Shown: positions 1 through 64,000, counted from the stretch's first letter. The stretch is 64,000 nt of DNA from Croceimicrobium sp. (GCA_965658965.1 CBFHVV010000006.1:367-64366); one strand, 5' to 3'. Notes: a model not told the origin generated them from the sequence alone. Numbers and translations: made by a program.

Positions 1-1836
1 TTTTTTGATCTGATACTGAGCACTGGCATTGAAAAGTAAAACAGGCTGATAAGCTTCGGGAGAACTAGCGCCGATGCGGATAAATTGACCTTCGCGCTGC
101 TGGTAGCTTACAGTATACATTAAGCTCAATCTTTCTCCTAATTTTTGCATTAAGCGCAAATTAAATTTATAGTTGAGATAGTCTAGTACGTAAACCGAAT
201 AATAGGGTGGGTTCTCAATTTCATCACTTTGATTATAGCTAAAGCCAAAATTGATATTATTGAAATACAGAGAATTTAGATGCGCCTTGAAACTATAATC
301 AAGGCTCAGTTCACCGCCCCTAAAGTTGGCACTTTGGGCATTGTTAGCGAGTAAGTCACAGGTGTCACAATCTTGCGTCCAATCTATAATATTCCTTCCA
401 ATGCGGCGATAGATACTCGCATTAAAGTGCCAGTTTTTATTGAGCCAGCGGTAACCAATTTCGTAATTGTAGGATTCTTCTTGCTCTAGGTTTTCACTGC
501 CTTGAGCGCCGCCAATATTGTAGTATAATTCAGTAAAACTCGGCAAACGAAAGGAGCGATTAAAGCTGGCATAAACCCTTTGTCTTTTAAAGCGGTAGCC
601 AGCATTAAGAGCGGGGTAAAAGCCTAAGCCAAAAACGTCGTTGTAATTAACTTGAAGGGCCGCGGAGAGGTTTAATTTTTTAAAATTCACCAAATGTTCA
701 GCGGCCAAGGATAGGTTATTTCGCTGATCGCCTAAATTTAAGCTGCCACGTTCTTCTTTATTGCTTTCCTCCGCCAGTGGTTTCCCAAGATTGGTACTGC
801 GGATTTGTTCGTAGCGATAATCGGCATTGAGATTAGTCTTACCCCACTTGCTATGATGGCTTAAGTTAGTTCTCAAGCCATATACATCCGAGCGATGGTA
901 ATTATGGTCTGTATACCAAGCAGGGACGGTGTCTAGCCCATTGATAAAGCGGCCATTGGTAAATTCATAAAAACCGTCTCCTTCTCTAAAAAGTTGAAAC
1001 TCATCCCAATTGGTGCGGGCATAAAGGTCACTACTCCAGGTAGATGAGCCCAACTGCTGCTGCCAATTTAAGCTAGCATTTAGAGTGCGAGTTTTTTCAT
1101 ATTGCTCTGGATAACGGGTAGAGTAGAAATTTTGTGCTCCGAAGTTTTGGGCGTTAAAACCACCATTAAATTTAAGTGTATGGCCATTAATATTCCAATT
1201 ACTTTCGGCCCAAAGGGTACTGAGGTCAAAGTCGGTATTTTCCTTAAAGCCTCCCGAACGATTATGTCCGGCACTTATGCGGGAGTTATGCTTTTTCCCA
1301 CTCCAGTCTACGCTAGCCTGAGAATTGAAGCTCGCGAAGCTTCCACCACCTAATTGAATTTCGGTATTGGTTTTGGTGCCCGTATTTTTCTTGGTAATAA
1401 TATTTATAGCACCGCTAAAGCTATTGGCTCCAAAAATATACGAGGCTCCACCCATAAGTACTTCAATTCTTTCGATGTCGCTCAAAGCGAAGGGTAGGTT
1501 CATAAGATGATGACCAGTTTGTGGATCGCTTAGCCGAACTCCATTAACCAACACTAGTACCTGCTCGAAAGTGCCACCTCGGATGCTAAGGTCGGTTTGA
1601 GTGCCAAATATTCCCCTTTGTTGCGCATCTACGCCCGTAATAAAGTCCAGCATCTCTGCGACCGAGTTTACTGGCGCATCTTCAATTTCGTCGCGGTTAA
1701 TAATCTGCACATTACGATTACTATTCAGTAAGCTCTGTTTATATGCGGCAGCCGAAACCACAACTGTGTCTAATAATTCTTGAGCTGGTAGAATGGTGCC
1801 TAAGAAAATGAAGAACAGGCTTAAAAGCTTTTTCAT
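1..1836 (-). CDS. TonB-dependent receptor (C-terminus cut by window edge)
   Basis: Absent from the ORF track because no stop lies inside the window. My manual minus-strand translation from the ATG at 1836 stays open for 612 codons to nt 1: MKKLLSLFFIFLGTILPAQELLDTVVVSAAAYKQ...LSIRGGTFEQVLVLVNGVRLSDPQTGHH...IERIEVLMGGAS. That gives a signal peptide and plug motifs, then a Tyr/Asn/Gly-rich barrel-like sequence. Confidence 0.85.
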   Translation of the reverse strand, partial: MKKLLSLFFIFLGTILPAQELLDTVVVSAAAYKQSLLNSNRNVQIINRDEIEDAPVNSVAEMLDFITGVDAQQRGIFGTQTDLSIRGGTFEQVLVLVNGVRLSDPQTGHHLMNLPFALSDIERIEVLMGGASYIFGANSFSGAINIITKKNTGTKTNTEIQLGGGSFASFNSQASVDWSGKKHNSRISAGHNRSGGFKENTDFDLSTLWAESNWNINGHTLKFNGGFNAQNFGAQNFYSTRYPEQYEKTRTLNASLNWQQQLGSSTWSSDLYARTNWDEFQLFREGDGFYEFTNGRFINGLDTVPAWYTDHNYHRSDVYGLRTNLSHHSKWGKTNLNADYRYEQIRSTNLGKPLAEESNKEERGSLNLGDQRNNLSLAAEHLVNFKKLNLSAALQVNYNDVFGLGFYPALNAGYRFKRQRVYASFNRSFRLPSFTELYYNIGGAQGSENLEQEESYNYEIGYRWLNKNWHFNASIYRRIGRNIIDWTQDCDTCDLLANNAQSANFRGGELSLDYSFKAHLNSLYFNNINFGFSYNQSDEIENPPYYSVYVLDYLNYKFNLRLMQKLGERLSLMYTVSYQQREGQFIRIGASSPEAYQPVLLFNASAQYQIKK

Positions 1837-1916
1837 AGTGTATGATTTTCGGCGGGCAAAACTATAATAAAAAGGAAGCTATGCTAGGGGATAAAGAAAA
1901 ATTATACATTTGCCGC

Positions 1917-2013
1917 TTCTCACGGGGTGCTCACAATTATTGTGGGCTGAGATTATACCCATTATCGCTTCTTGCGGTAAGCACCTGATCCGGATAATGC
2001 CGGCGTAGGGAAA
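1917..2013 (+). promoter_or_regulatory. TPP (THI-box) riboswitch aptamer
   Basis: Hallmarks read directly: cacGGGGTGCtcacaattattgtgGGCTGAGAttatACCCatt...gcACCTGATCCGGATAATGCCGGCGTAGGGAaagg. It lies about 80 nt upstream of the ATG at 2091 on the same strand. Confidence 0.85.
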
Positions 2014-2090
2014 GGATGTTAAAGGCATTCGAGGTTTATTTATTAATTTTAGGAGCATACCCCGGTTTTCCTTTCATAATTTATTTTTTT

Positions 2091-4202
2091 ATGAAAAGAC
2101 GACTACTAGTTTTTGCTGTTTTGGGATTGAGCACCCAAGTCGCGTTAGCTCAAAATACGGAGGACAGTCTTCGTGTAGAACAATTAGAAGAAGTAACAAT
2201 TTCGGCAGTGCGCGCCGCAGAAGATGCCCCGGTGGCACAGGTTACGGTAAATCGAAAGACAATCGAAAAGCAGTTTTTTGGCCAAGACGGTGCCTTTCTG
2301 CTAGAAAATCTCAGTCCTTCTTTAGTTTCTTATTCAGAGTCGGGAACAGGTTTAAGTAATTATGGGCAAATGCGCTTGCGCGGAATCGATCAGACGCGTA
2401 TTAACATTACCCTTAATGGTGTGCCTCTAAACGACATGATTGATCAGGGGGTATTTTTCTCCAACTTTGTAGACTTTGGTAATAGTATAGAATCTGTACA
2501 GATTCAACGCGGGGTTGGCACTAGTACCAATGGAGTTTCTTCTTATGCAGGCTCCGTTAATTTTGAGTCTATTTCGCTAGCGAATGCAAAACCTTCGGCC
2601 GAATTGCAGTTTACGGGTGGCTCTTTTAATACTCTAAGAGCTAGTGCCGAAGTGAGCACCGGCTTACAAGAAAACCGAACAGCATTTTATGCACGTGTAA
2701 GCCGTATTCAGAGCGACGGTTATCGCTATAATACCAGTACTGCAGCCAATTCATTGTTTTTCTCTGGCGCCTATTTTGGTAAAAAGCACGCCTTTAAATT
2801 TACGGGTTTCGCAGGTCAAAGCCAGAACGGATTGGGCTATACTCCCGTTCCTTTGGCGCAAATTCAGCAAGATCCGCGCACTAATTTAGTGTCGGAAAAT
2901 GACATCGATAATTTTGGTCAATATTTGTTTCAGCTGCAGCATACCTATCGATTGGGAGCCAAAAGCAGCCTAGTCTCCACGGTCTATCACGGCGGCGCCG
3001 GCGGTGACTTTCCTTTCGGTTACGATGATAATGGTGCTTTTGCCCAAATTAATTACCCACTTTATAATAGCCATTGGGGGCTTATGTCTAACTACAATTT
3101 AAAAAGTGAGAAAGCAGGCGACTTTGCCCTTGGTTTACATGCCTATACTTTTAATCGTCGCAATTTAGAGTACATAATTCCAAACCGTAATGCGCCCTAT
3201 TATGAGGATGAAAGCACCAAAGATGAGTTGGCACTATTTGCTAAATGGGAAAAAGCTTTCAGTTTAAAGGGAGAAAATAGCGAAGATCTAAAGCTATTTG
3301 CAGATGTGCAATTACGTCAAGTTGCTTTAAATTTAGGGGCAGACCCAGAAGCTTTAGGCGAAGAGCCAGCAGTTCCTACTCGCAATTTTACTTTCGTAAA
3401 TCCTAAGTTAGGACTTAGTTATCAGTTAAATAGAAATTGGCAGCTTTACAGTTCTTTCGGAAGAAGTGGGCGCGAGCCAACACGCTTTGATATTCTTGGT
3501 GCTACAGCCGTAAACAGTTCTAATATTGGCCTATTGCGCGATGTGAATTCTGTAAAAGCGGAATATGTAAATGATTTGGAGCTTGGGACGCGTTGGAATA
3601 CCGAAAAAGTCTCCTTACAGCTGAACCTCTTTTACATGCAGTTTGAAAATGAAATTGCGCCCATTGGTGAATACATTGCCGCGGGCTTTGTGCAGGTGTA
3701 CTTAAACCAAGAAGCAAGTTCTCGTCAGGGTATTGAGCTAAATGGTACTTGGGATATTAGCAATACATTTTTCAATAAAGCTAATATGCTAACCATGGGT
3801 GGGCAGTTAAGCTTGCTGCAGGCGCAGATAAGCAGCTACCAGCAAAACGATTCTAGCGAAGTGTTCGAGAATGTTACTCCTATATTAAGTCCACAAGTAA
3901 ACGGACAAGTTAATTTAAGCTATTCCCCAATTAAAGATTTAAGTTTTAGCCTTGGTGCGCGCTATTTGGGAGAGCAGTTTATGGAGTTAACTAATAACGA
4001 GGATTTAATTGTGCCTTCTTCTTTGATTTTTAATTTAAGTGCCAACTGGAAATTCCATAAAGAACACAGCCTTAGTTTTCAGCTGAACAACCTCACTAAT
4101 GAGCTTTATTATACCTACGGAGCCCCAGATTTAAATGGCGGCCCCGCTTATTTCGTTCAGGCACCATATCATGGTTATGTAACCTTAAGATTAGTTTTTT
4201 AG
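2091..4202 (+). CDS. TonB-dependent receptor under TPP riboswitch control
   Basis: ORF 2016..4202. The likely true start is the ATG at 2091 (MKRRLLVFAVLGLSTQVALAQ signal peptide). Plug motifs are present (VTISAVR..., MRLRGIDQTRINITLNGVPLND, VQIQRGVGTS), and the long barrel ends in ...VTLRLVF. Confidence 0.85.
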   Translation: MKRRLLVFAVLGLSTQVALAQNTEDSLRVEQLEEVTISAVRAAEDAPVAQVTVNRKTIEKQFFGQDGAFLLENLSPSLVSYSESGTGLSNYGQMRLRGIDQTRINITLNGVPLNDMIDQGVFFSNFVDFGNSIESVQIQRGVGTSTNGVSSYAGSVNFESISLANAKPSAELQFTGGSFNTLRASAEVSTGLQENRTAFYARVSRIQSDGYRYNTSTAANSLFFSGAYFGKKHAFKFTGFAGQSQNGLGYTPVPLAQIQQDPRTNLVSENDIDNFGQYLFQLQHTYRLGAKSSLVSTVYHGGAGGDFPFGYDDNGAFAQINYPLYNSHWGLMSNYNLKSEKAGDFALGLHAYTFNRRNLEYIIPNRNAPYYEDESTKDELALFAKWEKAFSLKGENSEDLKLFADVQLRQVALNLGADPEALGEEPAVPTRNFTFVNPKLGLSYQLNRNWQLYSSFGRSGREPTRFDILGATAVNSSNIGLLRDVNSVKAEYVNDLELGTRWNTEKVSLQLNLFYMQFENEIAPIGEYIAAGFVQVYLNQEASSRQGIELNGTWDISNTFFNKANMLTMGGQLSLLQAQISSYQQNDSSEVFENVTPILSPQVNGQVNLSYSPIKDLSFSLGARYLGEQFMELTNNEDLIVPSSLIFNLSANWKFHKEHSLSFQLNNLTNELYYTYGAPDLNGGPAYFVQAPYHGYVTLRLVF

Positions 4203-4208
4203 AAGCTT

Positions 4209-5240
4209 ATGAAAAAGTATATTTTACTAGTATCGATGACTGTCTTATTTGCCTGCAAGCAAAATAATGACACATCTACGGAAGTGACGCAAGAAGTGGA
4301 AAAACCTAGCTCTGGCTTAGATACCTTGCACTTAGCGTTAGATTGGACGCCGAATGTTTTACACGCTGGTATTTTTTGGGCGGAACAAAAAGCTTGGTTT
4401 GAGGAAGAAGGAATCTTTTTAAACTGGGATACCCCCGAAATTGACAACTACACAAAAAAGCCTGTCTTTAGGTTGTTAGATGGAGAAGTAGATTTGGCTG
4501 TGGGACCTTCTGAGCATCTTTTTGCTTTTGCAGCAGACAGCAGCGGTTTAAAGGCACAGGCGGTAGCAAGTATTTTGCAAGCCGATCGTAGTGCTTTTGT
4601 GCTCAAGGCAGATGCGCAAATTGAAAGCCCTGCGGATATAAAGGAATTAACCTATCTCGGCTATCACACTCCCTTAGAGCGCGAAATTTTAAATGCGATG
4701 ATAGAGAACGCTGGAGGACAGGCGGCTTACCAGACGAAAGAGCCTGGCCGCTTAGCCGTGTGGGATGCTTTTATGCAGGACTCTGGCCAGGTGGCTTGGG
4801 TGTTTCTGCATTGGGAAGCCATTTTAGCGGCACAAGAAGGCATAAAGCTAAGTACTTTTATACCTAATGATTACGACGTGCCTTATGGATATTCTTCCGT
4901 TATTATGGCGCCGAAAGAGCTGAATAGTGAAAAGGCCGAATTGCTAAAGCGTTTTCTGAAGGTCTTAGAACGTGCTTATATTAGTGTTTCCGAAAACCCG
5001 AGGGCAGCAGTAGAAAACTTGCGAGTGAACTACCAGCATGTAAATTTTAAAGATTCACTTTTTGTAAGCCAGGCTATGGCAAATATTTCTCCCTATTTTT
5101 TGGATGAAACGAAAGCTTGGGGGAAAATGAAAACAGAAAAATGGCAAGCCTATTATCAGTGGATGGAAGCGCGCGGTTTAGCGGATCTTTCAGATTCGGT
5201 ACAGGCGGAAATTTTCACGAATGAATATCTTCCTAAATAG
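4209..5240 (+). CDS. NMT1/THI5-like (ThiY-type) substrate-binding lipoprotein
   Basis: Lipobox MTVLFAC. The motif LDWTPNVLHAGIFWAEQKAWFEEEGI is typical of NMT1/THI5 periplasmic-binding-fold proteins. The gene starts 6 nt after the TBDR stop. Confidence 0.7.
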   Translation: MKKYILLVSMTVLFACKQNNDTSTEVTQEVEKPSSGLDTLHLALDWTPNVLHAGIFWAEQKAWFEEEGIFLNWDTPEIDNYTKKPVFRLLDGEVDLAVGPSEHLFAFAADSSGLKAQAVASILQADRSAFVLKADAQIESPADIKELTYLGYHTPLEREILNAMIENAGGQAAYQTKEPGRLAVWDAFMQDSGQVAWVFLHWEAILAAQEGIKLSTFIPNDYDVPYGYSSVIMAPKELNSEKAELLKRFLKVLERAYISVSENPRAAVENLRVNYQHVNFKDSLFVSQAMANISPYFLDETKAWGKMKTEKWQAYYQWMEARGLADLSDSVQAEIFTNEYLPK

Positions 5241-5258
5241 GAACTTACAGATTAGCAT

Positions 5259-5293
5259 AAAAAAAGGCGGCAATGGAAATTGTCGCCTTTTTT
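5259..5293. terminator. Bidirectional intrinsic terminator between convergent operons
   Basis: aaaaaaGGCGGCAATggaaATTGTCGCCtttttt: a 9-bp stem with one G-U pair, an A-run on one side and a T-run on the other. Confidence 0.65.
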
Positions 5294-5308
5294 GTATTCT
5301 ATTTAGTA

Positions 5309-5839
5309 TTAAAACTCTTCTTTTTCCTGAAAGTCTTGCAGTGCATCTAAAGCACGACGCAAGCGATCTTTACCTTGTCCCTTTATAATGGCATAAGGCC
5401 TTTCAAAGCCTTTTACGAGCTCTAAGTGGCGTTGGTATATTTCAAGCTGATCGTCGGGATTTTCGCGTAAGGGGTCATCCTCCCATTCTAAGTCTGGATA
5501 ACAAACGAAATAGATTTTACCTTCGGTAGATTCTTTGAGGCTTAAAAGCGCTGGGGGTAATTTATCGAATTTGCGCTCTGCCCAAACCTGAAAATTAATT
5601 AAATCCGTATCTAAAAATACCAGTTCAGCATTAATATGCAGGGCCTCCGCTTGCCTGCGACGATGGCCATCCAGTATTTTTATAAAATCTTGGTAGTTAT
5701 AATTGGGGCCGTGCTTTTCTAGGTATTCCCGGGCAAATTCTGGCACCCAGCGGCTGTGGGTAATTTCTGCTAGTTCTGCACAGAGCTGCGATTTTCCGCT
5801 GCACTCTGCGCCTGTTACTACAATCCTCATTAAATCCAA
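5309..5839 (-). CDS. NadR-type P-loop ATPase / ribosylnicotinamide-kinase-like protein
   Basis: Walker A VVTGAECSGKS, then WVPEFAREYLE, as in the NadR C-terminal kinase domain. It overlaps the upstream PnuC gene by 10 nt. Confidence 0.6.
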   Translation of the reverse strand: MDLMRIVVTGAECSGKSQLCAELAEITHSRWVPEFAREYLEKHGPNYNYQDFIKILDGHRRRQAEALHINAELVFLDTDLINFQVWAERKFDKLPPALLSLKESTEGKIYFVCYPDLEWEDDPLRENPDDQLEIYQRHLELVKGFERPYAIIKGQGKDRLRRALDALQDFQEKEEF

Positions 5840-6372
5840 GTTAGATAGCCATTAATGGCTAAAAATGTATAAACAACAAATAATAGGGCCGTAAGCTTTA
5901 AGCCCCTTTTCATGTAAAGGTAGATAGATACAATGTCTATAACTATCCAATATAACCAATTTTCAGGAAGCAAACTTACCATTAATGCGGTAGCGATGAT
6001 ACTAAAAACTGTAGTAAAGCTATCGAGCCAGGGTAGTTCTGCATCGCTGTATTTTTTTAGTGAGTAGCCAGAAGCGAGGCTCAGTAAGACGCCAAGGCTA
6101 ATTACCCCGATGTTAAGTTCCCAGCCTAGGCTTTTTGAATCCTGAAATAAACTTACATCCCACTGAAAATAGCCATATAGGGCCATTAGTAAGTAGAATA
6201 CTTGCAGTACAAATTCGGCGTATATTTTTTTTAAGTAGCAGAGGTAAATGAAAGCAATGGAAGCCAGGAAGGCAAAAAGCCAGCACCAAATTATTTGATA
6301 AGTAAGTAAAATAGTGTAGGTGATGCTGCAGAGCACAGCAAACCACTCAATCTGTTTAAGGTTGCCCCGCAT
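5830..6372 (-). CDS. PnuC/PnuT-family vitamin (nicotinamide riboside or thiamine) transporter
   Basis: IEWFAVLCSITYTILLTYQIIWCWLFAFLASIAFIYLCYLKKIYAEFVLQVFYLLMALYGYFQW matches the PnuC signature region as I remember it. The protein has multiple TM helices. Confidence 0.7.
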   Translation of the reverse strand: MRGNLKQIEWFAVLCSITYTILLTYQIIWCWLFAFLASIAFIYLCYLKKIYAEFVLQVFYLLMALYGYFQWDVSLFQDSKSLGWELNIGVISLGVLLSLASGYSLKKYSDAELPWLDSFTTVFSIIATALMVSLLPENWLYWIVIDIVSIYLYMKRGLKLTALLFVVYTFLAINGYLTWI

Positions 6373-6635
6373 TAATAGGCGGATAAGTCCATATTAGATA
6401 AGTCGTCTTTTAAAACCTTGAGAACAAAAGGGGCTTGGCCATCAGTAAAAGTCTTAGTTATTTCTTTTTCTAAAATGCTAAAAATTAATGCGGAGTCACC
6501 AAATACCTGCGTACTCAAAGGACTAACATGCACTTTTAAGGATTCGTGCATCTGCAGGGCTTTTAAAAAAGCATCTACCCTTTCTAAATAGTTTTCGGAA
6601 AGAGGGTGCATGGAGATTTCTACGCTAATTTTCAT
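6372..6635 (-). CDS. MTH1187/YkoF-like (UPF0045) small thiamine-binding-family protein
   Basis: The 87-aa protein has the pattern V..S..P......V......L......L......P..T...GD seen in MTH1187/YkoF family members. Assignment is from motif memory only. Confidence 0.5.
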   Translation of the reverse strand: MKISVEISMHPLSENYLERVDAFLKALQMHESLKVHVSPLSTQVFGDSALIFSILEKEITKTFTDGQAPFVLKVLKDDLSNMDLSAY

Positions 6636-7382
6636 TTAAAAGCTATGAATGGTTTGGGCTATTTCTTTAATAATTGCCGGGTTTTCTTCGGTGGCGTTAC
6701 CAATCACTATTACATCGGCCCCTGCTGCGCACAATTGCTTAGCTTGATCTGCACTGCGAATACCGCCGCCCACAATAATAGGTTTGTCTACTGCCTCTCT
6801 AACCGCTTTAATAATGGCGGGGTTTACTGTTTTATCAGCTCCGCTGCCTCCGTCTAAATAAAACTGACTAAGGCCTAACATTTCGCCAGCTAAGGCCGTA
6901 CAGGCCGCAATTTCTGGTTTGTTATAGGGTAGTGGGGCGCTGCCACTCATGTAAATTGCAGTAGTGCTTTGGCCACAATCTACTAGCATATAGCCCGTAG
7001 AAAGTGTTTCTAAATTGATTTGCTTTATATAAGGAGCGGAAATTACTTGATTGCCAATTAGTAAATCGGGGTTACGGCCAGAGATCAAACTCATAAAGAG
7101 AATGGCATCTGCCTGGGGCGAAACCTGCATGATACTTCCCGGGAATAAAATTACTGGTATAGTGGTATGAGATTTTACCGTTTTAATACAAGAGTCTAAA
7201 CTGCTTCCCGTAATAAGGCTTCCGCCGATGAAAATTAAATCAGCTGGAGCGTCATTCGCTTCTTGCACCAAGTTTACCAAGGCCTTATCCCCTAATTTAT
7301 CGGGATCTATTAATACCGCCAAGAGCTTTTTTGAATCAGCTTTAGCAGAGTTGATTATAGGTGAAATGGCCTTCCTAGTCAT
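6636..7382 (-). CDS. Geranylgeranylglyceryl-phosphate synthase family (PcrB/GGGPS) protein
   Basis: TIM-barrel GGGPS motifs: DLIFIGGS, ILFPG, FYLDGGSGA, PIIVGGGIRS, GADVIVIGNA. Confidence 0.8.
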   Translation of the reverse strand: MTRKAISPIINSAKADSKKLLAVLIDPDKLGDKALVNLVQEANDAPADLIFIGGSLITGSSLDSCIKTVKSHTTIPVILFPGSIMQVSPQADAILFMSLISGRNPDLLIGNQVISAPYIKQINLETLSTGYMLVDCGQSTTAIYMSGSAPLPYNKPEIAACTALAGEMLGLSQFYLDGGSGADKTVNPAIIKAVREAVDKPIIVGGGIRSADQAKQLCAAGADVIVIGNATEENPAIIKEIAQTIHSF

Positions 7383-7416
7383 GGGCTACAAACCTACTAA
7401 AATATCCCTTTATGAA

Positions 7417-8058
7417 TTAGTTTAAATTTGGCTTTCTATAGCTAAATCCCAAGCAAAAATCTGCCTCGGATTTTATAAATACCGGATGGGCTATTAATTG
7501 CTTCTTTTCACGAATCAAGCCTTGGCATACCTGCCTGTTGTTGAGGTTTATGGGTGAGACTCTAAGGTCTTTGCGTAAATCTAATTTGGTATTACCGCTT
7601 AATTTGATGAGGCTTTCTTTGGCGCACCAGAATGCGGCCATTTGCCTAAGGTAGTCGGTTTTACTTAAGGAATTAAGTTCTTGATCGCTTAAAAACCGCT
7701 TTGCTATTTTCGGAAATTGAGGACGGTAATTTTCAACATCTGCGCCAATATCTAAGTTGCTGCTTACCGCTGCTACAGCGTAATTGTGGCAGTGGCTTAA
7801 GGATATTCCTTGATAATTTTTTAGCTGAGGTTTGCCACTTTCATCGAAGCTTAGGCTATCAATATCCTCTATCAAAAGTTTGAGTGCTGCACGCGAGGCT
7901 AAAAATTCTGCTTGCTTCACTGGATGTTTAATTTTTTGCCACTTTTCCCTATCTGCTTTGGATAGATTGAGATCTTGCGAATCGATTTGATCGGAATCTT
8001 CAATTTTCCAAAGCGCTATTTCTAACCATTGCCATTTATAGATTCTATGTAAGGCCAT
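7417..8058 (-). CDS. 4'-phosphopantetheinyl transferase (Sfp-type)
   Basis: GKPQL...ISLSHCHNYAVAAVS...GADVE...FWCAKESLIKL motifs. Confidence 0.7.
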   Translation of the reverse strand: MALHRIYKWQWLEIALWKIEDSDQIDSQDLNLSKADREKWQKIKHPVKQAEFLASRAALKLLIEDIDSLSFDESGKPQLKNYQGISLSHCHNYAVAAVSSNLDIGADVENYRPQFPKIAKRFLSDQELNSLSKTDYLRQMAAFWCAKESLIKLSGNTKLDLRKDLRVSPINLNNRQVCQGLIREKKQLIAHPVFIKSEADFCLGFSYRKPNLN

Positions 8059-8099
8059 ATTAATTAGTTAAGCTTTTTAATGCCGAGATTTAGGGTATC

Positions 8100-8130
8100 T
8101 TTGCCAAAAATTTTATAACACCTATATTTA
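8100..8130 (+). promoter_or_regulatory. Bacteroidota-type promoter (-33 TTTG / -7 TATATTTA) for ahcY
   Basis: TTTG at 8100-8103, a 19-nt spacer, TATATTTA at 8123-8130, and the ATG at 8134 (very short leader). Confidence 0.5.
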
Positions 8131-8133
8131 GAT

Positions 8134-9450
8134 ATGAGTACGAAGGTAGGAAATTACACGCCATATAAAGTTAAGGACATTTCCTTAGCGGAATGGGGTA
8201 GAAGGGAAATTGAATTAGCAGAAGCGGAAATGCCAGGTTTAATGGCATTAAGAGAAGAGTTTGGTGCAGAAAAACCTTTGAAAGGATCACGTATAGCAGG
8301 CTGTTTGCACATGACCATCCAAACTGCGGTGTTAATTGAAACATTGGTAGAGTTAGGAGCAGATGTAACTTGGTCATCTTGTAATATTTATTCTACACAA
8401 GACCATGCAGCTGCGGCAATTGCCGCTACTGGTGTGCCAGTTTATGCTTGGAAAGGCATGAATGAAGAGGAATTTGAGTGGTGTATTGAGCAAACTTTAT
8501 TCTTCGGAGAAGAGCGTAAGCCATTAAATATGATTTTGGATGATGGTGGTGATTTAACCAATATGGTTTTAGACACGTATCCAGAATTAGCAGGTGACGT
8601 AAAAGGTTTAAGTGAAGAAACCACTACTGGTGTACACCGTTTATATGAGCGCATGAAAAATGGTACGCTTCCCATGCCTGCCATCAACGTCAACGATTCG
8701 GTAACCAAATCGAAATTTGATAATAAATATGGCTGTCGCGAATCTGCAGTAGATGCAATCCGTAGAGCTACAGATATTATGATGGCTGGTAAAGTGGCTG
8801 TAGTAGCCGGTTACGGTGATGTTGGTAAAGGTACCGCCGCTTCTTTACGCGGAGCAGGTTGTAGAGTAATTGTGACCGAAATTGATCCTATTTGTGCTTT
8901 ACAGGCAGCAATGGACGGTTTTGAAGTGAAGAAAATGGATACTTCCATTCCCGAAGCGGATATCATTATCACTGCTACCGGAAATAAAGATATTGTAAAA
9001 GGCCGCCACTTCGAGATTATGAAGGACAAGGCTATCGTTTGTAATATTGGTCATTTTGATAATGAGATTGATGTTTCTTGGTTAAAAACTAATCACGGCG
9101 AAAGTCATATCGAAATTAAGCCGCAGGTTGATAAATATACCATTGATGGTAAGGACATTATTCTACTTGCAGAAGGCCGCTTAGTAAACTTAGGATGCGC
9201 CACCGGTCACCCTAGCTTTGTGATGTCAAACAGCTTTACTAATCAAGTTTTAGCTCAGATTGAGCTTTGGAAGAATTCGGAGAAATACCCAAATGAAGTA
9301 TTTACGCTTCCAAAACATCTTGATGAGAAAGTAGCAGAATTACACTTATCAAAAATTGGAGTAGAACTAGAAACACTAAGCGAAGATCAAGCATCTTATA
9401 TTGGAGTAAAGGTAGAAGGCCCATATAAGCCAGAGTACTATCGCTACTAG
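8134..9450 (+). CDS. ahcY: Adenosylhomocysteinase
   Basis: The 438-aa protein has the canonical SAH hydrolase sequence: [29 protein letters not shown] site [11 protein letters not shown]-terminal YRY. Confidence 0.95.
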
Positions 9451-9473
9451 ATTGCAAAGATTTTAAGATCATT

Positions 9474-9503
9474 AAAAGCCTCCTTTTAAGGGGGCTTTTA
9501 TAT
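9474..9503 (+). terminator. Intrinsic terminator after ahcY
   Basis: AAAAGCCTCCttttaaGGGGGCTTTT: a 10-bp stem including one G-U pair, with a T-rich tail. Confidence 0.6.
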
Positions 9504-9582
9504 TTATAGCTAGTCTAAGTCCCTTTGTCATTAATAGTTTAGCTAATTTTGTTGTATTATTGTTAATCAAATTAACTCTGCG

Positions 9583-10656
9583 ATGTTTTCTTCCATAAGC
9601 GTCTTTCAACTTATAGCGATGCACACCACCGATTTGGTGTGTTTACATGATGGGGATAACTCTATTCGCTTTGCGACGCCTAGTGCAAAAGACATTTTAG
9701 GATTTTCGGCCGATCACCTATTAGGTAAAAAACTGACCGACTTTTTAAGTGAGCAGTTTATTAATGAGATGGACTTTAACACCCTGATGCGCTTTTTTGA
9801 ACAACCAGGAACTCGCATACGCTATCAGATAAAACATGGTAAGGGTAAGTTACGCTGGTTAGAAACCACTTATACCACTCTAGAGACCGGAATGAATTAT
9901 CGCAGTTTAAGTACTACGCGCGATATTACCGAAAGTGTGCATCTAACCGATGATCTGATGCAGGCCTTGTCTAAAGAGCAAGAACTATCAAAGTTTAAAA
10001 CTAATCTTTACTCCATAGCCAGTCACGAGTTTAAAACACCTTTAGCCATTATTCAGGCTAATATAGAGATGTTAAAGGTTAAGCAAAGTCCAAAGCTTCT
10101 TTCTTTGGGTTTAAGTACGATGGAAGAAGAGGTGGATCGATTAAATGATATGATAATGGATATGCTGGAGTTGAAGCGACTTACGATGGGGCGCAGAAAC
10201 TTTAATACCACTGCTGTAGATGTTAGGCAGTTAATAGCGGATCTACTGGAGGTGTACCAAGGCGATGGTACTAATTATCATCTAAGGCTGAGTGTAGAGG
10301 GTGAGGAGCCTTACGATATTCAGGCAGACTATTCTTTGATGCGCTATGTGTTTACAAACTTAATTGGGAACTCCATAAAATTTTCTCACGAGGAGGTAGA
10401 TGTTCAGGTAGTCTTAAACTATGGGGAAGAGGCCTTGGAGATTTTGGTGCAAGATCAGGGTATTGGCATTCCAGAAGATGATCAAACTCGAATATTTCAA
10501 TCTTTCTATCGCGGCTCCAACGTCGGGAATATCTCTGGAACAGGCGTGGGCCTCTCCATTGTTTCCGAATTTGTAAATCTCCATAAAGGAAAAATTAAAC
10601 TTAAAAGTGAAGTGGGACAGGGCAGCACTTTTACAATAACACTCCCTAAATCTTAA
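9583..10656 (+). CDS. Cytoplasmic PAS-domain sensor histidine kinase
   Basis: PAS-like N-terminus, H-box SHEFKTPL, N-box NLIGNSIKFS, G-boxes DQGIGI and GTGVGLSIV. Confidence 0.8.
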   Translation: MFSSISVFQLIAMHTTDLVCLHDGDNSIRFATPSAKDILGFSADHLLGKKLTDFLSEQFINEMDFNTLMRFFEQPGTRIRYQIKHGKGKLRWLETTYTTLETGMNYRSLSTTRDITESVHLTDDLMQALSKEQELSKFKTNLYSIASHEFKTPLAIIQANIEMLKVKQSPKLLSLGLSTMEEEVDRLNDMIMDMLELKRLTMGRRNFNTTAVDVRQLIADLLEVYQGDGTNYHLRLSVEGEEPYDIQADYSLMRYVFTNLIGNSIKFSHEEVDVQVVLNYGEEALEILVQDQGIGIPEDDQTRIFQSFYRGSNVGNISGTGVGLSIVSEFVNLHKGKIKLKSEVGQGSTFTITLPKS

Positions 10657-10659
10657 ATT

Positions 10660-11400
10660 ATGCAAAAGAAATTATTAATTGTTGAGGACAACGAGAAGCT
10701 ACTGAGTTCAATGACCGCTCTCTTTGAAGATTATTTTCTGGTTTATGAGGCTACCAATGGTCTAGAAGGTTTAGAGAAGTGTCGATTAAATATGCCAGAT
10801 ATTATCATTAGTGATATCATGATGCCTAAAATGAATGGCTATGAATTAACCGAAGCGGTAAAGTCTAACGATCGCACGATGCATATCCCCATCATCTTAT
10901 TGACGGCATTAGGTGAGGACGAGCGTCGTATTGATGGTTATAAATTTGGGGCGGACGACTATATTGTTAAGCCTTTTAAATTTGATATTCTTTTAGCGCG
11001 GGTAAATAACTTGCTCAAGACTCGTGAGCAGTTGCAAAGAATTTACGATATCTCGGCTCCTATAAACCACGACTTTGGGGTGAAGGATCCGGTTTTATCT
11101 CATATGGAAGCATTATTGGTAAACCATTTTCGTTTCCGTAAGTTTAGCATTCCTGAAATTGCGGAACTAATGAATTTATCGACGCCTAAATTAGAAAGAG
11201 AGGTGAAGAGACTGACTGGAATGACGCCGATTCAATATATCAACGACTTCCGCTTAAGTAAGGCTAAAAACATGTTGCAAACCGAAGAGCTAAGTATTTT
11301 TGAAGTTTCACATGTACTTGGTTTTCGTAGCTTAAGTTATTTTGGAAAGGCTTATAAAGATAAGTTTGGGATCTCGCCTTCAAAAACTAAACAAATATGA
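10660..11400 (+). CDS. Response regulator with AraC-type HTH output domain
   Basis: REC domain (LIVEDN...DIIISDIMMP...KPF) plus a C-terminal AraC HTH (IPEIAELMNLS...GFRSLSYFGKAYKDKFGISP). Confidence 0.8.
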   Translation: MQKKLLIVEDNEKLLSSMTALFEDYFLVYEATNGLEGLEKCRLNMPDIIISDIMMPKMNGYELTEAVKSNDRTMHIPIILLTALGEDERRIDGYKFGADDYIVKPFKFDILLARVNNLLKTREQLQRIYDISAPINHDFGVKDPVLSHMEALLVNHFRFRKFSIPEIAELMNLSTPKLEREVKRLTGMTPIQYINDFRLSKAKNMLQTEELSIFEVSHVLGFRSLSYFGKAYKDKFGISPSKTKQI

Positions 11401-11816
11401 TAGACGAAGAATTGAACTTGATGATTATTGATAATGATCAAGTTAACAGCTTTGTACTAAAAAATATTATTACTCGTAATTATTCAGGTGCTGAGGTAGC
11501 ACTTTTTCCAGATGGGGCGGAAGGCATAGAAGAGCTGCAGCGATTAGAAGCAGCGGAAGAGGACTTTCCTGCTGTAATATTATTGGATATTTATATGCCA
11601 GTAATGGATGGTTTCGAATTTTTACAAGAATACATGGACCGCTTTGCTCATAAGGAAACCATCATTTTTGCGATGAGTAATTCGCTAATCAAAGAAGATC
11701 AGCAGAGGGCTAATGAATTTGATGTGGTAAAAGGCTTTATTACTAAGCCCTTGATCTACAATAATATTGAGTTTATCGTAGAGACCTATATGCAAGAAAG
11801 AGAAAAACGTTACTAA
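11397..11816 (+). CDS. Stand-alone receiver-domain protein
   Basis: REC motifs (IIDNDQ...LLDIYMPVMDG...TKPL). A 4-nt ATGA overlap joins it to the upstream regulator. Confidence 0.75.
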   Translation: MIDEELNLMIIDNDQVNSFVLKNIITRNYSGAEVALFPDGAEGIEELQRLEAAEEDFPAVILLDIYMPVMDGFEFLQEYMDRFAHKETIIFAMSNSLIKEDQQRANEFDVVKGFITKPLIYNNIEFIVETYMQEREKRY

Positions 11817-11832
11817 GAGCAGTTCTATTGAT

Positions 11833-13911
11833 CTAATCAAAAATAAGGCGAGTAGTATATTTAAAGCCTTTCTCGGTATTTAGCTCCAAATAATAGCTCC
11901 CGGCAGTGGGTTTTAGTATTTGGAGCTTTTTTTGGTCCTTTTGCATCTGCCCACGAGCCAATACCTGCCCATTTAAATTGAATATTTTGTAAGTCTTAAA
12001 ATCTACTGACGCATCTATATTAATGGTGCCATTAGAATTGGGATTAGGAAATATGGAAATTTGAGGTATGTTATATGCGTTTTCCTCGGTGCTAATTGGA
12101 CCTTGAGCCCAGGGAAGGTAGATTTTATAAAGTGCACCGGTAAAGCTGCTTACAAAAAGTGCTGAGTCTCCTATTCCCGCAATCCGCTCCAATGCTTGGC
12201 TTTGTAAATCTAGGGTGCTAATGCTATTACCTCCATCTAAACTGTAGGTAAGCACAGACTGTTTGTAAACATTGAAATAAACAGAGTCATTAAAGTTGAA
12301 ATCTAGGCCTTGGTTAAAAAGTGGCCCGCCTATTAACTGCCAGTCGTAATAATTATCAGACTTAAAAACACCGGAGTCGGAGCTAAGGTAAAAAGCACTA
12401 TCCACCCTGCGGAAGTTATAAAATTCGACGCCAGCGAAGGGTTGGTCAAAATTGGCACCTCCATCCTTGGTGCGATATAAGCGATTATCGATAATTACAG
12501 AACCGGTATCACAGTTTTTAAAGCCAATTCCTTGTGGATAGTAGAGGTATTCGCCAATATTTCCGTTTGAAGTTATGCTTTGGATTAAGTCGCCCCTACC
12601 ATCATTAAAAACTAACTTGGCTTCTACTCGCGGGTTCAGGTCGCGTAAATAAAGCTCGATAAAACAGCTGGTGTCTACGGCTCTATTATAATCTCGCATC
12701 CTAAATTGGCTGGGTATTCCTGTTGCCGTACTTATGTGCTTACTCCAAGTTAAGCCATTGTCCCTACTTTCGTGGAATGCCAAAGAATTATTATTTTGGC
12801 CAATTCCGATTCCAAACTCCATTTGGTTGCTAGGCTCAATGTTATTTTGGTGGGGAGGCCCAATTAGTTCAGCTTCGCTATCGATAAACTTGTTTTCGGT
12901 GTAAAATACACTGTCATTGGAAGTGTTGGCAATGCCATAAATAAAGCCATCGCTATCGCCCCATATTACTTTTTGATTGCTGAGCGGGCGAAAAAAGGCA
13001 ATGTTGCCTAATGAGAAGGGGTGGAAAGGGATATAACTATTATACCACATTCTGCCGTCGGAGTATTCGAAGGAGCCTGCATTATAAACTTTATTACGAT
13101 TAATCCATTGCATGGTGGTATCGGCAAAAAGGAAAACATAGGATAGATTATCCTCTCTTATAAATTGATCTCCAGGCGTATAAATGTTAATAAAGGGTCG
13201 ATTACGGGTAGAAATATCGTTTACCTGAAAGGTGGTATCTAGGTCTACTTCATATCGATAAAGCTGCAAGTCTACTTCAAAGAGATAATGCAAGCTATCT
13301 ACTTGGTGGTAGTAGAGTGGAGGGTTTTTGTTGGGGTAGCGCGTGGTCCACTTAACTCTTTGAATGAGTGTGTCTTGATAAAGATGAAAAACGGAGCTAT
13401 CAGACTTTCTAATAAGAGTGCGATAATCTTCATCTCCTAAGGCATCGATGTATTTTACATTATTAGTTTCCCAAACGGTTCCAGAGTCTCGTGAGGTAAA
13501 TATCTGCCCTTGCAAATCTTGAAAAATCCAAAAATCAGGTTTGAGAAACCAAAAGTTTTGAAAGTCTTGACTTTTTATAAGACTCCAGTTGGCGCCGCCA
13601 TCGCGGGTAATGTATTTACCTTTGGTGAAGATTCGATTCGATAAAACCTCTAGTCTTTCTCCTGTTACGAGAGTGTCTGTATAAATTAGATTGTAGCCAA
13701 AATTTTGAAGCGTAGAATCGTTAAACAGGGGGAAGCGATAAATGTAGGGGCCAAACACATTTATGATCGCGGATTGGTCGGGGAAAACATGAATGTCGGT
13801 AGGGTAGTAAGGGAGGCCTCTTGGTGCCAATTGCTCGTAGCGCAGCGTATTTTGGGCAAAAGAACTAAGGCTGAAAAGCGTAAGTAAAAGGAGCGGCAGT
13901 TTTTTAATCAT
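11833..13911 (-). CDS. Secreted BNR/Asp-box repeat protein with T9SS C-terminal sorting domain
   Basis: Signal peptide from the ATG at 13911 (MIKKLPLLLLTLFSLSSFAQ). Asp-box repeats TRDGGANW, SRDSGTVW, SRDNGLTW, TKDGGANF, SLDGGNS. C-terminal ISIFPNPNSNGTINID...GSYYLELNTEKGFKYTTRLIFD. Confidence 0.7.
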   Translation of the reverse strand: MIKKLPLLLLTLFSLSSFAQNTLRYEQLAPRGLPYYPTDIHVFPDQSAIINVFGPYIYRFPLFNDSTLQNFGYNLIYTDTLVTGERLEVLSNRIFTKGKYITRDGGANWSLIKSQDFQNFWFLKPDFWIFQDLQGQIFTSRDSGTVWETNNVKYIDALGDEDYRTLIRKSDSSVFHLYQDTLIQRVKWTTRYPNKNPPLYYHQVDSLHYLFEVDLQLYRYEVDLDTTFQVNDISTRNRPFINIYTPGDQFIREDNLSYVFLFADTTMQWINRNKVYNAGSFEYSDGRMWYNSYIPFHPFSLGNIAFFRPLSNQKVIWGDSDGFIYGIANTSNDSVFYTENKFIDSEAELIGPPHQNNIEPSNQMEFGIGIGQNNNSLAFHESRDNGLTWSKHISTATGIPSQFRMRDYNRAVDTSCFIELYLRDLNPRVEAKLVFNDGRGDLIQSITSNGNIGEYLYYPQGIGFKNCDTGSVIIDNRLYRTKDGGANFDQPFAGVEFYNFRRVDSAFYLSSDSGVFKSDNYYDWQLIGGPLFNQGLDFNFNDSVYFNVYKQSVLTYSLDGGNSISTLDLQSQALERIAGIGDSALFVSSFTGALYKIYLPWAQGPISTEENAYNIPQISIFPNPNSNGTINIDASVDFKTYKIFNLNGQVLARGQMQKDQKKLQILKPTAGSYYLELNTEKGFKYTTRLIFD

Positions 13912-14068
13912 GCAGTTTTGATTGGAGCTCAATTTAAGAAGAATTGACGGATTGAAATTGGCTAATGAGTTAGGTCACACCATGCTTGAGCGAGCGTTTT
14001 TTAGGACTGATGATTTTTCTGTGCTTGAAGTAAAACAATTACCCGACGAGTGCAAATAGATTTTTGCT

Positions 14069-14596
14069 TTATAAGTTTTCGATGAGCTGCTTTAAAAGAA
14101 TTACATTTTCGCGGTTCTTTCCTTTGTCAAATAAGGTGCTACTTAAAATAGGACGACTGCTTATTTCGAAGGTCTCATCTGTCTCCTTTATTTCAATTTT
14201 TTCGCCCCACGAGGCCCACGATATACCGGTCTTTGCGCTAATCTTGTTATCAGTATGTTTAAGAGTCCATCTAGCGGTAGCCTGATTGTTGTTTAGCAGG
14301 GTGAAAATTTCTTTAAGCTCGTGCTTCTTTCTGAGGGTGATTTTTTGATGAACCTTCAAATCTTCTTCATTAAAGCCTTCTCTACTTGATTGCCCTAGTT
14401 TTTGCAAAGAACGCTTATGAGCGGTAATGGTAGACCAGGACATTATCAAGCCAAAGAGGCTTGCGCTGATAATGTGTTTGAGCGGGTCTATCGTTTTTAG
14501 GCTAAAGTACTCCCACAAAAACATTAGAATTGCAAAAGAAAGGGCGTAGAATAGGAAAGATTTTAAATAGAGCTTACTTATAAATTTAACATCCAT
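14069..14596 (-). CDS. Hypothetical membrane protein
   Basis: 175-aa ORF with two predicted N-terminal TM helices. I recognise no family. Confidence 0.4.
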   Translation of the reverse strand: MDVKFISKLYLKSFLFYALSFAILMFLWEYFSLKTIDPLKHIISASLFGLIMSWSTITAHKRSLQKLGQSSREGFNEEDLKVHQKITLRKKHELKEIFTLLNNNQATARWTLKHTDNKISAKTGISWASWGEKIEIKETDETFEISSRPILSSTLFDKGKNRENVILLKQLIENL

Positions 14597-14716
14597 AACC
14601 TTAAGGTTTTTTGCAGAGAATAAAATTATTAAAAGTTCGGCGCTGTTGCGTGATTTTTAGATTAATCTACTCTTAATGAGGTGATTAAATTCGAAGGTTT
14701 GCTAATTTAAAGTTAC

Positions 14717-15631
14717 TTAAAATATTGATAAATTAGTTTTAGTGGTGAATTGTTCTAAAAATTTCATCCCCCGAAAGGAGTTTCCTTTTTTATTCAGTTT
14801 GGGACTCCATACAGCCATAGCGTATTGATCGGGGTGCACCACAATAATGCCACCGCCCACACCACTTTTGCCAGGTAGACCAACGGTAAAGGCAAATTCT
14901 CCTGATTCGTCATAAAAGCCACAGGTTTGCATGAGTGCGTTTATCCTTTTGGACTGACTTTCGCTTACAATGGAGTTGTGGTTTTGGATACTTCTGCCAT
15001 CATTTGCTAGGAAGAGAAACATTTCTGAAAGCTCTTTACAGGTCATTTCAATGGAGCATAGGTGAAAGTAAAAATCCAGCACATCATCTGGGTCATTATC
15101 AATATTTCCGTAGGATTTAATAAAATAACAGAGGGCCTTATTTCGGTAACCAACGGCTCTTTCGGATGCCGCAACTTTGGCAGAGTAATTTAAGTGCGAT
15201 TGGTTTGCAATACTCCGTGTGAATTCGAGGAAATCTTCTTTGGGCTTTTTTAAATTACTGAGCAGAATATCGGCAATAACCATTGCGCCCCCGTTTAAAA
15301 AGGGATTACGTGGAATGCAATTATCGGCTTCTAACTGAAAAAGAGAATTAAAGGGAGTGCCCGATGGTTCCACGCCAACCCTGCGCCAAATATCGCTGCC
15401 AATTATATTATAGGCTAAGCTGAAAGATAAGACCTTAGCAATACTCTGAATGGAGAACTTGTCATTGCAGTTTCCGAGACCAAAACTTTTTTGATCTACA
15501 GTAGAGATTTGTACGCCAAAATTATTAGGGTTAACCTTGGCTAATTCGGGTATATAAGAAGCGTTTTCGCCCGTATCGTTTATGCTCTTTACTTTGTGGT
15601 AGGTCTCTTGAATTATTTCTTCAAAATTCAT
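14717..15631 (-). CDS. glsA: Glutaminase A
   Basis: Serine-beta-lactamase-like glutaminase motifs SIAKV, NPFLNGGAMV, LPGKSGVGGGI. 304 aa. Confidence 0.9.
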   Translation of the reverse strand: MNFEEIIQETYHKVKSINDTGENASYIPELAKVNPNNFGVQISTVDQKSFGLGNCNDKFSIQSIAKVLSFSLAYNIIGSDIWRRVGVEPSGTPFNSLFQLEADNCIPRNPFLNGGAMVIADILLSNLKKPKEDFLEFTRSIANQSHLNYSAKVAASERAVGYRNKALCYFIKSYGNIDNDPDDVLDFYFHLCSIEMTCKELSEMFLFLANDGRSIQNHNSIVSESQSKRINALMQTCGFYDESGEFAFTVGLPGKSGVGGGIIVVHPDQYAMAVWSPKLNKKGNSFRGMKFLEQFTTKTNLSIF

Positions 15632-15781
15632 CTAGGCTTAATCCTTTTTGATTTTTCATTCGGCTTTCCGCGAAAGCTAATGCGACTTTGTCTAAATTCC
15701 TAAAGAAATAGGAGGCGATGATAAACAAGCATTGGATAGACTTCCATTATAGCACAGATCAGGGGAGTAAAAAAGTAGAAT

Positions 15782-15833
15782 TTTCCTTTTTCGCTTAACT
15801 CAAATATTTGCTTGATACACAACATTTGCGCAT
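15782..15833. repeat. Inverted-repeat copy A (partner at 60275-60326)
   Basis: 15789-15833 is the exact reverse complement of 60275-60319 (45/45, checked base by base). Identity is 51/52 over 15782-15833. Confidence 0.9.
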
Positions 15834-16363
15834 AATTTATGAAGGCCAGTACACTGGCGCATAGCGAAAGCCTGATGACTATTTAATATTTTTGAAGTTC
15901 TGTAAGTCTGACACGAATATTAATGTCAGTGTTGACAGAAATTTGACAACAGGTTATATCTGCTTCGCTCAAATTTACTTACCATCTATATAGCGTCTCA
16001 GGTGGCTAATTCGAAGGCGGAGTTAAATGAAAATCCTGATTTTAGGATGCAAAAAATTGTTCGCAAGTTGAAAAAAAATGTGGGCTGAGAAGAGGTTACG
16101 CATGGTAGGCGAATTTTGCCGTCTATTATGGTCTTTTTCGTCTTGAAAACTAGCGCATTTAAACCGGAACTCACTTCATTTTTGCCAGCTTGATGAAGGT
16201 ATGGGGTGACCATAAATGAGCATGGCTGCGTTCAATAGTGATTTTAGAAAGTAAGAGGGAAATAAAAACATGCTGACGAATCTAGGTCGGGACCTAGCAA
16301 TAGTCATAGGCCTGCTGTGTCGATTATATTTTTTGGTTTGATAGTGTAATAATTTTAAAGTCG

Positions 16364-18565
16364 CTAATAGCAATCACTTAAAAGACGGCCTTGCGCTCTA
16401 AGTAGGTCTGGCTTAAGGTGGGAGTGGCGCTGGCCTAAATCTTCTAAGACAGCCAAAACCCCGTTTTGCATATTTAAGGAGCCGCAGAGCATTAATGTAG
16501 CATTTACGATCATATTCTTTTCCCATTTTTGAGCATCAGCATTAAGCCTGTATTGCACATACTGACAATCTCTCTCTCTAGAATAAACTGGAATAAACTC
16601 GAGCTTAGGGCGGCTCTCTAGCAGTTCATCCAACCAATTTTGATATAAGATTCCATCCGTTGAGCTTCGCGCTCCCCAGTACAGTTTTACTTCTCGGTTT
16701 TTGTCCATTTCTGAAACCATTCCCAGAAATGGCGCTAGGCCAGTGCCGTTACTCACTAAAACTAGTGGATTGTTGCCCTTAGGTAGATTAAAGCCCAGAT
16801 TGGATATTAGTTGGGCTTTAATTTTTTGACCCAGAGGCAGCGTTTTTAGAAAAGGCGAAATTTGTCCTTTTTCAAAATGGCGAATGCTTAAAAAGATGCT
16901 ATTATCGGGCCTTTTGGCGATGGAGTACAACCGTTCAGCTTCGTTTGCCTTTTGAGGCTTCAATCCCAGTAAATCACCCGACTGAAAATTAGCTCCCTTA
17001 GGAGGAGCTAATTGCAAGGTAAAAACATGGCCATGGACTGTGCGCTGTAAGAGCTTAATGGTTTGAAGATTAATGGAGGGTGATTTTTCTAATGCGAAAT
17101 CGGAGTAGGACCTTGGCAGAGAGAGGTTTAAACTGGCGGCTAAAGACTTAAGCCAATCTTCATACTCCGATTGATTTTGATCATTTACCGTATACACTGG
17201 CAAGAGTGGTTTAAAAGAAGTAGCCTCTTCAAAAAACTGCTGAGTCTGATAGGCAAATTTACAGTAGTCGGGGTAACGCTTGCTACCAAAGCCAAGTATG
17301 GCAAATTGAAGCGGCCTGTCTTTAGGTAAAAAGTTTATTTGCCGCTCAGAGTACCTGGCATTGCTTGGTGGTTGACCTAAGCCATGGGTCGCAGTTAAGA
17401 TCAGAATTTTTTCTGTTTTAGATCCCACCGTTAGCTTGTTAAGCGCACCCAAATGGCTCTTTAAGCCATTAAAATCTAAAACTTCTTGAAGATGTTGGGC
17501 AAATGCCCAGGTGCTACCCGTTTCTGAACCTACGCTAATAGCTATGGGACAATTATCCAGTTGCTCTTGTTTTTTAGGTTGGTTTTGCCTTCGTTTGGTG
17601 GTTATTTTAAAGCCTGAAAAAATAAAAAAGAACAGACTAGCCGTGCTAAAACCCAACACGCCAGACCACAACCAGCTCCCTTCACCGGTGTGTAAAATTT
17701 TGGTAAACTCGCCAAGCAACTGAACCCAAGGGTAAGGAGCTTCAACTACAACCTCTCCACTGAATTGATTTATCTTTAGTTCTCGACTAAGCAAACTCAA
17801 GATAAAAAGATCTTCTGGTTGCTCAGAAAATGGTAGTTGTATTTCCCGTATTTTTGAGAGTTTAATTTGAGAGAAAAGCTGCTCTGGTCCAGAGCCCTCT
17901 TTAGCTTCATGTAGTTTTGCTTTCACCTCAAGGGGATGTGCTACCATCTCTGGAATTACGGAAAACCGTTCCAGGGAAAGATACAATCCGCTTAAAGCGA
18001 TAAGAATAATGGGGATAAGTAAGAGCCGCCCCAACAAAGTGTGGGCTTGTTGGTGAAAGTGGTCTTTGCTTATAAGCGAAAAAATATACTGCCAAGCTAG
18101 CTGCCGCTTTAGTAAAAGGCTAAAACCGGTAAGAGTAATTAGGAACAACAAAAAACTAATAACCGCCACTATAATACGCCCGGTGGTTTTTAAAAATAAT
18201 GAACGATGAAGGCTAAGGCTAAATTGAACCAGCTTAGATGATGGCTGTGGTGAACCTATGGATTGACCAGTTAAAGGATCAACAAAATGATGCACCATTT
18301 CGCCATTGAGATTAATGCCAGAAACAAGTAGGCGGTCTTGCGCATCTACAGTTAGGCTAAAAACCTCTAAGAACTCACTTCTGAGCCTAGTTAAAGTTTC
18401 CTTCAAACTGGGGTTGCCTGCGTCTTGCACGGTGTGCTGCGCTTGCGTTTCTTGCCAAGCAGCATCACAAGCAAGCACTATTCCGCTTAAAGACGCAATA
18501 ACAATAAAACCCGAAGCAACTAAAGCCAACGTTAAGTGGGCATAGCGCCAAACTGAAAGTAGCAT
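16364..18565 (-). CDS. PepSY_TM membrane domain fused to flavodoxin-like and FAD/NAD(P)-binding (FNR/CysJ-like) reductase domains
   Basis: N-terminal WRYAHLTLALVASGFIVIASLSGIVLA plus 3-4 more TM helices. Flavodoxin-like IAISVGSETGSTWAFAQ...TATHGLGQPP. FAD motif RLYSIAKRP. NAD(P) motif LVLVSNGTGLAPFLG. Confidence 0.75.
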   Translation of the reverse strand: MLLSVWRYAHLTLALVASGFIVIASLSGIVLACDAAWQETQAQHTVQDAGNPSLKETLTRLRSEFLEVFSLTVDAQDRLLVSGINLNGEMVHHFVDPLTGQSIGSPQPSSKLVQFSLSLHRSLFLKTTGRIIVAVISFLLFLITLTGFSLLLKRQLAWQYIFSLISKDHFHQQAHTLLGRLLLIPIILIALSGLYLSLERFSVIPEMVAHPLEVKAKLHEAKEGSGPEQLFSQIKLSKIREIQLPFSEQPEDLFILSLLSRELKINQFSGEVVVEAPYPWVQLLGEFTKILHTGEGSWLWSGVLGFSTASLFFFIFSGFKITTKRRQNQPKKQEQLDNCPIAISVGSETGSTWAFAQHLQEVLDFNGLKSHLGALNKLTVGSKTEKILILTATHGLGQPPSNARYSERQINFLPKDRPLQFAILGFGSKRYPDYCKFAYQTQQFFEEATSFKPLLPVYTVNDQNQSEYEDWLKSLAASLNLSLPRSYSDFALEKSPSINLQTIKLLQRTVHGHVFTLQLAPPKGANFQSGDLLGLKPQKANEAERLYSIAKRPDNSIFLSIRHFEKGQISPFLKTLPLGQKIKAQLISNLGFNLPKGNNPLVLVSNGTGLAPFLGMVSEMDKNREVKLYWGARSSTDGILYQNWLDELLESRPKLEFIPVYSRERDCQYVQYRLNADAQKWEKNMIVNATLMLCGSLNMQNGVLAVLEDLGQRHSHLKPDLLRAQGRLLSDCY

Positions 18566-18574
18566 AACTAACAG

Positions 18575-19054
18575 TTAAACACCTATTAACCTAACATAGC
18601 GTATGAAATTGCTGCCCTCATACTTTAATTTCGTGATGTCAGTGGTGTAAGGAATCTCAATTTCGGCTGGTGTATATTTTTGATCTTCAACTGAGGTTTC
18701 AAACCTTATTTTGTACCCTTTGTCCATCCTTTCTGGTGGCAATCCAAAAACAAACATCTTACGATCTCCGCCGCTTAAAGTTGCCCCAGTTATACCATCA
18801 ACTTCTCGCTTTTGGCGGCCAAAAAACCGCCACCATTCGTCTATTTCATGGTACCATTCTGGGTCATCGCCCAAAATGTAAAGGGTTTCTTCATATTCTC
18901 CTTGCGGATTCATAAGGCTCACAATAATGTAAGCGCCTTCACCTGTATAGTTTATCATTTGGATTAAGCATTTATACTGCTTATTTATTGGCTGAGTGCT
19001 GAAACCCAGCAAACCAAATAAGGCAAAAAGGAGTAAGTACTTGGTAAATTTCAT
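18575..19054 (-). CDS. DUF2271-like periplasmic protein
   Basis: Signal peptide. IIVSLMNPQGEYEETLYILG...WWRFFG...VDGITGATLSGG resembles the DUF2271 pattern. Assignment is from motif memory. Confidence 0.55.
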   Translation of the reverse strand: MKFTKYLLLFALFGLLGFSTQPINKQYKCLIQMINYTGEGAYIIVSLMNPQGEYEETLYILGDDPEWYHEIDEWWRFFGRQKREVDGITGATLSGGDRKMFVFGLPPERMDKGYKIRFETSVEDQKYTPAEIEIPYTTDITKLKYEGSNFIRYVRLIGV

Positions 19055-20559
19055 GACTTTGGTTTTAAAAATTCAAGGTCTTCTTTTTTTGCATTTAAAA
19101 GTTCATTTTCTTGGGCAAGGTTGTAGGCTGTTTGGCCAAAAGGATCTGTTAAATTGGGGTTGGCTCCTTGACCTATTAACAATTTAAGCGACGCCAAAGA
19201 ATTAGTTTTTAAAGCTGCTATGTGCAATGCGCTTAGGCCTTCGTTATTTGTCGCATTCACATCAAGGGGCAGCTTAGTTGCTTTTTCTAACAGATATATT
19301 TGGGAGGATTCTGCGGCTAAATGATACCAAGTATTCCCTGAGGCCTGTTGCTGAGTTAAATCAACCCCTTCTTTTTTAAGCATATTTAGCTTGGCATCAA
19401 ACTCAGTTTCATTACCCGGTTGGTAAGCTTTGATTAAATAATAAACTAAACTATTACCCGCTTTATCGCGCATAGCGCTTTTTGCTCCCTCCTTCAAAAG
19501 GGTTTCAACGGCAGCTTGACTATTGTAACGTAAGGCAATGCTTAAGGCTGTTTCACCCTTGCTACTAGTGTGGTTGATGTTACTGCTATGCTTGGCTAAT
19601 AGTTTAATAATTTCGGGTTTTTGCCGAGCGGAAGCATTTATGAGGGCATTGTAGCCGTTTACTGTGGGTTGATTTACATTTACTCCAGATTGGATCAGAT
19701 AGGCAACGGTTTCAAGCGTGGCATCTTTGGTAAGGTAGTAGGTGAGGGGGGTGTTACCGGTTTTGCTAACTTGACGTGGATTAACGCCTAATTCTGATAG
19801 ATATTTAAACGTAGAGAGTTTATTGGTTTTACCACGCAATCCTTGAGCTGCAAAATGCTGGGCATTCTCTAAATTTCTATTTAATTGTGAGGGGTCTAAA
19901 CCTTCTTTTTGCAACCAATCCAGCATTTTTTGATGGCCACCCTTAGCCGCATAGTGAAAAGCACCACTGCCGTTTTTATCAAGGTCTTTTAGCTGAAGCC
20001 CGTAGCTTTCTAAAAAATTGATAAGGTCTACATTTTGTAAATGTGGAAGTAATAGTAACAAGGCATGAGCTCCATCTCTACTTTTTTCTTGTAGAGGCTG
20101 AGCGCCATTGTTAATTAAGAATTCATAAACGGCCTGATCTTGTTGACCAGTAACAGCCGCAAAATTGAGGATGCTATATCCATGATCATCTATCATGTTG
20201 GTTTGGGCGCCATTTTCAATAAGCCATTGCATTACAGGTAGGTTAGCCTTATATGCCGCCCAAAAAAGATAGGTACGACCGTCATGGGTAATTTTATCGG
20301 CGGAATTACCAGGCAGTTTCAACAGGTATTCAATAACTTCAAAATCAGCTTTTTCTAAAAGAGCCCACACTACAGGGTCAAAGGCGTTGGCGTCTAGAAT
20401 GGATGGGTCGTGGCCTTCTTGGACCAGTGCCTTTACTGTATCAAGCTTAGGTTGGTTTTTCCAGAAAGCCCTTTGGGCAAGAGGGTTCTGGCTTTGCAGC
20501 GAAAAAAAACTTAATACAAATAGCAAGCTAAGTAGGGTTAATGGCAGTTTTCTGATCAT
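19051..20559 (-). CDS. Secreted ankyrin-repeat protein
   Basis: Signal peptide from the ATG at 20559 (MIRKLPLTLLSLLFVLSFFSLQSQ); the track start at 20568 is a TTG. More than 10 ANK-like repeats (G.T.LH.AA..G......LL..GA..N pattern). Confidence 0.85.
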   Translation of the reverse strand: MIRKLPLTLLSLLFVLSFFSLQSQNPLAQRAFWKNQPKLDTVKALVQEGHDPSILDANAFDPVVWALLEKADFEVIEYLLKLPGNSADKITHDGRTYLFWAAYKANLPVMQWLIENGAQTNMIDDHGYSILNFAAVTGQQDQAVYEFLINNGAQPLQEKSRDGAHALLLLLPHLQNVDLINFLESYGLQLKDLDKNGSGAFHYAAKGGHQKMLDWLQKEGLDPSQLNRNLENAQHFAAQGLRGKTNKLSTFKYLSELGVNPRQVSKTGNTPLTYYLTKDATLETVAYLIQSGVNVNQPTVNGYNALINASARQKPEIIKLLAKHSSNINHTSSKGETALSIALRYNSQAAVETLLKEGAKSAMRDKAGNSLVYYLIKAYQPGNETEFDAKLNMLKKEGVDLTQQQASGNTWYHLAAESSQIYLLEKATKLPLDVNATNNEGLSALHIAALKTNSLASLKLLIGQGANPNLTDPFGQTAYNLAQENELLNAKKEDLEFLKPKS

Positions 20560-20564
20560 ACAGT

Positions 20565-21578
20565 TCAATTAAGCGGTAAATATTCAAACAACACATTTCC
20601 TTTATTTCCATTTTGATCATAAAATCCGCTAAAGCGAAAACGATACAAGATTTCATCAGGATCTTTTATAAAATACACATTGCGTTTATTAATAGTGAAG
20701 CTGCTGGTTTCAAGACTAAAAGATTTCCAGTCATGTCCTATTACGTCCGCTCTTACGCTTAGCCTCCCGTATTCAACTTCATTAATGGTAACCATACTCC
20801 AGCTAAAAGTGGTATCCTGTTCAAAAGCTTCAAACTGATAAGCTTCAACCAAATAAGGGTTTAACAAGCAGCCTGTAACGGAGTAATCTAGGGAGTCGCT
20901 GCCGTCAAAAAGCTTGGTCATATACCGTGAAAAAAGCAAATCCCAATCTTCTTTTGGTGGCTCTAACAGCAGAGTAGAATCGCCCTGAGCGAAAGAAACA
21001 TATACGTTATTATATCGGCTATCACTTTTAATTTCAAATTCTTGCAGGTTAGCCTGATTAAGATCGGCTACCATGAAGCGGTAAACGCCACTCTCAAAGC
21101 TGTTGAATTTCAATAGTTTATGCCCGCGTCTTTGGTTTTTCAAATCTCTACCTAAGTTGATTATAAAAACCTCTCCTTGGGCCGCGCCTTGGGCGAAATC
21201 TTGTGCTAAAATCCCCTCTTCATAAAACTGGGCGGGATTTTCAAAAAAGAAGTCGTAATCACTCGCTGAGTAACTGGCGAAAAAATCGGTTTTACCAGTG
21301 GGCGCAATTGATTGAAGCATAGCGCTGTTTATAAAAGCATTGGGATTATTGGTCTCACAGCTAAAGCCTAAATCCCAAGCATCTCTAAGGTGACTAGCTC
21401 TGGCCTGGTTGGTGCTAAGGTCATAATAGACCTGCATTTGATAGTCGGCTTCGTTAGAGCCAACCATACTTGCTTCGCCTATTTGGTCAGTTAAAAAACG
21501 ACCTTCTAGAAGCTCTTCTTCTTCTTTACAGGCGTTAAGAGCCAAAACGACGGTACTTAAAAACAGGAACCTTTTCAT
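20565..21578 (-). CDS. HmuY-like lipoprotein
   Basis: Lipobox LALNAC. Two WDLxF motifs (AWDLGFSCE, DWDLLFSRY) resemble the NWDMALHRY motif of P. gingivalis HmuY. It overlaps the TBDR stop by 4 nt. Confidence 0.5.
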   Translation of the reverse strand: MKRFLFLSTVVLALNACKEEEELLEGRFLTDQIGEASMVGSNEADYQMQVYYDLSTNQARASHLRDAWDLGFSCETNNPNAFINSAMLQSIAPTGKTDFFASYSASDYDFFFENPAQFYEEGILAQDFAQGAAQGEVFIINLGRDLKNQRRGHKLLKFNSFESGVYRFMVADLNQANLQEFEIKSDSRYNNVYVSFAQGDSTLLLEPPKEDWDLLFSRYMTKLFDGSDSLDYSVTGCLLNPYLVEAYQFEAFEQDTTFSWSMVTINEVEYGRLSVRADVIGHDWKSFSLETSSFTINKRNVYFIKDPDEILYRFRFSGFYDQNGNKGNVLFEYLPLN

Positions 21579-23833
21579 GGTAAATTTAAAATTAGACGGG
21601 TGAAAAAAGTACGGCCTACACTTAAGGGAATTGCGGTGCCACCTGAACTATGCGCCCCTCCACCAATTGGGGCGTTGGCATTTATCTGCTGTATGTTTAA
21701 GATATTTTTAAGCCCGATAGTAACACTCACTTTATCTTTCCAAAAGCCTTTTTCTATATTTAAATCTACCAGTGAGAAGCCTTCAAAAGTGGTAAGAAAT
21801 AACTCATCATTGCGACTAGCCAGTTGCTGCCTTTCAGCAGTGTGCTTTATAAAAATAGAGCTTTGTAAGCCCCAGCGCTCGTGGTTGTGATTAAGGTTAA
21901 ATTGGTATTGGGGAAAGAAATTGAATTGGTTTAATTCAGCATTTGTTCTTTTGCTAAAAGCTAAATTGTTTTTAATACCAATTAGGCTTACTCCCGTTTG
22001 TAAAGACCAGTTTTGATAATTTACTTTAAGGCCAACGTTACCACCGGTGGTTTGGGTACGCGCTATGTTTTCATTTCTGAATAGTCCGCGAGGCTCAGTG
22101 TCATCGGGCTCTATTACAGAAACTAGCCTTATTTCATTTTCTATGCTATTAAAAAAGCTTTGGGCTGAAAAGACGCATTTCCAATTTGAGCTCTTAACTT
22201 GGTAATTTAAGCTCAGTTGAAAGTTGTCAGAGGTTTCTGCCTGCAAATTTTCGTTACCTAAAATGTTATGATTTTCATCAACAAATAGAAAGTATAGTTC
22301 GCGCAGGCTGGGGGCTCTAAAGCCTTGAGCATAAGATGCTCTTAAGGTTAGGTTTTTGTTTTGGGCGTAGCGTAAGGCAAGGGATGTAATTAAAGGTGCT
22401 TTAAAATTGCTATTGTAAGCATAACGCAAGCCTGGCTGCAGGGTAAGTCTACTGAAAGTCGTATATTCCCATTGGGTAAAAAGAGCGGCATCAGTGAGGT
22501 TTTGCACGCTGTTTTTTATCCGCTCCCCGCTATTGGTTTCATGGTTAAAATCATAGCCTAATTGGTAGTTGAGGTTATTATTAAGCTGGTGGCTGATAAA
22601 GCTGCGCGAAGCAAAAGAATTGAAAATAGAGGTGTCTTGAGCATCAAGACCACCAAAGCGCGTTTGGTCACCGGTGTTTAAATTTTTTATAAATGTGGTT
22701 TTTCTACGCTGAAAATAATTATAAGCCACAAAGCCAGAAATTTTGATTTTTGGACTAAGAAAATAGTCAAAGTCAACCGCATTATTAAGTCGTTGTGTGA
22801 GGTAATAATCGTCGAGTGCCCTGGGGTATTTCCAAGCTCCAGTGTCAACCGGACTTATCAGCGAATCAAAACTTCCTATGTTACCTTTGTTGGTAATTTC
22901 TTCCCAAAAGTATTCTACTCGGTAGCGAAGCAACACCTTGCCAAAGCGCCTTTGCAAACGTAGGTTACCAAAATACTGCTCCTTGGGGTTCCAAGCTAAG
23001 TTTCGCCGATTCTCAGCGAGTGAGAAGCCGTTAAAGAAATAACGGCCTAGGCCTATTTTGCCATGCCAATTGCCGATTGGTAAAGAGGCGGATCCATCAA
23101 AATTGTAACGGCCTACGCTTTCAAAATAATTGGTGACCTGATACTGAGGCCTTTTATTAGCTGATCGTTTGGTGATTAAATTAATGGTTCCAGCAAGAGC
23201 ATCGGTTCCGTATTGAATGGCCATAGGGCCTTCTACCACTTCAACCCGCTCAATGTCATTTAGGTTAAGCTGGCCAATATCAATGTTTCCGCCTAAGCGA
23301 CCAATAACAGGCACACCATCTATTAAAATTTTCACTTTAGCACCATCTAAGCCTTGCACGCTAATTTGAGAGCCTAAAATGCCGTCCTCGCTAACCTGTA
23401 GATTTAGCTCGTTACTAAGCAAGTCGCTTAGGTTAATGGCAGCTTGTTGTTTTATGCGCTGCTGCCCCAAAATCTTAATATTTCGTACTGCCTTAATACT
23501 GGAAGTGGGGTGGCCTTGCCCAGTCACCACTACCTCCTCTAAATGATCAACTTTAGGTTTAAGGTAAAGGTTTTGTTCAGTGCTGGGGCGGATGGCTAAG
23601 TTTTGGTAGCTAAGGTGCATTAGTTTAATCTCGCAGTTCTTTGGAGATTTAAACCTTAGCCAGCCCTGATCATTTGAAATCTCTAAAGATGTATCACCAG
23701 CACTTATAACCAGTGCTTGAACGGTAGGAATAGGAGCGCCAGTTTCCGCATCTAAAACCTGTAAATTGTATTGGACTTGACCAATTAATAAGCTAGACCC
23801 TAGACAAAACAAAACAATAAAGAATTTGACCAT
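21575..23833 (-). CDS. TonB-dependent receptor with carboxypeptidase-regulatory-like N-domain
   Basis: Plug motifs (VVVTGQG, ISVQGLDGAKVKILIDGVPVIGR, IERVEVVEGPMAIQYGTDALAGTINLITK). GFRAPSLRELYF...H...GNENLQAE box. Confidence 0.9.
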   Translation of the reverse strand: MVKFFIVLFCLGSSLLIGQVQYNLQVLDAETGAPIPTVQALVISAGDTSLEISNDQGWLRFKSPKNCEIKLMHLSYQNLAIRPSTEQNLYLKPKVDHLEEVVVTGQGHPTSSIKAVRNIKILGQQRIKQQAAINLSDLLSNELNLQVSEDGILGSQISVQGLDGAKVKILIDGVPVIGRLGGNIDIGQLNLNDIERVEVVEGPMAIQYGTDALAGTINLITKRSANKRPQYQVTNYFESVGRYNFDGSASLPIGNWHGKIGLGRYFFNGFSLAENRRNLAWNPKEQYFGNLRLQRRFGKVLLRYRVEYFWEEITNKGNIGSFDSLISPVDTGAWKYPRALDDYYLTQRLNNAVDFDYFLSPKIKISGFVAYNYFQRRKTTFIKNLNTGDQTRFGGLDAQDTSIFNSFASRSFISHQLNNNLNYQLGYDFNHETNSGERIKNSVQNLTDAALFTQWEYTTFSRLTLQPGLRYAYNSNFKAPLITSLALRYAQNKNLTLRASYAQGFRAPSLRELYFLFVDENHNILGNENLQAETSDNFQLSLNYQVKSSNWKCVFSAQSFFNSIENEIRLVSVIEPDDTEPRGLFRNENIARTQTTGGNVGLKVNYQNWSLQTGVSLIGIKNNLAFSKRTNAELNQFNFFPQYQFNLNHNHERWGLQSSIFIKHTAERQQLASRNDELFLTTFEGFSLVDLNIEKGFWKDKVSVTIGLKNILNIQQINANAPIGGGAHSSGGTAIPLSVGRTFFTRLILNLP

Positions 23834-23897
23834 ACTGCTAAAACTAGTAGCACCGACCTTTCTTATAAGGTCGGTAACTTTACTTATCAGATATTTT

Positions 23898-25148
23898 TTA
23901 ATTAATCATTACTTTGGTGGTATTGCTAAAACCCGCACCGGCCACTTGTAAAATATAGGCACCTGTCTTTAAGTCGTTAATTTTAAGCTGATACTCTATT
24001 AGCCCAGTAGTTTGTGTTAAATCTTCAGATTTTATCAGCCTGCCATTTAAATCAAAAAGCTTTAGTTGTAAATCTTGCTCTTGGGCGGCATGCATCACCA
24101 AGGTGAATTGATCGGTTGCGGGGTTGGGGAATACTGAAACTAAACGTACTGTTTGGCTTTCATCTAGCCCAATAAAAGTGCTCCAGTAGGTAATATCTGT
24201 ATTAGGATAAACATAAAGCTCTGCACCATTTATATCATTTATTCGTAACGGTATGGCACTAAAACTGCCCTGCGCATAAAAGGCTATATCCCAGTTAAGG
24301 TCAGTGTTTTTAGAAACTTCACTAGTGTTCTCTAAAGAGTAGAAAACCTGATCTACATTGCCAGCACCAAGCACCACGGAATCAGCTATCCCATTTACAG
24401 TAAATTTTATTTTTCCGGTACCAGAACCGCCGTATTCAGTAAACACTAATTCGTTTATAGCCCCATCTTGATTTTTTACTAAATAGGTTATCGTATCAAA
24501 AGTGACAATTCCACTGGGGCCTGCGCTTTTCCAGTCATAGCCGATGGTAGAAATATTTGAAGAAAATGGAAAGGCCAATGTGTCATTTATCTGTGCAGTT
24601 ACTCCCTGACCTAATTCTACTTGTGAGGTTTGCACATCGCGATTGTGCAAAACGCCAGTAACAGGATAAAAACCAAAACCGGGAAAGCTGATTAGATATT
24701 TTCGGAATACAATATCCCAGTTAGCAGTGGCTGGCTCTAGGTCTTTTACGGCATCTGAAGTGATAGCATAATAGAAGAAGTTTTTGGTGTCATAAGGGGC
24801 ACGGTCGAAAGTTTTGGTAGTTACCCCTGATCCATCTAAATTGCTTAAGGTTATAGTGAATTTGCCGGAGGCCAAGTTATCAATACTTATAGCTTTAAAT
24901 TCGTCATCGTTTGTTTTGAGAATGTAAATACTGTCTCCTTCAATAAGGTGGGTTTGGATGCCATAATTACCCCAACCAAAGTCAGTGGGGGTGCCTAAAT
25001 CTCTGTTGCTATCAAATGCACCTGTTTGCCAAGTTTCATAGGAATTGGTTAATAAAGGCCAAGAGCCTAGACCCGTAGTATCGAAGGTTTGCGCGTTAAT
25101 ATTGAGCGCAATTAATGCCATTATAAGAAGGGTAGCAGTTTTTTTCAT
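23898..25148 (-). CDS. HmuY-like secreted protein with T9SS C-terminal sorting domain
   Basis: Signal peptide. NWDIVFRKY and NWDIAFYAQ motifs. C-terminal VSVFPNPATDQFTLV...GAYILQVAGAGFSNTTKVMIN. Confidence 0.6.
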   Translation of the reverse strand: MKKTATLLIMALIALNINAQTFDTTGLGSWPLLTNSYETWQTGAFDSNRDLGTPTDFGWGNYGIQTHLIEGDSIYILKTNDDEFKAISIDNLASGKFTITLSNLDGSGVTTKTFDRAPYDTKNFFYYAITSDAVKDLEPATANWDIVFRKYLISFPGFGFYPVTGVLHNRDVQTSQVELGQGVTAQINDTLAFPFSSNISTIGYDWKSAGPSGIVTFDTITYLVKNQDGAINELVFTEYGGSGTGKIKFTVNGIADSVVLGAGNVDQVFYSLENTSEVSKNTDLNWDIAFYAQGSFSAIPLRINDINGAELYVYPNTDITYWSTFIGLDESQTVRLVSVFPNPATDQFTLVMHAAQEQDLQLKLFDLNGRLIKSEDLTQTTGLIEYQLKINDLKTGAYILQVAGAGFSNTTKVMIN

Positions 25149-25167
25149 TTTATTTTTTCGTTTAGTT

Positions 25168-26118
25168 TTAAAAATTTGAGGAGGTCCAGGAGCTTGGTTT
25201 TTTGCTTAGATAAGACTCAATAATGGCTTTGATTTTTTTCTGGGCGTTTGACGATGAATAGTTTTCGCGTGCGACAAGCTCATCGCCTAGCTCAAATATT
25301 TGCTCATAAAGTTTTTGATTGTTAACCTTACGCTTTAGGTTCACGTAGTCAACTTCTGATAGAATTGAATTCCATACTGCACGCACATCTGCCCAATAAC
25401 TTTGGTTTTCGGCCCAATATTTTTTTGCAGGATCACAACGACTTTCGTCTACCCTACGGTAAGTATTCATACCTTTTTCATAAACTAGTGTGCTATCTTC
25501 TGTTTCTGTACGAAGCACCTTAGCATTGTCTAGCTCATGTACATGGCCATATTCTTTTATTTGGTGTTTGTTATTTCGTACCAAAACATTGTAATCGCTT
25601 CGCTTTGTGAATTCCCTGCGTGGCAGTGGCGCAGCAACTTGAGATTCCCAGTATTTTTTACCATCTATAATAACCCAAGTGGCATTGCCTTGGTATCGTG
25701 GACTATCATCTACTTGGTAAACATTTTGGGTCCAGGTGCCTTCTGCAGACTCTTTAGTTAGCTTTTTTCTTTGCCATTCAAGATTGCGTTGGTACTCAAA
25801 TATTTCACGATTTTCATAGAGCCAATCTTGCCGCCAATGTTTAATTACAAAAGTGTCGTTGATCACCAGTAAATGTTGTAGTATTAACTCTCGATCCGAC
25901 TCTCCTGCCACAACAATATATTCAAGCCCACTCATTCGGTAGCGGTCGTGGTACTCGTATTCATTCGATGTGGCAAAGGTTTCAGCGTAGTCAAAGCTGA
26001 CCTCATAACAACCACACATTTCCCTTATAGTCTCCTTTTCTGCTTGAAATTTTGTTTTTTGAGCCCAAGAAGATAGCCCCGAAGTAAGGGCGATAAGACT
26101 GAATAATATACGCTTCAT
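25168..26118 (-). CDS. Hypothetical secreted protein (first gene of the operon)
   Basis: Signal peptide MKRILFSLIALTSGLSSWAQ. The 316-aa protein is Trp/Tyr/Glu-rich and I recognise no family. Confidence 0.5.
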   Translation of the reverse strand: MKRILFSLIALTSGLSSWAQKTKFQAEKETIREMCGCYEVSFDYAETFATSNEYEYHDRYRMSGLEYIVVAGESDRELILQHLLVINDTFVIKHWRQDWLYENREIFEYQRNLEWQRKKLTKESAEGTWTQNVYQVDDSPRYQGNATWVIIDGKKYWESQVAAPLPRREFTKRSDYNVLVRNNKHQIKEYGHVHELDNAKVLRTETEDSTLVYEKGMNTYRRVDESRCDPAKKYWAENQSYWADVRAVWNSILSEVDYVNLKRKVNNQKLYEQIFELGDELVARENYSSSNAQKKIKAIIESYLSKKPSSWTSSNF

Positions 26119-26430
26119 GTAAACTTATTTAGACTAATTAAAAATAATAAGGCAAAAGTAATAAGTGCCTCAGAATACGCAAAGCTTATTTAGATTAAAT
26201 AAAAATAAAATTTTAAGTAATTGTGTATCAGTACATATTTGAGTAATTCTCCTCTAACTTGTTGCCGCGTAAGTTTGTTGTCGTCTAGTTAGGAAGAATC
26301 TTTTATTAATTTCATTAAGCTTTTTATGGCTTCTAGTAGTCGCTATGTTGCTGGATCTTTCTTTAAGCCAACTTTGAATGTAGAGCTTAATCTGTAAGGA
26401 CTTGATAGGGTCAATGAGAGTCCATAAACG

Positions 26431-26465
26431 AAAAAAGTCCCGAAACTGATGCTTCGGGACTTTTC
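26431..26465 (-). terminator. Hairpin terminator, array-distal copy (perfect stem)
   Basis: Minus-strand RNA: AGUCCCGAAgcaucaguUUCGGGACUuuuuu. Confidence 0.7.
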
Positions 26466-26469
26466 TTAG

Positions 26470-26524
26470 TAGCGGGGGCAGGACTCGAACCTAGGTCCGC
26501 CTCTGGCGGATAAGAGCCCAAGAC
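26470..26524 (-). pseudogene. Decayed 3' two-thirds of tRNA-fMet (fragment a)
   Basis: Minus strand: cttgggctcTtaTccgccagaggcggacc + TAGGTTCGAGTCCTGCCCCCGCTA. The last 24 nt are identical to the T-arm/acceptor 3' end of the real tRNA. The first 14 nt match its anticodon arm at 12/14. Confidence 0.75.
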
Positions 26525-26779
26525 CTAGTTGTAGACGGGAAGAATTTCAGATCTGATAAAGCTCCTTCCTTTCCCGGATTTTAAATATTTTTCATCCTTT
26601 AAGGCTTCTGATTTTTGATCATGGAAGCGCACTGCAATCACCATCCAGGGACGATATTTAATGGTAAAACCTTTTTTTGCAAGACTTTGATGCGAATGAA
26701 ACCTAGTTATATGGTCAGCAGTGAAACCGATATAGAGGCGGTCATGTTTTTGAGAGTATAAAAGATAGCTTACAAACAT
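26525..26779 (-). CDS. Small GIY-YIG (URI) domain nuclease-family protein, copy 1
   Basis: 84 aa: VSYLLYS...RLYIGFTAD (GIY...YIG), R..H.H, and DEKYLKSGKGRSF (a conserved Glu followed by a basic tail). Confidence 0.8.
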   Translation of the reverse strand: MFVSYLLYSQKHDRLYIGFTADHITRFHSHQSLAKKGFTIKYRPWMVIAVRFHDQKSEALKDEKYLKSGKGRSFIRSEILPVYN

Positions 26780-26837
26780 GATTATTTGATAATTAGGTTT
26801 TCAAGGTACCACTTTCGTCAATGAGAGTCTCTAAACG

Positions 26838-26872
26838 AAAAAAGTCCCGAAACTGATGCTTCGAGACTTTTC
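26838..26872 (-). terminator. Hairpin terminator, internal copy (G-U in minus-strand RNA)
   Basis: Same hairpin as 26431-26465 but cgGgac is changed to cgAgac on the plus strand. Confidence 0.6.
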
Positions 26873-26876
26873 TTAG

Positions 26877-26931
26877 TAGCGGGGGCAGGACTCGAACCTA
26901 GGTCCGCCTCTGGCGGATAAGAGCCCAAGGC
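26877..26931 (-). pseudogene. Decayed 3' two-thirds of tRNA-fMet (fragment b)
   Basis: Differs from fragment a at 1 of 55 nt. Confidence 0.75.
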
Positions 26932-27186
26932 CTAGTTGTAGATGGGAAGAATTTCAGATCTGATAAAGCTCCTTCCTTTTCCAGATTTTAAATATTTTTC
27001 ATCCTTTAAGACGTCTGATTTTTGATCATGGAAGCGCACAGCGATGACCATCCAGGGACGATATTTAATGGTAAAACCTTTTTTTGCAAGTCTTTGATGC
27101 GAATGAAACCTAGTTATAAGGTCAGCAGTGAAACCGATATAGAGGCGGTCATGTTTCTGAGAGTATAAAACATAGCTTACAAACAC
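26932..27186 (-). CDS. Small GIY-YIG (URI) domain nuclease-family protein, copy 2 (GTG start)
   Basis: 84 aa with 6 aa differences from copy 1. The start codon reads GTG (cac on the plus strand at 27184-27186). Confidence 0.75.
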   Translation of the reverse strand: MFVSYVLYSQKHDRLYIGFTADLITRFHSHQRLAKKGFTIKYRPWMVIAVRFHDQKSDVLKDEKYLKSGKGRSFIRSEILPIYN

Positions 27187-27236
27187 GATTATTTGATAAT
27201 TAGGTTTTCACTTTCGTCAATGAGAGTCTATAAACG

Positions 27237-27271
27237 AAAAAAGTCCCGAAACTGATGCTTCGAGACTTTTC
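27237..27271 (-). terminator. Hairpin terminator immediately 3' of tRNA-fMet
   Basis: Same hairpin, carrying the cgAgac variant. Confidence 0.6.
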
Positions 27272-27275
27272 TTAG

Positions 27276-27348
<73 letters not shown>

Positions 27349-27352
27349 ATGT

Positions 27353-27389
27353 GGGCGGCAAATATATAAGCATTTCTGAAAGTGAGCAA
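27353..27389 (-). promoter_or_regulatory. tRNA-fMet promoter (-33 TTG, -7 TATATTTG, GC-rich discriminator)
   Basis: Minus strand: gcTTGctcactttcagaaatgcttaTATATTTGCCGCCCacat followed by tRNA +1. The spacer is 20 nt. Confidence 0.6.
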
Positions 27390-27420
27390 GCTTTTATGCT
27401 TTTTCTTGTATTTTCACGCA

Positions 27421-29460
27421 ATGAAGGTGAAAATCTGCTGCAAATTTCTCTTAATAACACTACTTATTTGCTTCTTTAGTGTTGATATTCAGGGGCAAAG
27501 GGTGAAGTCTAAGTATTGGGAAAAGAATTGGGAAAATTTTCCTCGCCCCGTCTATAATTATGGAATAACTGATTTTACGGCGGTGAAGCGCGTGATAAGT
27601 CGCAAATATTTCCCCACAAATAGCGGATACTCGGGTGAACTTTATCAAAAGTACTATCAATTTCAATATCCAAGTAAGTGGGATGTAGCTAATCATGGCT
27701 GTGTAAAAATCCGTATTCCGGCCCGAGAACGTCTTTTGGATATCGATTATCGAGTTTGGAAGAACGGTTTACTAATTTATGAAGCGCGGCCTGGTTTAAT
27801 TAATGCTCAGCTGCCTTCTCATCTTATAAGGTCTTCTTTGCATAGTGATAGCTTTAATTTGAAATTTGCCTTTTTAGAGCCCGAGTGTACGGTCGAACTT
27901 ATCATTTCATGTCAGGGTGTACCGCTGCCTTACCAACTATTTTTTAATGACGATATGCCAATATTGGAGTCTGTGCAAGAACTAGTTCTTCTTTCGGAGA
28001 GTCCCTTGCGATATCAGGCCTCATCTGCCGTAGAGCACGCTGAAACAACTGAGTGGGATAATGTAATTTACACCTTTACCCTTGATAGTGTTGCTGTCAG
28101 AAGCACGCAAAAGGGCATAGATACAAGGGCTATGGCAGAGGCGAATGTTTTAATTGACTGGCAAGATCAGGTTTACTATTACGACCGTAAAGAAACAGAT
28201 ACTTGGCCCGATTTGCTGGAACATCTTTTTTATCAGGGTCTAGTGCGGGATTACAGTGTTTATAAGAACTCTTTGAGTGCCCAATTTGGTTGGCAGCAAT
28301 TTTATGGCCCTTGGCAACGACCTCTGCGATTTTACCGTTTGCGTGACGACGAAATAACACAAAATGAAATATATGCGGAAGGTAACTGGCGCCTAAGCCG
28401 TGCCTATGCTGATCGCTGGCTTATCTTAGAAGACTTTGTGCAAAACTTAGAAAAGGACAGTTCGCTTACTTTTTCGCTTGCTTTACAGCAGATGCATATA
28501 TTGCAAGAGAAGGCAATAAAAGCGCAAATTGAGGCAATTCCAGAACCGCCCAAAGTGTTTACGGAATACGGATTGGCCTATTCTTTTTATCAAGAGTTGT
28601 TTAAGCATTTTAAAATCCCGTATCGCCTTGCTTTGGTAAAGGCGGCGTCTCAGGCTAAAGTGGAAGTAGATTATGTTTCTCCCTGGCAATTTCAGGCGCG
28701 AGCACTGGCTTATCGCTTAAATGCCCAGGCTGAGTGGAGCTATGTTTTTGCGGGTCCTATTTTAGGTAACTTTACTGCTTTAGGGCAAATTCCCAGTCCC
28801 TTAATTGGCTCCGAAGTTTTACTTTTCAGCCCAGAAGATAGTCTTTCGCACACTATAGCTGCCTTGTCAGACACTGGGGTAGTTAAGACCAACTTTGTGC
28901 GAAGGCAGCATATTAATTTTAATAAGCCTTTTAGCTTTTATCGCAATAAAGGGCAAATTGAGTGGGACGGTGTTTTCAGGTCTTCACTTGTGCAGGACTA
29001 TGTGTTGGGAGACTCTTTGCCCTATTTGCTCGCTAATGCACGCACGGAATTGTCTGCTCGGTATTACCAAGGCGATAGCCTAACAGAGCTCAAAGCTTAT
29101 CGAGAAGCTATCTCTGCGGACTCAATTAGCTTCGTGATTCCTATTAATGAAGCCATTTTTCTCCCCCAGCCATCTCCCGGAAGGGTGCTCTGTTTGCCCT
29201 ATTTAATTAAGGCAGAGTGGCACTATGATTTTAAAAACCTGCCCCAAGGTTTTCGCTATGCAATTAACGGCGGCGAGGAGTTAAATAATGAGGATTTCTC
29301 GCTTTCGCTAGATGTGCAGGAATTAGGCGGGGATCATTTAAGACTAATCGTAGCGGTAGAAATACGCAGACTCTGCTATAATTCTGATTCACATAATAGA
29401 TATTTGCAAATCCTTAGTCGCTTAAACAAAGGAGTAAAAATTACAATTTGGAAGAGTTAA
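27421..29460 (+). CDS. Hypothetical secreted protein
   Basis: ORF 27382..29460 (GTG). The ATG at 27421 gives the signal peptide MKVKICCKFLLITLLICFFSVDIQGQ. I cannot place the family from sequence alone. Confidence 0.5.
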   Translation: MKVKICCKFLLITLLICFFSVDIQGQRVKSKYWEKNWENFPRPVYNYGITDFTAVKRVISRKYFPTNSGYSGELYQKYYQFQYPSKWDVANHGCVKIRIPARERLLDIDYRVWKNGLLIYEARPGLINAQLPSHLIRSSLHSDSFNLKFAFLEPECTVELIISCQGVPLPYQLFFNDDMPILESVQELVLLSESPLRYQASSAVEHAETTEWDNVIYTFTLDSVAVRSTQKGIDTRAMAEANVLIDWQDQVYYYDRKETDTWPDLLEHLFYQGLVRDYSVYKNSLSAQFGWQQFYGPWQRPLRFYRLRDDEITQNEIYAEGNWRLSRAYADRWLILEDFVQNLEKDSSLTFSLALQQMHILQEKAIKAQIEAIPEPPKVFTEYGLAYSFYQELFKHFKIPYRLALVKAASQAKVEVDYVSPWQFQARALAYRLNAQAEWSYVFAGPILGNFTALGQIPSPLIGSEVLLFSPEDSLSHTIAALSDTGVVKTNFVRRQHINFNKPFSFYRNKGQIEWDGVFRSSLVQDYVLGDSLPYLLANARTELSARYYQGDSLTELKAYREAISADSISFVIPINEAIFLPQPSPGRVLCLPYLIKAEWHYDFKNLPQGFRYAINGGEELNNEDFSLSLDVQELGGDHLRLIVAVEIRRLCYNSDSHNRYLQILSRLNKGVKITIWKS

Positions 29461-30341
29461 AAAATCATCGTGCAGGATACGTTACCATTATTGGTAATCC
29501 TAATGTGGGTAAGTCAACTTTATTAAACGCTTTATTGGGGGAGCAGTTATCTATTATTACTCCAAAGGCGCAGACTACCCGTCACCGAATTTTGGGAATG
29601 CTAAATGGTGATGACTATCAAATAGTATTTTCGGACACACCCGGTATTATAAAGCCTGCCTACGCTATGCAGGAAGGTATGATGGATTTTGTGAAAGCAA
29701 GCTTCGAAGACGCCGATGTGTTTCTCTATTTGGTTGAGCCGGGTATTAGATCCCTAAAGGATGATGAGCTTTTTGAAAAATTAAAAAGAGTGGAAATGCC
29801 TCTTTTTATAATTGTAAATAAAATCGATAAAATCGACCAAGATCAGCTCGAGCAGGAGGTTAATTATTGGCATGAGCAATTTCCTAATGCTGCAATTTTA
29901 CCCCTGTCTGCCTTAAAAAAGGTTAATGTGGATATGTTAAAGGAGCGCCTTGCGTCTATGTTACCACTTAATCCACCCTTTTTCGATAAGGAAGATTTAA
30001 GCGATAAGAGCGAGCGTTTTTTTGTAGAAGAGATGGTGCGTGAACAGATACTTTTAAACTACAGTAAGGAAATTCCTTATGCGGTTGAAGTTGAAGTAGA
30101 GGAGTTTAAGGAAGAGGAAACGATAATTCGGATACGTGCTAATATTTATACCGAGCGAAATACCCAGAAAGGTATAATTGTAGGAGCCCAGGGTAGCATG
30201 ATTAAAAAAACGGGGACCGGTGCTAGAAAGCGCATGGAGGCGTTTTTTAAGAAAAAAGTGTTTTTGGATTTATTCGTAAAAGTGCGTAAAAATTGGCGCT
30301 CTAATGATGCTGATCTAAAGCGTTTTGGCTACAAGCGCTAG
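29448..30341 (+). CDS. era: GTPase Era
   Basis: G1 GNPNVGKST, G3 DTPG, G4 NKID, and a C-terminal KH domain (YAVEVEVEEF...). Confidence 0.95.
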   Translation: MEELKNHRAGYVTIIGNPNVGKSTLLNALLGEQLSIITPKAQTTRHRILGMLNGDDYQIVFSDTPGIIKPAYAMQEGMMDFVKASFEDADVFLYLVEPGIRSLKDDELFEKLKRVEMPLFIIVNKIDKIDQDQLEQEVNYWHEQFPNAAILPLSALKKVNVDMLKERLASMLPLNPPFFDKEDLSDKSERFFVEEMVREQILLNYSKEIPYAVEVEVEEFKEEETIIRIRANIYTERNTQKGIIVGAQGSMIKKTGTGARKRMEAFFKKKVFLDLFVKVRKNWRSNDADLKRFGYKR

Positions 30342-30356
30342 GCCTTAAAACGAGCA

Positions 30357-31058
30357 ATGAATCAATTATTTAAAATAGTCGGACTAATCTTGCTTTTAAG
30401 CGGCTGTAAGCTTCTTTTAAAGCAAGAAGATTTGATTGTGAAATCGAAAATAGTGCGCATGCAGGCACAGGCTCCGGCTAGCTATGTGAGACCTAGCTTT
30501 AAGCAACGCTTGGATAGTGCCTCTACGATGAGTTTCTTAGTGCGATCTCGGGTGGAACCAGTTTCTGCAATTGTAGCGAATGGTTTGGTGCATAAAGATC
30601 CTGCAGTCTTTGATTTGGAAAATAACTTGGTAAGAAATCATTTTGAGGTGATTGATAGAGCTTTATATTATGATCGTAAGCTCGCTAATAAAAATTATAA
30701 TTACCCTTTTGACTATATTATTGAAATCATAAATATTGAGACCACTAAGCATTATACAGGAATTGTTTTTAGAAATGAAAATGAGTATTATTTAGAAGGT
30801 AAAATTGTTACTGTAAAAATCATTGATGTAAAAAAAGGGATTACGGTTGCCTTGATTACGGCGGAGTATTTGCCTTGTGTAAATGGCTGTAAGATTAAAT
30901 ATGATCAGTACAAGGTCATAGAGTTAAGTGATTTGAGTCGCAGTGAGTTCATTCAGTTGAATGGCGATTCCTTAAAATTGAAGAGCTTAAAGGAGGGTGA
31001 TTTAATGGGTGAGATTAGTGATTTTATTCGTATGAAATTGAATAAAACAAGGCCTTAG
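30357..31058 (+). CDS. Hypothetical lipoprotein
   Basis: Lipobox LLLSGC. No recognised domain. Confidence 0.45.
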   Translation: MNQLFKIVGLILLLSGCKLLLKQEDLIVKSKIVRMQAQAPASYVRPSFKQRLDSASTMSFLVRSRVEPVSAIVANGLVHKDPAVFDLENNLVRNHFEVIDRALYYDRKLANKNYNYPFDYIIEIINIETTKHYTGIVFRNENEYYLEGKIVTVKIIDVKKGITVALITAEYLPCVNGCKIKYDQYKVIELSDLSRSEFIQLNGDSLKLKSLKEGDLMGEISDFIRMKLNKTRP

Positions 31059-31088
31059 AATATAGTTTATTCCTAGTTTGTCGTTTAT

Positions 31089-31646
31089 TTAGTCGCAATT
31101 ACAGCCCCAGGTGCTTTTTATTTCGAGCTGTGGGGCGCACTCAAAAAGCCATTCTAAATCTCGCGTCCCCAGGTAATTCCTTCGTAAATCAATTTTCTCT
31201 AAACTTGGGTGTTGGCAAATATTTGAATCAATCTTTTGAATGTCGCAATCCCATAAATCAAGGTAGCTTAAATGGAGAAATTCGTGGACGGATAGGCTTA
31301 GCTTTTCTAGAGGATTCTGGGCTAAAAGTAGGCGCTCTAGTTTTGGCGCATCTGCCAGGGAGCGCGGTAGGCTTTTAAACTGATTTCCCGCCAAATTGAC
31401 TGCGGTTAAATTTGGCAACTTCCCCATAAAAGCGGGCAAAGAGCTTAAATTATTATCGCTTAGGTCTAGCTCTTGTAAATTCAAGCATAGGGCCAAATCT
31501 GCCGGAAGGCTATCCAGCTTACAGTTGCTGAGGTCAAGGTTAACTAGTTCCGCTTTCGCGGGATGCGATAAAAAGCGCTCCAGCCTTTTTTGCCCTTTTA
31601 TACTGCTACTAAAGAGTATTAAAATAAGTACGAGCAGCTTGCTCAT
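31089..31646 (-). CDS. Secreted leucine-rich-repeat protein
   Basis: Signal peptide plus about 6 LRRs (LxxLxLxxNxLxxLP: LQELDLSDNNLSSLP, LTAVNLAGNQFKSLP and others). Confidence 0.8.
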   Translation of the reverse strand: MSKLLVLILILFSSSIKGQKRLERFLSHPAKAELVNLDLSNCKLDSLPADLALCLNLQELDLSDNNLSSLPAFMGKLPNLTAVNLAGNQFKSLPRSLADAPKLERLLLAQNPLEKLSLSVHEFLHLSYLDLWDCDIQKIDSNICQHPSLEKIDLRRNYLGTRDLEWLFECAPQLEIKSTWGCNCD

Positions 31647-32547
31647 CTTTTTGTAATTGTTGTTTTAAAGCCTCTAAACCGTCAAATTTCATTTCTGCAC
31701 GAAGATGCTTATGGAAACGTATATTAAGGTTTTGTCCGTATAAATCTCCGGTGAAATCTAAAATATGAACTTCTATTGTTTCAAATTTGCCCCCTACTGT
31801 TGGTCGCATTCCGATATTACAAATGCCAAATTTAGTCGCTTCATTATTGTGCGGGAACTCCACACTTACTGCGTAAACTCCTTTAGCAGGTGTAATTTTA
31901 TAGGAGTCCTCTAACTGAAGATTAGCGGTGGGGAAGCCCAAAGTATGGCCAATTTTCTCGCCGCTAACCACTTGTCCGAATAAAGGAAATTTGTATTCTA
32001 AATATTGGTTGGCTACTTCCATATTTCCATGGCTAATGGCCTCCCGAATTTTGGTGCTGCTTACGGTGGTGTCTTCTACGTCTTGTGCGGAAATTTCTTC
32101 TACATCAAAACCGTAGACTGGACCATACTCCTTTAAATGTTCGAAACTGCCTTCGCGGTTTCTACCGAAATGATGATCATAGCCAATTACCAATTTTTTC
32201 GCACCAATTTGGTTGACTAAAATTGTCCGCACAAAATCGAGAGAACTAGTGCGGCTAAATTCCAAAGAAAAGGGATGAATGATAAGGTGATCTAATCCCG
32301 TGTCTTTTAAAAGTTCAATCTTCTCCTTTTGAGAATTGAGCAGTTTTAAGTCCAAATCGGGTTGTAAAACCATCCGTGGATGTGGGAAGAAAGTAAGTAA
32401 AACACTTTCTCCACCGTGCTTGCGAGCTACCTCATTTAATTGTGAGAGGATTTTGCGGTGACCAATATGAACGCCGTCAAAAGTTCCGGTGGTTACCACG
32501 GCATTGTTAAGGGGCTGAAAATCACTAAGAGAGTAATAAACCTTCAA
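31609..32547 (-). CDS. ribF: Bifunctional riboflavin kinase / FAD synthetase
   Basis: GTFDGVHIGH, the FAD synthetase N-domain, and riboflavin kinase motifs (GFPTAN, GVYAV, E.HILDF). Coordinates are taken from the ORF track. Confidence 0.9.
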   Translation of the reverse strand: MKVYYSLSDFQPLNNAVVTTGTFDGVHIGHRKILSQLNEVARKHGGESVLLTFFPHPRMVLQPDLDLKLLNSQKEKIELLKDTGLDHLIIHPFSLEFSRTSSLDFVRTILVNQIGAKKLVIGYDHHFGRNREGSFEHLKEYGPVYGFDVEEISAQDVEDTTVSSTKIREAISHGNMEVANQYLEYKFPLFGQVVSGEKIGHTLGFPTANLQLEDSYKITPAKGVYAVSVEFPHNNEATKFGICNIGMRPTVGGKFETIEVHILDFTGDLYGQNLNIRFHKHLRAEMKFDGLEALKQQLQKDEQAARTYFNTL

Positions 32548-32713
32548 ATTTTTCGACTTAAATTTAGCTGCTAAAAGGCCCCTTTGGCCTTTTGTTAGTT
32601 AAGTGTTCAAAATTATAGAAATTAAAATTCCCAAAGCCTTCTGAAAATTAATATAAAATGGACTAATTTTGCACGCGAAATAAGCAAGGCCAATTAAGCC
32701 CTTAAAATTGTAA

Positions 32714-34222
<1,509 letters not shown>

Positions 34223-34253
34223 GACTAATAATTAGCTGATTTAAAGAAAGAAG

Positions 34254-34544
34254 ATGGTACTAGAAATTATCACCCCCGAAGCCAAAATTTTTCACGGTGA
34301 CGCCGATGCAGTTCAGTTGCCCGGAAAAGAAGGCCTCTTTCAAATCTTAAATGGTCACGCACCAGTTATTAGTACTTTAAAAGAAGGGGAAGTGAAGATT
34401 GATATTCCTACTTCTTCTAAAACTATTGAAGGACTAAACGGTACTATTGTAGCGGATAAGTCTAACGATAAAGTATTGAGAATGAGTGTTAGTGGAGGAG
34501 TAGTGGAAGTGCAAAACAACCACGTTATTATTCTCGCAGACTAA
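34254..34544 (+). CDS. atpC: F1 ATP synthase epsilon subunit (short form)
   Basis: A 96-aa beta-sandwich-like sequence directly downstream of atpD. Confidence 0.85.
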   Translation: MVLEIITPEAKIFHGDADAVQLPGKEGLFQILNGHAPVISTLKEGEVKIDIPTSSKTIEGLNGTIVADKSNDKVLRMSVSGGVVEVQNNHVIILAD

Positions 34545-34565
34545 TATTTCCATAAATATTTTCTT

Positions 34566-34595
34566 AAAAACCGCATTTCGATGCGGTTTTTTTTT
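34566..34595 (+). terminator. Intrinsic terminator after atpDC
   Basis: aaaaaCCGCATttcgATGCGGttttttttt. Confidence 0.85.
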
Positions 34596-35065
34596 GCTCC
34601 AAACTGGCCTTAGCTTTTAATCAACGGTTAAAATTTCACTTCGGAGTTTGAAAACACTTTGACCTTTCTCATTCCTTAGCTAAAAACCTTAGTTACTTTT
34701 TTAAGAGAATATTTTGGTGGCTAAATTTGGCCAGGCTGCAATTCCTCAGTCAAAAAATATTTAAATAAGGCAAGTTCGGTGGGCGAGCTCCTTTGGTCGC
34801 AACCCAACTCACTAAGCCTCATATTTCTATTTTTAGCCTTCCTAATTGAATCGCAAAGCAAGTAGTTGAAAAACTCCCTGAAAATTAAATTTCCTCCCAA
34901 GTTTAGCTGAGGATCTTAAGTGTAGTTGGCGCTAGCCCTCATCGCATTGGTCGCGATCTGTAAAAATTGTAGCGATTCTGAATAAACCCAGGACGGCTTC
35001 GTCAACGGTGGTAAAAAGATACGAGATTATTATCTGTCCACCGAAAATCCGCTACCGAAGCGGGA

Positions 35066-35725
35066 TTAAAGCCGACTTGCGTTTATTTTTTGTTGGCGCA
35101 CGTTATTTCTTTCTTTCTCTTCTGTTACAGTGTCTCTTGAAATGTCATTTTTGATTTCAAATACTTTTATATGATCCAAACAGAAGTCTGGGTCATTAAA
35201 ATTTTCTGCGGTCGTTCCTTGACAATAAGTGTTGAAACCGCCAATTTCTAGATGTCCGTCATCATCTATATCCCCAAAAAATTCTTTGGTCAGAGGCTCC
35301 GTTTGTCCAATGATTTCAATCTCTTGTCCAACGTGTTTCAACAGATAATAGTAGTTTGGTTCGGGTCTGTTGTTTGCCGTTATCAAGTAGTAAGTGGACG
35401 AACCTGTCTCAAAAACGTGGTCTGGACTGAGTTCAAAGTTTTGTCCTTCAAGTTCTAAAACCTTTGAGTCAATTGTTATTTGGGTGCTGTCGATTAATTG
35501 TACTTCTAAGCGTTGATAGAGTCCAAGGTCATAAGGATCTGTCAAATTAGAAAATACGAATTTCAAGTCACCGATTAAATACTCAACCGATGGAGGGGTT
35601 TGCTCCGGATGTGGTTCAACTTTATTAATTGCATTGTCAGCTTTGTCCAAAGTTTTTTTGTCAGGCTGCTGTTGATTGCAACCGATGAAAGTTAGCAGAA
35701 TTACTATTTGTAGAAGTATCTTCAT
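35066..35725 (-). CDS. Hypothetical lipoprotein
   Basis: The ATG at 35725 gives MKILLQIVILLTFIGC (lipobox). No recognised domain. Confidence 0.45.
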   Translation of the reverse strand: MKILLQIVILLTFIGCNQQQPDKKTLDKADNAINKVEPHPEQTPPSVEYLIGDLKFVFSNLTDPYDLGLYQRLEVQLIDSTQITIDSKVLELEGQNFELSPDHVFETGSSTYYLITANNRPEPNYYYLLKHVGQEIEIIGQTEPLTKEFFGDIDDDGHLEIGGFNTYCQGTTAENFNDPDFCLDHIKVFEIKNDISRDTVTEEKERNNVRQQKINASRL

Positions 35726-35829
35726 TTTAATGTGCGCCCAACTCGGTACTAACCTTAAGACCTTCATTTTGTCGCAGAATTATTTTGCAAACCCGTGTTG
35801 AAATTTTAGTTAACCGTAATTAAAGACTC

Positions 35830-36264
35830 TTAATTACGGATGCGAATGACCACTCCGTCAAAAGTACAGCGGTATTCTACTAAGCTTGTAATAGCATCAG
35901 TAGAAGGCGAGCCATCAAATAATAGATACTGCTCTCCTCCGCAGGGACATTCTGCAAAAGTGCGATCATCGCTAATTTCTAAAACCGAACATTCTTCTCG
36001 ATAATGCGTAGGACAGGCACGGTCGAAAGCACCAAAATCGTTTTGGGTATTATTGTTAAAGCGACGGTAAACCAATAAACCACGATAACCTCCGCTGTGT
36101 GTAATGGCGCCACCAATATTTAAAAGCTCAAGGCTAGATGGGTTATCTATGTAGATGTATTCATCAAATGAAACAATGGGGAAGTCTCGGTTATTATTTT
36201 CTTTGCAAGCTGAGGCAACCAAAAATAAAGCTAGAGTCCATAAGAATAACAAGTGCCTTTTCAT
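35830..36264 (-). CDS. Hypothetical Cys-rich lipoprotein
   Basis: Lipobox LVASAC. A degenerate Rieske-like spacing CPTH...CPCGG is present, but I cannot confirm it as a Rieske domain. Confidence 0.4.
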   Translation of the reverse strand: MKRHLLFLWTLALFLVASACKENNNRDFPIVSFDEYIYIDNPSSLELLNIGGAITHSGGYRGLLVYRRFNNNTQNDFGAFDRACPTHYREECSVLEISDDRTFAECPCGGEQYLLFDGSPSTDAITSLVEYRCTFDGVVIRIRN

Positions 36265-36490
36265 AGTGCAAATTTGCTCATATTAGGAATAAAACTGCCG
36301 ATTTCGGCAAAAATTGTTACTAGAAACAAGCAAATCTTAAATTTATGTTAACACTTAGAGGTTCATTATCAATAATTTATTAATAAACCCAAGATTTCTA
36401 GGAAATTAGGCATTGCTGCCTAGGCCTATTTTATGTTATATTTACGGCCTTTTAAAATTCAGGAGAGATCTTAATAACCGAATAATTAGT

Positions 36491-39400
36491 ATGGGAAAGA
36501 AACTACTCTTACTGCTTTTCACCACTTTAGCTTCAGTTGCTTTTGCGCAACAGCGCCCCGGATCGCTCCGTGGGACTGTAACCGACAAGGGAACAGGTGA
36601 AACAGTACCTTTTGCAAATGTTGTCATCAAAGACGCCTCAGGAACAGTTTTGACGGGAGGAACTACCGATTTTGACGGGAAGTACAATATCAACCCGGTT
36701 AGTCCAGGAACCTACCTAGTGGAGGCTTCTTTTACTGGTTTAGCCACTGTAAAGGTGGAAGGCGTTGTTATCTCGCCAAGTTCTATCACCATTCAAAATT
36801 TTGATATGCGTGAAGAAAGTGCCATGCTGGGTGAAGTCGTAATTAAATACGAAGCTCCTTTAATTGACGCGACCAAAACGAGCAAGATAACCACCCAAGA
36901 GGACATTCAGAATATGGCCGTGCGTGATATTACTTCTGTTGCTGGACAAGCGGCTGGTGTAACTCAAGATGCGAACGGTAATACGAACATTCGTGGTGCT
37001 CGTGGTGAAGGAACCGTTTACTTTATTGATGGGGTTAAAATGCGCGGTAGCGTAAACATTCCGCAAGCGGCCATCGCTCAAACCGAGGTAATTACTGGTG
37101 GTTTACCGGCACAGTACGGTGATGCCATTGGTGGTGTTATTAATACTACCACGCGCGGTCCTTCGGGCGAATGGTTTGGCAGTGCGGAGATTTTAACATC
37201 TATGCCTTTTAAATATTTAACGCGTGGAGACGGAAGCCCAATCCTTGACGGACAAAACTATAACTTAGCAGCCTTTACTATAGGTGGTCCTCTTTATAAA
37301 AATGATAAAGGTCAATCTATTGTAGGTTTCTTATTTAGCTCTGAGTTCTTATATATAGAGGAGCCCAGACCAGTGCCGTCTAGTATTCCTTATATCAAAC
37401 TAGATGAAGATGTTTTAGCATCTTTACAGCAAACACCAATTTTGGTTGATCCAAACGGAACTGCAATTAACTTGGCTTCTGAATTTGTTACTGAAGATGA
37501 TTTAAGCAATATCTGGCAAAGACCTAATTCTTACGCTAATGATGTTCGTTTAACTGGTAATGTTCAGATTAAAACTTCTCGCAATACCAATTTAACAGTA
37601 GGTGGCCGTTTAGTTTACTCTAATGATCGTGCCGCCAACTACGGTAGTCATGTTTTCAATTATGAAAACAATATGAATACTATTAATTCCGATTGGCAAG
37701 CCTATGTTCGCTTCCAGCAGACATTTGATAATGATACTTCTGCCAACTCCCTTATTAAAAACGCGTATTACAACATCCAAGTAGATTATACTCGTGACTT
37801 TAATGAAACGAAGGACGTTAACCACGGTAAGAATTTCTTTAACTACGGATATACTGGTAAATACGATGTGGCCACTCGCCCAGCATACGTGCCAGGGACT
37901 GATACCACTTTAGGCTTAGATGGCCTACTTTATGTTGGTGATTTCGATTTAGGAGTTGACTATACTCCAGGTGGTGTTAATCCAAACCGTGATAATTACA
38001 TTACTGAGTTTTTTAATATCGCAGCTTCTAATCCTGGTATCAATTCACGTACTATCGACGAGATTTTGGGATACGGATTACCAATTAATGGTTTTAACCC
38101 TCGTAGCGTTTACGGCTTGTGGACCAATACGGGTACTCAATTAGGAGGATATAATGTTAGCCGTAACAGTCAGTTTAGAGTTACTGCCTCTACTAACTTT
38201 GATATTGGAGATCACTCTCTTATCGCTGGTTTTGAGTATGAGCAAAGAATTGACCGCGCCTATGGACTTGGTGCACAAGGACTTTGGACTAGAATGCGTT
38301 TATTACAAAACCAACCTAACTCTCAGTTAGACTTATCAAATCCGCTTCCAGTTTATGATGGATTTGGAAACTTCCAAGACACCATTAATTATAACTATGC
38401 TTATAATGAGCAGGATGCTAGTCAATTCTCAGAAAGAATTAGAGCAGCTTTAGGTTTAGACCCACGTGGTGTCGATCAAATCAACATAGATAACTTAGAT
38501 CCTTCTATGTTCTCTTTGGATATGTTCTCGGCTGATGAGCTTATTAACCCGAACGGTGCCGCTAGCGTAAGCTATTATGGTTACGATTATACTGGAGAAG
38601 TTAGTTCGGAAAATTCTTCAATCGCCGACTTCTTCCAAGCGCGCGATGAGAATGGAAGATATTTACGTCCCGTAGCCGCATTCCAGCCTATATATATCGC
38701 TGGTTATGTTCAGGATCAATTCGCATTCCGCGACCTTACTTTTAACGTAGGGGTTAGGGTCGATCGTTTTGACTTAAACCAGAGTGTATTAAAAGATCCT
38801 TATGTATTATACCCAGCTTACAATGTAGGTGACCTTTCAGGTTCTCCCCTTTCGGAAGATGCGGTTTCTAATATTCCTGCCGGTATTGGTCAAGACTACG
38901 CTGTATATGTAAGTAGTTTCGATTACGGAAGTGCAAGTATTGTAGGTTACCGTAATGGCGATCAGTTTTTCGATGCTTCTGGTAGCCCGATAACTGACCC
39001 AGGTATTCTTTCGGATGCAGCGGGTGGTGGTATCAAGCCATTCTTAGTAACTCCTCCTGGAGATGAAACTACTGTTGGTAGTGATATTCCTGCTGAGTCT
39101 TTTGTTGACTACGAGCCACAAACGGTTGTAATGCCGCGTATTGCCTTTAACTTCCCTATTACGGATGAGGCTATTTTTATCGCACACTACGATGTGTTAG
39201 CGCAGCGTCCTACTACTGGCTTTTCACGCTTAGATCCATTCGACTACTTGAATCTTACCAACTTGAGAAATGGAGGGATTTTGAATAACCCTAACTTATT
39301 ACCTCAAAAAACAACGGAATACGAATTAGCATTTAAGCAAGCTCTTACTAAAAAGTCGGCTCTTAAAATCGCTGCCTTCTACCGTGAGTTACGCGACTTA

Positions 39401-40174
39401 TTACAAGCGGTGAATTACCCAGAAGCTTATCCTATTACTTATATAGCTTACGGTAACCGTGACTTTGGAACTGTAAAAGGCTTCCAGTTAGAATATGAAA
39501 TGCGTCGTACCAACAATATCAAAATTGATGCGAACTATACCTTACAGTTTGCTAATGGTACTGGTTCCAGTGCTACTACTGGTGCCAACTTGGCTAGAGC
39601 AGGTGCCGCTTCATTAAGAACGTTATTGCCATTTGACTACGATAACCGTCACCAGATTTTGGTACGTCTTGACTGGAGATATGGTAGAGGTAATCAGTAC
39701 AATGGCCCAAAAATTAACGGCAAAAAAATTCTTGAAAACTTTGGTATAAACGTTACCACAAGTGCTTTGTCTGGTCGCCCTTATACACGTCGTGATCGTG
39801 CTTACGCTGTTACAGCGGCTGCATCTTCTAGTGCGCAAACTGAAGGACAGATAAACGGTGCTCGCTTACCATGGCAAGTAACCTTCGATGTACGAATGAA
39901 CAAAAGCTTTATGTTAGATGCGCGCGGTCGTAAGACTATCGATGTCTACATTCAGGTTTTAAATGCTCTGAACACCATGAACGTTGTAAACGTTTATCCT
40001 TTTACTGGCAGTCCTGATGATGACGGTTTCTTAGCCTCTCAAGCTGGACAAGCCCAGACTCAAGGTCAAATAAGCGAACAAGCTTTTATTGACTTGTATA
40101 ACCGTAGAATGGTTAGTCCATTTAATGTATCTCTGCCTCGTCGCTTCCGTTTGGGAGTTGCGTATAATTTTTAA
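36491..40174 (+). CDS. Oar-like giant TonB-dependent outer-membrane barrel (CarboxypepD_reg + plug + about 1000-aa barrel)
   Basis: The ATG at 36491 gives MGKKLLLLLFTTLASVAFAQQ. CarboxypepD_reg-like GSLRGTVTDKGTGETVPFANVVIKD...GTYLVEASFTG. Plug NIRGARGEGTVYFIDGVKMRG...EVITGGLPAQYGDAIGGVINTTTRG. The protein ends in ...RFRLGVAYNF. Confidence 0.85.
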   Translation: MGKKLLLLLFTTLASVAFAQQRPGSLRGTVTDKGTGETVPFANVVIKDASGTVLTGGTTDFDGKYNINPVSPGTYLVEASFTGLATVKVEGVVISPSSITIQNFDMREESAMLGEVVIKYEAPLIDATKTSKITTQEDIQNMAVRDITSVAGQAAGVTQDANGNTNIRGARGEGTVYFIDGVKMRGSVNIPQAAIAQTEVITGGLPAQYGDAIGGVINTTTRGPSGEWFGSAEILTSMPFKYLTRGDGSPILDGQNYNLAAFTIGGPLYKNDKGQSIVGFLFSSEFLYIEEPRPVPSSIPYIKLDEDVLASLQQTPILVDPNGTAINLASEFVTEDDLSNIWQRPNSYANDVRLTGNVQIKTSRNTNLTVGGRLVYSNDRAANYGSHVFNYENNMNTINSDWQAYVRFQQTFDNDTSANSLIKNAYYNIQVDYTRDFNETKDVNHGKNFFNYGYTGKYDVATRPAYVPGTDTTLGLDGLLYVGDFDLGVDYTPGGVNPNRDNYITEFFNIAASNPGINSRTIDEILGYGLPINGFNPRSVYGLWTNTGTQLGGYNVSRNSQFRVTASTNFDIGDHSLIAGFEYEQRIDRAYGLGAQGLWTRMRLLQNQPNSQLDLSNPLPVYDGFGNFQDTINYNYAYNEQDASQFSERIRAALGLDPRGVDQINIDNLDPSMFSLDMFSADELINPNGAASVSYYGYDYTGEVSSENSSIADFFQARDENGRYLRPVAAFQPIYIAGYVQDQFAFRDLTFNVGVRVDRFDLNQSVLKDPYVLYPAYNVGDLSGSPLSEDAVSNIPAGIGQDYAVYVSSFDYGSASIVGYRNGDQFFDASGSPITDPGILSDAAGGGIKPFLVTPPGDETTVGSDIPAESFVDYEPQTVVMPRIAFNFPITDEAIFIAHYDVLAQRPTTGFSRLDPFDYLNLTNLRNGGILNNPNLLPQKTTEYELAFKQALTKKSALKIAAFYRELRDLLQAVNYPEAYPITYIAYGNRDFGTVKGFQLEYEMRRTNNIKIDANYTLQFANGTGSSATTGANLARAGAASLRTLLPFDYDNRHQILVRLDWRYGRGNQYNGPKINGKKILENFGINVTTSALSGRPYTRRDRAYAVTAAASSSAQTEGQINGARLPWQVTFDVRMNKSFMLDARGRKTIDVYIQVLNALNTMNVVNVYPFTGSPDDDGFLASQAGQAQTQGQISEQAFIDLYNRRMVSPFNVSLPRRFRLGVAYNF

Positions 40175-40192
40175 ATTTAAAGAAGTAACTGC

Positions 40193-43100
40193 ATGAAATT
40201 CAGAAACTTTTTAGCATACTCTTTAGTATTAAGCCTAGGCTTTGGAGGCCTAAGCGCTAAAGAAAAGCCGCATGGCAATAACAACAAAAAGTCGGCTCTA
40301 GAGGCATTGGCGGAAGGTTGTGCCCCGGCAACAGCACAAACTGACTTAAATATTAACAACGTAAGAGCGCGTATCCTTGGTGGTGGCGACATGTGGTGGG
40401 ATTTAAATGATGCCCAGTATGAAGTGCCAAAAGGAAGTAATAAGCACTCTATGTTTGCTGGTGCCCTTTGGTTGGGTGGTTACGATGATGCCGATCAATT
40501 AAAGCTTGCTGCAATGACCTATCGTCAAAGCGGTGTGGATTATTGGCCTGGACCTCTTGATGATGATGCTTCAATTACAGAAGAAACTTGTCAAGAGTAT
40601 GACCAGCAATGGACGGTTTATCGTTCGGAGGTGGAAACTCATAAAGCGTGGATCGACTGTAAAGAAGACCCAACTTGTGATACTGAAGCACGCTTCCCAG
40701 GATATGCTGGTAATATTCCAGAAAGCATTATCGAATGGCCAGGAAATGGCATCAACGGAAGTTTACCCTATAAATTAGCCCCTTTTGGTGAATCTGATAC
40801 TAACGGTATCCCTGGCTTTTACGAGTATGAGTGGGATTACCCAGGTTACGACTTTACCCGTGAGGCTGATTGTCAAGATAAGGAAGTAGACTTACTTTAT
40901 GGTGATCAAACTATCTGGTGGGTATATAATGATAAAGGAAATATACATACTGAAACTAATGCCGCTTCTTTAGGTTTTGAAATTCGTGCACAAGCATTTG
41001 CCTTTACTGCAAATGATGAGGTAAACAACATGACTTTCAATAACTATCGTATCATCAACCGTTCTACTTTCCGTTTAAGAGATACTTATTTTGGTACTTG
41101 GTTTGACGCGGATTTAGGAAACCCTTTTGATGATATTATCGGTTCTGATATCGCTCGTGGTTTAGGTTATGTTTACAATGGTGATACAGACGACGAAGGA
41201 GCCTTAGGCTATGGAGCAAATCCTCCAGCCGTAGGTTTTGACTTCTTCCAAGGTCCATTCGCAGATTATGGCGATGGTCTAGATAATGATCGTGATGGTT
41301 GTGTTGATGGGGTTCGTATTGACGGAATTTGTGTGGCTGAAGATGAGTCAATCGGTCTTAATGAGCGTATCATTATGTCGGGTTTCATGTATTACAACAA
41401 CTCTAATAACTTTAATGGCCCTCCGGGAACAACCGATCCGAATACAGCTCAAGAGTTTTATAACTTATTGAATAGCCTTTGGAAAGATGGACGTTCTTTA
41501 GTGGTAGAGAGTCCAGCAGGAAAAGGTAATCCCGGCAACGGTGATGGCTATAATAATAACGATCCTTCCTTGGAGGTAACAAAATTTGCCTACCCAGGAA
41601 ATTCATTTGACACTACTGGTTTTACTGAACCTACTTCGGACAGAGATTGGTTTGAATCTCCTAATAATCAGGCGGATAAGCGTGGACTTCACTGTGCTGG
41701 TCCTTTCTCACTTGCTCCTGGAGCGCTAAACTTTATTACTACTGGTGCGGTGTGGGCTAGAAACTTTACTAGTCAAGACCTTTTTGCCTCTGTAAATGAC
41801 GTGATTGTAGCAGACGATAAGGCTCAGCAATTATTCGACAACTGTTTTCAAGTATTAGATGGACCTAATGCACCAGATGTAGAGATTGTTGAATTGGACC
41901 GTGAATTATTAATTAACTTCATAGATCCATTCGGTGAAGAGACTATCGGATATGTTCAAACTGATCCGAGAATTCCACCAGATCCAAACTGGACGGCAAC
42001 ACAGATTGACAGTGCAAGAAGAGCACTATATTTTGATTATGTTTTCGAAGGATTCCAGATTTTCCAAGTGGCTAATGCAGATGTAGGTGTTGATGAATTA
42101 TACGATGTTTCACAATCTCGCTTAATCGCACAGTCTGACTTGAAAAATGGCATTGGTCAATTGGTGAATTATTTTGAATCACCAGACTTATTGGGTAATC
42201 CATTAACTCCGCAAGACATGACCATTGCTGCTACCGATAACGGAATTAAGTTAAGCTACCGTGTTTTAGAAGATGCTTTCGCAGAAGGTGGTCGTGGTTT
42301 AGTTAATCATAAAGAATACTATTTCTATGTTTTGGCATATGCTCAAAACGACTATTTGACCTTTGTGCCAGGTATTAGTGGCGATAACGCTAATGGACAA
42401 AAAACTCCATATCTAGCGGGACGTAGAAATATTGGGGAAAACTCTAAACCTTATTTAGGAATACCAAGTAAGATAGAAAGCCGTAATAATGGTACTACTC
42501 TGAATAGTGAATGGGGTGATTTGATAGAAATTACACGCATCGCTGGTAAAGGAAATGGAACGAATTATTTACGTGTTAATACGGAAACCGAAGAAAGAAT
42601 TATAAGTGAGGGTTCTTCTCAGGAAGTTACTTACTTATCTGGCTTCGCTCCTGTTGAAATTAAGGTGGTAGATCCTTATGAAATTGGGGATGGCTCGTAC
42701 CAATTGCGTTTTACAGATCTTAATAATACTCGCTCTTGGGAATTGATTGACTTGCAGAGAGATACTGTGATAGATGAAAGTGAGCAAGGGATAGACTATT
42801 CTGCTGAGCAGATAGTCGTTAGCAATATAACTGGTGATCCGCTTGGTTTTAGCATTACAATTAATGAGGCAATTGCTCCAGGTTTAGAGCGTGAAGGTTC
42901 GCTTAATAATGGTGTGATCGGTGGAACTATAATTTATGAGGATGCAACCAAGCCATGGCTATCAGGTTTAGCAGATTCGGATGCCAATAATCCTACAAAC
43001 TGGATATTAGCGGGGTCTAACGACATCACAGACGATGAGAATTTACCAGCTTACTATTATAATGATTACTCTGCTGGTGATAATAATGTAGATCCACAAG

Positions 43101-44284
43101 GAGAGTTCGAAACTATATTAGGTGGAACTTGGGGACCAGTTGCATTAGCGAGTAATGTTCCTTTAGCCGGAACACCATCTGGCTCACCAGTTGGTGATCA
43201 AAGCCCTGGTTATCCTTTACGTGATGGTAACAATTTTAACCGCATGTATCCGATTAGTGATTTACCGAATATTGATGTGGTAATTTCACCAGACCCAGAA
43301 AAGTGGTCACGTGTACCTGTTTTAGAAATGGGTAACCTAGCAGCAGCTAACGATGGAGGTGTAAGCACTTTCCGCTTACGCTCTGGCGCTAGTCTTAATA
43401 AGACTTCAACAGGAGAATTAGTACCTGATCCATCTAGTACTGGCTGGAGTTATTTCCCAGGTTACGCTTACAATGTTGAAACAGGAAGTCGTCTTAACCT
43501 AGTTATTGCTGAAAACTCTTGGTTAAAGAGTGAGAATGGTGATGATATGCTGTGGAATCCTACTGCAAACCTTACCCAAAAACTGGGAACTTTCGCAGCG
43601 GGTGGAATGCACGTTATTTATGTCCTAGCAGATTCCGGTACTGTTAATAATCAAACAATTGACCTTACTTACCAAGGTGATGCCATTGATGATTATCCAT
43701 TGAAAGCTGAGTTTGAGAATTTCGGTAGCTCGCTAACTAGAACTTCAGTTTGGGGTTCGATGACTTGGTGTTCTGTTGGAATGCTTTCTAGTAATCAGTT
43801 TGCTTTCGACGATTACCGCGATATTCCTACTGAAGCTAGAGTAGAGATCCGTGTTCAGAGTCCATTTGGAAGATCAAGTGATATGGAGAACAACGGAAAT
43901 CCTTTGTATGAATTCTCTATGGATGGCCTACAGTCGATTACCAATGACCTAGACGTTGCTAATTCAGCACTGGATCAAATACGTGTGGTTCCTAATCCTT
44001 ATTATGGCTCTTCAGGTTATGAAGATGGACAGTTAGATAATATTGTGAAGATTACTAACCTACCACCACGTTGTGAGATTAATATTTTCATGCCCAATGG
44101 TACTTTAGTAAGAACCATTAATAAGGATAACTCCCTAACTTTTACGGAGTGGGATCTTAAGAATGAGTTCAATGTACCGATCGCTAGTGGGATTTATTTA
44201 CTTCACATTGATGCTGGTGCGGCTGGACAGAAGGTTATTAAGTGGATGGGTAGCTTAAGACCTGTTGACCTTAACGCCTTTTAA
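40193..44284 (+). CDS. 1363-aa secreted protein of unknown function with T9SS-CTD/FlgD-Ig-like C-terminal domain
   Basis: Signal peptide MKFRNFLAYSLVLSLGFGGLSA. A Ca-binding-like GDGLDNDRDGCVDG motif. C-terminal IRVVPNPYYG...ITNLPPRCEINIFMPNGTLVRTI...WDLKNEFNVPIASGIYLLHID... Confidence 0.6.
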   Translation: MKFRNFLAYSLVLSLGFGGLSAKEKPHGNNNKKSALEALAEGCAPATAQTDLNINNVRARILGGGDMWWDLNDAQYEVPKGSNKHSMFAGALWLGGYDDADQLKLAAMTYRQSGVDYWPGPLDDDASITEETCQEYDQQWTVYRSEVETHKAWIDCKEDPTCDTEARFPGYAGNIPESIIEWPGNGINGSLPYKLAPFGESDTNGIPGFYEYEWDYPGYDFTREADCQDKEVDLLYGDQTIWWVYNDKGNIHTETNAASLGFEIRAQAFAFTANDEVNNMTFNNYRIINRSTFRLRDTYFGTWFDADLGNPFDDIIGSDIARGLGYVYNGDTDDEGALGYGANPPAVGFDFFQGPFADYGDGLDNDRDGCVDGVRIDGICVAEDESIGLNERIIMSGFMYYNNSNNFNGPPGTTDPNTAQEFYNLLNSLWKDGRSLVVESPAGKGNPGNGDGYNNNDPSLEVTKFAYPGNSFDTTGFTEPTSDRDWFESPNNQADKRGLHCAGPFSLAPGALNFITTGAVWARNFTSQDLFASVNDVIVADDKAQQLFDNCFQVLDGPNAPDVEIVELDRELLINFIDPFGEETIGYVQTDPRIPPDPNWTATQIDSARRALYFDYVFEGFQIFQVANADVGVDELYDVSQSRLIAQSDLKNGIGQLVNYFESPDLLGNPLTPQDMTIAATDNGIKLSYRVLEDAFAEGGRGLVNHKEYYFYVLAYAQNDYLTFVPGISGDNANGQKTPYLAGRRNIGENSKPYLGIPSKIESRNNGTTLNSEWGDLIEITRIAGKGNGTNYLRVNTETEERIISEGSSQEVTYLSGFAPVEIKVVDPYEIGDGSYQLRFTDLNNTRSWELIDLQRDTVIDESEQGIDYSAEQIVVSNITGDPLGFSITINEAIAPGLEREGSLNNGVIGGTIIYEDATKPWLSGLADSDANNPTNWILAGSNDITDDENLPAYYYNDYSAGDNNVDPQGEFETILGGTWGPVALASNVPLAGTPSGSPVGDQSPGYPLRDGNNFNRMYPISDLPNIDVVISPDPEKWSRVPVLEMGNLAAANDGGVSTFRLRSGASLNKTSTGELVPDPSSTGWSYFPGYAYNVETGSRLNLVIAENSWLKSENGDDMLWNPTANLTQKLGTFAAGGMHVIYVLADSGTVNNQTIDLTYQGDAIDDYPLKAEFENFGSSLTRTSVWGSMTWCSVGMLSSNQFAFDDYRDIPTEARVEIRVQSPFGRSSDMENNGNPLYEFSMDGLQSITNDLDVANSALDQIRVVPNPYYGSSGYEDGQLDNIVKITNLPPRCEINIFMPNGTLVRTINKDNSLTFTEWDLKNEFNVPIASGIYLLHIDAGAAGQKVIKWMGSLRPVDLNAF

Positions 44285-44308
44285 GAACGAAATAACGTGA
44301 ACAAACAC

Positions 44309-45349
44309 ATGAGATACTTCAACAAAATTGCAATTACCGCCTGCTTATTAGCCACTGGCTTGAGCGTAGAGGCAGGTAACCCACAAAGAGCTGGTTCGGC
44401 AGGAGCACCTGAGTTATTAATTAACCCCTGGGCTAGAGCTTCTGGTTGGGGAGGTGTTAATGTCGCTGGTGTAACCGGTGTACAATCATCCTTTATTAAT
44501 ATTGCGGGTATAGCTTCTACGGAAGGAACCGAGGTTTCTTTTACCAACACCCAGTGGATGGTAGGCGCAGGCATTAATATCAATGCTGCAGGCTTTAATC
44601 AGGCAGTAGGGTCTAATGGAGTGCTTTCGGCTAATTTCGTGTCTTTTGACTACGGTAGCTGGGAAAGGACTACAATCGACAATCCGGATGGAGGGATAGG
44701 TGAAATTAGTCCTTCTACAGCTATAATTGGCCTAGGATATGCACAACGCTTTATCAAGTCGATTCGTGGTGGGGTAAATGTTAAGATTTACACTACTAGT
44801 ATGGTGGACATGAGCGTTACTTCAGCTAGCGTTGATGCGGGTGTGCAGTACGTTACTGGTAAGAGAGAACAAGTGAAGTTTGGTATTACCTTGAGAAATA
44901 TTGGACCAGCTGCTCGGTATGATGGAGAAGGTCAGTCTGTTACTTTAGTAGTGCCACAAGGAGGTTATGCTCAAGAGTTCAGCGAAAGAAGTGAAGCCTT
45001 CGAATTACCGACGACACTTTCCATTGGTGGTAGCTATGATTTTGAGTTTGAACAGCAAAGACTAACCGTCGCGGGATCATTTCAATCAAATTCTTTTGAA
45101 AAAGACTTGTATACAGCAGGAGTTGAGTACAGTTTTAAAGAGTTGTTAAGCTTTAGAGCGGGTTATACCCTTTGGGATAACCGTGATTTCGAAGTTACCA
45201 CGACTGTCTTTACGGGCTTCAGTGCTGGTATGTCGCTTGACTTACCCCTTAGCAAGAATAATGATAACATGTTCGGTCTAGACTATTCTTACCGTAGTAC
45301 ATCATTTTTCGACGGTGTACATAGCATAGGAGTATCGGTATCTTTATAG
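44309..45349 (+). CDS. PorV/PorQ-family outer-membrane beta-barrel
   Basis: Signal peptide (the track start at 44297 is GTG; an ATG lies at 44309). The N-terminal GSAGAPELLINPWARASGWGGVNVAG matches the PorV-family (F/L)L.I.P.AR..GMGG motif. The rest shows an alternating beta-strand pattern. Confidence 0.65.
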   Translation: MRYFNKIAITACLLATGLSVEAGNPQRAGSAGAPELLINPWARASGWGGVNVAGVTGVQSSFINIAGIASTEGTEVSFTNTQWMVGAGININAAGFNQAVGSNGVLSANFVSFDYGSWERTTIDNPDGGIGEISPSTAIIGLGYAQRFIKSIRGGVNVKIYTTSMVDMSVTSASVDAGVQYVTGKREQVKFGITLRNIGPAARYDGEGQSVTLVVPQGGYAQEFSERSEAFELPTTLSIGGSYDFEFEQQRLTVAGSFQSNSFEKDLYTAGVEYSFKELLSFRAGYTLWDNRDFEVTTTVFTGFSAGMSLDLPLSKNNDNMFGLDYSYRSTSFFDGVHSIGVSVSL

Positions 45350-45390
45350 TATTCGATCAGAATCCAATATTTTATATATTTGCATTAGGA

Positions 45391-45417
45391 AAAGACCTCT
45401 CTGAGGTCTTTTTTTTG
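45391..45417 (+). terminator. Intrinsic terminator (end of the OM module, within the greA upstream region)
   Basis: aaaaGACCTCtctGAGGTCtttttttt. Confidence 0.8.
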
Positions 45418-45437
45418 TTTGCTAAAACTCACACAAA

Positions 45438-45911
45438 ATGGCGATAAACTATTATTCTCCCGAAGGTCTTGAAAGACTTAAAAAAGAGCTAGAACATATG
45501 AAGTCGGTGGAGCGTCCCCGTATTTCAAACCAAATTGCAGAAGCGAGGGATAAAGGTGATCTTTCGGAAAATGCTGAATATGATGCTGCTAAAGAGGCTC
45601 AGGGTCTTTTGGAAATGAAGATAAGTAAGCTAGAGGACAGCTTATCCAACGCACGCCTGCTGGATAGCTCAAAGGTAGACACATCTAAAGTGATGGTGCT
45701 CTCTAAGGTGGTTATAAAGAATAGTAAAAATGGTGCTACCATGACTTATCGTTTGGTAAGTGAGAATGAAGCGGATTTGAAAAATGCTAAAATTTCTATT
45801 AATAGTCCGATTGGTAAAGGCCTAGTTGGAAAGAAGGTGGGCGATATTGCGGAAATTACTACTCCGGCAGGCTTGATGAGTTTTGAGATTATTGAAGTAA
45901 GCATGGATTAA
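45438..45911 (+). CDS. greA: Transcription elongation factor GreA
   Basis: 157 aa with GDLSENAEYDAAKE and a C-terminal FKBP-like domain. Confidence 0.93.
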   Translation: MAINYYSPEGLERLKKELEHMKSVERPRISNQIAEARDKGDLSENAEYDAAKEAQGLLEMKISKLEDSLSNARLLDSSKVDTSKVMVLSKVVIKNSKNGATMTYRLVSENEADLKNAKISINSPIGKGLVGKKVGDIAEITTPAGLMSFEIIEVSMD

Positions 45912-45912
45912 T

Positions 45913-46308
45913 ATGGCTTCAATCTTTTCTAAAATAGTTGCTGGAGAAATTCCGAGTTATAAAATTGCTGAAACTGATAATTGCTATGCATTTCTAGATA
46001 TCATGCCACTGCATGGAGGGCATACTTTAGTGATTCCTAAAAAGGAGGTGGATTACCTGTTCGACCTGCCAGATGAGCAGTACCAAGAATTGATGCTGTT
46101 TTCAAAGAAAGTTGCGCATGCCGTTGGAAAAGCAATTCCCTGCAAAAGAGTGGGTGTTGCGGTACTAGGTTTAGAGGTACCACACGCTCATATTCATTTG
46201 ATACCGATAAATGCAGTAAGTGATATCGACTTTAGCAGAAAGAAGCTGGAGTTTACTTCTACACAAATGGAAGAATATGCTGCCTCCATTCGTTCTAAGC
46301 TTAATTAA
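45913..46308 (+). CDS. HIT-family hydrolase
   Basis: Histidine triad HAHIHLIP. Confidence 0.85.
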   Translation: MASIFSKIVAGEIPSYKIAETDNCYAFLDIMPLHGGHTLVIPKKEVDYLFDLPDEQYQELMLFSKKVAHAVGKAIPCKRVGVAVLGLEVPHAHIHLIPINAVSDIDFSRKKLEFTSTQMEEYAASIRSKLN

Positions 46309-46861
46309 TCCGATCTGGGTTATTGCGTATAAATTTATCCCAAGAATTTTTTCCTTGAAGCCCCGCTAAAGGATTACTGGATTGATAGTGGTGGCATAAT
46401 GCCACGGCTAAGCCGTCTGATGCGTCCAAGTATTTTGTTTCAAGCTTGGTCTCGAAAGTTCTTTCAAGCATCGCATAGACCTGCTCTTTACTTGCTGCTC
46501 CTTTACCAGTAATGCTTTGTTTAATTTTTCGCGGGGCGTACTCTTCTATCGGTATATTTCGGTACAGACCAGCCGCCATAATAACGCCTTGCGCACGGCC
46601 TAGTTTGAGCATACTTTGCACATTCTTGCCAAAAAATGGTGCCTCAACTGCCATTTCATCGGGGAGATAGGTTTCAATGAGGCCGAGGGTACTTTCAAAG
46701 ATTTCTTTTAGTCGCAAAATTGCGGAGTCCTTTACCTTAAACTTAATACTGTCTAGGTGCACTAATTCAGCCTTTTTAGACTTTATTCGTAATACTCCGT
46801 ATCCCATAATTTGGGTGCCTGGATCAATTCCTAAAATTATTTTCTCCATCTCTAGGGCCAA
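46301..46861 (-). CDS. ruvC: Holliday junction resolvase RuvC
   Basis: ILGIDPGTQIMGYGVL..., EAPFFGKNVQSMLKLGRAQG, DASDGLAVALCH. Confidence 0.92.
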   Translation of the reverse strand: MALEMEKIILGIDPGTQIMGYGVLRIKSKKAELVHLDSIKFKVKDSAILRLKEIFESTLGLIETYLPDEMAVEAPFFGKNVQSMLKLGRAQGVIMAAGLYRNIPIEEYAPRKIKQSITGKGAASKEQVYAMLERTFETKLETKYLDASDGLAVALCHHYQSSNPLAGLQGKNSWDKFIRNNPDRIN

Positions 46862-46886
46862 AAATAATGTAATACTTTTGGCCGCT

Positions 46887-48020
46887 ATGGCCTTGCTAGG
46901 AATATCTGCTTTACTTTTAAGTTCTTCCCTATTTTATTTGGGTCTCAACTTTTTGTTAAGAAAAGGCTTGAGAAGCTTAAGGCTTGATTTTAAGACAGAA
47001 AATAAGCCGCAGAAACCGCTTGAATCTAACCTAATTATATTGGTTGCGCATTTTAATGATAGCGATAAGTTTCCCCTTCTTTTACAATCGCTGGAAAGTC
47101 AAAGTTATAATGGTCCCTTTACTCTCTACGTGGTTGATGATCATTCTGCGCAAGCGCATTTGGAAAGTTTAAAACATTCTTTAAGTAGAACTAAACTAAG
47201 GACCAAGTTAATCTGTAGCTCTAGCTTACCCGGTAAAAAACAGGCTTTATCTCAGGCGATGGAGCAATTACCAACAGGTTTCATTATTCAACTTGATGCG
47301 GATGTTATATTAGGGAGCAAATTTTTGGAAGAGCTCATAGACAAAAGGCAAACTGCCGGCGGAGAGATTTTTTTAGGCTTAGTTAGAATGCTACCTAAGC
47401 CAAACTTTATTAGCCGCTTTGCTGCTTTCGAGTTCTTAAGTCTGCAGATGAGCGGTCTCGCTCTAACATCCTTAGGCAGGCCTATTATGGCTAATGGTGC
47501 TGCCATGGCATATGAAAGTAGGATTTGGTCTCGTTTTAAAACCGTGGGCGAAAATTGGGCCAGTGGGGATGATAGCTTTTTAGTGCAAGCGGCGGCCAAA
47601 GATAAAAGCCTTGGCATAAGAGCTGTACCACAAGCAAGTGTGCAAACCGATGCGCCGGAGGATTGGACAAGTTTCTTTAGTCAGCGTGTTCGTTGGGGAG
47701 CAAAAACAGTAGCTTATCCGAGTAACTTCGCGAAAATTGTGGCCCTGATAGTCGCTTACTGTAACCTAGCTTTGGTGTTTAGTTTCAGTATGTCTTTAGC
47801 GCTTAGTTGGACAAGTTTACCTTTAGTGGTATTGGCATTTTTAGGAAAAGCTGCATTGGATTATCCGCTTTTAAATGATTTTGCTAAGCGTACCGGTCAG
47901 GAAAGTTTAGTGAAAGGCTATTTTCTCTCGGCTCTATTTTATCCTTTTTATATCTTGATTAGCCTTATTTTAATTGCCCTTCCAGTAAATAAAAAATGGA
48001 AGGGGAGGGCTTATCGCTAA
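46887..48020 (+). CDS. Membrane-bound family-2 glycosyltransferase
   Basis: The track ORF starts at 46677 inside ruvC. The ATG at 46887 (MALLGISALLL) is the plausible start. Motifs YVVDDHS, QLDAD and RVRWG, plus C-terminal TM helices. Confidence 0.75.
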   Translation: MALLGISALLLSSSLFYLGLNFLLRKGLRSLRLDFKTENKPQKPLESNLIILVAHFNDSDKFPLLLQSLESQSYNGPFTLYVVDDHSAQAHLESLKHSLSRTKLRTKLICSSSLPGKKQALSQAMEQLPTGFIIQLDADVILGSKFLEELIDKRQTAGGEIFLGLVRMLPKPNFISRFAAFEFLSLQMSGLALTSLGRPIMANGAAMAYESRIWSRFKTVGENWASGDDSFLVQAAAKDKSLGIRAVPQASVQTDAPEDWTSFFSQRVRWGAKTVAYPSNFAKIVALIVAYCNLALVFSFSMSLALSWTSLPLVVLAFLGKAALDYPLLNDFAKRTGQESLVKGYFLSALFYPFYILISLILIALPVNKKWKGRAYR

Positions 48021-48037
48021 GCCGCGATTACCTTTAT

Positions 48038-49336
48038 TTATACCTCTTTAGCAGGCTCCGAATTAAAAGAGTCACGGAAATTGTTTCCAGAAGGTCTTTG
48101 AAAAACGGCCAAGTCAAAATAGCTAACCGCAGAAAGTAAATGGTCCATTATATCACTCTGGATACCTTCATACTTTAACCATTCAATATCAGCACTAAAG
48201 CAGTAAATCTCCAAGGGTACGCCCATCTCTGTGGCTTGCATCTGACGTACCATCAAGGTTTCATTATTAGCTATTTTAGGGTGCTCTGCCAAGTAGGCTT
48301 CAGCATATCGTCTAAATAAACCTAGGTTAGTCATTTGTCTACCATTCAGATAAACGCTTTTATCGCTCTTATTTTTTTCGTTATCCTCATCAATTTCTTT
48401 TTGCCTTTCGGTAATGAACTTACTTATCCGTTCATACTTTAAAAACTTATCCCGCATTTCGGGACTAATAAACTTAACCGTTTGTAAATCAATATTAATG
48501 CTGCGTTTGATCCTCCGTACACCTAAATTGGTCATACCTCGCCAGTTAACAAAGCTGTCGCTGATAAAGGCATAGGTTGGCACCGTGGAAATCGTTTTAT
48601 CCCAATTGCGCACTTTAACGGTAGTGAGGTTTATTTCTAAAACATCTCCGTCGGCACCGTATTTAGGCATACTGACCCAGTCGCCAATGCGGACCATATC
48701 GTTGCCAGAAATTTGAATACTCGCTACTAGTCCTAAAAGGGTATCTCGGAAAATTAATAATATAACGGCAGTAGCAGCACCAAAGGTGGTTAAAACCGTT
48801 ACCGCACTTTTTCCCACTAAGGTAGAGATGATAAAAACGCCACCTGCGATATAAACCACAATTAGTATTACTTGAATATAACTGCTAACAGGTTTCCCTT
48901 CAAAGTGATCATTCGCCAAAGCCATGTGCTCCAAAGCTTTCAAAAACTTTTGTATCACACCAATGACCATCACCAAGCCGTAAATGATTACAACTTTTTG
49001 TAGTAAAAGAACCGTATCGGTAAGTTCGTCAAAAAGCCAAGGTAAACTATAATAAATTACCAGAGCCGGCACCAGATGGGCCAGTCCTTTAAAGACTCTT
49101 TTTTCTAGAAAGACATCATCGTAGTTGTTTTTAGAACGCTTCACATAGCGAGCTACGACTCTAAGTATCACTCTTCGTGCTATGAAATCAGCCAGCAGGC
49201 TAATAACAATCACAAAGAAAAAATCTATCGCTAGGGTCATTCTTTCTGCATAAACCTGACTAACGCCTTGATCCATAAGCCAGTTTAAGGCCCAGTGACT
49301 GAGATTGTTTTCTTCCACAAAAATGGTTTTGAGCAA
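48038..49336 (-). CDS. MscS-family mechanosensitive channel
   Basis: TM helices followed by VRIGDWVSM...GDVLEINLTTVKVRNWDKTISTVPTYAF. Confidence 0.8.
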   Translation of the reverse strand: MLKTIFVEENNLSHWALNWLMDQGVSQVYAERMTLAIDFFFVIVISLLADFIARRVILRVVARYVKRSKNNYDDVFLEKRVFKGLAHLVPALVIYYSLPWLFDELTDTVLLLQKVVIIYGLVMVIGVIQKFLKALEHMALANDHFEGKPVSSYIQVILIVVYIAGGVFIISTLVGKSAVTVLTTFGAATAVILLIFRDTLLGLVASIQISGNDMVRIGDWVSMPKYGADGDVLEINLTTVKVRNWDKTISTVPTYAFISDSFVNWRGMTNLGVRRIKRSINIDLQTVKFISPEMRDKFLKYERISKFITERQKEIDEDNEKNKSDKSVYLNGRQMTNLGLFRRYAEAYLAEHPKIANNETLMVRQMQATEMGVPLEIYCFSADIEWLKYEGIQSDIMDHLLSAVSYFDLAVFQRPSGNNFRDSFNSEPAKEV

Positions 49337-49351
49337 AGCTACAATTTTAGC

Positions 49352-50233
49352 TTAAGGCTGATATCGCAAACCATTGCTATTCGTTCCTACCACGCTAAAA
49401 TATCCAAAGGCATAATCCTCCACATCGCCCTTGCGGTGAATATTGCCTATTACTAAGGCCGGAGGCGCGTCAAATGGGGATCCTACTTGTTGTTGGCTGT
49501 TCACTAAAGTTAGAAAGGCTTCAAAGTCTGCCGAGATACTTTCAATGCGAACCCTAAGGCTATCGGGATCTTCGCCCATTTCAGGTTCTTCAAAAGGACC
49601 ATATATAGAAACAGCAGGGAATTCACTACCACCGAAATAAGCACCATCTACTCCAAAGTCATCAAAAATGATAATTTCTCTGGCAAAGACCGAGTCGTTG
49701 AGAGTTCGTTTTATGCGCAGAAAATTTTTAGTGTCGGGTATATCTCCAAAATACATTAAAGCATATTCGCCCTCTCTAAATGCACGCGGGTTAGTAGTTC
49801 TATTTAGGGTTTCTTGTTTTAAGCTATCTAATTCTGGGCAGGCTCTTAAGGTATCTGCTGCAGAAACCCATTCTCCCAGAAAGTTAGAAGGGTAGTCGCC
49901 ATTAATTTCGATTTCTAGGTGGTAGATGTTCCCTATCGAACCGCTGAAATCGCTAGAATAATAGCCTTTTCGGTTACTGCTTTCACTTAGCACGGCCATT
50001 TCGGTATTGCCTTCCCAAATACTTACGCGTGCGCCACTAATATAGTTAACCTCTTCGTTGGAAAAGTATTCAGAAGTGGTACTGATTTTAACAAAGGCGC
50101 TATCTTTATTAGAGACTTGACCACTGATTACCAATTCAATTTCACCGGTAGGCACATCAATATCGATGGGATCTTGACAGGATACTACAATTAAGGCCAA
50201 GAAGATTAAGCTGATTTTAGATAGTATCTTCAT
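49352..50233 (-). CDS. DUF4249-like lipoprotein (partner of the upstream TBDR)
   Basis: Lipobox ALIVVSC. Its size and its position directly after a CarboxypepD_reg-type TBDR fit the DUF4249 pairing common in Bacteroidota. Confidence 0.55.
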   Translation of the reverse strand: MKILSKISLIFLALIVVSCQDPIDIDVPTGEIELVISGQVSNKDSAFVKISTTSEYFSNEEVNYISGARVSIWEGNTEMAVLSESSNRKGYYSSDFSGSIGNIYHLEIEINGDYPSNFLGEWVSAADTLRACPELDSLKQETLNRTTNPRAFREGEYALMYFGDIPDTKNFLRIKRTLNDSVFAREIIIFDDFGVDGAYFGGSEFPAVSIYGPFEEPEMGEDPDSLRVRIESISADFEAFLTLVNSQQQVGSPFDAPPALVIGNIHRKGDVEDYAFGYFSVVGTNSNGLRYQP

Positions 50234-50234
50234 T

Positions 50235-52610
50235 TTAAAAATTAAAATTCCAGGTTACAGAAGGTATGATAGTGCCAAAAATGGCAAGCTGCATAGCACG
50301 GGTATTAAAGCTTGGAGCCATTGCACCGTCGGGGGTAGGTGCTTGCTCGAAGTAAACCGAGTAGGCATTCCGACGAGCATAAACGTTATATAGACCGATC
50401 GACCACGAACTGTAAAACTTCTTATTAGGCTCTTTTTTAGGAGTGTAATTAGCGGATAGATCTAAACGGTGGTAATCGGGAATACGCAGGCTATTTCGGC
50501 TTCGATAAATGGGCACACTGTAATCTTCAAAAACATATCTCCCTTCAGGAGGAGTAATAGCCCTTCCTGTTTGGTAGGTGAAGTTCATACCTAAATCCCA
50601 TTTTTCTGTGAGCTGGTAGTTAAGGACAAAGGAAATATCGTGACGCTTATCGTAGTTGGCAGCATACCATTCTCCGGCGTTTATGGCCAAGCGAGGATCG
50701 TCATTCTCTACCTTTAATTCCGTTTTAGAAAGGGTGTAGCTCAGCCAACCACTAAGGCGCCCTTCGCGCTTACGCAGATAAAATTCTAAACCATAAGAGC
50801 GACCAATACCAGAAAGAATCTCCGTTTCAATGGTCTCATTAAAAATTAAGTCTGCGCCATTGCGATAATCCACAATATTGTTAAAGTCCTTGTAATAGCC
50901 TTCCAAGGAAACCTCGTAGCGGTTATTATCAAAGTTTTGAAAGTAACCTGCAGCCACTTGATTTACCGTAGCTGGCTTAATATAACGTCCTGCAGGGCGG
51001 TACAAATCTACGGGAGTGGGAGACGACGTATTGCTAATGAGATGAATGTATTGTCTTGTTCGATTGTAACTGGTTTTAATACTGCGCTGGTCATCTATGC
51101 GGTAATTAGCAGAAAATCTTGGCTCTAAGCCTTCAAGTCCATTGTAAGCCTGAACAATTTCGCCTGCTTGATAGTCCCTAACGCTAAGAACTTCATCGGC
51201 ATTGGGTAGTTCTGGGTTAAGGTAGCTTCTAACTTTTTGTGCACCTAAATTGTAAAAAGAGGAATAGCGTAAACCATATTGTAAGGTCCATCGGGTACCT
51301 AGGTCTAATTCCTGGCTAAAGTAAATAGAAGGCTCCAAGGCAAACTCTTCTTGTAGAGCTAACTCTACATTACCCGTAATCTCGCCTGGTTTTAGGCGGT
51401 AGTACACTCCCTCCACACCAAACTCAATTTCATTCTTACTACTCAAGTAGTAGTTATATTGATTCTTGAAGTGGTAATCTTGAATGGTTGATTTTAAGCG
51501 GAAGTTAAACTCCGCATCTTCGGCCGTACCTAAGGTATAAGTGTAGTCGCTAAAAACAAAAGTGAAATTGGAAAATAGCTTATCGCTAAAAAGGTGATTC
51601 CATCGCAATGACCCGGTGGCATTCCCCCAATCAAAACCGAATAAATCATTAATTTCGAAAACATCACGACCAAAATAACCGCTTAGGTACAGTCGATCCT
51701 TATCACTAAAAATATAATTGAGTTTAGTGTTTAAGTCGTAAAAGTAAAGGGTGTTTTGGCTAATGGTTGAATCTGGACTTAGTCCTAAAAATATATCTGC
51801 ATAAGAGCGTCGAGCCGCCACCATGAAAGCAGATTTTTCTTTCTGGATTGGTCCTTCTAGCAGTAATCTACTAGATAGTAATCCGATTCCTCCAGTTCCA
51901 CTAAACTCCTTATTGTTACCGTCCTTCTGACGAACATCTACCACAGAGCTTAATCTGCCGCCGTAGCGAGCAGGAATACCTCCCTTATACAGCTTGACAT
52001 CTTTGACCGCGTCGGCATTGAAAATTGAGAAAAAGCCAAAAAGGTGAGAAGAGTTGTATACCGGTGCTTCATCAAGTAGAATTAAATTCTGGTCGCTGTT
52101 TCCGCCTCTCACATTAAAGCCATTGGCCGCTTCACCGATGGTGCTAATTCCTGGTAAAAGCGTGAGACTTCTTATAATATCAACTTCTCCTAAAAGGGCC
52201 GGCATTTTTTTAACGTCTTTCATGTCGAGCTCTACCACACTCATTTCAACACTGCTAACATTTTGGTCTTGCCTTTCTGCGGTAACGGTTACTTCATTTA
52301 ACTGAGTTGTATTTTCACTTAATTCAATATTCATTTTTAGATCTTGCTGTAGATCTATTTTAAGGGTTTTTGTTTGGTAACCGATATACTGTACAGAAAC
52401 CTCGTAAACTCTCGGCTTAAGGCTCAGTGAGTAATAGCCATAAAGATTGGTGCTAGTTCCTTCTCCTAATTCGGGAATAACTACATTTACACCAATCAGT
52501 TCTTCACCAGTTTTTGCGTCCCTAATGTAGCCACTAAATGTAAACTGAGTGTTTTGAGAAAAAGCAGAGAGACTGAAGCAGAGGAGGAGCAGGTTTATTA
52601 AAAATCGCAT
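50235..52610 (-). CDS. TonB-dependent receptor with carboxypeptidase-regulatory-like N-domain
   Basis: FSGYIRDAKTGEELIGVNVVI..., a plug (LPGISTIGEAANGFNVRGGNSDQNLILLDEAPVYN), and an ending ...VTWNFNF. Confidence 0.9.
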   Translation of the reverse strand: MRFLINLLLLCFSLSAFSQNTQFTFSGYIRDAKTGEELIGVNVVIPELGEGTSTNLYGYYSLSLKPRVYEVSVQYIGYQTKTLKIDLQQDLKMNIELSENTTQLNEVTVTAERQDQNVSSVEMSVVELDMKDVKKMPALLGEVDIIRSLTLLPGISTIGEAANGFNVRGGNSDQNLILLDEAPVYNSSHLFGFFSIFNADAVKDVKLYKGGIPARYGGRLSSVVDVRQKDGNNKEFSGTGGIGLLSSRLLLEGPIQKEKSAFMVAARRSYADIFLGLSPDSTISQNTLYFYDLNTKLNYIFSDKDRLYLSGYFGRDVFEINDLFGFDWGNATGSLRWNHLFSDKLFSNFTFVFSDYTYTLGTAEDAEFNFRLKSTIQDYHFKNQYNYYLSSKNEIEFGVEGVYYRLKPGEITGNVELALQEEFALEPSIYFSQELDLGTRWTLQYGLRYSSFYNLGAQKVRSYLNPELPNADEVLSVRDYQAGEIVQAYNGLEGLEPRFSANYRIDDQRSIKTSYNRTRQYIHLISNTSSPTPVDLYRPAGRYIKPATVNQVAAGYFQNFDNNRYEVSLEGYYKDFNNIVDYRNGADLIFNETIETEILSGIGRSYGLEFYLRKREGRLSGWLSYTLSKTELKVENDDPRLAINAGEWYAANYDKRHDISFVLNYQLTEKWDLGMNFTYQTGRAITPPEGRYVFEDYSVPIYRSRNSLRIPDYHRLDLSANYTPKKEPNKKFYSSWSIGLYNVYARRNAYSVYFEQAPTPDGAMAPSFNTRAMQLAIFGTIIPSVTWNFNF

Positions 52611-52769
52611 TTTAACTAAGAATTAGCGCTTGAAGGAATAATTGGTCTTTAAAAAGAACTTACTTTTACCTTTTATGTTCTCTTTGAACACGGCAAAAGT
52701 AATGTTACCTATTGGTAGGCTAATATTTCTAAAGCCCTTTTTAACAAACTTTTAAGTAGGTCGTTTTCT

Positions 52770-54890
52770 ATGCAATATATTAAGGTAGTCAATAAGTTTA
52801 GATATCTGTTTTTACTCCTGATACTAGGCTTAGGCTTAGGGTTTTATAATCCAATTGGTAAAGAAGAAAAGAAGGATAAAGTAATCCTAAATCTCATTTA
52901 TCAAGTTTTAAACTCCAATCATTTTTCGCCCCAAGATTTGAATGATGATTTCTCCCAAAAGGTATTTAATAATTTTTTAGAAAGCTTAGACTATAACAAG
53001 CGTTTTCTGTTAGCTAGTGATGTGGCAGAAATGGAGCAACATCGTACGGATATCGATGATCAAATTAGAATTGCTCAACTGGGCTTTTTTGAGATGTCCT
53101 ACGCTATTTATGAGAAGCGCTATGCCGAGGTTAAGGGCTTCTACAAGGAAATATTGGCTCAACCTTTTGACCTAGAGCGCAAAGAAGTGTTTGAGACAGA
53201 CGATGAGAAATTAGACTTCGTGAAAGACAGGGAAGAATTAAAGGATCGCTGGCGCAAATACTTCAAGTATAGAGTTCTTAATAGGCTGGATGAGATGCTT
53301 GATGAGGATAATGATTCTACTGCTGTAGAAGGGGAAGCGCCTTTAAGCTTACAAGAAATGGAGATTAAGGCGAGGGAGAAGGAGCTGGAATTGCATGAAG
53401 ACTGGTTTAAGACCCTCGATGATATGGAACGTATGGATTGGCTCTCTGCTTATCTAAATGCAATTACCCTGGTTTATGATCCACATACCCAGTATTTTGC
53501 TCCAGAGAAGAAAGAGGATTTTGAGATTAACATGACTGGCCAATTACAAGGTATCGGTGCACAGCTTTCACAAAAAGGTGATTATGTTACAATTACTAAA
53601 GTTATAGTGGGCAGTCCCTGCTGGAAACAAGGCGACTTAGAGGTAGGCGATAAAATATTAAAAGTTGAGCAAGAAGATGGTGAGGTCGTTGATTTGGTTG
53701 GCTTAAGTGTGCGGAAAGCGGTAACACATATTCGGGGTCCTAAAGGCACTGAGGTTAAGTTGACCGTACGTAAGCTCGACGGAACAAAAATGGTAATTCC
53801 TATTATTCGCGACATTGTAGAGCTGGAATCTACCTTCGCAAAATCGAGCTTAATTGGCGAAGGAGATAATAAAATAGGTTATATCCGATTGCCTAAATTC
53901 TATGTTGACTTTTACGGAGATTCCAATCACGACTGTGCCGAGGATGTAGAAAAAGAACTAGAAAAGCTAAAAAGAGAAAATGTAAGTGGGGTGATTCTTG
54001 ACTTACGTAATAACGGAGGTGGAAGCTTGCAAAGTGTTATAGACATTGTAGGATTGTTCATTGACGAAGGTCCGGTAGTGCAAGTAAAGGCATCTGGGCG
54101 TAGACCCCAAGTATTGAGAGACCGCGACAATGGGGTAGTGTACGACGGCCCTCTAGTGGTAATGGTAAATCAGTTTAGTGCATCAGCTTCGGAAATTTTT
54201 GCTGCCGCCATTCAAGATTACAAACGCGGCCTCATCATTGGCAGTCAGTCTACTTTTGGTAAAGGAACCGTACAGAATGTTGTAGATATGGATCGCGCGG
54301 TAAGTTTAACTTATAACGATTTAAAACCATTGGGAGCATTAAAGTTGACCATTCAAAAGTATTATCGAATTAATGGCGGAACCCCACAGTTGAAAGGCGT
54401 AAGGCCTGATATTGTACTGCCTGATAATTATATGTATATCCCTTCTGGAGAGAAGGAACAAGATTTTGCCTTGCCATATGATGAGATTGAAGAAGCCGAA
54501 TATGAGGTATGGGGACCGGGAGTTAGTCAATATCCTAATCTGGTACACAAAAGTAAACTAAGAGTGGATACTACCGCTAAATTTGCGCTAATTGAGGAAT
54601 ATGCCCGTTGGATTAAAGAAGAAAGAGAAAACTCGGAGATTAATTTGAATCTCGATGGTTTTAGAAAAGAGCAACAAGACTACCGCGAGGAGGCTAAGAA
54701 GTATAAAGGTATGCGTCAGAGTTCTCAGCTTTTAACGCTCAGTAATAACCAAGAAGATATTGAGGCAGTTGAGGCTAATGAGGAGGCCAAAACTAAAAAT
54801 GAAAATTGGCATAAGGGCTTGCGCAAAGATTTGTATTTATTTGAAGCGGTTCAGGTGCTAAGCGACTTAAGCGCGGTTTACGGTTCTTGA
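52770..54890 (+). CDS. Carboxy-terminal processing (tail-specific) protease, S41 family
   Basis: A PDZ region, the catalytic region SASASEIFAAAIQDY and FGKGTVQ. Confidence 0.85.
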   Translation: MQYIKVVNKFRYLFLLLILGLGLGFYNPIGKEEKKDKVILNLIYQVLNSNHFSPQDLNDDFSQKVFNNFLESLDYNKRFLLASDVAEMEQHRTDIDDQIRIAQLGFFEMSYAIYEKRYAEVKGFYKEILAQPFDLERKEVFETDDEKLDFVKDREELKDRWRKYFKYRVLNRLDEMLDEDNDSTAVEGEAPLSLQEMEIKAREKELELHEDWFKTLDDMERMDWLSAYLNAITLVYDPHTQYFAPEKKEDFEINMTGQLQGIGAQLSQKGDYVTITKVIVGSPCWKQGDLEVGDKILKVEQEDGEVVDLVGLSVRKAVTHIRGPKGTEVKLTVRKLDGTKMVIPIIRDIVELESTFAKSSLIGEGDNKIGYIRLPKFYVDFYGDSNHDCAEDVEKELEKLKRENVSGVILDLRNNGGGSLQSVIDIVGLFIDEGPVVQVKASGRRPQVLRDRDNGVVYDGPLVVMVNQFSASASEIFAAAIQDYKRGLIIGSQSTFGKGTVQNVVDMDRAVSLTYNDLKPLGALKLTIQKYYRINGGTPQLKGVRPDIVLPDNYMYIPSGEKEQDFALPYDEIEEAEYEVWGPGVSQYPNLVHKSKLRVDTTAKFALIEEYARWIKEERENSEINLNLDGFRKEQQDYREEAKKYKGMRQSSQLLTLSNNQEDIEAVEANEEAKTKNENWHKGLRKDLYLFEAVQVLSDLSAVYGS

Positions 54891-55960
54891 GCACTTTTAG
54901 AAAAATAATTAAAGACCCTTTAGGAGCTATCGGAATATCTATTATTCTGATAGCTTCTTTTTTAGCTCTATTTGCCTATCTAATTATCCCCGATAAGACC
55001 AGTAATGCTAACGCTATGAACCTTAGTATTGCCAATCAAGACCCTGGTTTTAAGGCACAGTTTTTAGTGCTTCCTATCCAAGAGAATACTAAAAAATTAA
55101 AATTAAGTGATTGGTTCTTGGGTAAAGAAAAAACTGCAGAACTCATTCCGATTAGTACGATTCGGCAAAGGGACTCTATGGTTTTTTATCGTCCTTTTCC
55201 AAGTAATGAGGGTTTAGAAAAGAAAGTGAATTTAGCCCCTTTCTATTCGCAAAATGAGATTGAAAGCAAACTGTACTTACAGGAAAGAGTTTTCTGGTTT
55301 GGTAGCGATCGTTTTGGGCGCGATATGCTAAGCCGTTTGGTTGTAGGAGCAAGAATATCGTTAATGGTAGGTTTTTTGGCCGTTTTTATCTCGCTGTTAA
55401 TTGGGATACCCTTGGGGGCATTCGCGGCTTACTATGGCTCATGGCCAGATAAGCTTATCATGTGGCTCATTAACGTTATTTGGTCTATACCAGGATTACT
55501 GATGGTAATTGCGATTACTTTGGCTTTAGGAAAAGGCTTTTGGCAAGTTTTCATTGCTATTGGTTTTACCATGTGGGTAGAAGTGGCTCGTGTTGTTCGA
55601 GGTCAGGTATTAAGTATTAAGGAAAAAGAATACATTCAAGCTGCGAAGGTGCTTGGATTTAGTGATTTATATATTATTGTGAAGCATATTCTACCTAATA
55701 TTCTAGCGCCTCTCATTGTTATTTCAGCAGCAAACTTTGCTTCTGCGATTTTAATTGAAAGTGGTTTAAGTTTTTTGGGTATCGGTGCTCAGCCTCCAAC
55801 GCCAACTTGGGGAACGATGATTAAAGATCATTATTCTTATTTAATAATGGGTAAAGCCCATCTCGCTATAATACCGGGTCTTGCTATAATGCTGCTAGTT
55901 TTGGCTTTTATGCTTATTGGCAATGCTTTGCGCGATGCCCTCGATGTACGCAAGACTTAA
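54887..55960 (+). CDS. DppC/OppC-type ABC transporter permease (no partner genes nearby)
   Basis: TTG start inside a TTGA overlap with the ctp stop. The BPD-transporter EAA-like region is KEKEYIQAAKVLGFSDLYIIVKHILPNI. Confidence 0.8.
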   Translation: MSTFRKIIKDPLGAIGISIILIASFLALFAYLIIPDKTSNANAMNLSIANQDPGFKAQFLVLPIQENTKKLKLSDWFLGKEKTAELIPISTIRQRDSMVFYRPFPSNEGLEKKVNLAPFYSQNEIESKLYLQERVFWFGSDRFGRDMLSRLVVGARISLMVGFLAVFISLLIGIPLGAFAAYYGSWPDKLIMWLINVIWSIPGLLMVIAITLALGKGFWQVFIAIGFTMWVEVARVVRGQVLSIKEKEYIQAAKVLGFSDLYIIVKHILPNILAPLIVISAANFASAILIESGLSFLGIGAQPPTPTWGTMIKDHYSYLIMGKAHLAIIPGLAIMLLVLAFMLIGNALRDALDVRKT

Positions 55961-56550
55961 AACTGCCAGCGGAAACTAATGTTATTAGAGCCAATTTGCA
56001 CTTTTTCTAGAATAGGGATTAAGATGCTACTTTCATGGCTAGCGTGCATGTAATACATGATGCTATCAAAAATCAATAAAAAGGCCCCGTTTACAATCAC
56101 TGCTTTGCCAAAGCCGTTTAGACGAGCTTTTTGATCACTGTTTTTTGATCTTTCCATTAGGTAAGCACCGCCTAACATATAGCCAAGATCAAGTGCCGAA
56201 TTGAAGAGAAGTATTTTTGAGATCTTATTTTGCTCTAAGATACTTTCGGTTAAGCTCAAATCTGCGGAAGCGCTGATACTACCGTAATAACCAAAACCAG
56301 CAATGGCGAGATTTACTGCATTCCAGGCAAGGTTCATTTGGTGATAAGCCTTAGTTTCTGGATTTGCTGCTTGTAGTTTGAAGCTAGAGACAGCCATGTT
56401 TCCTAAAGCCCATGAGCCTAAAATTAACATGCCTTTTTGATTGTAATCTAAGCGTTGCTGATTAAAGCTTAGTAAGTCTACACTGCCTTGTGCACTGGCG
56501 TAGATGCCAATAAATAGGAGACAAAAGAAGCTGAGCCATTTCATTTTCAT
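55957..56550 (-). CDS. Hypothetical membrane protein
   Basis: The ATG at 56550 gives the signal/TM sequence MKMKWLSFFCLLFIGIYASAQ. The track start at 56598 would overlap aat. Confidence 0.4.
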   Translation of the reverse strand: MKMKWLSFFCLLFIGIYASAQGSVDLLSFNQQRLDYNQKGMLILGSWALGNMAVSSFKLQAANPETKAYHQMNLAWNAVNLAIAGFGYYGSISASADLSLTESILEQNKISKILLFNSALDLGYMLGGAYLMERSKNSDQKARLNGFGKAVIVNGAFLLIFDSIMYYMHASHESSILIPILEKVQIGSNNISFRWQF

Positions 56551-56560
56551 TGTAGAAACT

Positions 56561-57250
56561 TTAATTCCTAAACACCTCTTCCAAGTCAAGGTTCTCATGA
56601 ATGGCTAACTCTAATTCATCCATAAAGCGCATTCTAGGCATTGGGTAGGCACCTAGGCTGGCTAAATATTTATTGTAAACCTGGCAGTCAATAATACGGA
56701 AGCCCCAATGCTGTAGTCTTTTACATAGGCTTATAAAGGCAATTTTCCCAGCATTGCTTTCCTTCGAAAACATCGATTCACCCATAAAGCATGAGCCGAT
56801 AACAACACCATAAAGTCCTCCAACTAATTTGTTTTCGCGCCAAGCTTCAACGCTTACCGCTTCGCCTAGTTCATGTAGTTTTAAAAAGGCCTTAATATGG
56901 TCGTCTGTAATCCACGTGCCGTGTTGATTACTGCGTTTTATTTGCTGACAATGGAGTAATACATCTTTAAAGGCTGTGTTGAAACGAATCTCAAACTTCT
57001 TTTGGTTAAGCAAGTTACGGGAGCTTTTAGTGATGTTAACCTCATTGGGTCTCAGTACCATGCGCTCTAAAGGGTTCCACCATAATAACTCGTTGTCGGG
57101 ATCGTTCCAAGGGAATATTCCCATCCGATAAGCCTTCTGTAATCGGCGGTAGTCTAAATCTCCTCCCACGGCTACAATACTGTCTTCCTTATCCCAATCA
57201 CTAGCTTCTGGAAACCACAGGAAGTCTTTATCTAACTCAAATATTGGCAT
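56561..57250 (-). CDS. aat: Leucyl/phenylalanyl-tRNA--protein transferase
   Basis: YRMGIFPWNDP...WWNPLERMVL, GESMFS. Confidence 0.88.
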   Translation of the reverse strand: MPIFELDKDFLWFPEASDWDKEDSIVAVGGDLDYRRLQKAYRMGIFPWNDPDNELLWWNPLERMVLRPNEVNITKSSRNLLNQKKFEIRFNTAFKDVLLHCQQIKRSNQHGTWITDDHIKAFLKLHELGEAVSVEAWRENKLVGGLYGVVIGSCFMGESMFSKESNAGKIAFISLCKRLQHWGFRIIDCQVYNKYLASLGAYPMPRMRFMDELELAIHENLDLEEVFRN

Positions 57251-58635
57251 TAGAACATTAATAGGCTAATGGTAAAAATAAGAAATCCCGCCAGCATGAT
57301 TAGGAGGGTGTAGGGTATAATTTCTCTTGCCTTTAATCCTGTGATTGCTAATAGGGGGAGGGCCCAAAAGGGCTGCATCATATTAGTTAATTGGTCGCCA
57401 TAGGCTAAAGCCATAACTGCTTTGCCTAAGGGGATTTCTAAGCGGAGCGCTGTTTCTATTAAAACAGTTCCTTGAATGGCCCATTGCCCACCACCACTAG
57501 GGACGAATACATTAACCAATGCTGCACTAAAAAGACTAAGAATGGGGAAGCTAAGAGGACTAGCAATACTGCTAAAAAATTCACTCAATTGCGATATCAA
57601 TCCGCTGTTGCTCATCAAACCCATTATTCCAAAATAAAGCGGAAACTGTATTAAAATCCCACCTGCTCCGCCAATGGCTTGATCAAGAGCACCTAAAAAG
57701 GAGTTGATACTGCCGTGTAAAAGAAAACAAAGGCCTAAGAGGCTGAGGTTTATGAAGTTAAGAGACATAAACGATAGGTCTGTGGCACGGAAGATAATCA
57801 TCAAGTTAAGGGCCAGTATTGCGGCACCAATTGCTCGTCCGAAGTATTTAGAGAAGTCAAGTTTCTCCGCGCCACGGAGCCTTGTTTCTCTGCTTAAAGA
57901 AGCCGCTTCTTTAATAGGAAAAATATGGTCTGATATTCCTCGGTTGAATTTTGCTAATAGGTATAAGAGACTAGGTAGTAAAATTAATAGCGCTAGTGAG
58001 CAAGCGAGGTTCATGGGGCTTAAAATTGTCTCAGCAATACTAATACTAAGGGGTAATTTGTGGCTGTATGCCCCTAGGTCGATACCTTGCATTAACTCTT
58101 TTAAATGAAGTTCTTCGGCCACTTTTAAAGGAGCACTGCCACTAAAACCGCCATGCCATACCATCAGGCCAGAATATCCTGCTGCACCCAAAATACCATA
58201 GTTAAAGTTTTGGTTTTGGCGACTAAGTTTTAAACCGGCTTTTTGAGCGAAAATGGCTCCGAAAACTAAGCCCAGACCCCAATTAAAAAAGGAAACGAGT
58301 ATACTGAAGAAACAAACCATAGCTGCAAGTGCAGCTGGACTTTCTACTAAATTAAGCAGCTTGTTTATAAGTCTTTTAATGGCTGGTGCCAGTGCTAAGC
58401 TATGTCCTAATACTAGGATTAGCATCATCTGCACCATAAAAACAAGAAGAGGGGCTTGCCAAAGCCCCTCTATCCAATAATCAATTGAGTTTGTGAAATT
58501 TTGGCTAAAACTGTTTGCACCGAATAGCCAAACTAAGGAAAAGGCAATTAAGCTTAATACTAATGCAATAGATAAAGGACTCGGTAATAAGTACCGGAAA
58601 GCCCCTTCGAAGCTCTTTGCAAAACTTTTAGCCAT
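57250..58635 (-). CDS. AtoE-like short-chain fatty acid transporter family membrane protein
   Basis: A 461-aa polytopic membrane protein. Resemblance to the AtoE/TIGR00366 family is from memory only. Confidence 0.6.
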   Translation of the reverse strand: MAKSFAKSFEGAFRYLLPSPLSIALVLSLIAFSLVWLFGANSFSQNFTNSIDYWIEGLWQAPLLVFMVQMMLILVLGHSLALAPAIKRLINKLLNLVESPAALAAMVCFFSILVSFFNWGLGLVFGAIFAQKAGLKLSRQNQNFNYGILGAAGYSGLMVWHGGFSGSAPLKVAEELHLKELMQGIDLGAYSHKLPLSISIAETILSPMNLACSLALLILLPSLLYLLAKFNRGISDHIFPIKEAASLSRETRLRGAEKLDFSKYFGRAIGAAILALNLMIIFRATDLSFMSLNFINLSLLGLCFLLHGSINSFLGALDQAIGGAGGILIQFPLYFGIMGLMSNSGLISQLSEFFSSIASPLSFPILSLFSAALVNVFVPSGGGQWAIQGTVLIETALRLEIPLGKAVMALAYGDQLTNMMQPFWALPLLAITGLKAREIIPYTLLIMLAGFLIFTISLLMF

Positions 58636-58649
58636 TTCCCCTTAATGCC

Positions 58650-59048
58650 TTAAAACGGTAAATCGTCTTCGGCATCATCATTTAAAGGAGCCATAGTAGG
58701 TGCATTGCCAAAGCTACTGCTTGCGGCGGGCGACGCACCAGAATTCTCTGCAGAGTTAGATGGCGCAGGGCTGCTATTCATTCGGTCTATTTTCCAACCG
58801 TTTATGGTATTAAAGTATTTTACTTCCCCCTGTGGAGAAGTCCATTCCCTCCCGCGCAGGTTAATGCCGATATTAACTTTTTCACCTTCACGAAAGCCAT
58901 CCAAAAGGTCAGTCTTATCTTGTACGAATTCGATACTAATATGCTGAGGATACTGCTCCTCTGTGGTTACAACAATTTCTCTTTTTCTAAATTTAGCACT
59001 GATTTCTTGAGTGCTTCCAATCCGCTTTACAATTCCGGATACTTCCAT
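58650..59048 (-). CDS. DUF3127-like OB-fold protein with SSB-type acidic C-terminal tip
   Basis: N-terminal about 85 aa resembles DUF3127 (QYPQHISIEFVQDK...INLRGREW). A low-complexity S/A/P linker follows, and the C-terminus is ...NDDAEDDLPF. Confidence 0.6.
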   Translation of the reverse strand: MEVSGIVKRIGSTQEISAKFRKREIVVTTEEQYPQHISIEFVQDKTDLLDGFREGEKVNIGINLRGREWTSPQGEVKYFNTINGWKIDRMNSSPAPSNSAENSGASPAASSSFGNAPTMAPLNDDAEDDLPF

Positions 59049-59049
59049 C

Positions 59050-59952
59050 TTATATTCTATTTAATTTATCACACAATAAAGCTTTCCAAGCTTTAATTAC
59101 TTTGTTATTATCTAAAAGCTCTTTGGCGTATTGATGCAAGGCCTCTCGCGCTTCCATGCCGTCGCTAGAACTATTAAAAATTTCTTTGATTCTATAGTTT
59201 TCTGCAAATTCCTCTAATTCCTGCTGATTAGGTAACCTCTCGATATTCCCCAGTTTTCCTAAATCATTACCGTTTAAAAATACGCTGTTGCGGATGCGAG
59301 GTGGAATTTGATCAATACCTATACCTTTAGTTAGAATCGGTTTTTCAACTTCAAATAAAGCGTCGCCACTGGCACGACAGTACCAATCGCCCCCCATACG
59401 AGCAACTAAATCTAATTTGGTGCTATCGGTAATCCCCTTATCATTAAACATATCTTCGTCAACATGCATCCGCAGTACTTCACACATAATGAGGTTACCA
59501 GCACCCCCTTCATCTCCAAGAGCAACTATGTCGGTTACTTTACATTCAAATTGCACCGGTGATTCTTTTACACGGAAAGGAGCAACAAGATCAGATTCAA
59601 TGGGAGTTAGGCCTGCTTTTATAAATTCATTGGTGCCCGTTTCATATTCGGTAGATGCCAGAGACATTTGTTGTACAATATCAAAGTTAACGACATTGAT
59701 AACTACTTCACGGGTAGACTCGGCGTTGTGCAAAGTGTCTTTGGTAGTATTATTGCGAACCCGTCTTGCAGGAGAAAAAATTAAAACTGGCGGGTTAGAG
59801 CTGAAAACATTGAAATAGCTGAAGGGACTTAAATTTGCATTTCCTTCAGAATCAATTGTGCTAGCAAAAGCTATGGGGCGTGGGCCAACTGCCGCAAGCA
59901 AATGCCCGTGGGCCTCTTTACTTGGAAGTTCCTTTAAATCGAATGATTTCAT
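59050..59952 (-). CDS. Flavin reductase-family protein with C-terminal extension
   Basis: PRPIAFASTIDSEGNANLSPFSYFN (FMN-binding split barrel). Confidence 0.7.
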   Translation of the reverse strand: MKSFDLKELPSKEAHGHLLAAVGPRPIAFASTIDSEGNANLSPFSYFNVFSSNPPVLIFSPARRVRNNTTKDTLHNAESTREVVINVVNFDIVQQMSLASTEYETGTNEFIKAGLTPIESDLVAPFRVKESPVQFECKVTDIVALGDEGGAGNLIMCEVLRMHVDEDMFNDKGITDSTKLDLVARMGGDWYCRASGDALFEVEKPILTKGIGIDQIPPRIRNSVFLNGNDLGKLGNIERLPNQQELEEFAENYRIKEIFNSSSDGMEAREALHQYAKELLDNNKVIKAWKALLCDKLNRI

Positions 59953-60041
59953 GTTTAAAATATGAGCAGCAAAACTAAGGAATTAGAGATGCTTTAGCGA
60001 CTAATAAGCGATTAGAAATTGATGGAAAAAAAGCAAGAAAT

Positions 60042-60080
60042 TTTGTAGCGGGTTTATTAAAAGCTGTATATTTGCCGCCC
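60042..60080 (+). promoter_or_regulatory. tRNA-Leu promoter (-33 TTTG, -7 TATATTTG, GC-rich discriminator)
   Basis: TTTG at 60042-60045, a 21-nt spacer, then TATATTTGCCGCCC at 60067-60080. The tRNA starts at 60089. Confidence 0.6.
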
Positions 60081-60088
60081 TAATCAAC

Positions 60089-60170
60089 GCAGGCGTGGTG
60101 GAATTGGTAGACACGCTAGACTTAGGATCTAGTGCCGCGAGGTGTGAGAGTTCGAGTCTCTCCGCCTGCA
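60089..60170 (+). tRNA. tRNA-Leu (anticodon TAG)
   Basis: GCAGGCGTGGTGGAATTGGTAGACACGCTAGACTTAGGATCTAGTGCCGCGAGGTGTGAGAGTTCGAGTCTCTCCGCCTGCA. It is a class II tRNA with a long variable arm. CCA is not encoded. Confidence 0.92.
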
Positions 60171-60180
60171 CAAAACAAAA

Positions 60181-60207
60181 CCCTCTGATTTTTCGGAGGG
60201 TTTTTTT
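60181..60207 (+). terminator. Intrinsic terminator after tRNA-Leu
   Basis: CCCTCtgatttttcgGAGGGttttttt. Confidence 0.75.
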
Positions 60208-60236
60208 ATGCCTATCCTTTTAGTGACGTGATTCTG

Positions 60237-60288
60237 GATCATGCGCATTTGTGATCATGCGCAAATGTTGGATCATGCGCAAATGTTG
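60237..60288 (+). repeat. Three tandem 16-18-nt iterons (gatcatgcgcaaatgttg)
   Basis: 60237-60252 gatcatgcgcatttgt. 60253-60270 and 60271-60288 are both gatcatgcgcaaatgttg. The third unit overlaps the start of the inverted-repeat copy. Confidence 0.85.
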
Positions 60289-60326
60289 TGTATCAAGCAA
60301 ATATTTGAGTTAAGCGAAATAGGAAA
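60275..60326. repeat. Inverted-repeat copy B (partner at 15782-15833)
   Basis: See copy A: 45/45 perfect and 51/52 when extended. Confidence 0.9.
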
Positions 60327-60597
60327 TGCAGGCCGCTTGCCTTTAGAGTGGAGAGGACTGAGGCTTAAAGAAATTTAACTACGATTATAATCAAGGAAAA
60401 TTAAGCCTAGCTAAAGTTTGTACACGAGGCTATTAGTGTCAAAGCCACTTGTTTTTAAGTTCTCGAGAAATACGCTTACTAAGCAACCCTGGCCCCTTTC
60501 AGAGTTTTGGCTCAGGAAGTCGCTAGTTGCCACACAGGCTAGTGCACAGCTTGAAAATAAGGAACACTAGCAAGGAGATAGTAATTTCACTAGTAGG

Positions 60598-61389
60598 CTA
60601 CTCGGCGAGTTTTAAGGTGATGGGCACAACAAAACTCATTCTTACATCTTTACCTCTTTGGCTAGCAGGTTGGATATAAGGAAGTGCGCTTATTACTCTA
60701 ATGGCTTCATCGTCAAGCCAAGGGTCTACCCCGCGTAATACTTCTACATTAGAAACCTGGCCATTTTTTTCAATAACAAATTGAACAATAACTCTTCCGT
60801 GAATTTTTAGTTGCCTAGCAGTTTCCGAATAGACAAAGTTCTCACCAACAAATTGTAATAATTTAGTCTGAAAGCATTCTTTTCGCTCTGCATTGTCTTT
60901 GGCACTTTCGCAACCAGGAAAAACTGGAACAGATTCTACCAAGGCAAAGGGAATGGGGTCTTCGAGTTCTTCTAGTACTTCGGCTTCTTCGGTAATAACC
61001 TCTATTGCGCCATCGCCTTCCACGTACCGAACATCCTTCTCACTTAAAAACTCATCTTCATCTGTTTCAGTGGCGCTCATGTCTAATTCCTCATCTACAA
61101 TAGCATTATCCTCTATAATGTCTAATTGGCTGGGTAGTTCTTTGGGAGGTGCGCTACTAGCTTTGGGTGGTTCACGCCTTGTAATGGGAATTACTATTTC
61201 ATCCCCATCAATAACTATAGTTTTTGGCGCTTCAATCTCATCGTCATAGAAGCGAATGTTGAAAACCCAGATTACCGCTAGAAGAGCTATGATAAGCCCA
61301 ATTAAGAAGAAATGGACCCGGTATTTCTCAATATCAATCTTTGGATTTTTCTTATTTATCATAACAGAGCTTATTAAGGTTGAGTGCAA
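60598..61389 (-). CDS. TonB-family energy transducer
   Basis: An N-terminal TM helix, an acidic/Pro-rich linker, and a C-terminal TonB domain (GRVIVQFVIEKNGQVSNVEVLRGVDPWLDDEAIRVISALP). Confidence 0.8.
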   Translation of the reverse strand: MHSTLISSVMINKKNPKIDIEKYRVHFFLIGLIIALLAVIWVFNIRFYDDEIEAPKTIVIDGDEIVIPITRREPPKASSAPPKELPSQLDIIEDNAIVDEELDMSATETDEDEFLSEKDVRYVEGDGAIEVITEEAEVLEELEDPIPFALVESVPVFPGCESAKDNAERKECFQTKLLQFVGENFVYSETARQLKIHGRVIVQFVIEKNGQVSNVEVLRGVDPWLDDEAIRVISALPYIQPASQRGKDVRMSFVVPITLKLAE

Positions 61390-61560
61390 AAAAAGTTCTT
61401 TCTGCTGAGACTTAGATGCAAAGGCTCACGCTAAAAGATTAGGTAAAGTTCTGATAAAAAAAGGAAATCGCTGAGTGATTAGCCTATTAAAAAGTCTAAG
61501 ATTGGTAGCTTTTTAATAGGCCTCACATTTCTAAAACCTTCGCTAAATAGGGGTTTGTAC

Positions 61561-64000
61561 TTATTTAATTAAGATCTTATCCTTAACAAATCCGTAATTA
61601 GTTTCCACAATAATTTGATAGAACCCTGGACTTAATCGGCTCGTATTTAAAGATTGCTTATTGTCATTGTTTAGCTCTTGTGAAAGAAGCATCTTACCTT
61701 GACTATCGTAAATTTTAGCATTTTGAAGCTCTAGATTAGGACTGGTATAATCGATGTGAATAAATTCTCGGGCAGGATTGGGGTAAATCCGTATACTCGC
61801 ATGCGCTTCAAATTCTTCAAGGCCAATTTGGTTTAAACGAAATTCTCGAGTGTCTTCACCACCACAATTATTGGTAACAGTTAGCTCTACTTTATACTGT
61901 AAACCTGGGGTGCTATAGATGTGGATAGGATTTATGCCCGTACCGGTATTACCATCTCCAAAGTCCCAGCTATAATTGCTTCCATTGGTACTCAAACTCG
62001 CGTCAAATTGAATTCTTAATCCTGCATTTATTGGGCTAAGTATTGTATAGGTCCAGTCGGCAACCGGTGGCAAACAACCAGGTATATTTCGGGTATTTCT
62101 TACAGTATCCCCACAGGCGTTCCAGCTGGTAAGGGTTACTGATTTAGAGTTAGCATCATTATATTTAACACCCACACTATCTCCAGTGGCGGTAAAACCA
62201 TCGTCAAGGTCCCAGCTATAGCCGCTGGCATTATTACCTGGGTCAGCATAAAAACGGGTAGAGTCGTTTGCAAAACTATTTGTGAAGTTTGCTCGTAGGG
62301 TATCGCAAATAGTAATATTACTTATTAAAGTATCAATATTACCACAATCATTCACTGCAATCAGGGTAATGGTATAAACTCCTGCGGCAGGAAAACTATA
62401 GCTTGGGTTAGTTGCAAAGCTACTATCAAGTGCACCAAATTGCCAAAAAAGAGAATCGGCATTGGTCGACGTTGAGGTGAAACTCCTTCTTAAAAATCTG
62501 CCGTTGAAACTAAAACCGGCTGTTACCGTATCACATATAAGTGTGGATAATGTGTCGATTAAGGAGTTGCTGGCTAGGGCTCCACAACTGTCAAAAATTT
62601 CAATAACATAATCTGTACTGGCATTCAAGTTATTGAGTGTGTATGGGCTAGTCACATTATTAACTGTGGTAGCAGCAGAAGGCCCAGCTGATGCAGGATA
62701 CCATCTTAAATTAGTTACGGCGCCAATATTGGTACTCAACCAATTAAAGTCAAGGCTGTTGTAGGTGGCAGAGCTTAAATTTAGGTTTATGGGGGCACCG
62801 CAATTCGGACCTAAGTTTTCTATGCGCATATCGTCTATCGAAATGTCTCCTCTAAAGCCTTGCGCGGTTCCTCTAAAGATAACACTGATTGTATCACCAA
62901 TATAGCTGCTTAAATCTACGGAATCTTCGAGCCAAGCATCTGTTTTACTGGTTTGTTGCTGACCAGTTATGGTCTTAATAGTAATGTTATTACCATTATT
63001 TTGGGTATTGAGCCTGACCTGTAAATCTCCGATATCACTACCAAACATATGATACTTGAAATATAAGTAAGGATTACTAGAGTTGATTATTGCAATTTGG
63101 GGGCTAGTGATAGTAGCGGTTGTAGTACTAGAACCAAACTGACTATTGCAATTAATAAATTTCCCTCCACCTCCAGCATCTACGGTAGGCCCATTGCCAA
63201 AAATGATATTGGTTATCAGGGTCCCCCAGCGATTAAGGTTTGTATTGCTGGGCCTACTCCAACAATTGTTTATCTGGTCATTGAAATTATTTCCACCTAT
63301 GCCTTCTACCCAAGTGGCATTATCAAAATTTTCTAGGTACGGAATGGTGCTAACACCGCAGGCGGTTTGGCCAGCAATTGGCGCTGTCCAGAGGCTTACA
63401 TCAGCAGCCCCACAAGAGTCTCTCACAAATATGTCATAGCTGGTGGATGGGTTTAAGCCATTCAGAGTAAAGGGATTACTTGGGGCGCTTACCAAAGTAT
63501 AAGGCGCGGTACTTCCTGTTGGGCGGTATTGGATTTGCCAATTAGTAGCGCCGCCTGTTGTCCAGCTTATATTAATAGAGGTGGTTGTGGATGAGTTTAC
63601 ACTGAGATTAGAAGGTCTAGGACAAGTTGGTGCATTGTCAATCCTTACATCATCTATCGCAGACTGGGCCAAAAAGGCGAAAGCGTTATTGCGGAAGAAT
63701 CGAAAACGTACACTTATCGTATCATTTGCATATGCACTTAGACTTACAACTCTTTCTAACCAAGCCGCTGTTTGAGAAGTTTGTTGTTGTCCTGTTATTG
63801 TATTAATGGTTGTGAAGGCTCCGCCAGTAGAAACGGCTACCTCCAATTTATCTATATCTGTGCCATGCATGTGATACCAAAAACGTAGTTCTGGACTGGT
63901 GAGACTTGATATATCAACTTGAGGGCTTATTGTTTCTGAAAAAAGAGCTCCATTTCCAAACCCTTGTCTTTGGCTTGAAAGGTATTTCCCACTGCCAGTA
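61561..64000 (-). CDS. Large T9SS-secreted multidomain protein (MAM-like, FN3-like, PKD repeats; N-terminus outside the window)
   Basis: The track starts at an internal Met (63870). My translation stays open upstream to nt 64000 (TGSGKYLSSQRQGFGNGALFSETISPQVDISSLTSPELRFWYHMHG...). Repeated L.F.YHM.G...G.L.V MAM-like motifs, the PKD motif WDFGDG, and the C-terminal sequence IRIYPNPAREFIHID...GFYQIIVETNYGFVKDKILIK. Confidence 0.8.
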   Translation of the reverse strand, partial: TGSGKYLSSQRQGFGNGALFSETISPQVDISSLTSPELRFWYHMHGTDIDKLEVAVSTGGAFTTINTITGQQQTSQTAAWLERVVSLSAYANDTISVRFRFFRNNAFAFLAQSAIDDVRIDNAPTCPRPSNLSVNSSTTTSINISWTTGGATNWQIQYRPTGSTAPYTLVSAPSNPFTLNGLNPSTSYDIFVRDSCGAADVSLWTAPIAGQTACGVSTIPYLENFDNATWVEGIGGNNFNDQINNCWSRPSNTNLNRWGTLITNIIFGNGPTVDAGGGGKFINCNSQFGSSTTTATITSPQIAIINSSNPYLYFKYHMFGSDIGDLQVRLNTQNNGNNITIKTITGQQQTSKTDAWLEDSVDLSSYIGDTISVIFRGTAQGFRGDISIDDMRIENLGPNCGAPINLNLSSATYNSLDFNWLSTNIGAVTNLRWYPASAGPSAATTVNNVTSPYTLNNLNASTDYVIEIFDSCGALASNSLIDTLSTLICDTVTAGFSFNGRFLRRSFTSTSTNADSLFWQFGALDSSFATNPSYSFPAAGVYTITLIAVNDCGNIDTLISNITICDTLRANFTNSFANDSTRFYADPGNNASGYSWDLDDGFTATGDSVGVKYNDANSKSVTLTSWNACGDTVRNTRNIPGCLPPVADWTYTILSPINAGLRIQFDASLSTNGSNYSWDFGDGNTGTGINPIHIYSTPGLQYKVELTVTNNCGGEDTREFRLNQIGLEEFEAHASIRIYPNPAREFIHIDYTSPNLELQNAKIYDSQGKMLLSQELNNDNKQSLNTSRLSPGFYQIIVETNYGFVKDKILIK

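Follow-up and report, generated by a model that had tools for sequence, protein, structure and literature searches.

The analysed window, 64,000 nucleotides (64 kb) of DNA from Croceimicrobium sp., a marine member of the Flavobacteriales, contains a trio of adjacent genes that lie throughout on the plus strand and encode a TonB-dependent transporter (TBDT), a large secreted protein and an outer-membrane barrel. The features of the locus are as follows, with positions counted from the first letter of the window and gene limits taken from the ORF list.

35830-36264, minus strand: divergent gene for a 144-aa lipoprotein whose fold is of the Rieske type and whose cluster ligands are degenerate (profile match to Rieske proteins, 8hn2, E 1e-4)
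36265-36490, plus strand: intergenic region between gene 1 and the divergent 144-aa gene, with invariant blocks and a putative -7-like element, TATATTTA, ~45 nt before the ATG
36491-40174, plus strand: gene 1, a 1227-aa TonB-dependent transporter with signal peptide, NTE, TonB-box-like strand, plug and barrel
40193-44284, plus strand: gene 2, a 1363-aa secreted protein (150 kDa) with a Sec signal at aa 1-22 and no lipobox
43982-44248, plus strand: gene 2 C-terminal domain (CTD), aa 1264-1352, a beta-sandwich of T9SS type that most resembles the CTDs of PorZ and PorU
44249-44281, plus strand: gene 2 C-terminal tail of 11 residues, GSLRPVDLNAF, with family consensus KWFGxxRPxDLxxF
44297-45349, plus strand: gene 3, a 350-aa outer-membrane barrel of the PorV/PorQ family, with signal peptide aa 1-26 and mature N-terminus GNPQRAGSAGAPELLINPWARASGWGG
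45387-45424, plus strand: intrinsic terminator 3' of gene 3, a 13-bp hairpin, AAAAGACCTC-TCT-GAGGTCTTTT, followed by a T-run (terminator scan and sequence reading)

The first-pass annotation had described a co-directional trio with short gaps and a closing terminator, and this description held. Genes 1 and 2 are separated by 18 nt and genes 2 and 3 by 12 nt, or by 24 nt if gene 3 starts at the alternative ATG at 44309 instead of the GTG at 44297 that yields 350 aa. The gene 1 ORF is open from 36413, with the ATG at 36491 giving the 1227-aa protein. In the terminator scan the hairpin with its T-run spans 45387-45415, and nothing comparable was found within the three-gene block. The trio has the structure of one operon with a single closing terminator, and all three are genuine genes; full-length homologues number in the thousands for each.

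Upstream of gene 1, alignment with three related loci (L003, L004 and L005) revealed long invariant blocks, and the position of TATATTTA suggests a Bacteroidota -7-like promoter element. This region matched no Rfam family and therefore holds no known riboswitch; neither a riboswitch nor a regulator pointing to a nutrient was found for the trio. No RNA runs contained the trio sequence, and the DNA runs that did were marine plankton metagenomes. By tblastn, at least 41 loci have the 144-aa gene upstream of gene 1, and its product matched nothing in Pfam or NCBIfam. It is a conserved neighbour and a possible member of the module. Elsewhere in the same 64-kb window, a HmuY-like protein with a T9SS CTD adjoins a TBDT. 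A neighbouring 791-aa TBDT matches TIGR04056 at its N-terminus only, at 80 bits against a cut-off of 368.

Gene 1 is a TonB-dependent transporter. The signal peptide (aa 1-19) ends in AFA, followed by QQ, and Pfam identified the NTE as CarboxypepD_reg (PF13620, aa 25-106, 58.4 bits) and the plug as PF07715 (aa 125-216, nucleotides 36863-37138, 41.7 bits against a cut-off of 23.9). The plug was matched in 16 of 16 orthologues, and a profile of the orthologues searched against the PDB matched both TBDT plugs (5fr8, CirA, PirA) and SusC/TBDT NTE domains. Between NTE and plug, residues 114-120 (GEVVIKY, 36830-36850) form a TonB-box-like strand as judged by sequence pattern, whose consensus, xVVxY..PLID, is conserved in the 16 orthologues. 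The presumed barrel spans ~1000-1010 aa, and the protein ends in GVAYNF with a terminal F. The window protein has no match to the barrel family PF00593 at E<=0.01 and no other barrel-family match in Pfam, and 9 of the 16 orthologues match PF00593 (best 2.2e-15). NCBIfam gave no match to TIGR04056 (SusC/RagA). The first-pass reading of signal peptide, CarboxypepD_reg domain and plug was thus borne out.

The secreted protein encoded by gene 2 has a mostly-beta, multidomain body of ~1230 aa (aa ~41-1250). Within it, the acidic loop DNDRDGCVDG at residues 364-373 reads as a Ca-binding-like motif. Pfam returned no match for the window protein, and among 36 diverse family members both Pfam and NCBIfam matched tail domains only. 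The window sequence likewise found no relative in the PDB. An AF2 model of residues 1-1200 was obtained with a pLDDT of 85.9 and a pTM of 0.74. Foldseek comparison of this model with the PDB gave weak beta-sandwich similarity only, to dextran dextrinase and GH94/GH116/GH63-type domains, with TM values of 0.1-0.2 and rmsd >10 Å that make the matches unusable; against viral structures it gave FN3-type noise. The family is large, with 6770 clusters at 50% identity (E<=1e-3), occurs in at least several hundred species-level genomes, and the names of its cluster members carry no information. BamG/BamH of the Bacteroidota BAM complex was ruled out as an identity for gene 2, as BamH-K are lipoproteins (PMC12578637) and gene 2 has no lipobox.

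The C-terminus of gene 2 had been annotated as a T9SS/FlgD-Ig-type sorting domain. From the single sequence this call is weak, because only the C-terminal part of PorZ and a sub-cut-off TIGR04183 were matched. NCBIfam PorZ (NF052228) aligned to residues 1244-1339 at E 2.5e-6, with 26 bits against a cut-off of 260, over profile positions 654-740 of 757; gene 2 is not a full-length PorZ, as the rest of NF052228 was unmatched and no propeller appeared among the fold matches of the body. TIGR04183 scored 15.9 bits, below its cut-off of 23, and neither PF18962 nor the PorU sortase (NF033707), with its C25-type peptidase body, matched the window protein. The call is upheld by the family and by the fold. 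Across the 36 members, PorZ was matched by 21, TIGR04183 by 20 (E<=0.01), PorU by six and PF18962 by one; the PorU matches are weak and presumably fall in the CTD. The type B CTD model TIGR04131 matched neither the window protein nor family members. Among PDB sequences the family profile matched the CTDs of PorZ (E 0.26) and PorU (E 0.61), both weakly, and nothing else. An AF2 model of residues 900-1363 (pLDDT 88.5) ends in a predicted seven-strand Ig-like beta-sandwich resembling solved T9SS CTDs, with PorZ (5m11, E 1.1e-5) as the best Foldseek match, followed by PorU (6za2, E 1.2e-3), and with further matches to the SprA-bound substrate CTD 8glk_D and the RgpB CTD 7pq4.

The CTD is also the most conserved segment of gene 2, with a consensus frequency of 0.65 and a pairwise identity of 52% versus 32% for the middle domains. 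Conservation of this kind is unlike that of a disposable signal. An HMM of this CTD matched only ORFs of the gene 2 family in 1.82 Mb of fetched loci, and none of the window's three canonical type A cargo proteins was among its matches. We regard the CTD as a private subclass of unusual conservation, whose nearest likeness is with the retained domains of PorZ and PorU. In the tail that follows, R1356 and D1359 are nearly invariant and the terminal F is present in most sampled tails, others ending in Y, L or T. Despite this conservation, the tail is predicted to be disordered in the monomer (pLDDT 45-77); it is a candidate docking peptide.

Gene 3 was confirmed as a PorV-family barrel by its match to PorV_fam (NF033709), with 141 bits against a cut-off of 90 and residues 35-349 covering profile positions 2-325 of 326. 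The more specific "PorQ-like" label fared less well; the PorQ score (NF033711, 77.7 bits) is marginally above that for PorV (NF033710, 58.7 bits), and both are far below the equivalog cut-offs of 220 and 250. All 22 of 22 orthologues match PorV_fam with the same sub-cut-off pattern for PorV and PorQ. The only PDB sequence match was F. johnsoniae PorV (6h3i_F). Pfam PorP_SprF matched part of the protein only, at 22.3 bits, exactly its cut-off, and the PorP family TIGR03519 was matched weakly in 7 of the 22 orthologues. The NCBIfam family "PorV2" (NF052325, cut-off 325 bits) was rejected as an identity for gene 3. The window protein had no match at E<=0.001, and the best of the 22 orthologues (E 1e-16) is far below the cut-off; the label is an NCBIfam name only, its mention in the literature being a citation artefact. 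We would place gene 3 in a third branch of the PorV/PorQ family.

Owenweeksia hongkongensis carries the trio and also a canonical T9SS set, as determined with sequences taken from the supplement of PMC7323717. Its true PorV (Oweho_1767) scores 460 bits against the cut-off of 250, its true PorQ (Oweho_1573) 395 bits against 220, and its true PorZ 290 bits against 260; this PorQ is 23% identical to gene 3. PorU and PorF of the organism are listed in the same study (PMC7323717). Given that O. hongkongensis has the trio plus separate PorV, PorU, PorQ, PorZ and PorF, gene 3 is a third paralogue. The concern that gene 3 might be a genome's sole PorV is thereby answered for this organism. No canonical PorV occurs in the 1.82 Mb of fetched loci. 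The PorF homologue of O. hongkongensis (AEV32276, 480 N-terminal residues available) resembles gene 1 in the plug core only (E 0.002).

Conservation of the gene order in related genomes, on which the first-pass annotation had made its module depend, was found in approximately 70 of 81 related loci from several Bacteroidota orders, at identities down to 35%, and in 3 of 3 loci found from the gene 3 side. The three genes occur together across hundreds of Bacteroidota species; one locus (L069) has genes 1 and 2 without gene 3. The outer flanks are mostly kept in close relatives only, with greA and HIT persisting and ruvC and the 144-aa gene doing so less often. The trio is single-copy, slowly evolving and fixed beside greA-HIT, which would suit a housekeeping envelope machine better than a PUL-type diversifying nutrient system. 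In tandem duplications (L018, L022, L045, L066 and L074) the extra gene 2 copy remains next to gene 3. Lone gene 2 paralogues also exist that retain the same CTD and have no adjoining transporter or barrel; their neighbours are unrelated (helicase, AlaDH, TPR, DHDPS, a Kelch T9SS cargo, M28 peptidase and GT2).

Retention of CTDs on cognate barrels has precedent (PMC10202324), as do adjacent genes for a cargo and its barrel in SprB-SprF and PG1035-PorP (PMC9143113). The closest likeness for the protein pair is the attachment complex of P. gingivalis, PorZ-PorQ and PorU-PorV, in which a large surface protein has a T9SS beta-sandwich CTD retained on a 14-strand barrel of the PorV/PorQ family; for the trio, this retention is predicted. 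The differences are that the gene 2 body is neither the double beta-propeller of PorZ nor the C25 peptidase of PorU, that gene 3 fails both equivalog cut-offs and coexists with true PorV, PorQ, PorU and PorZ, and that, unlike these pairs, the trio genes are adjacent and in an operon with a TBDT. SprB-SprF and PG1035-PorP share with the trio a barrel gene directly 3' of the cargo gene and a private CTD subclass, and there the cargo is anchored at the surface by its own FadL-type barrel (PMC9143113). However, the gene 2 CTD is not type B, and gene 3 belongs to the PorV/PorQ family. A twin-cysteine C-terminal tail links SprF to GldK (PMC12635249); the mature gene 3 protein contains no cysteine and therefore has no such tail.

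Gene 1 invites comparison with transporters that have surface partners. SusD- and HmuY-type surface proteins are the extracellular partners of other Bacteroidota transporters. SusC/SusD, RagA/RagB and HmuR/HmuY resemble the trio in that a Bacteroidota TBDT with NTE and TonB box (in gene 1 a candidate, the TonB-box-like strand) is encoded beside a partner that is surface-exposed or, for gene 2, predicted to be so. Gene 1 is not of the SusC/RagA family, however, and gene 2 is not a lipoprotein and lacks the SusD, HmuY or any other known fold; nor is the trio diversified as those systems are. Oar is needed for secretion of PopC in Myxococcus. The likeness of gene 1 to M. xanthus Oar is one of architecture alone, namely a CarboxypepD_reg NTE, a plug and a long barrel (PMC6434023), and this NTE is common to most Bacteroidetes TBDTs (PMC6434023). 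PorF (PG0534) is another TBDT-like outer-membrane barrel functionally tied to the T9SS, at 92.3 kDa (PMC5445135) versus the 1227 aa of gene 1.

The proposal that genes 2 and 3 would form a dedicated cargo-anchor pair is well supported at the level of sequence, because the synteny is conserved, the CTD is private, conserved and PorZ/PorU-like, and gene 3 exists as a third paralogue in addition to true PorV and PorQ. As the main reading, to which we assign a probability of roughly 45%, the trio would be one operon that builds a single outer-membrane assembly, in which T9SS-exported gene 2 is docked on gene 3 and partners gene 1 in import. The gene 2 product would cross the inner membrane via Sec and be exported through its CTD by the ordinary T9SS of the cell. 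The CTD and its 11-residue tail would stay uncleaved, as for PorZ on PorQ and PorU on PorV, and would dock on gene 3 as a dedicated 14-strand barrel of the PorV/PorQ family, so that the 150-kDa protein is held at the cell surface. There it may work with gene 1, a TonB-energised transporter with very large predicted extracellular loops, as the extracellular partner that captures or processes the substrate imported by gene 1. This role would parallel that of SusD- and HmuY-type proteins, yet with delivery by the T9SS instead of as a lipoprotein. We infer T9SS export, CTD retention, docking of gene 2 on gene 3, contact between genes 1 and 2, and the direction of transport; as the body of gene 2 has no recognisable binding or catalytic fold, its "substrate capture" role is by analogy only.

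The direction of transport bears on the first-pass suggestion of an Oar-like role for gene 1 in export, whereby TonB energy would move or release the gene 2 product or another protein outward, by analogy with the need for Oar in PopC secretion. Gene 1 has the Oar domain order of NTE, plug and long barrel (PMC6434023) and is tightly linked to the secreted gene 2. This order is, however, the dominant TBDT architecture in Bacteroidetes, where most such proteins are importers (PMC6434023), and the suggestion had no other basis. Gene 1 keeps the TonB-box-like strand and plug as importers do, and nothing points to export; it lacks a barrel-family match, and its orthologues match the generic TBDT barrel family only. 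Gene 2 appears to carry its own T9SS export signal, which would make a second exporter unneeded. We therefore consider export or assembly by gene 1 very improbable, and TonB-powered uptake with gene 2 as surface partner seems likelier.

There are two other readings. In one, the trio would be an accessory or attachment module of the T9SS, with gene 2 on gene 3 like PorZ on PorQ, serving other cargo, for example in glycolipid anchor handling or cargo processing, and with gene 1 assisting as a TBDT-like barrel in the way that PorF/PG0534 assists gingipain secretion. Its appeal is that the nearest CTDs, those of PorZ and PorU, belong to components of the machine and not to cargo, that the trio is a single-copy, slowly evolving set in a housekeeping neighbourhood, that the TBDT-like PG0534 is needed for T9SS function in P. 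gingivalis (PMC5445135), and that the body of gene 2 has weak Foldseek similarity to beta-sandwich domains of carbohydrate-active enzymes. Yet the canonical set of PorU, PorV, PorQ, PorZ and PorF is already complete in O. hongkongensis, and gene 1 shares only the plug core with its PorF. Moreover, the model T9SS families are not among the trio genomes in the best 80 of at least 597 matches; if the trio is absent from them, it cannot be a core part of the T9SS. This reading is unlikely. In the other, no stable complex would form, and gene 3 would carry gene 2 only transiently, receiving it from the SprA translocon as PorV receives type A cargo, the product being released or attached elsewhere and gene 1 being linked by ancient gene order only. 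PorV-family barrels do act as shuttles (PMC10994853, PMC9143113), a large part of the surrounding neighbourhood (greA, HIT, ruvC) is also conserved by descent, and lone gene 2 paralogues have the same CTD although no barrel is encoded nearby. Against this, the CTD and tail of gene 2 are more conserved than the remainder, the gaps within the trio are operon-like, duplicated gene 2 copies stay beside gene 3, and the trio persists where flanks other than greA-HIT have decayed. A purely transient carrier is thus rather improbable, and the docked assembly with an importing gene 1 is the reading we prefer.

The trio has no earlier characterisation. The gene 2 family is among the larger protein families without a Pfam model or fold match, and its gene shares a fixed operon with those of two outer-membrane barrels. 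For the question of how some T9SS proteins keep their CTD and reach the correct barrel, the trio offers a natural case, since a private CTD with its conserved tail and a private barrel occur where PorV and PorQ are present as well; the determinants of CTD/barrel specificity could be readable from the paralogues. If gene 2 does work with gene 1, Bacteroidota would have two routes for the extracellular partners of TBDTs, lipoprotein export and T9SS delivery, with consequences for how abundant marine and freshwater Flavobacteriales, and Lentimicrobium-type anaerobes, capture nutrients. More tentatively, the trio may represent an ancient and hitherto unrecognised class of Bacteroidota outer-membrane machine, in which a TonB-energised barrel is permanently capped by the T9SS-delivered gene 2 with its novel fold, held through its private CTD and tail on its own PorV-family barrel. 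Such a machine would add a fourth pairing of CTD and barrel to PorU-PorV, PorZ-PorQ and type B-PorP/SprF. It would also be the first direct coupling of T9SS surface display to TonB-dependent transport, with a role that would be housekeeping, not niche-specific.

The first-pass annotation described a co-directional three-gene module, and its open reading frames, small gaps and closing terminator were all recovered. Gene 1 encodes a TonB-dependent transporter (TBDT), gene 2 a secreted protein and gene 3 a barrel of the PorV/PorQ family.

36491-40174, + strand: gene 1, ORF of 1227 aa from ATG; a TTG start farther upstream is possible
40193-44284, + strand: gene 2, ORF of 1363 aa
44297-45349, + strand: gene 3, ORF of 350 aa from GTG; alternative ATG at 44309
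45387-45415, then a T-run, + strand: intrinsic-terminator-like site just 3' of gene 3
35830-36264, - strand: 144-aa lipoprotein, divergent from gene 1

The genes are separated by 18 nt (genes 1 and 2) and 12 nt (genes 2 and 3; 24 nt counted from the gene 3 ATG), and the terminator was the sole good site on the + strand in the scan. G+C content and skew across the block were unremarkable. The window and relatives with only 76-84% protein identity share near-invariant DNA 5' of gene 1 (36330-36490), with the blocks TCTTAAAtTTATGTTAACACTTAgaGGTTCATT and TTATATTTACGGCC...AGGAGaGATC. No Rfam family matched this interval, which is probably promoter or operator sequence.

The neighborhood survey proposed in that annotation found the trio to be syntenic. 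With a strict script applied to tblastn results, the three genes occurred in the same order and on the same strand in 67 of 81 distinct related loci, and two further loci carried a trio split into several HSPs. When loci were instead reached from gene 3, all three distant barrels (from Lentimicrobium and others) lay in the arrangement gene 1-gene 2-gene 3-greA-HIT. A Vicingaceae genome also has the trio. In each of the three genes, identity to the window falls as low as 35-37%, and the values co-vary among the genes (r = 0.92-0.93). The trio is therefore of old origin and has been retained as a unit by vertical descent. General synteny does not by itself account for its persistence: the trio stays where most outer flanks decay, and the atpD, ribF, era and mscS flanks are kept in close relatives only. 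Of 82 related loci, 64 have greA and a HIT-family gene 3' of the trio, as in the window (45438-46308, + strand); for an envelope operon, so stable an association with housekeeping genes is unusual.

Gene 2 has paralogues. Five loci (L018, L022, L045, L066 and L074) carry a second copy beside the barrel, in the order gene 1-gene 2-gene 3-gene 2'. Lone gene 2 paralogues with unrelated neighbors occur in eight to nine loci (L029, L035, L038, L040, L047, L050, L064, L077 and L083), and the metagenome-assembled genome (MAG) holding L029 also has a trio (L019). In L069, genes 1 and 2 are followed by HlyD/AcrB genes in place of the barrel.

By tblastn, at least 41 loci have the divergent lipoprotein gene upstream of the trio. 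A 20-orthologue profile of its product resembled Rieske iron-sulfur proteins (8hn2, E 1e-4), with the second His ligand replaced (CPTH...CPCGG). In Lentimicrobium-type loci, gene 1 is immediately preceded by a co-directional gene of 152-168 aa (L085 293-784, L086 413-871, L087 316-822); as judged by eye, the L085 product has an N-terminus that is hydrophobic and a tail that is acidic, and is unlike the Rieske-like lipoprotein. Two further features lie elsewhere in the window.

26525-27186, - strand: two tandem near-identical 84-aa ORFs (MFVSYxLYSQKHDRLYIGFT...), GIY-YIG-like by eye, adjoining tRNA-Met (27275-27348)
27382-29460, + strand: 692-aa ORF with a signal-like N-terminus, its end overlapping the era start; no match in Pfam or NCBIfam

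Matched along its entire length, the gene 3 product scores 141 bits with the PorV/PorQ family model, above the cut-off of 90, and falls far under the equivalog cut-offs for PorQ (77.7 against 220) and PorV (58.7 against 250). All 22 orthologues tested gave the same score pattern, with the 'PorV2' model also far from reached. Clusters in the family number more than 4000 and bear the name 'PorV/PorQ family protein', and F. johnsoniae PorV was the sole sequence relative in the PDB. The possibility that this barrel is the only PorV of its genome was examined in Owenweeksia hongkongensis, which has the trio with the flanks of the window (L001) and for which the T9SS homologues of strain DSM 17368 are given in the supplement of PMC7323717. 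This genome encodes a separate PorV (Oweho_1767, 460 bits against 250), PorQ (Oweho_1573, 395 against 220) and PorZ (first 560 aa of Oweho_2451, 290 against 260), and PMC7323717 additionally names a PorU (Oweho_1768, adjoining PorV) and a PorF (AEV32276). Its gene 3 orthologue scored 139, 93 and 53 bits with the family, PorQ and PorV models. Gene 3 of the window is 23% identical to O. hongkongensis PorQ, and gene 1 has only the plug core in common with PorF. Gene 3 is a third paralogue beside PorV and PorQ. SprF has a twin-cysteine tail that links it to GldK (PMC12635249), whereas mature gene 3 contains no cysteine and therefore has no tail of this type.

The gene 2 product contains 11 cysteines and begins with a Sec signal that lacks a lipobox. 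Only two NCBIfam models were matched: PorZ, over its C-terminal 90 residues (E 2.5e-6), and TIGR04183, below threshold. An AF2 model of residues 900-1363 (119-sequence alignment, pLDDT 88.5) ended in a beta-sandwich at approximately residues 1264-1353, for which the top PDB structure matches were PorZ (5m11, E 1.1e-5) and PorU (6za2, E 1.2e-3), followed at lower rank by the CTD of a substrate trapped on SprA-PorV (8glk_D), FlgD and the RgpB CTD. The family profile searched against PDB sequences matched PorZ and PorU alone, both weakly. Among 36 diverse members, the PorZ model was matched by 21 (best 6e-12), TIGR04183 by 20 and PorU by six. The T9SS-type sorting tail initially proposed for gene 2 is thus upheld by family and fold, with TIGR04183 sub-threshold for the single protein.

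This C-terminal domain (CTD) is the best-conserved segment of gene 2, with a consensus frequency of 0.65 versus 0.55 in the N-terminal region and 0.40-0.48 in the middle; compared pairwise with distant members, the CTD is 52% identical versus 32% for the middle domains. Given the known variability of CTDs, a signal destined only for removal by cleavage would not be expected to be the best-conserved part of its protein. The domain carries an 11-residue extension (consensus KWFGxxRPxDLxxF), kept in trio-encoded and lone paralogues, for which the monomer model predicts disorder (pLDDT 45-77). An HMM of the CTD, run on 1.82 Mb comprising the loci and the window, matched gene 2 family ORFs only; the window's three canonical type A cargo proteins (Por_Secre_tail 34-57 bits), one of which is the 416-aa HmuY-like protein, were not matched.

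11833-13932, - strand: type A T9SS cargo, 699 aa, weak F510_1955 glycosylhydrolase match
61561-63870, - strand: type A T9SS cargo, 769 aa, fn3-MAM-PKD
16364-26118, - strand: haem/iron-type cluster of a PepSY_TM-flavodoxin-NAD reductase (733 aa), ankyrin-repeat protein (505 aa), HmuY-like protein (337 aa), TBDT (752 aa), second HmuY-like protein (416 aa; canonical T9SS CTD) and DUF6607 protein (316 aa)

The T9SS proteins known to retain their CTDs are PorU, bound to PorV, and PorZ, bound to PorQ (PMC10202324).

With the gene 2 protein itself as query, no Pfam domain and no PDB sequence relative was found. Residues 1-1200 gave a confident AF2 model (pLDDT 85.9, pTM 0.74) in which beta structure dominates; helical parts include an insert at residues 130-180 and a long helix at 532-549. 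Foldseek with this model gave only low-TM (0.1-0.2) likeness to beta-sandwich parts of GH15/GH94/GH116/GH63-type enzymes and, against viral models, FN3-like proteins. High conservation is seen in the first 520 residues and in a motif near residues 1085-1140 (SWFPGYA..ETG.RLN...E.S......G.DM.WNPT...GG.H). Among clusters at 90%, full-length homologues number more than 5500 and are named solely 'hypothetical' or 'T9SS type A sorting domain-containing protein', and an exhaustive HMMER scan returned 6770 clusters (50% identity) at E<=1e-3 and 1629 at E<=1e-30; the usual length is 1300-1500 aa. A scan of one genome per species gave at least 597 matches, of which the best 80 belonged to Flavobacteriales outside Flavobacteriaceae (labelled Owenweeksia, Croceimicrobium, Cryomorphaceae, Schleiferiaceae, Crocinitomicaceae and Fluviicola), Bacteroidales, Lentimicrobiaceae, unclassified Bacteroidia MAGs and a few MAGs labelled Chitinophaga, Chryseobacterium or Sphingomonadales. 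Among the matches listed, the closest relatives were L005 (84%), L003 (81%) and Croceimicrobium (76%; Owenweeksiaceae). The window sequence itself is present in marine plankton metagenomes.

Gene 1 appears to carry all importer hallmarks. A signal peptide ending in AFA, before QQ, is followed by a CarboxypepD_reg N-terminal extension (NTE; residues 25-106), a plug (125-216) and approximately 1010 further residues ending in F. A conserved beta-strand-like stretch, GEVVIKY (114-120), occupies the TonB-box position between NTE and plug. A profile of 16 orthologues matched the plugs of solved TBDTs in the PDB, together with NTE domains from a SusC homologue and one further TBDT; nine of the 16 reached the TBDT barrel family PF00593, and the SusC/RagA model did not match gene 1. 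Another transporter lies downstream in the window, in a pair also present in several related loci.

49352-52610, - strand: 791-aa TBDT (NTE and plug; SusC-like at the N-terminus only), then a DUF4249 protein

The first-pass annotation drew an analogy between gene 1 and Oar, the Myxococcus TBDT needed for protease export. The likeness is one of architecture (PMC6434023), and an Oar-type export role is not supported. The main rival is a T9SS-accessory role for the trio, with which its housekeeping-like conservation and the PorZ/PorU-like CTD of gene 2 are consistent. The best-supported model is that gene 2 would be delivered to the surface by the T9SS, held on gene 3 as its dedicated PorV-family barrel by a retained, private CTD and tail, and would work there with the co-encoded TBDT. 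Sequence, fold and comparative genomics support, to the extent that they can, the cargo-anchor pairing of genes 2 and 3 suggested earlier. For gene 1, import is favored, with gene 2 as a putative extracellular partner, because gene 1 appears to have all importer hallmarks, because Bacteroidota transporters of this architecture usually pair with surface partners and because the window holds a second case of a T9SS-CTD protein adjoining a TBDT, the HmuY-like one of the haem/iron-type cluster.

A literature search found no characterised system of this three-gene composition. The trio represents a CTD/barrel pairing joined to a TBDT, an arrangement that is uncharacterised and widespread.
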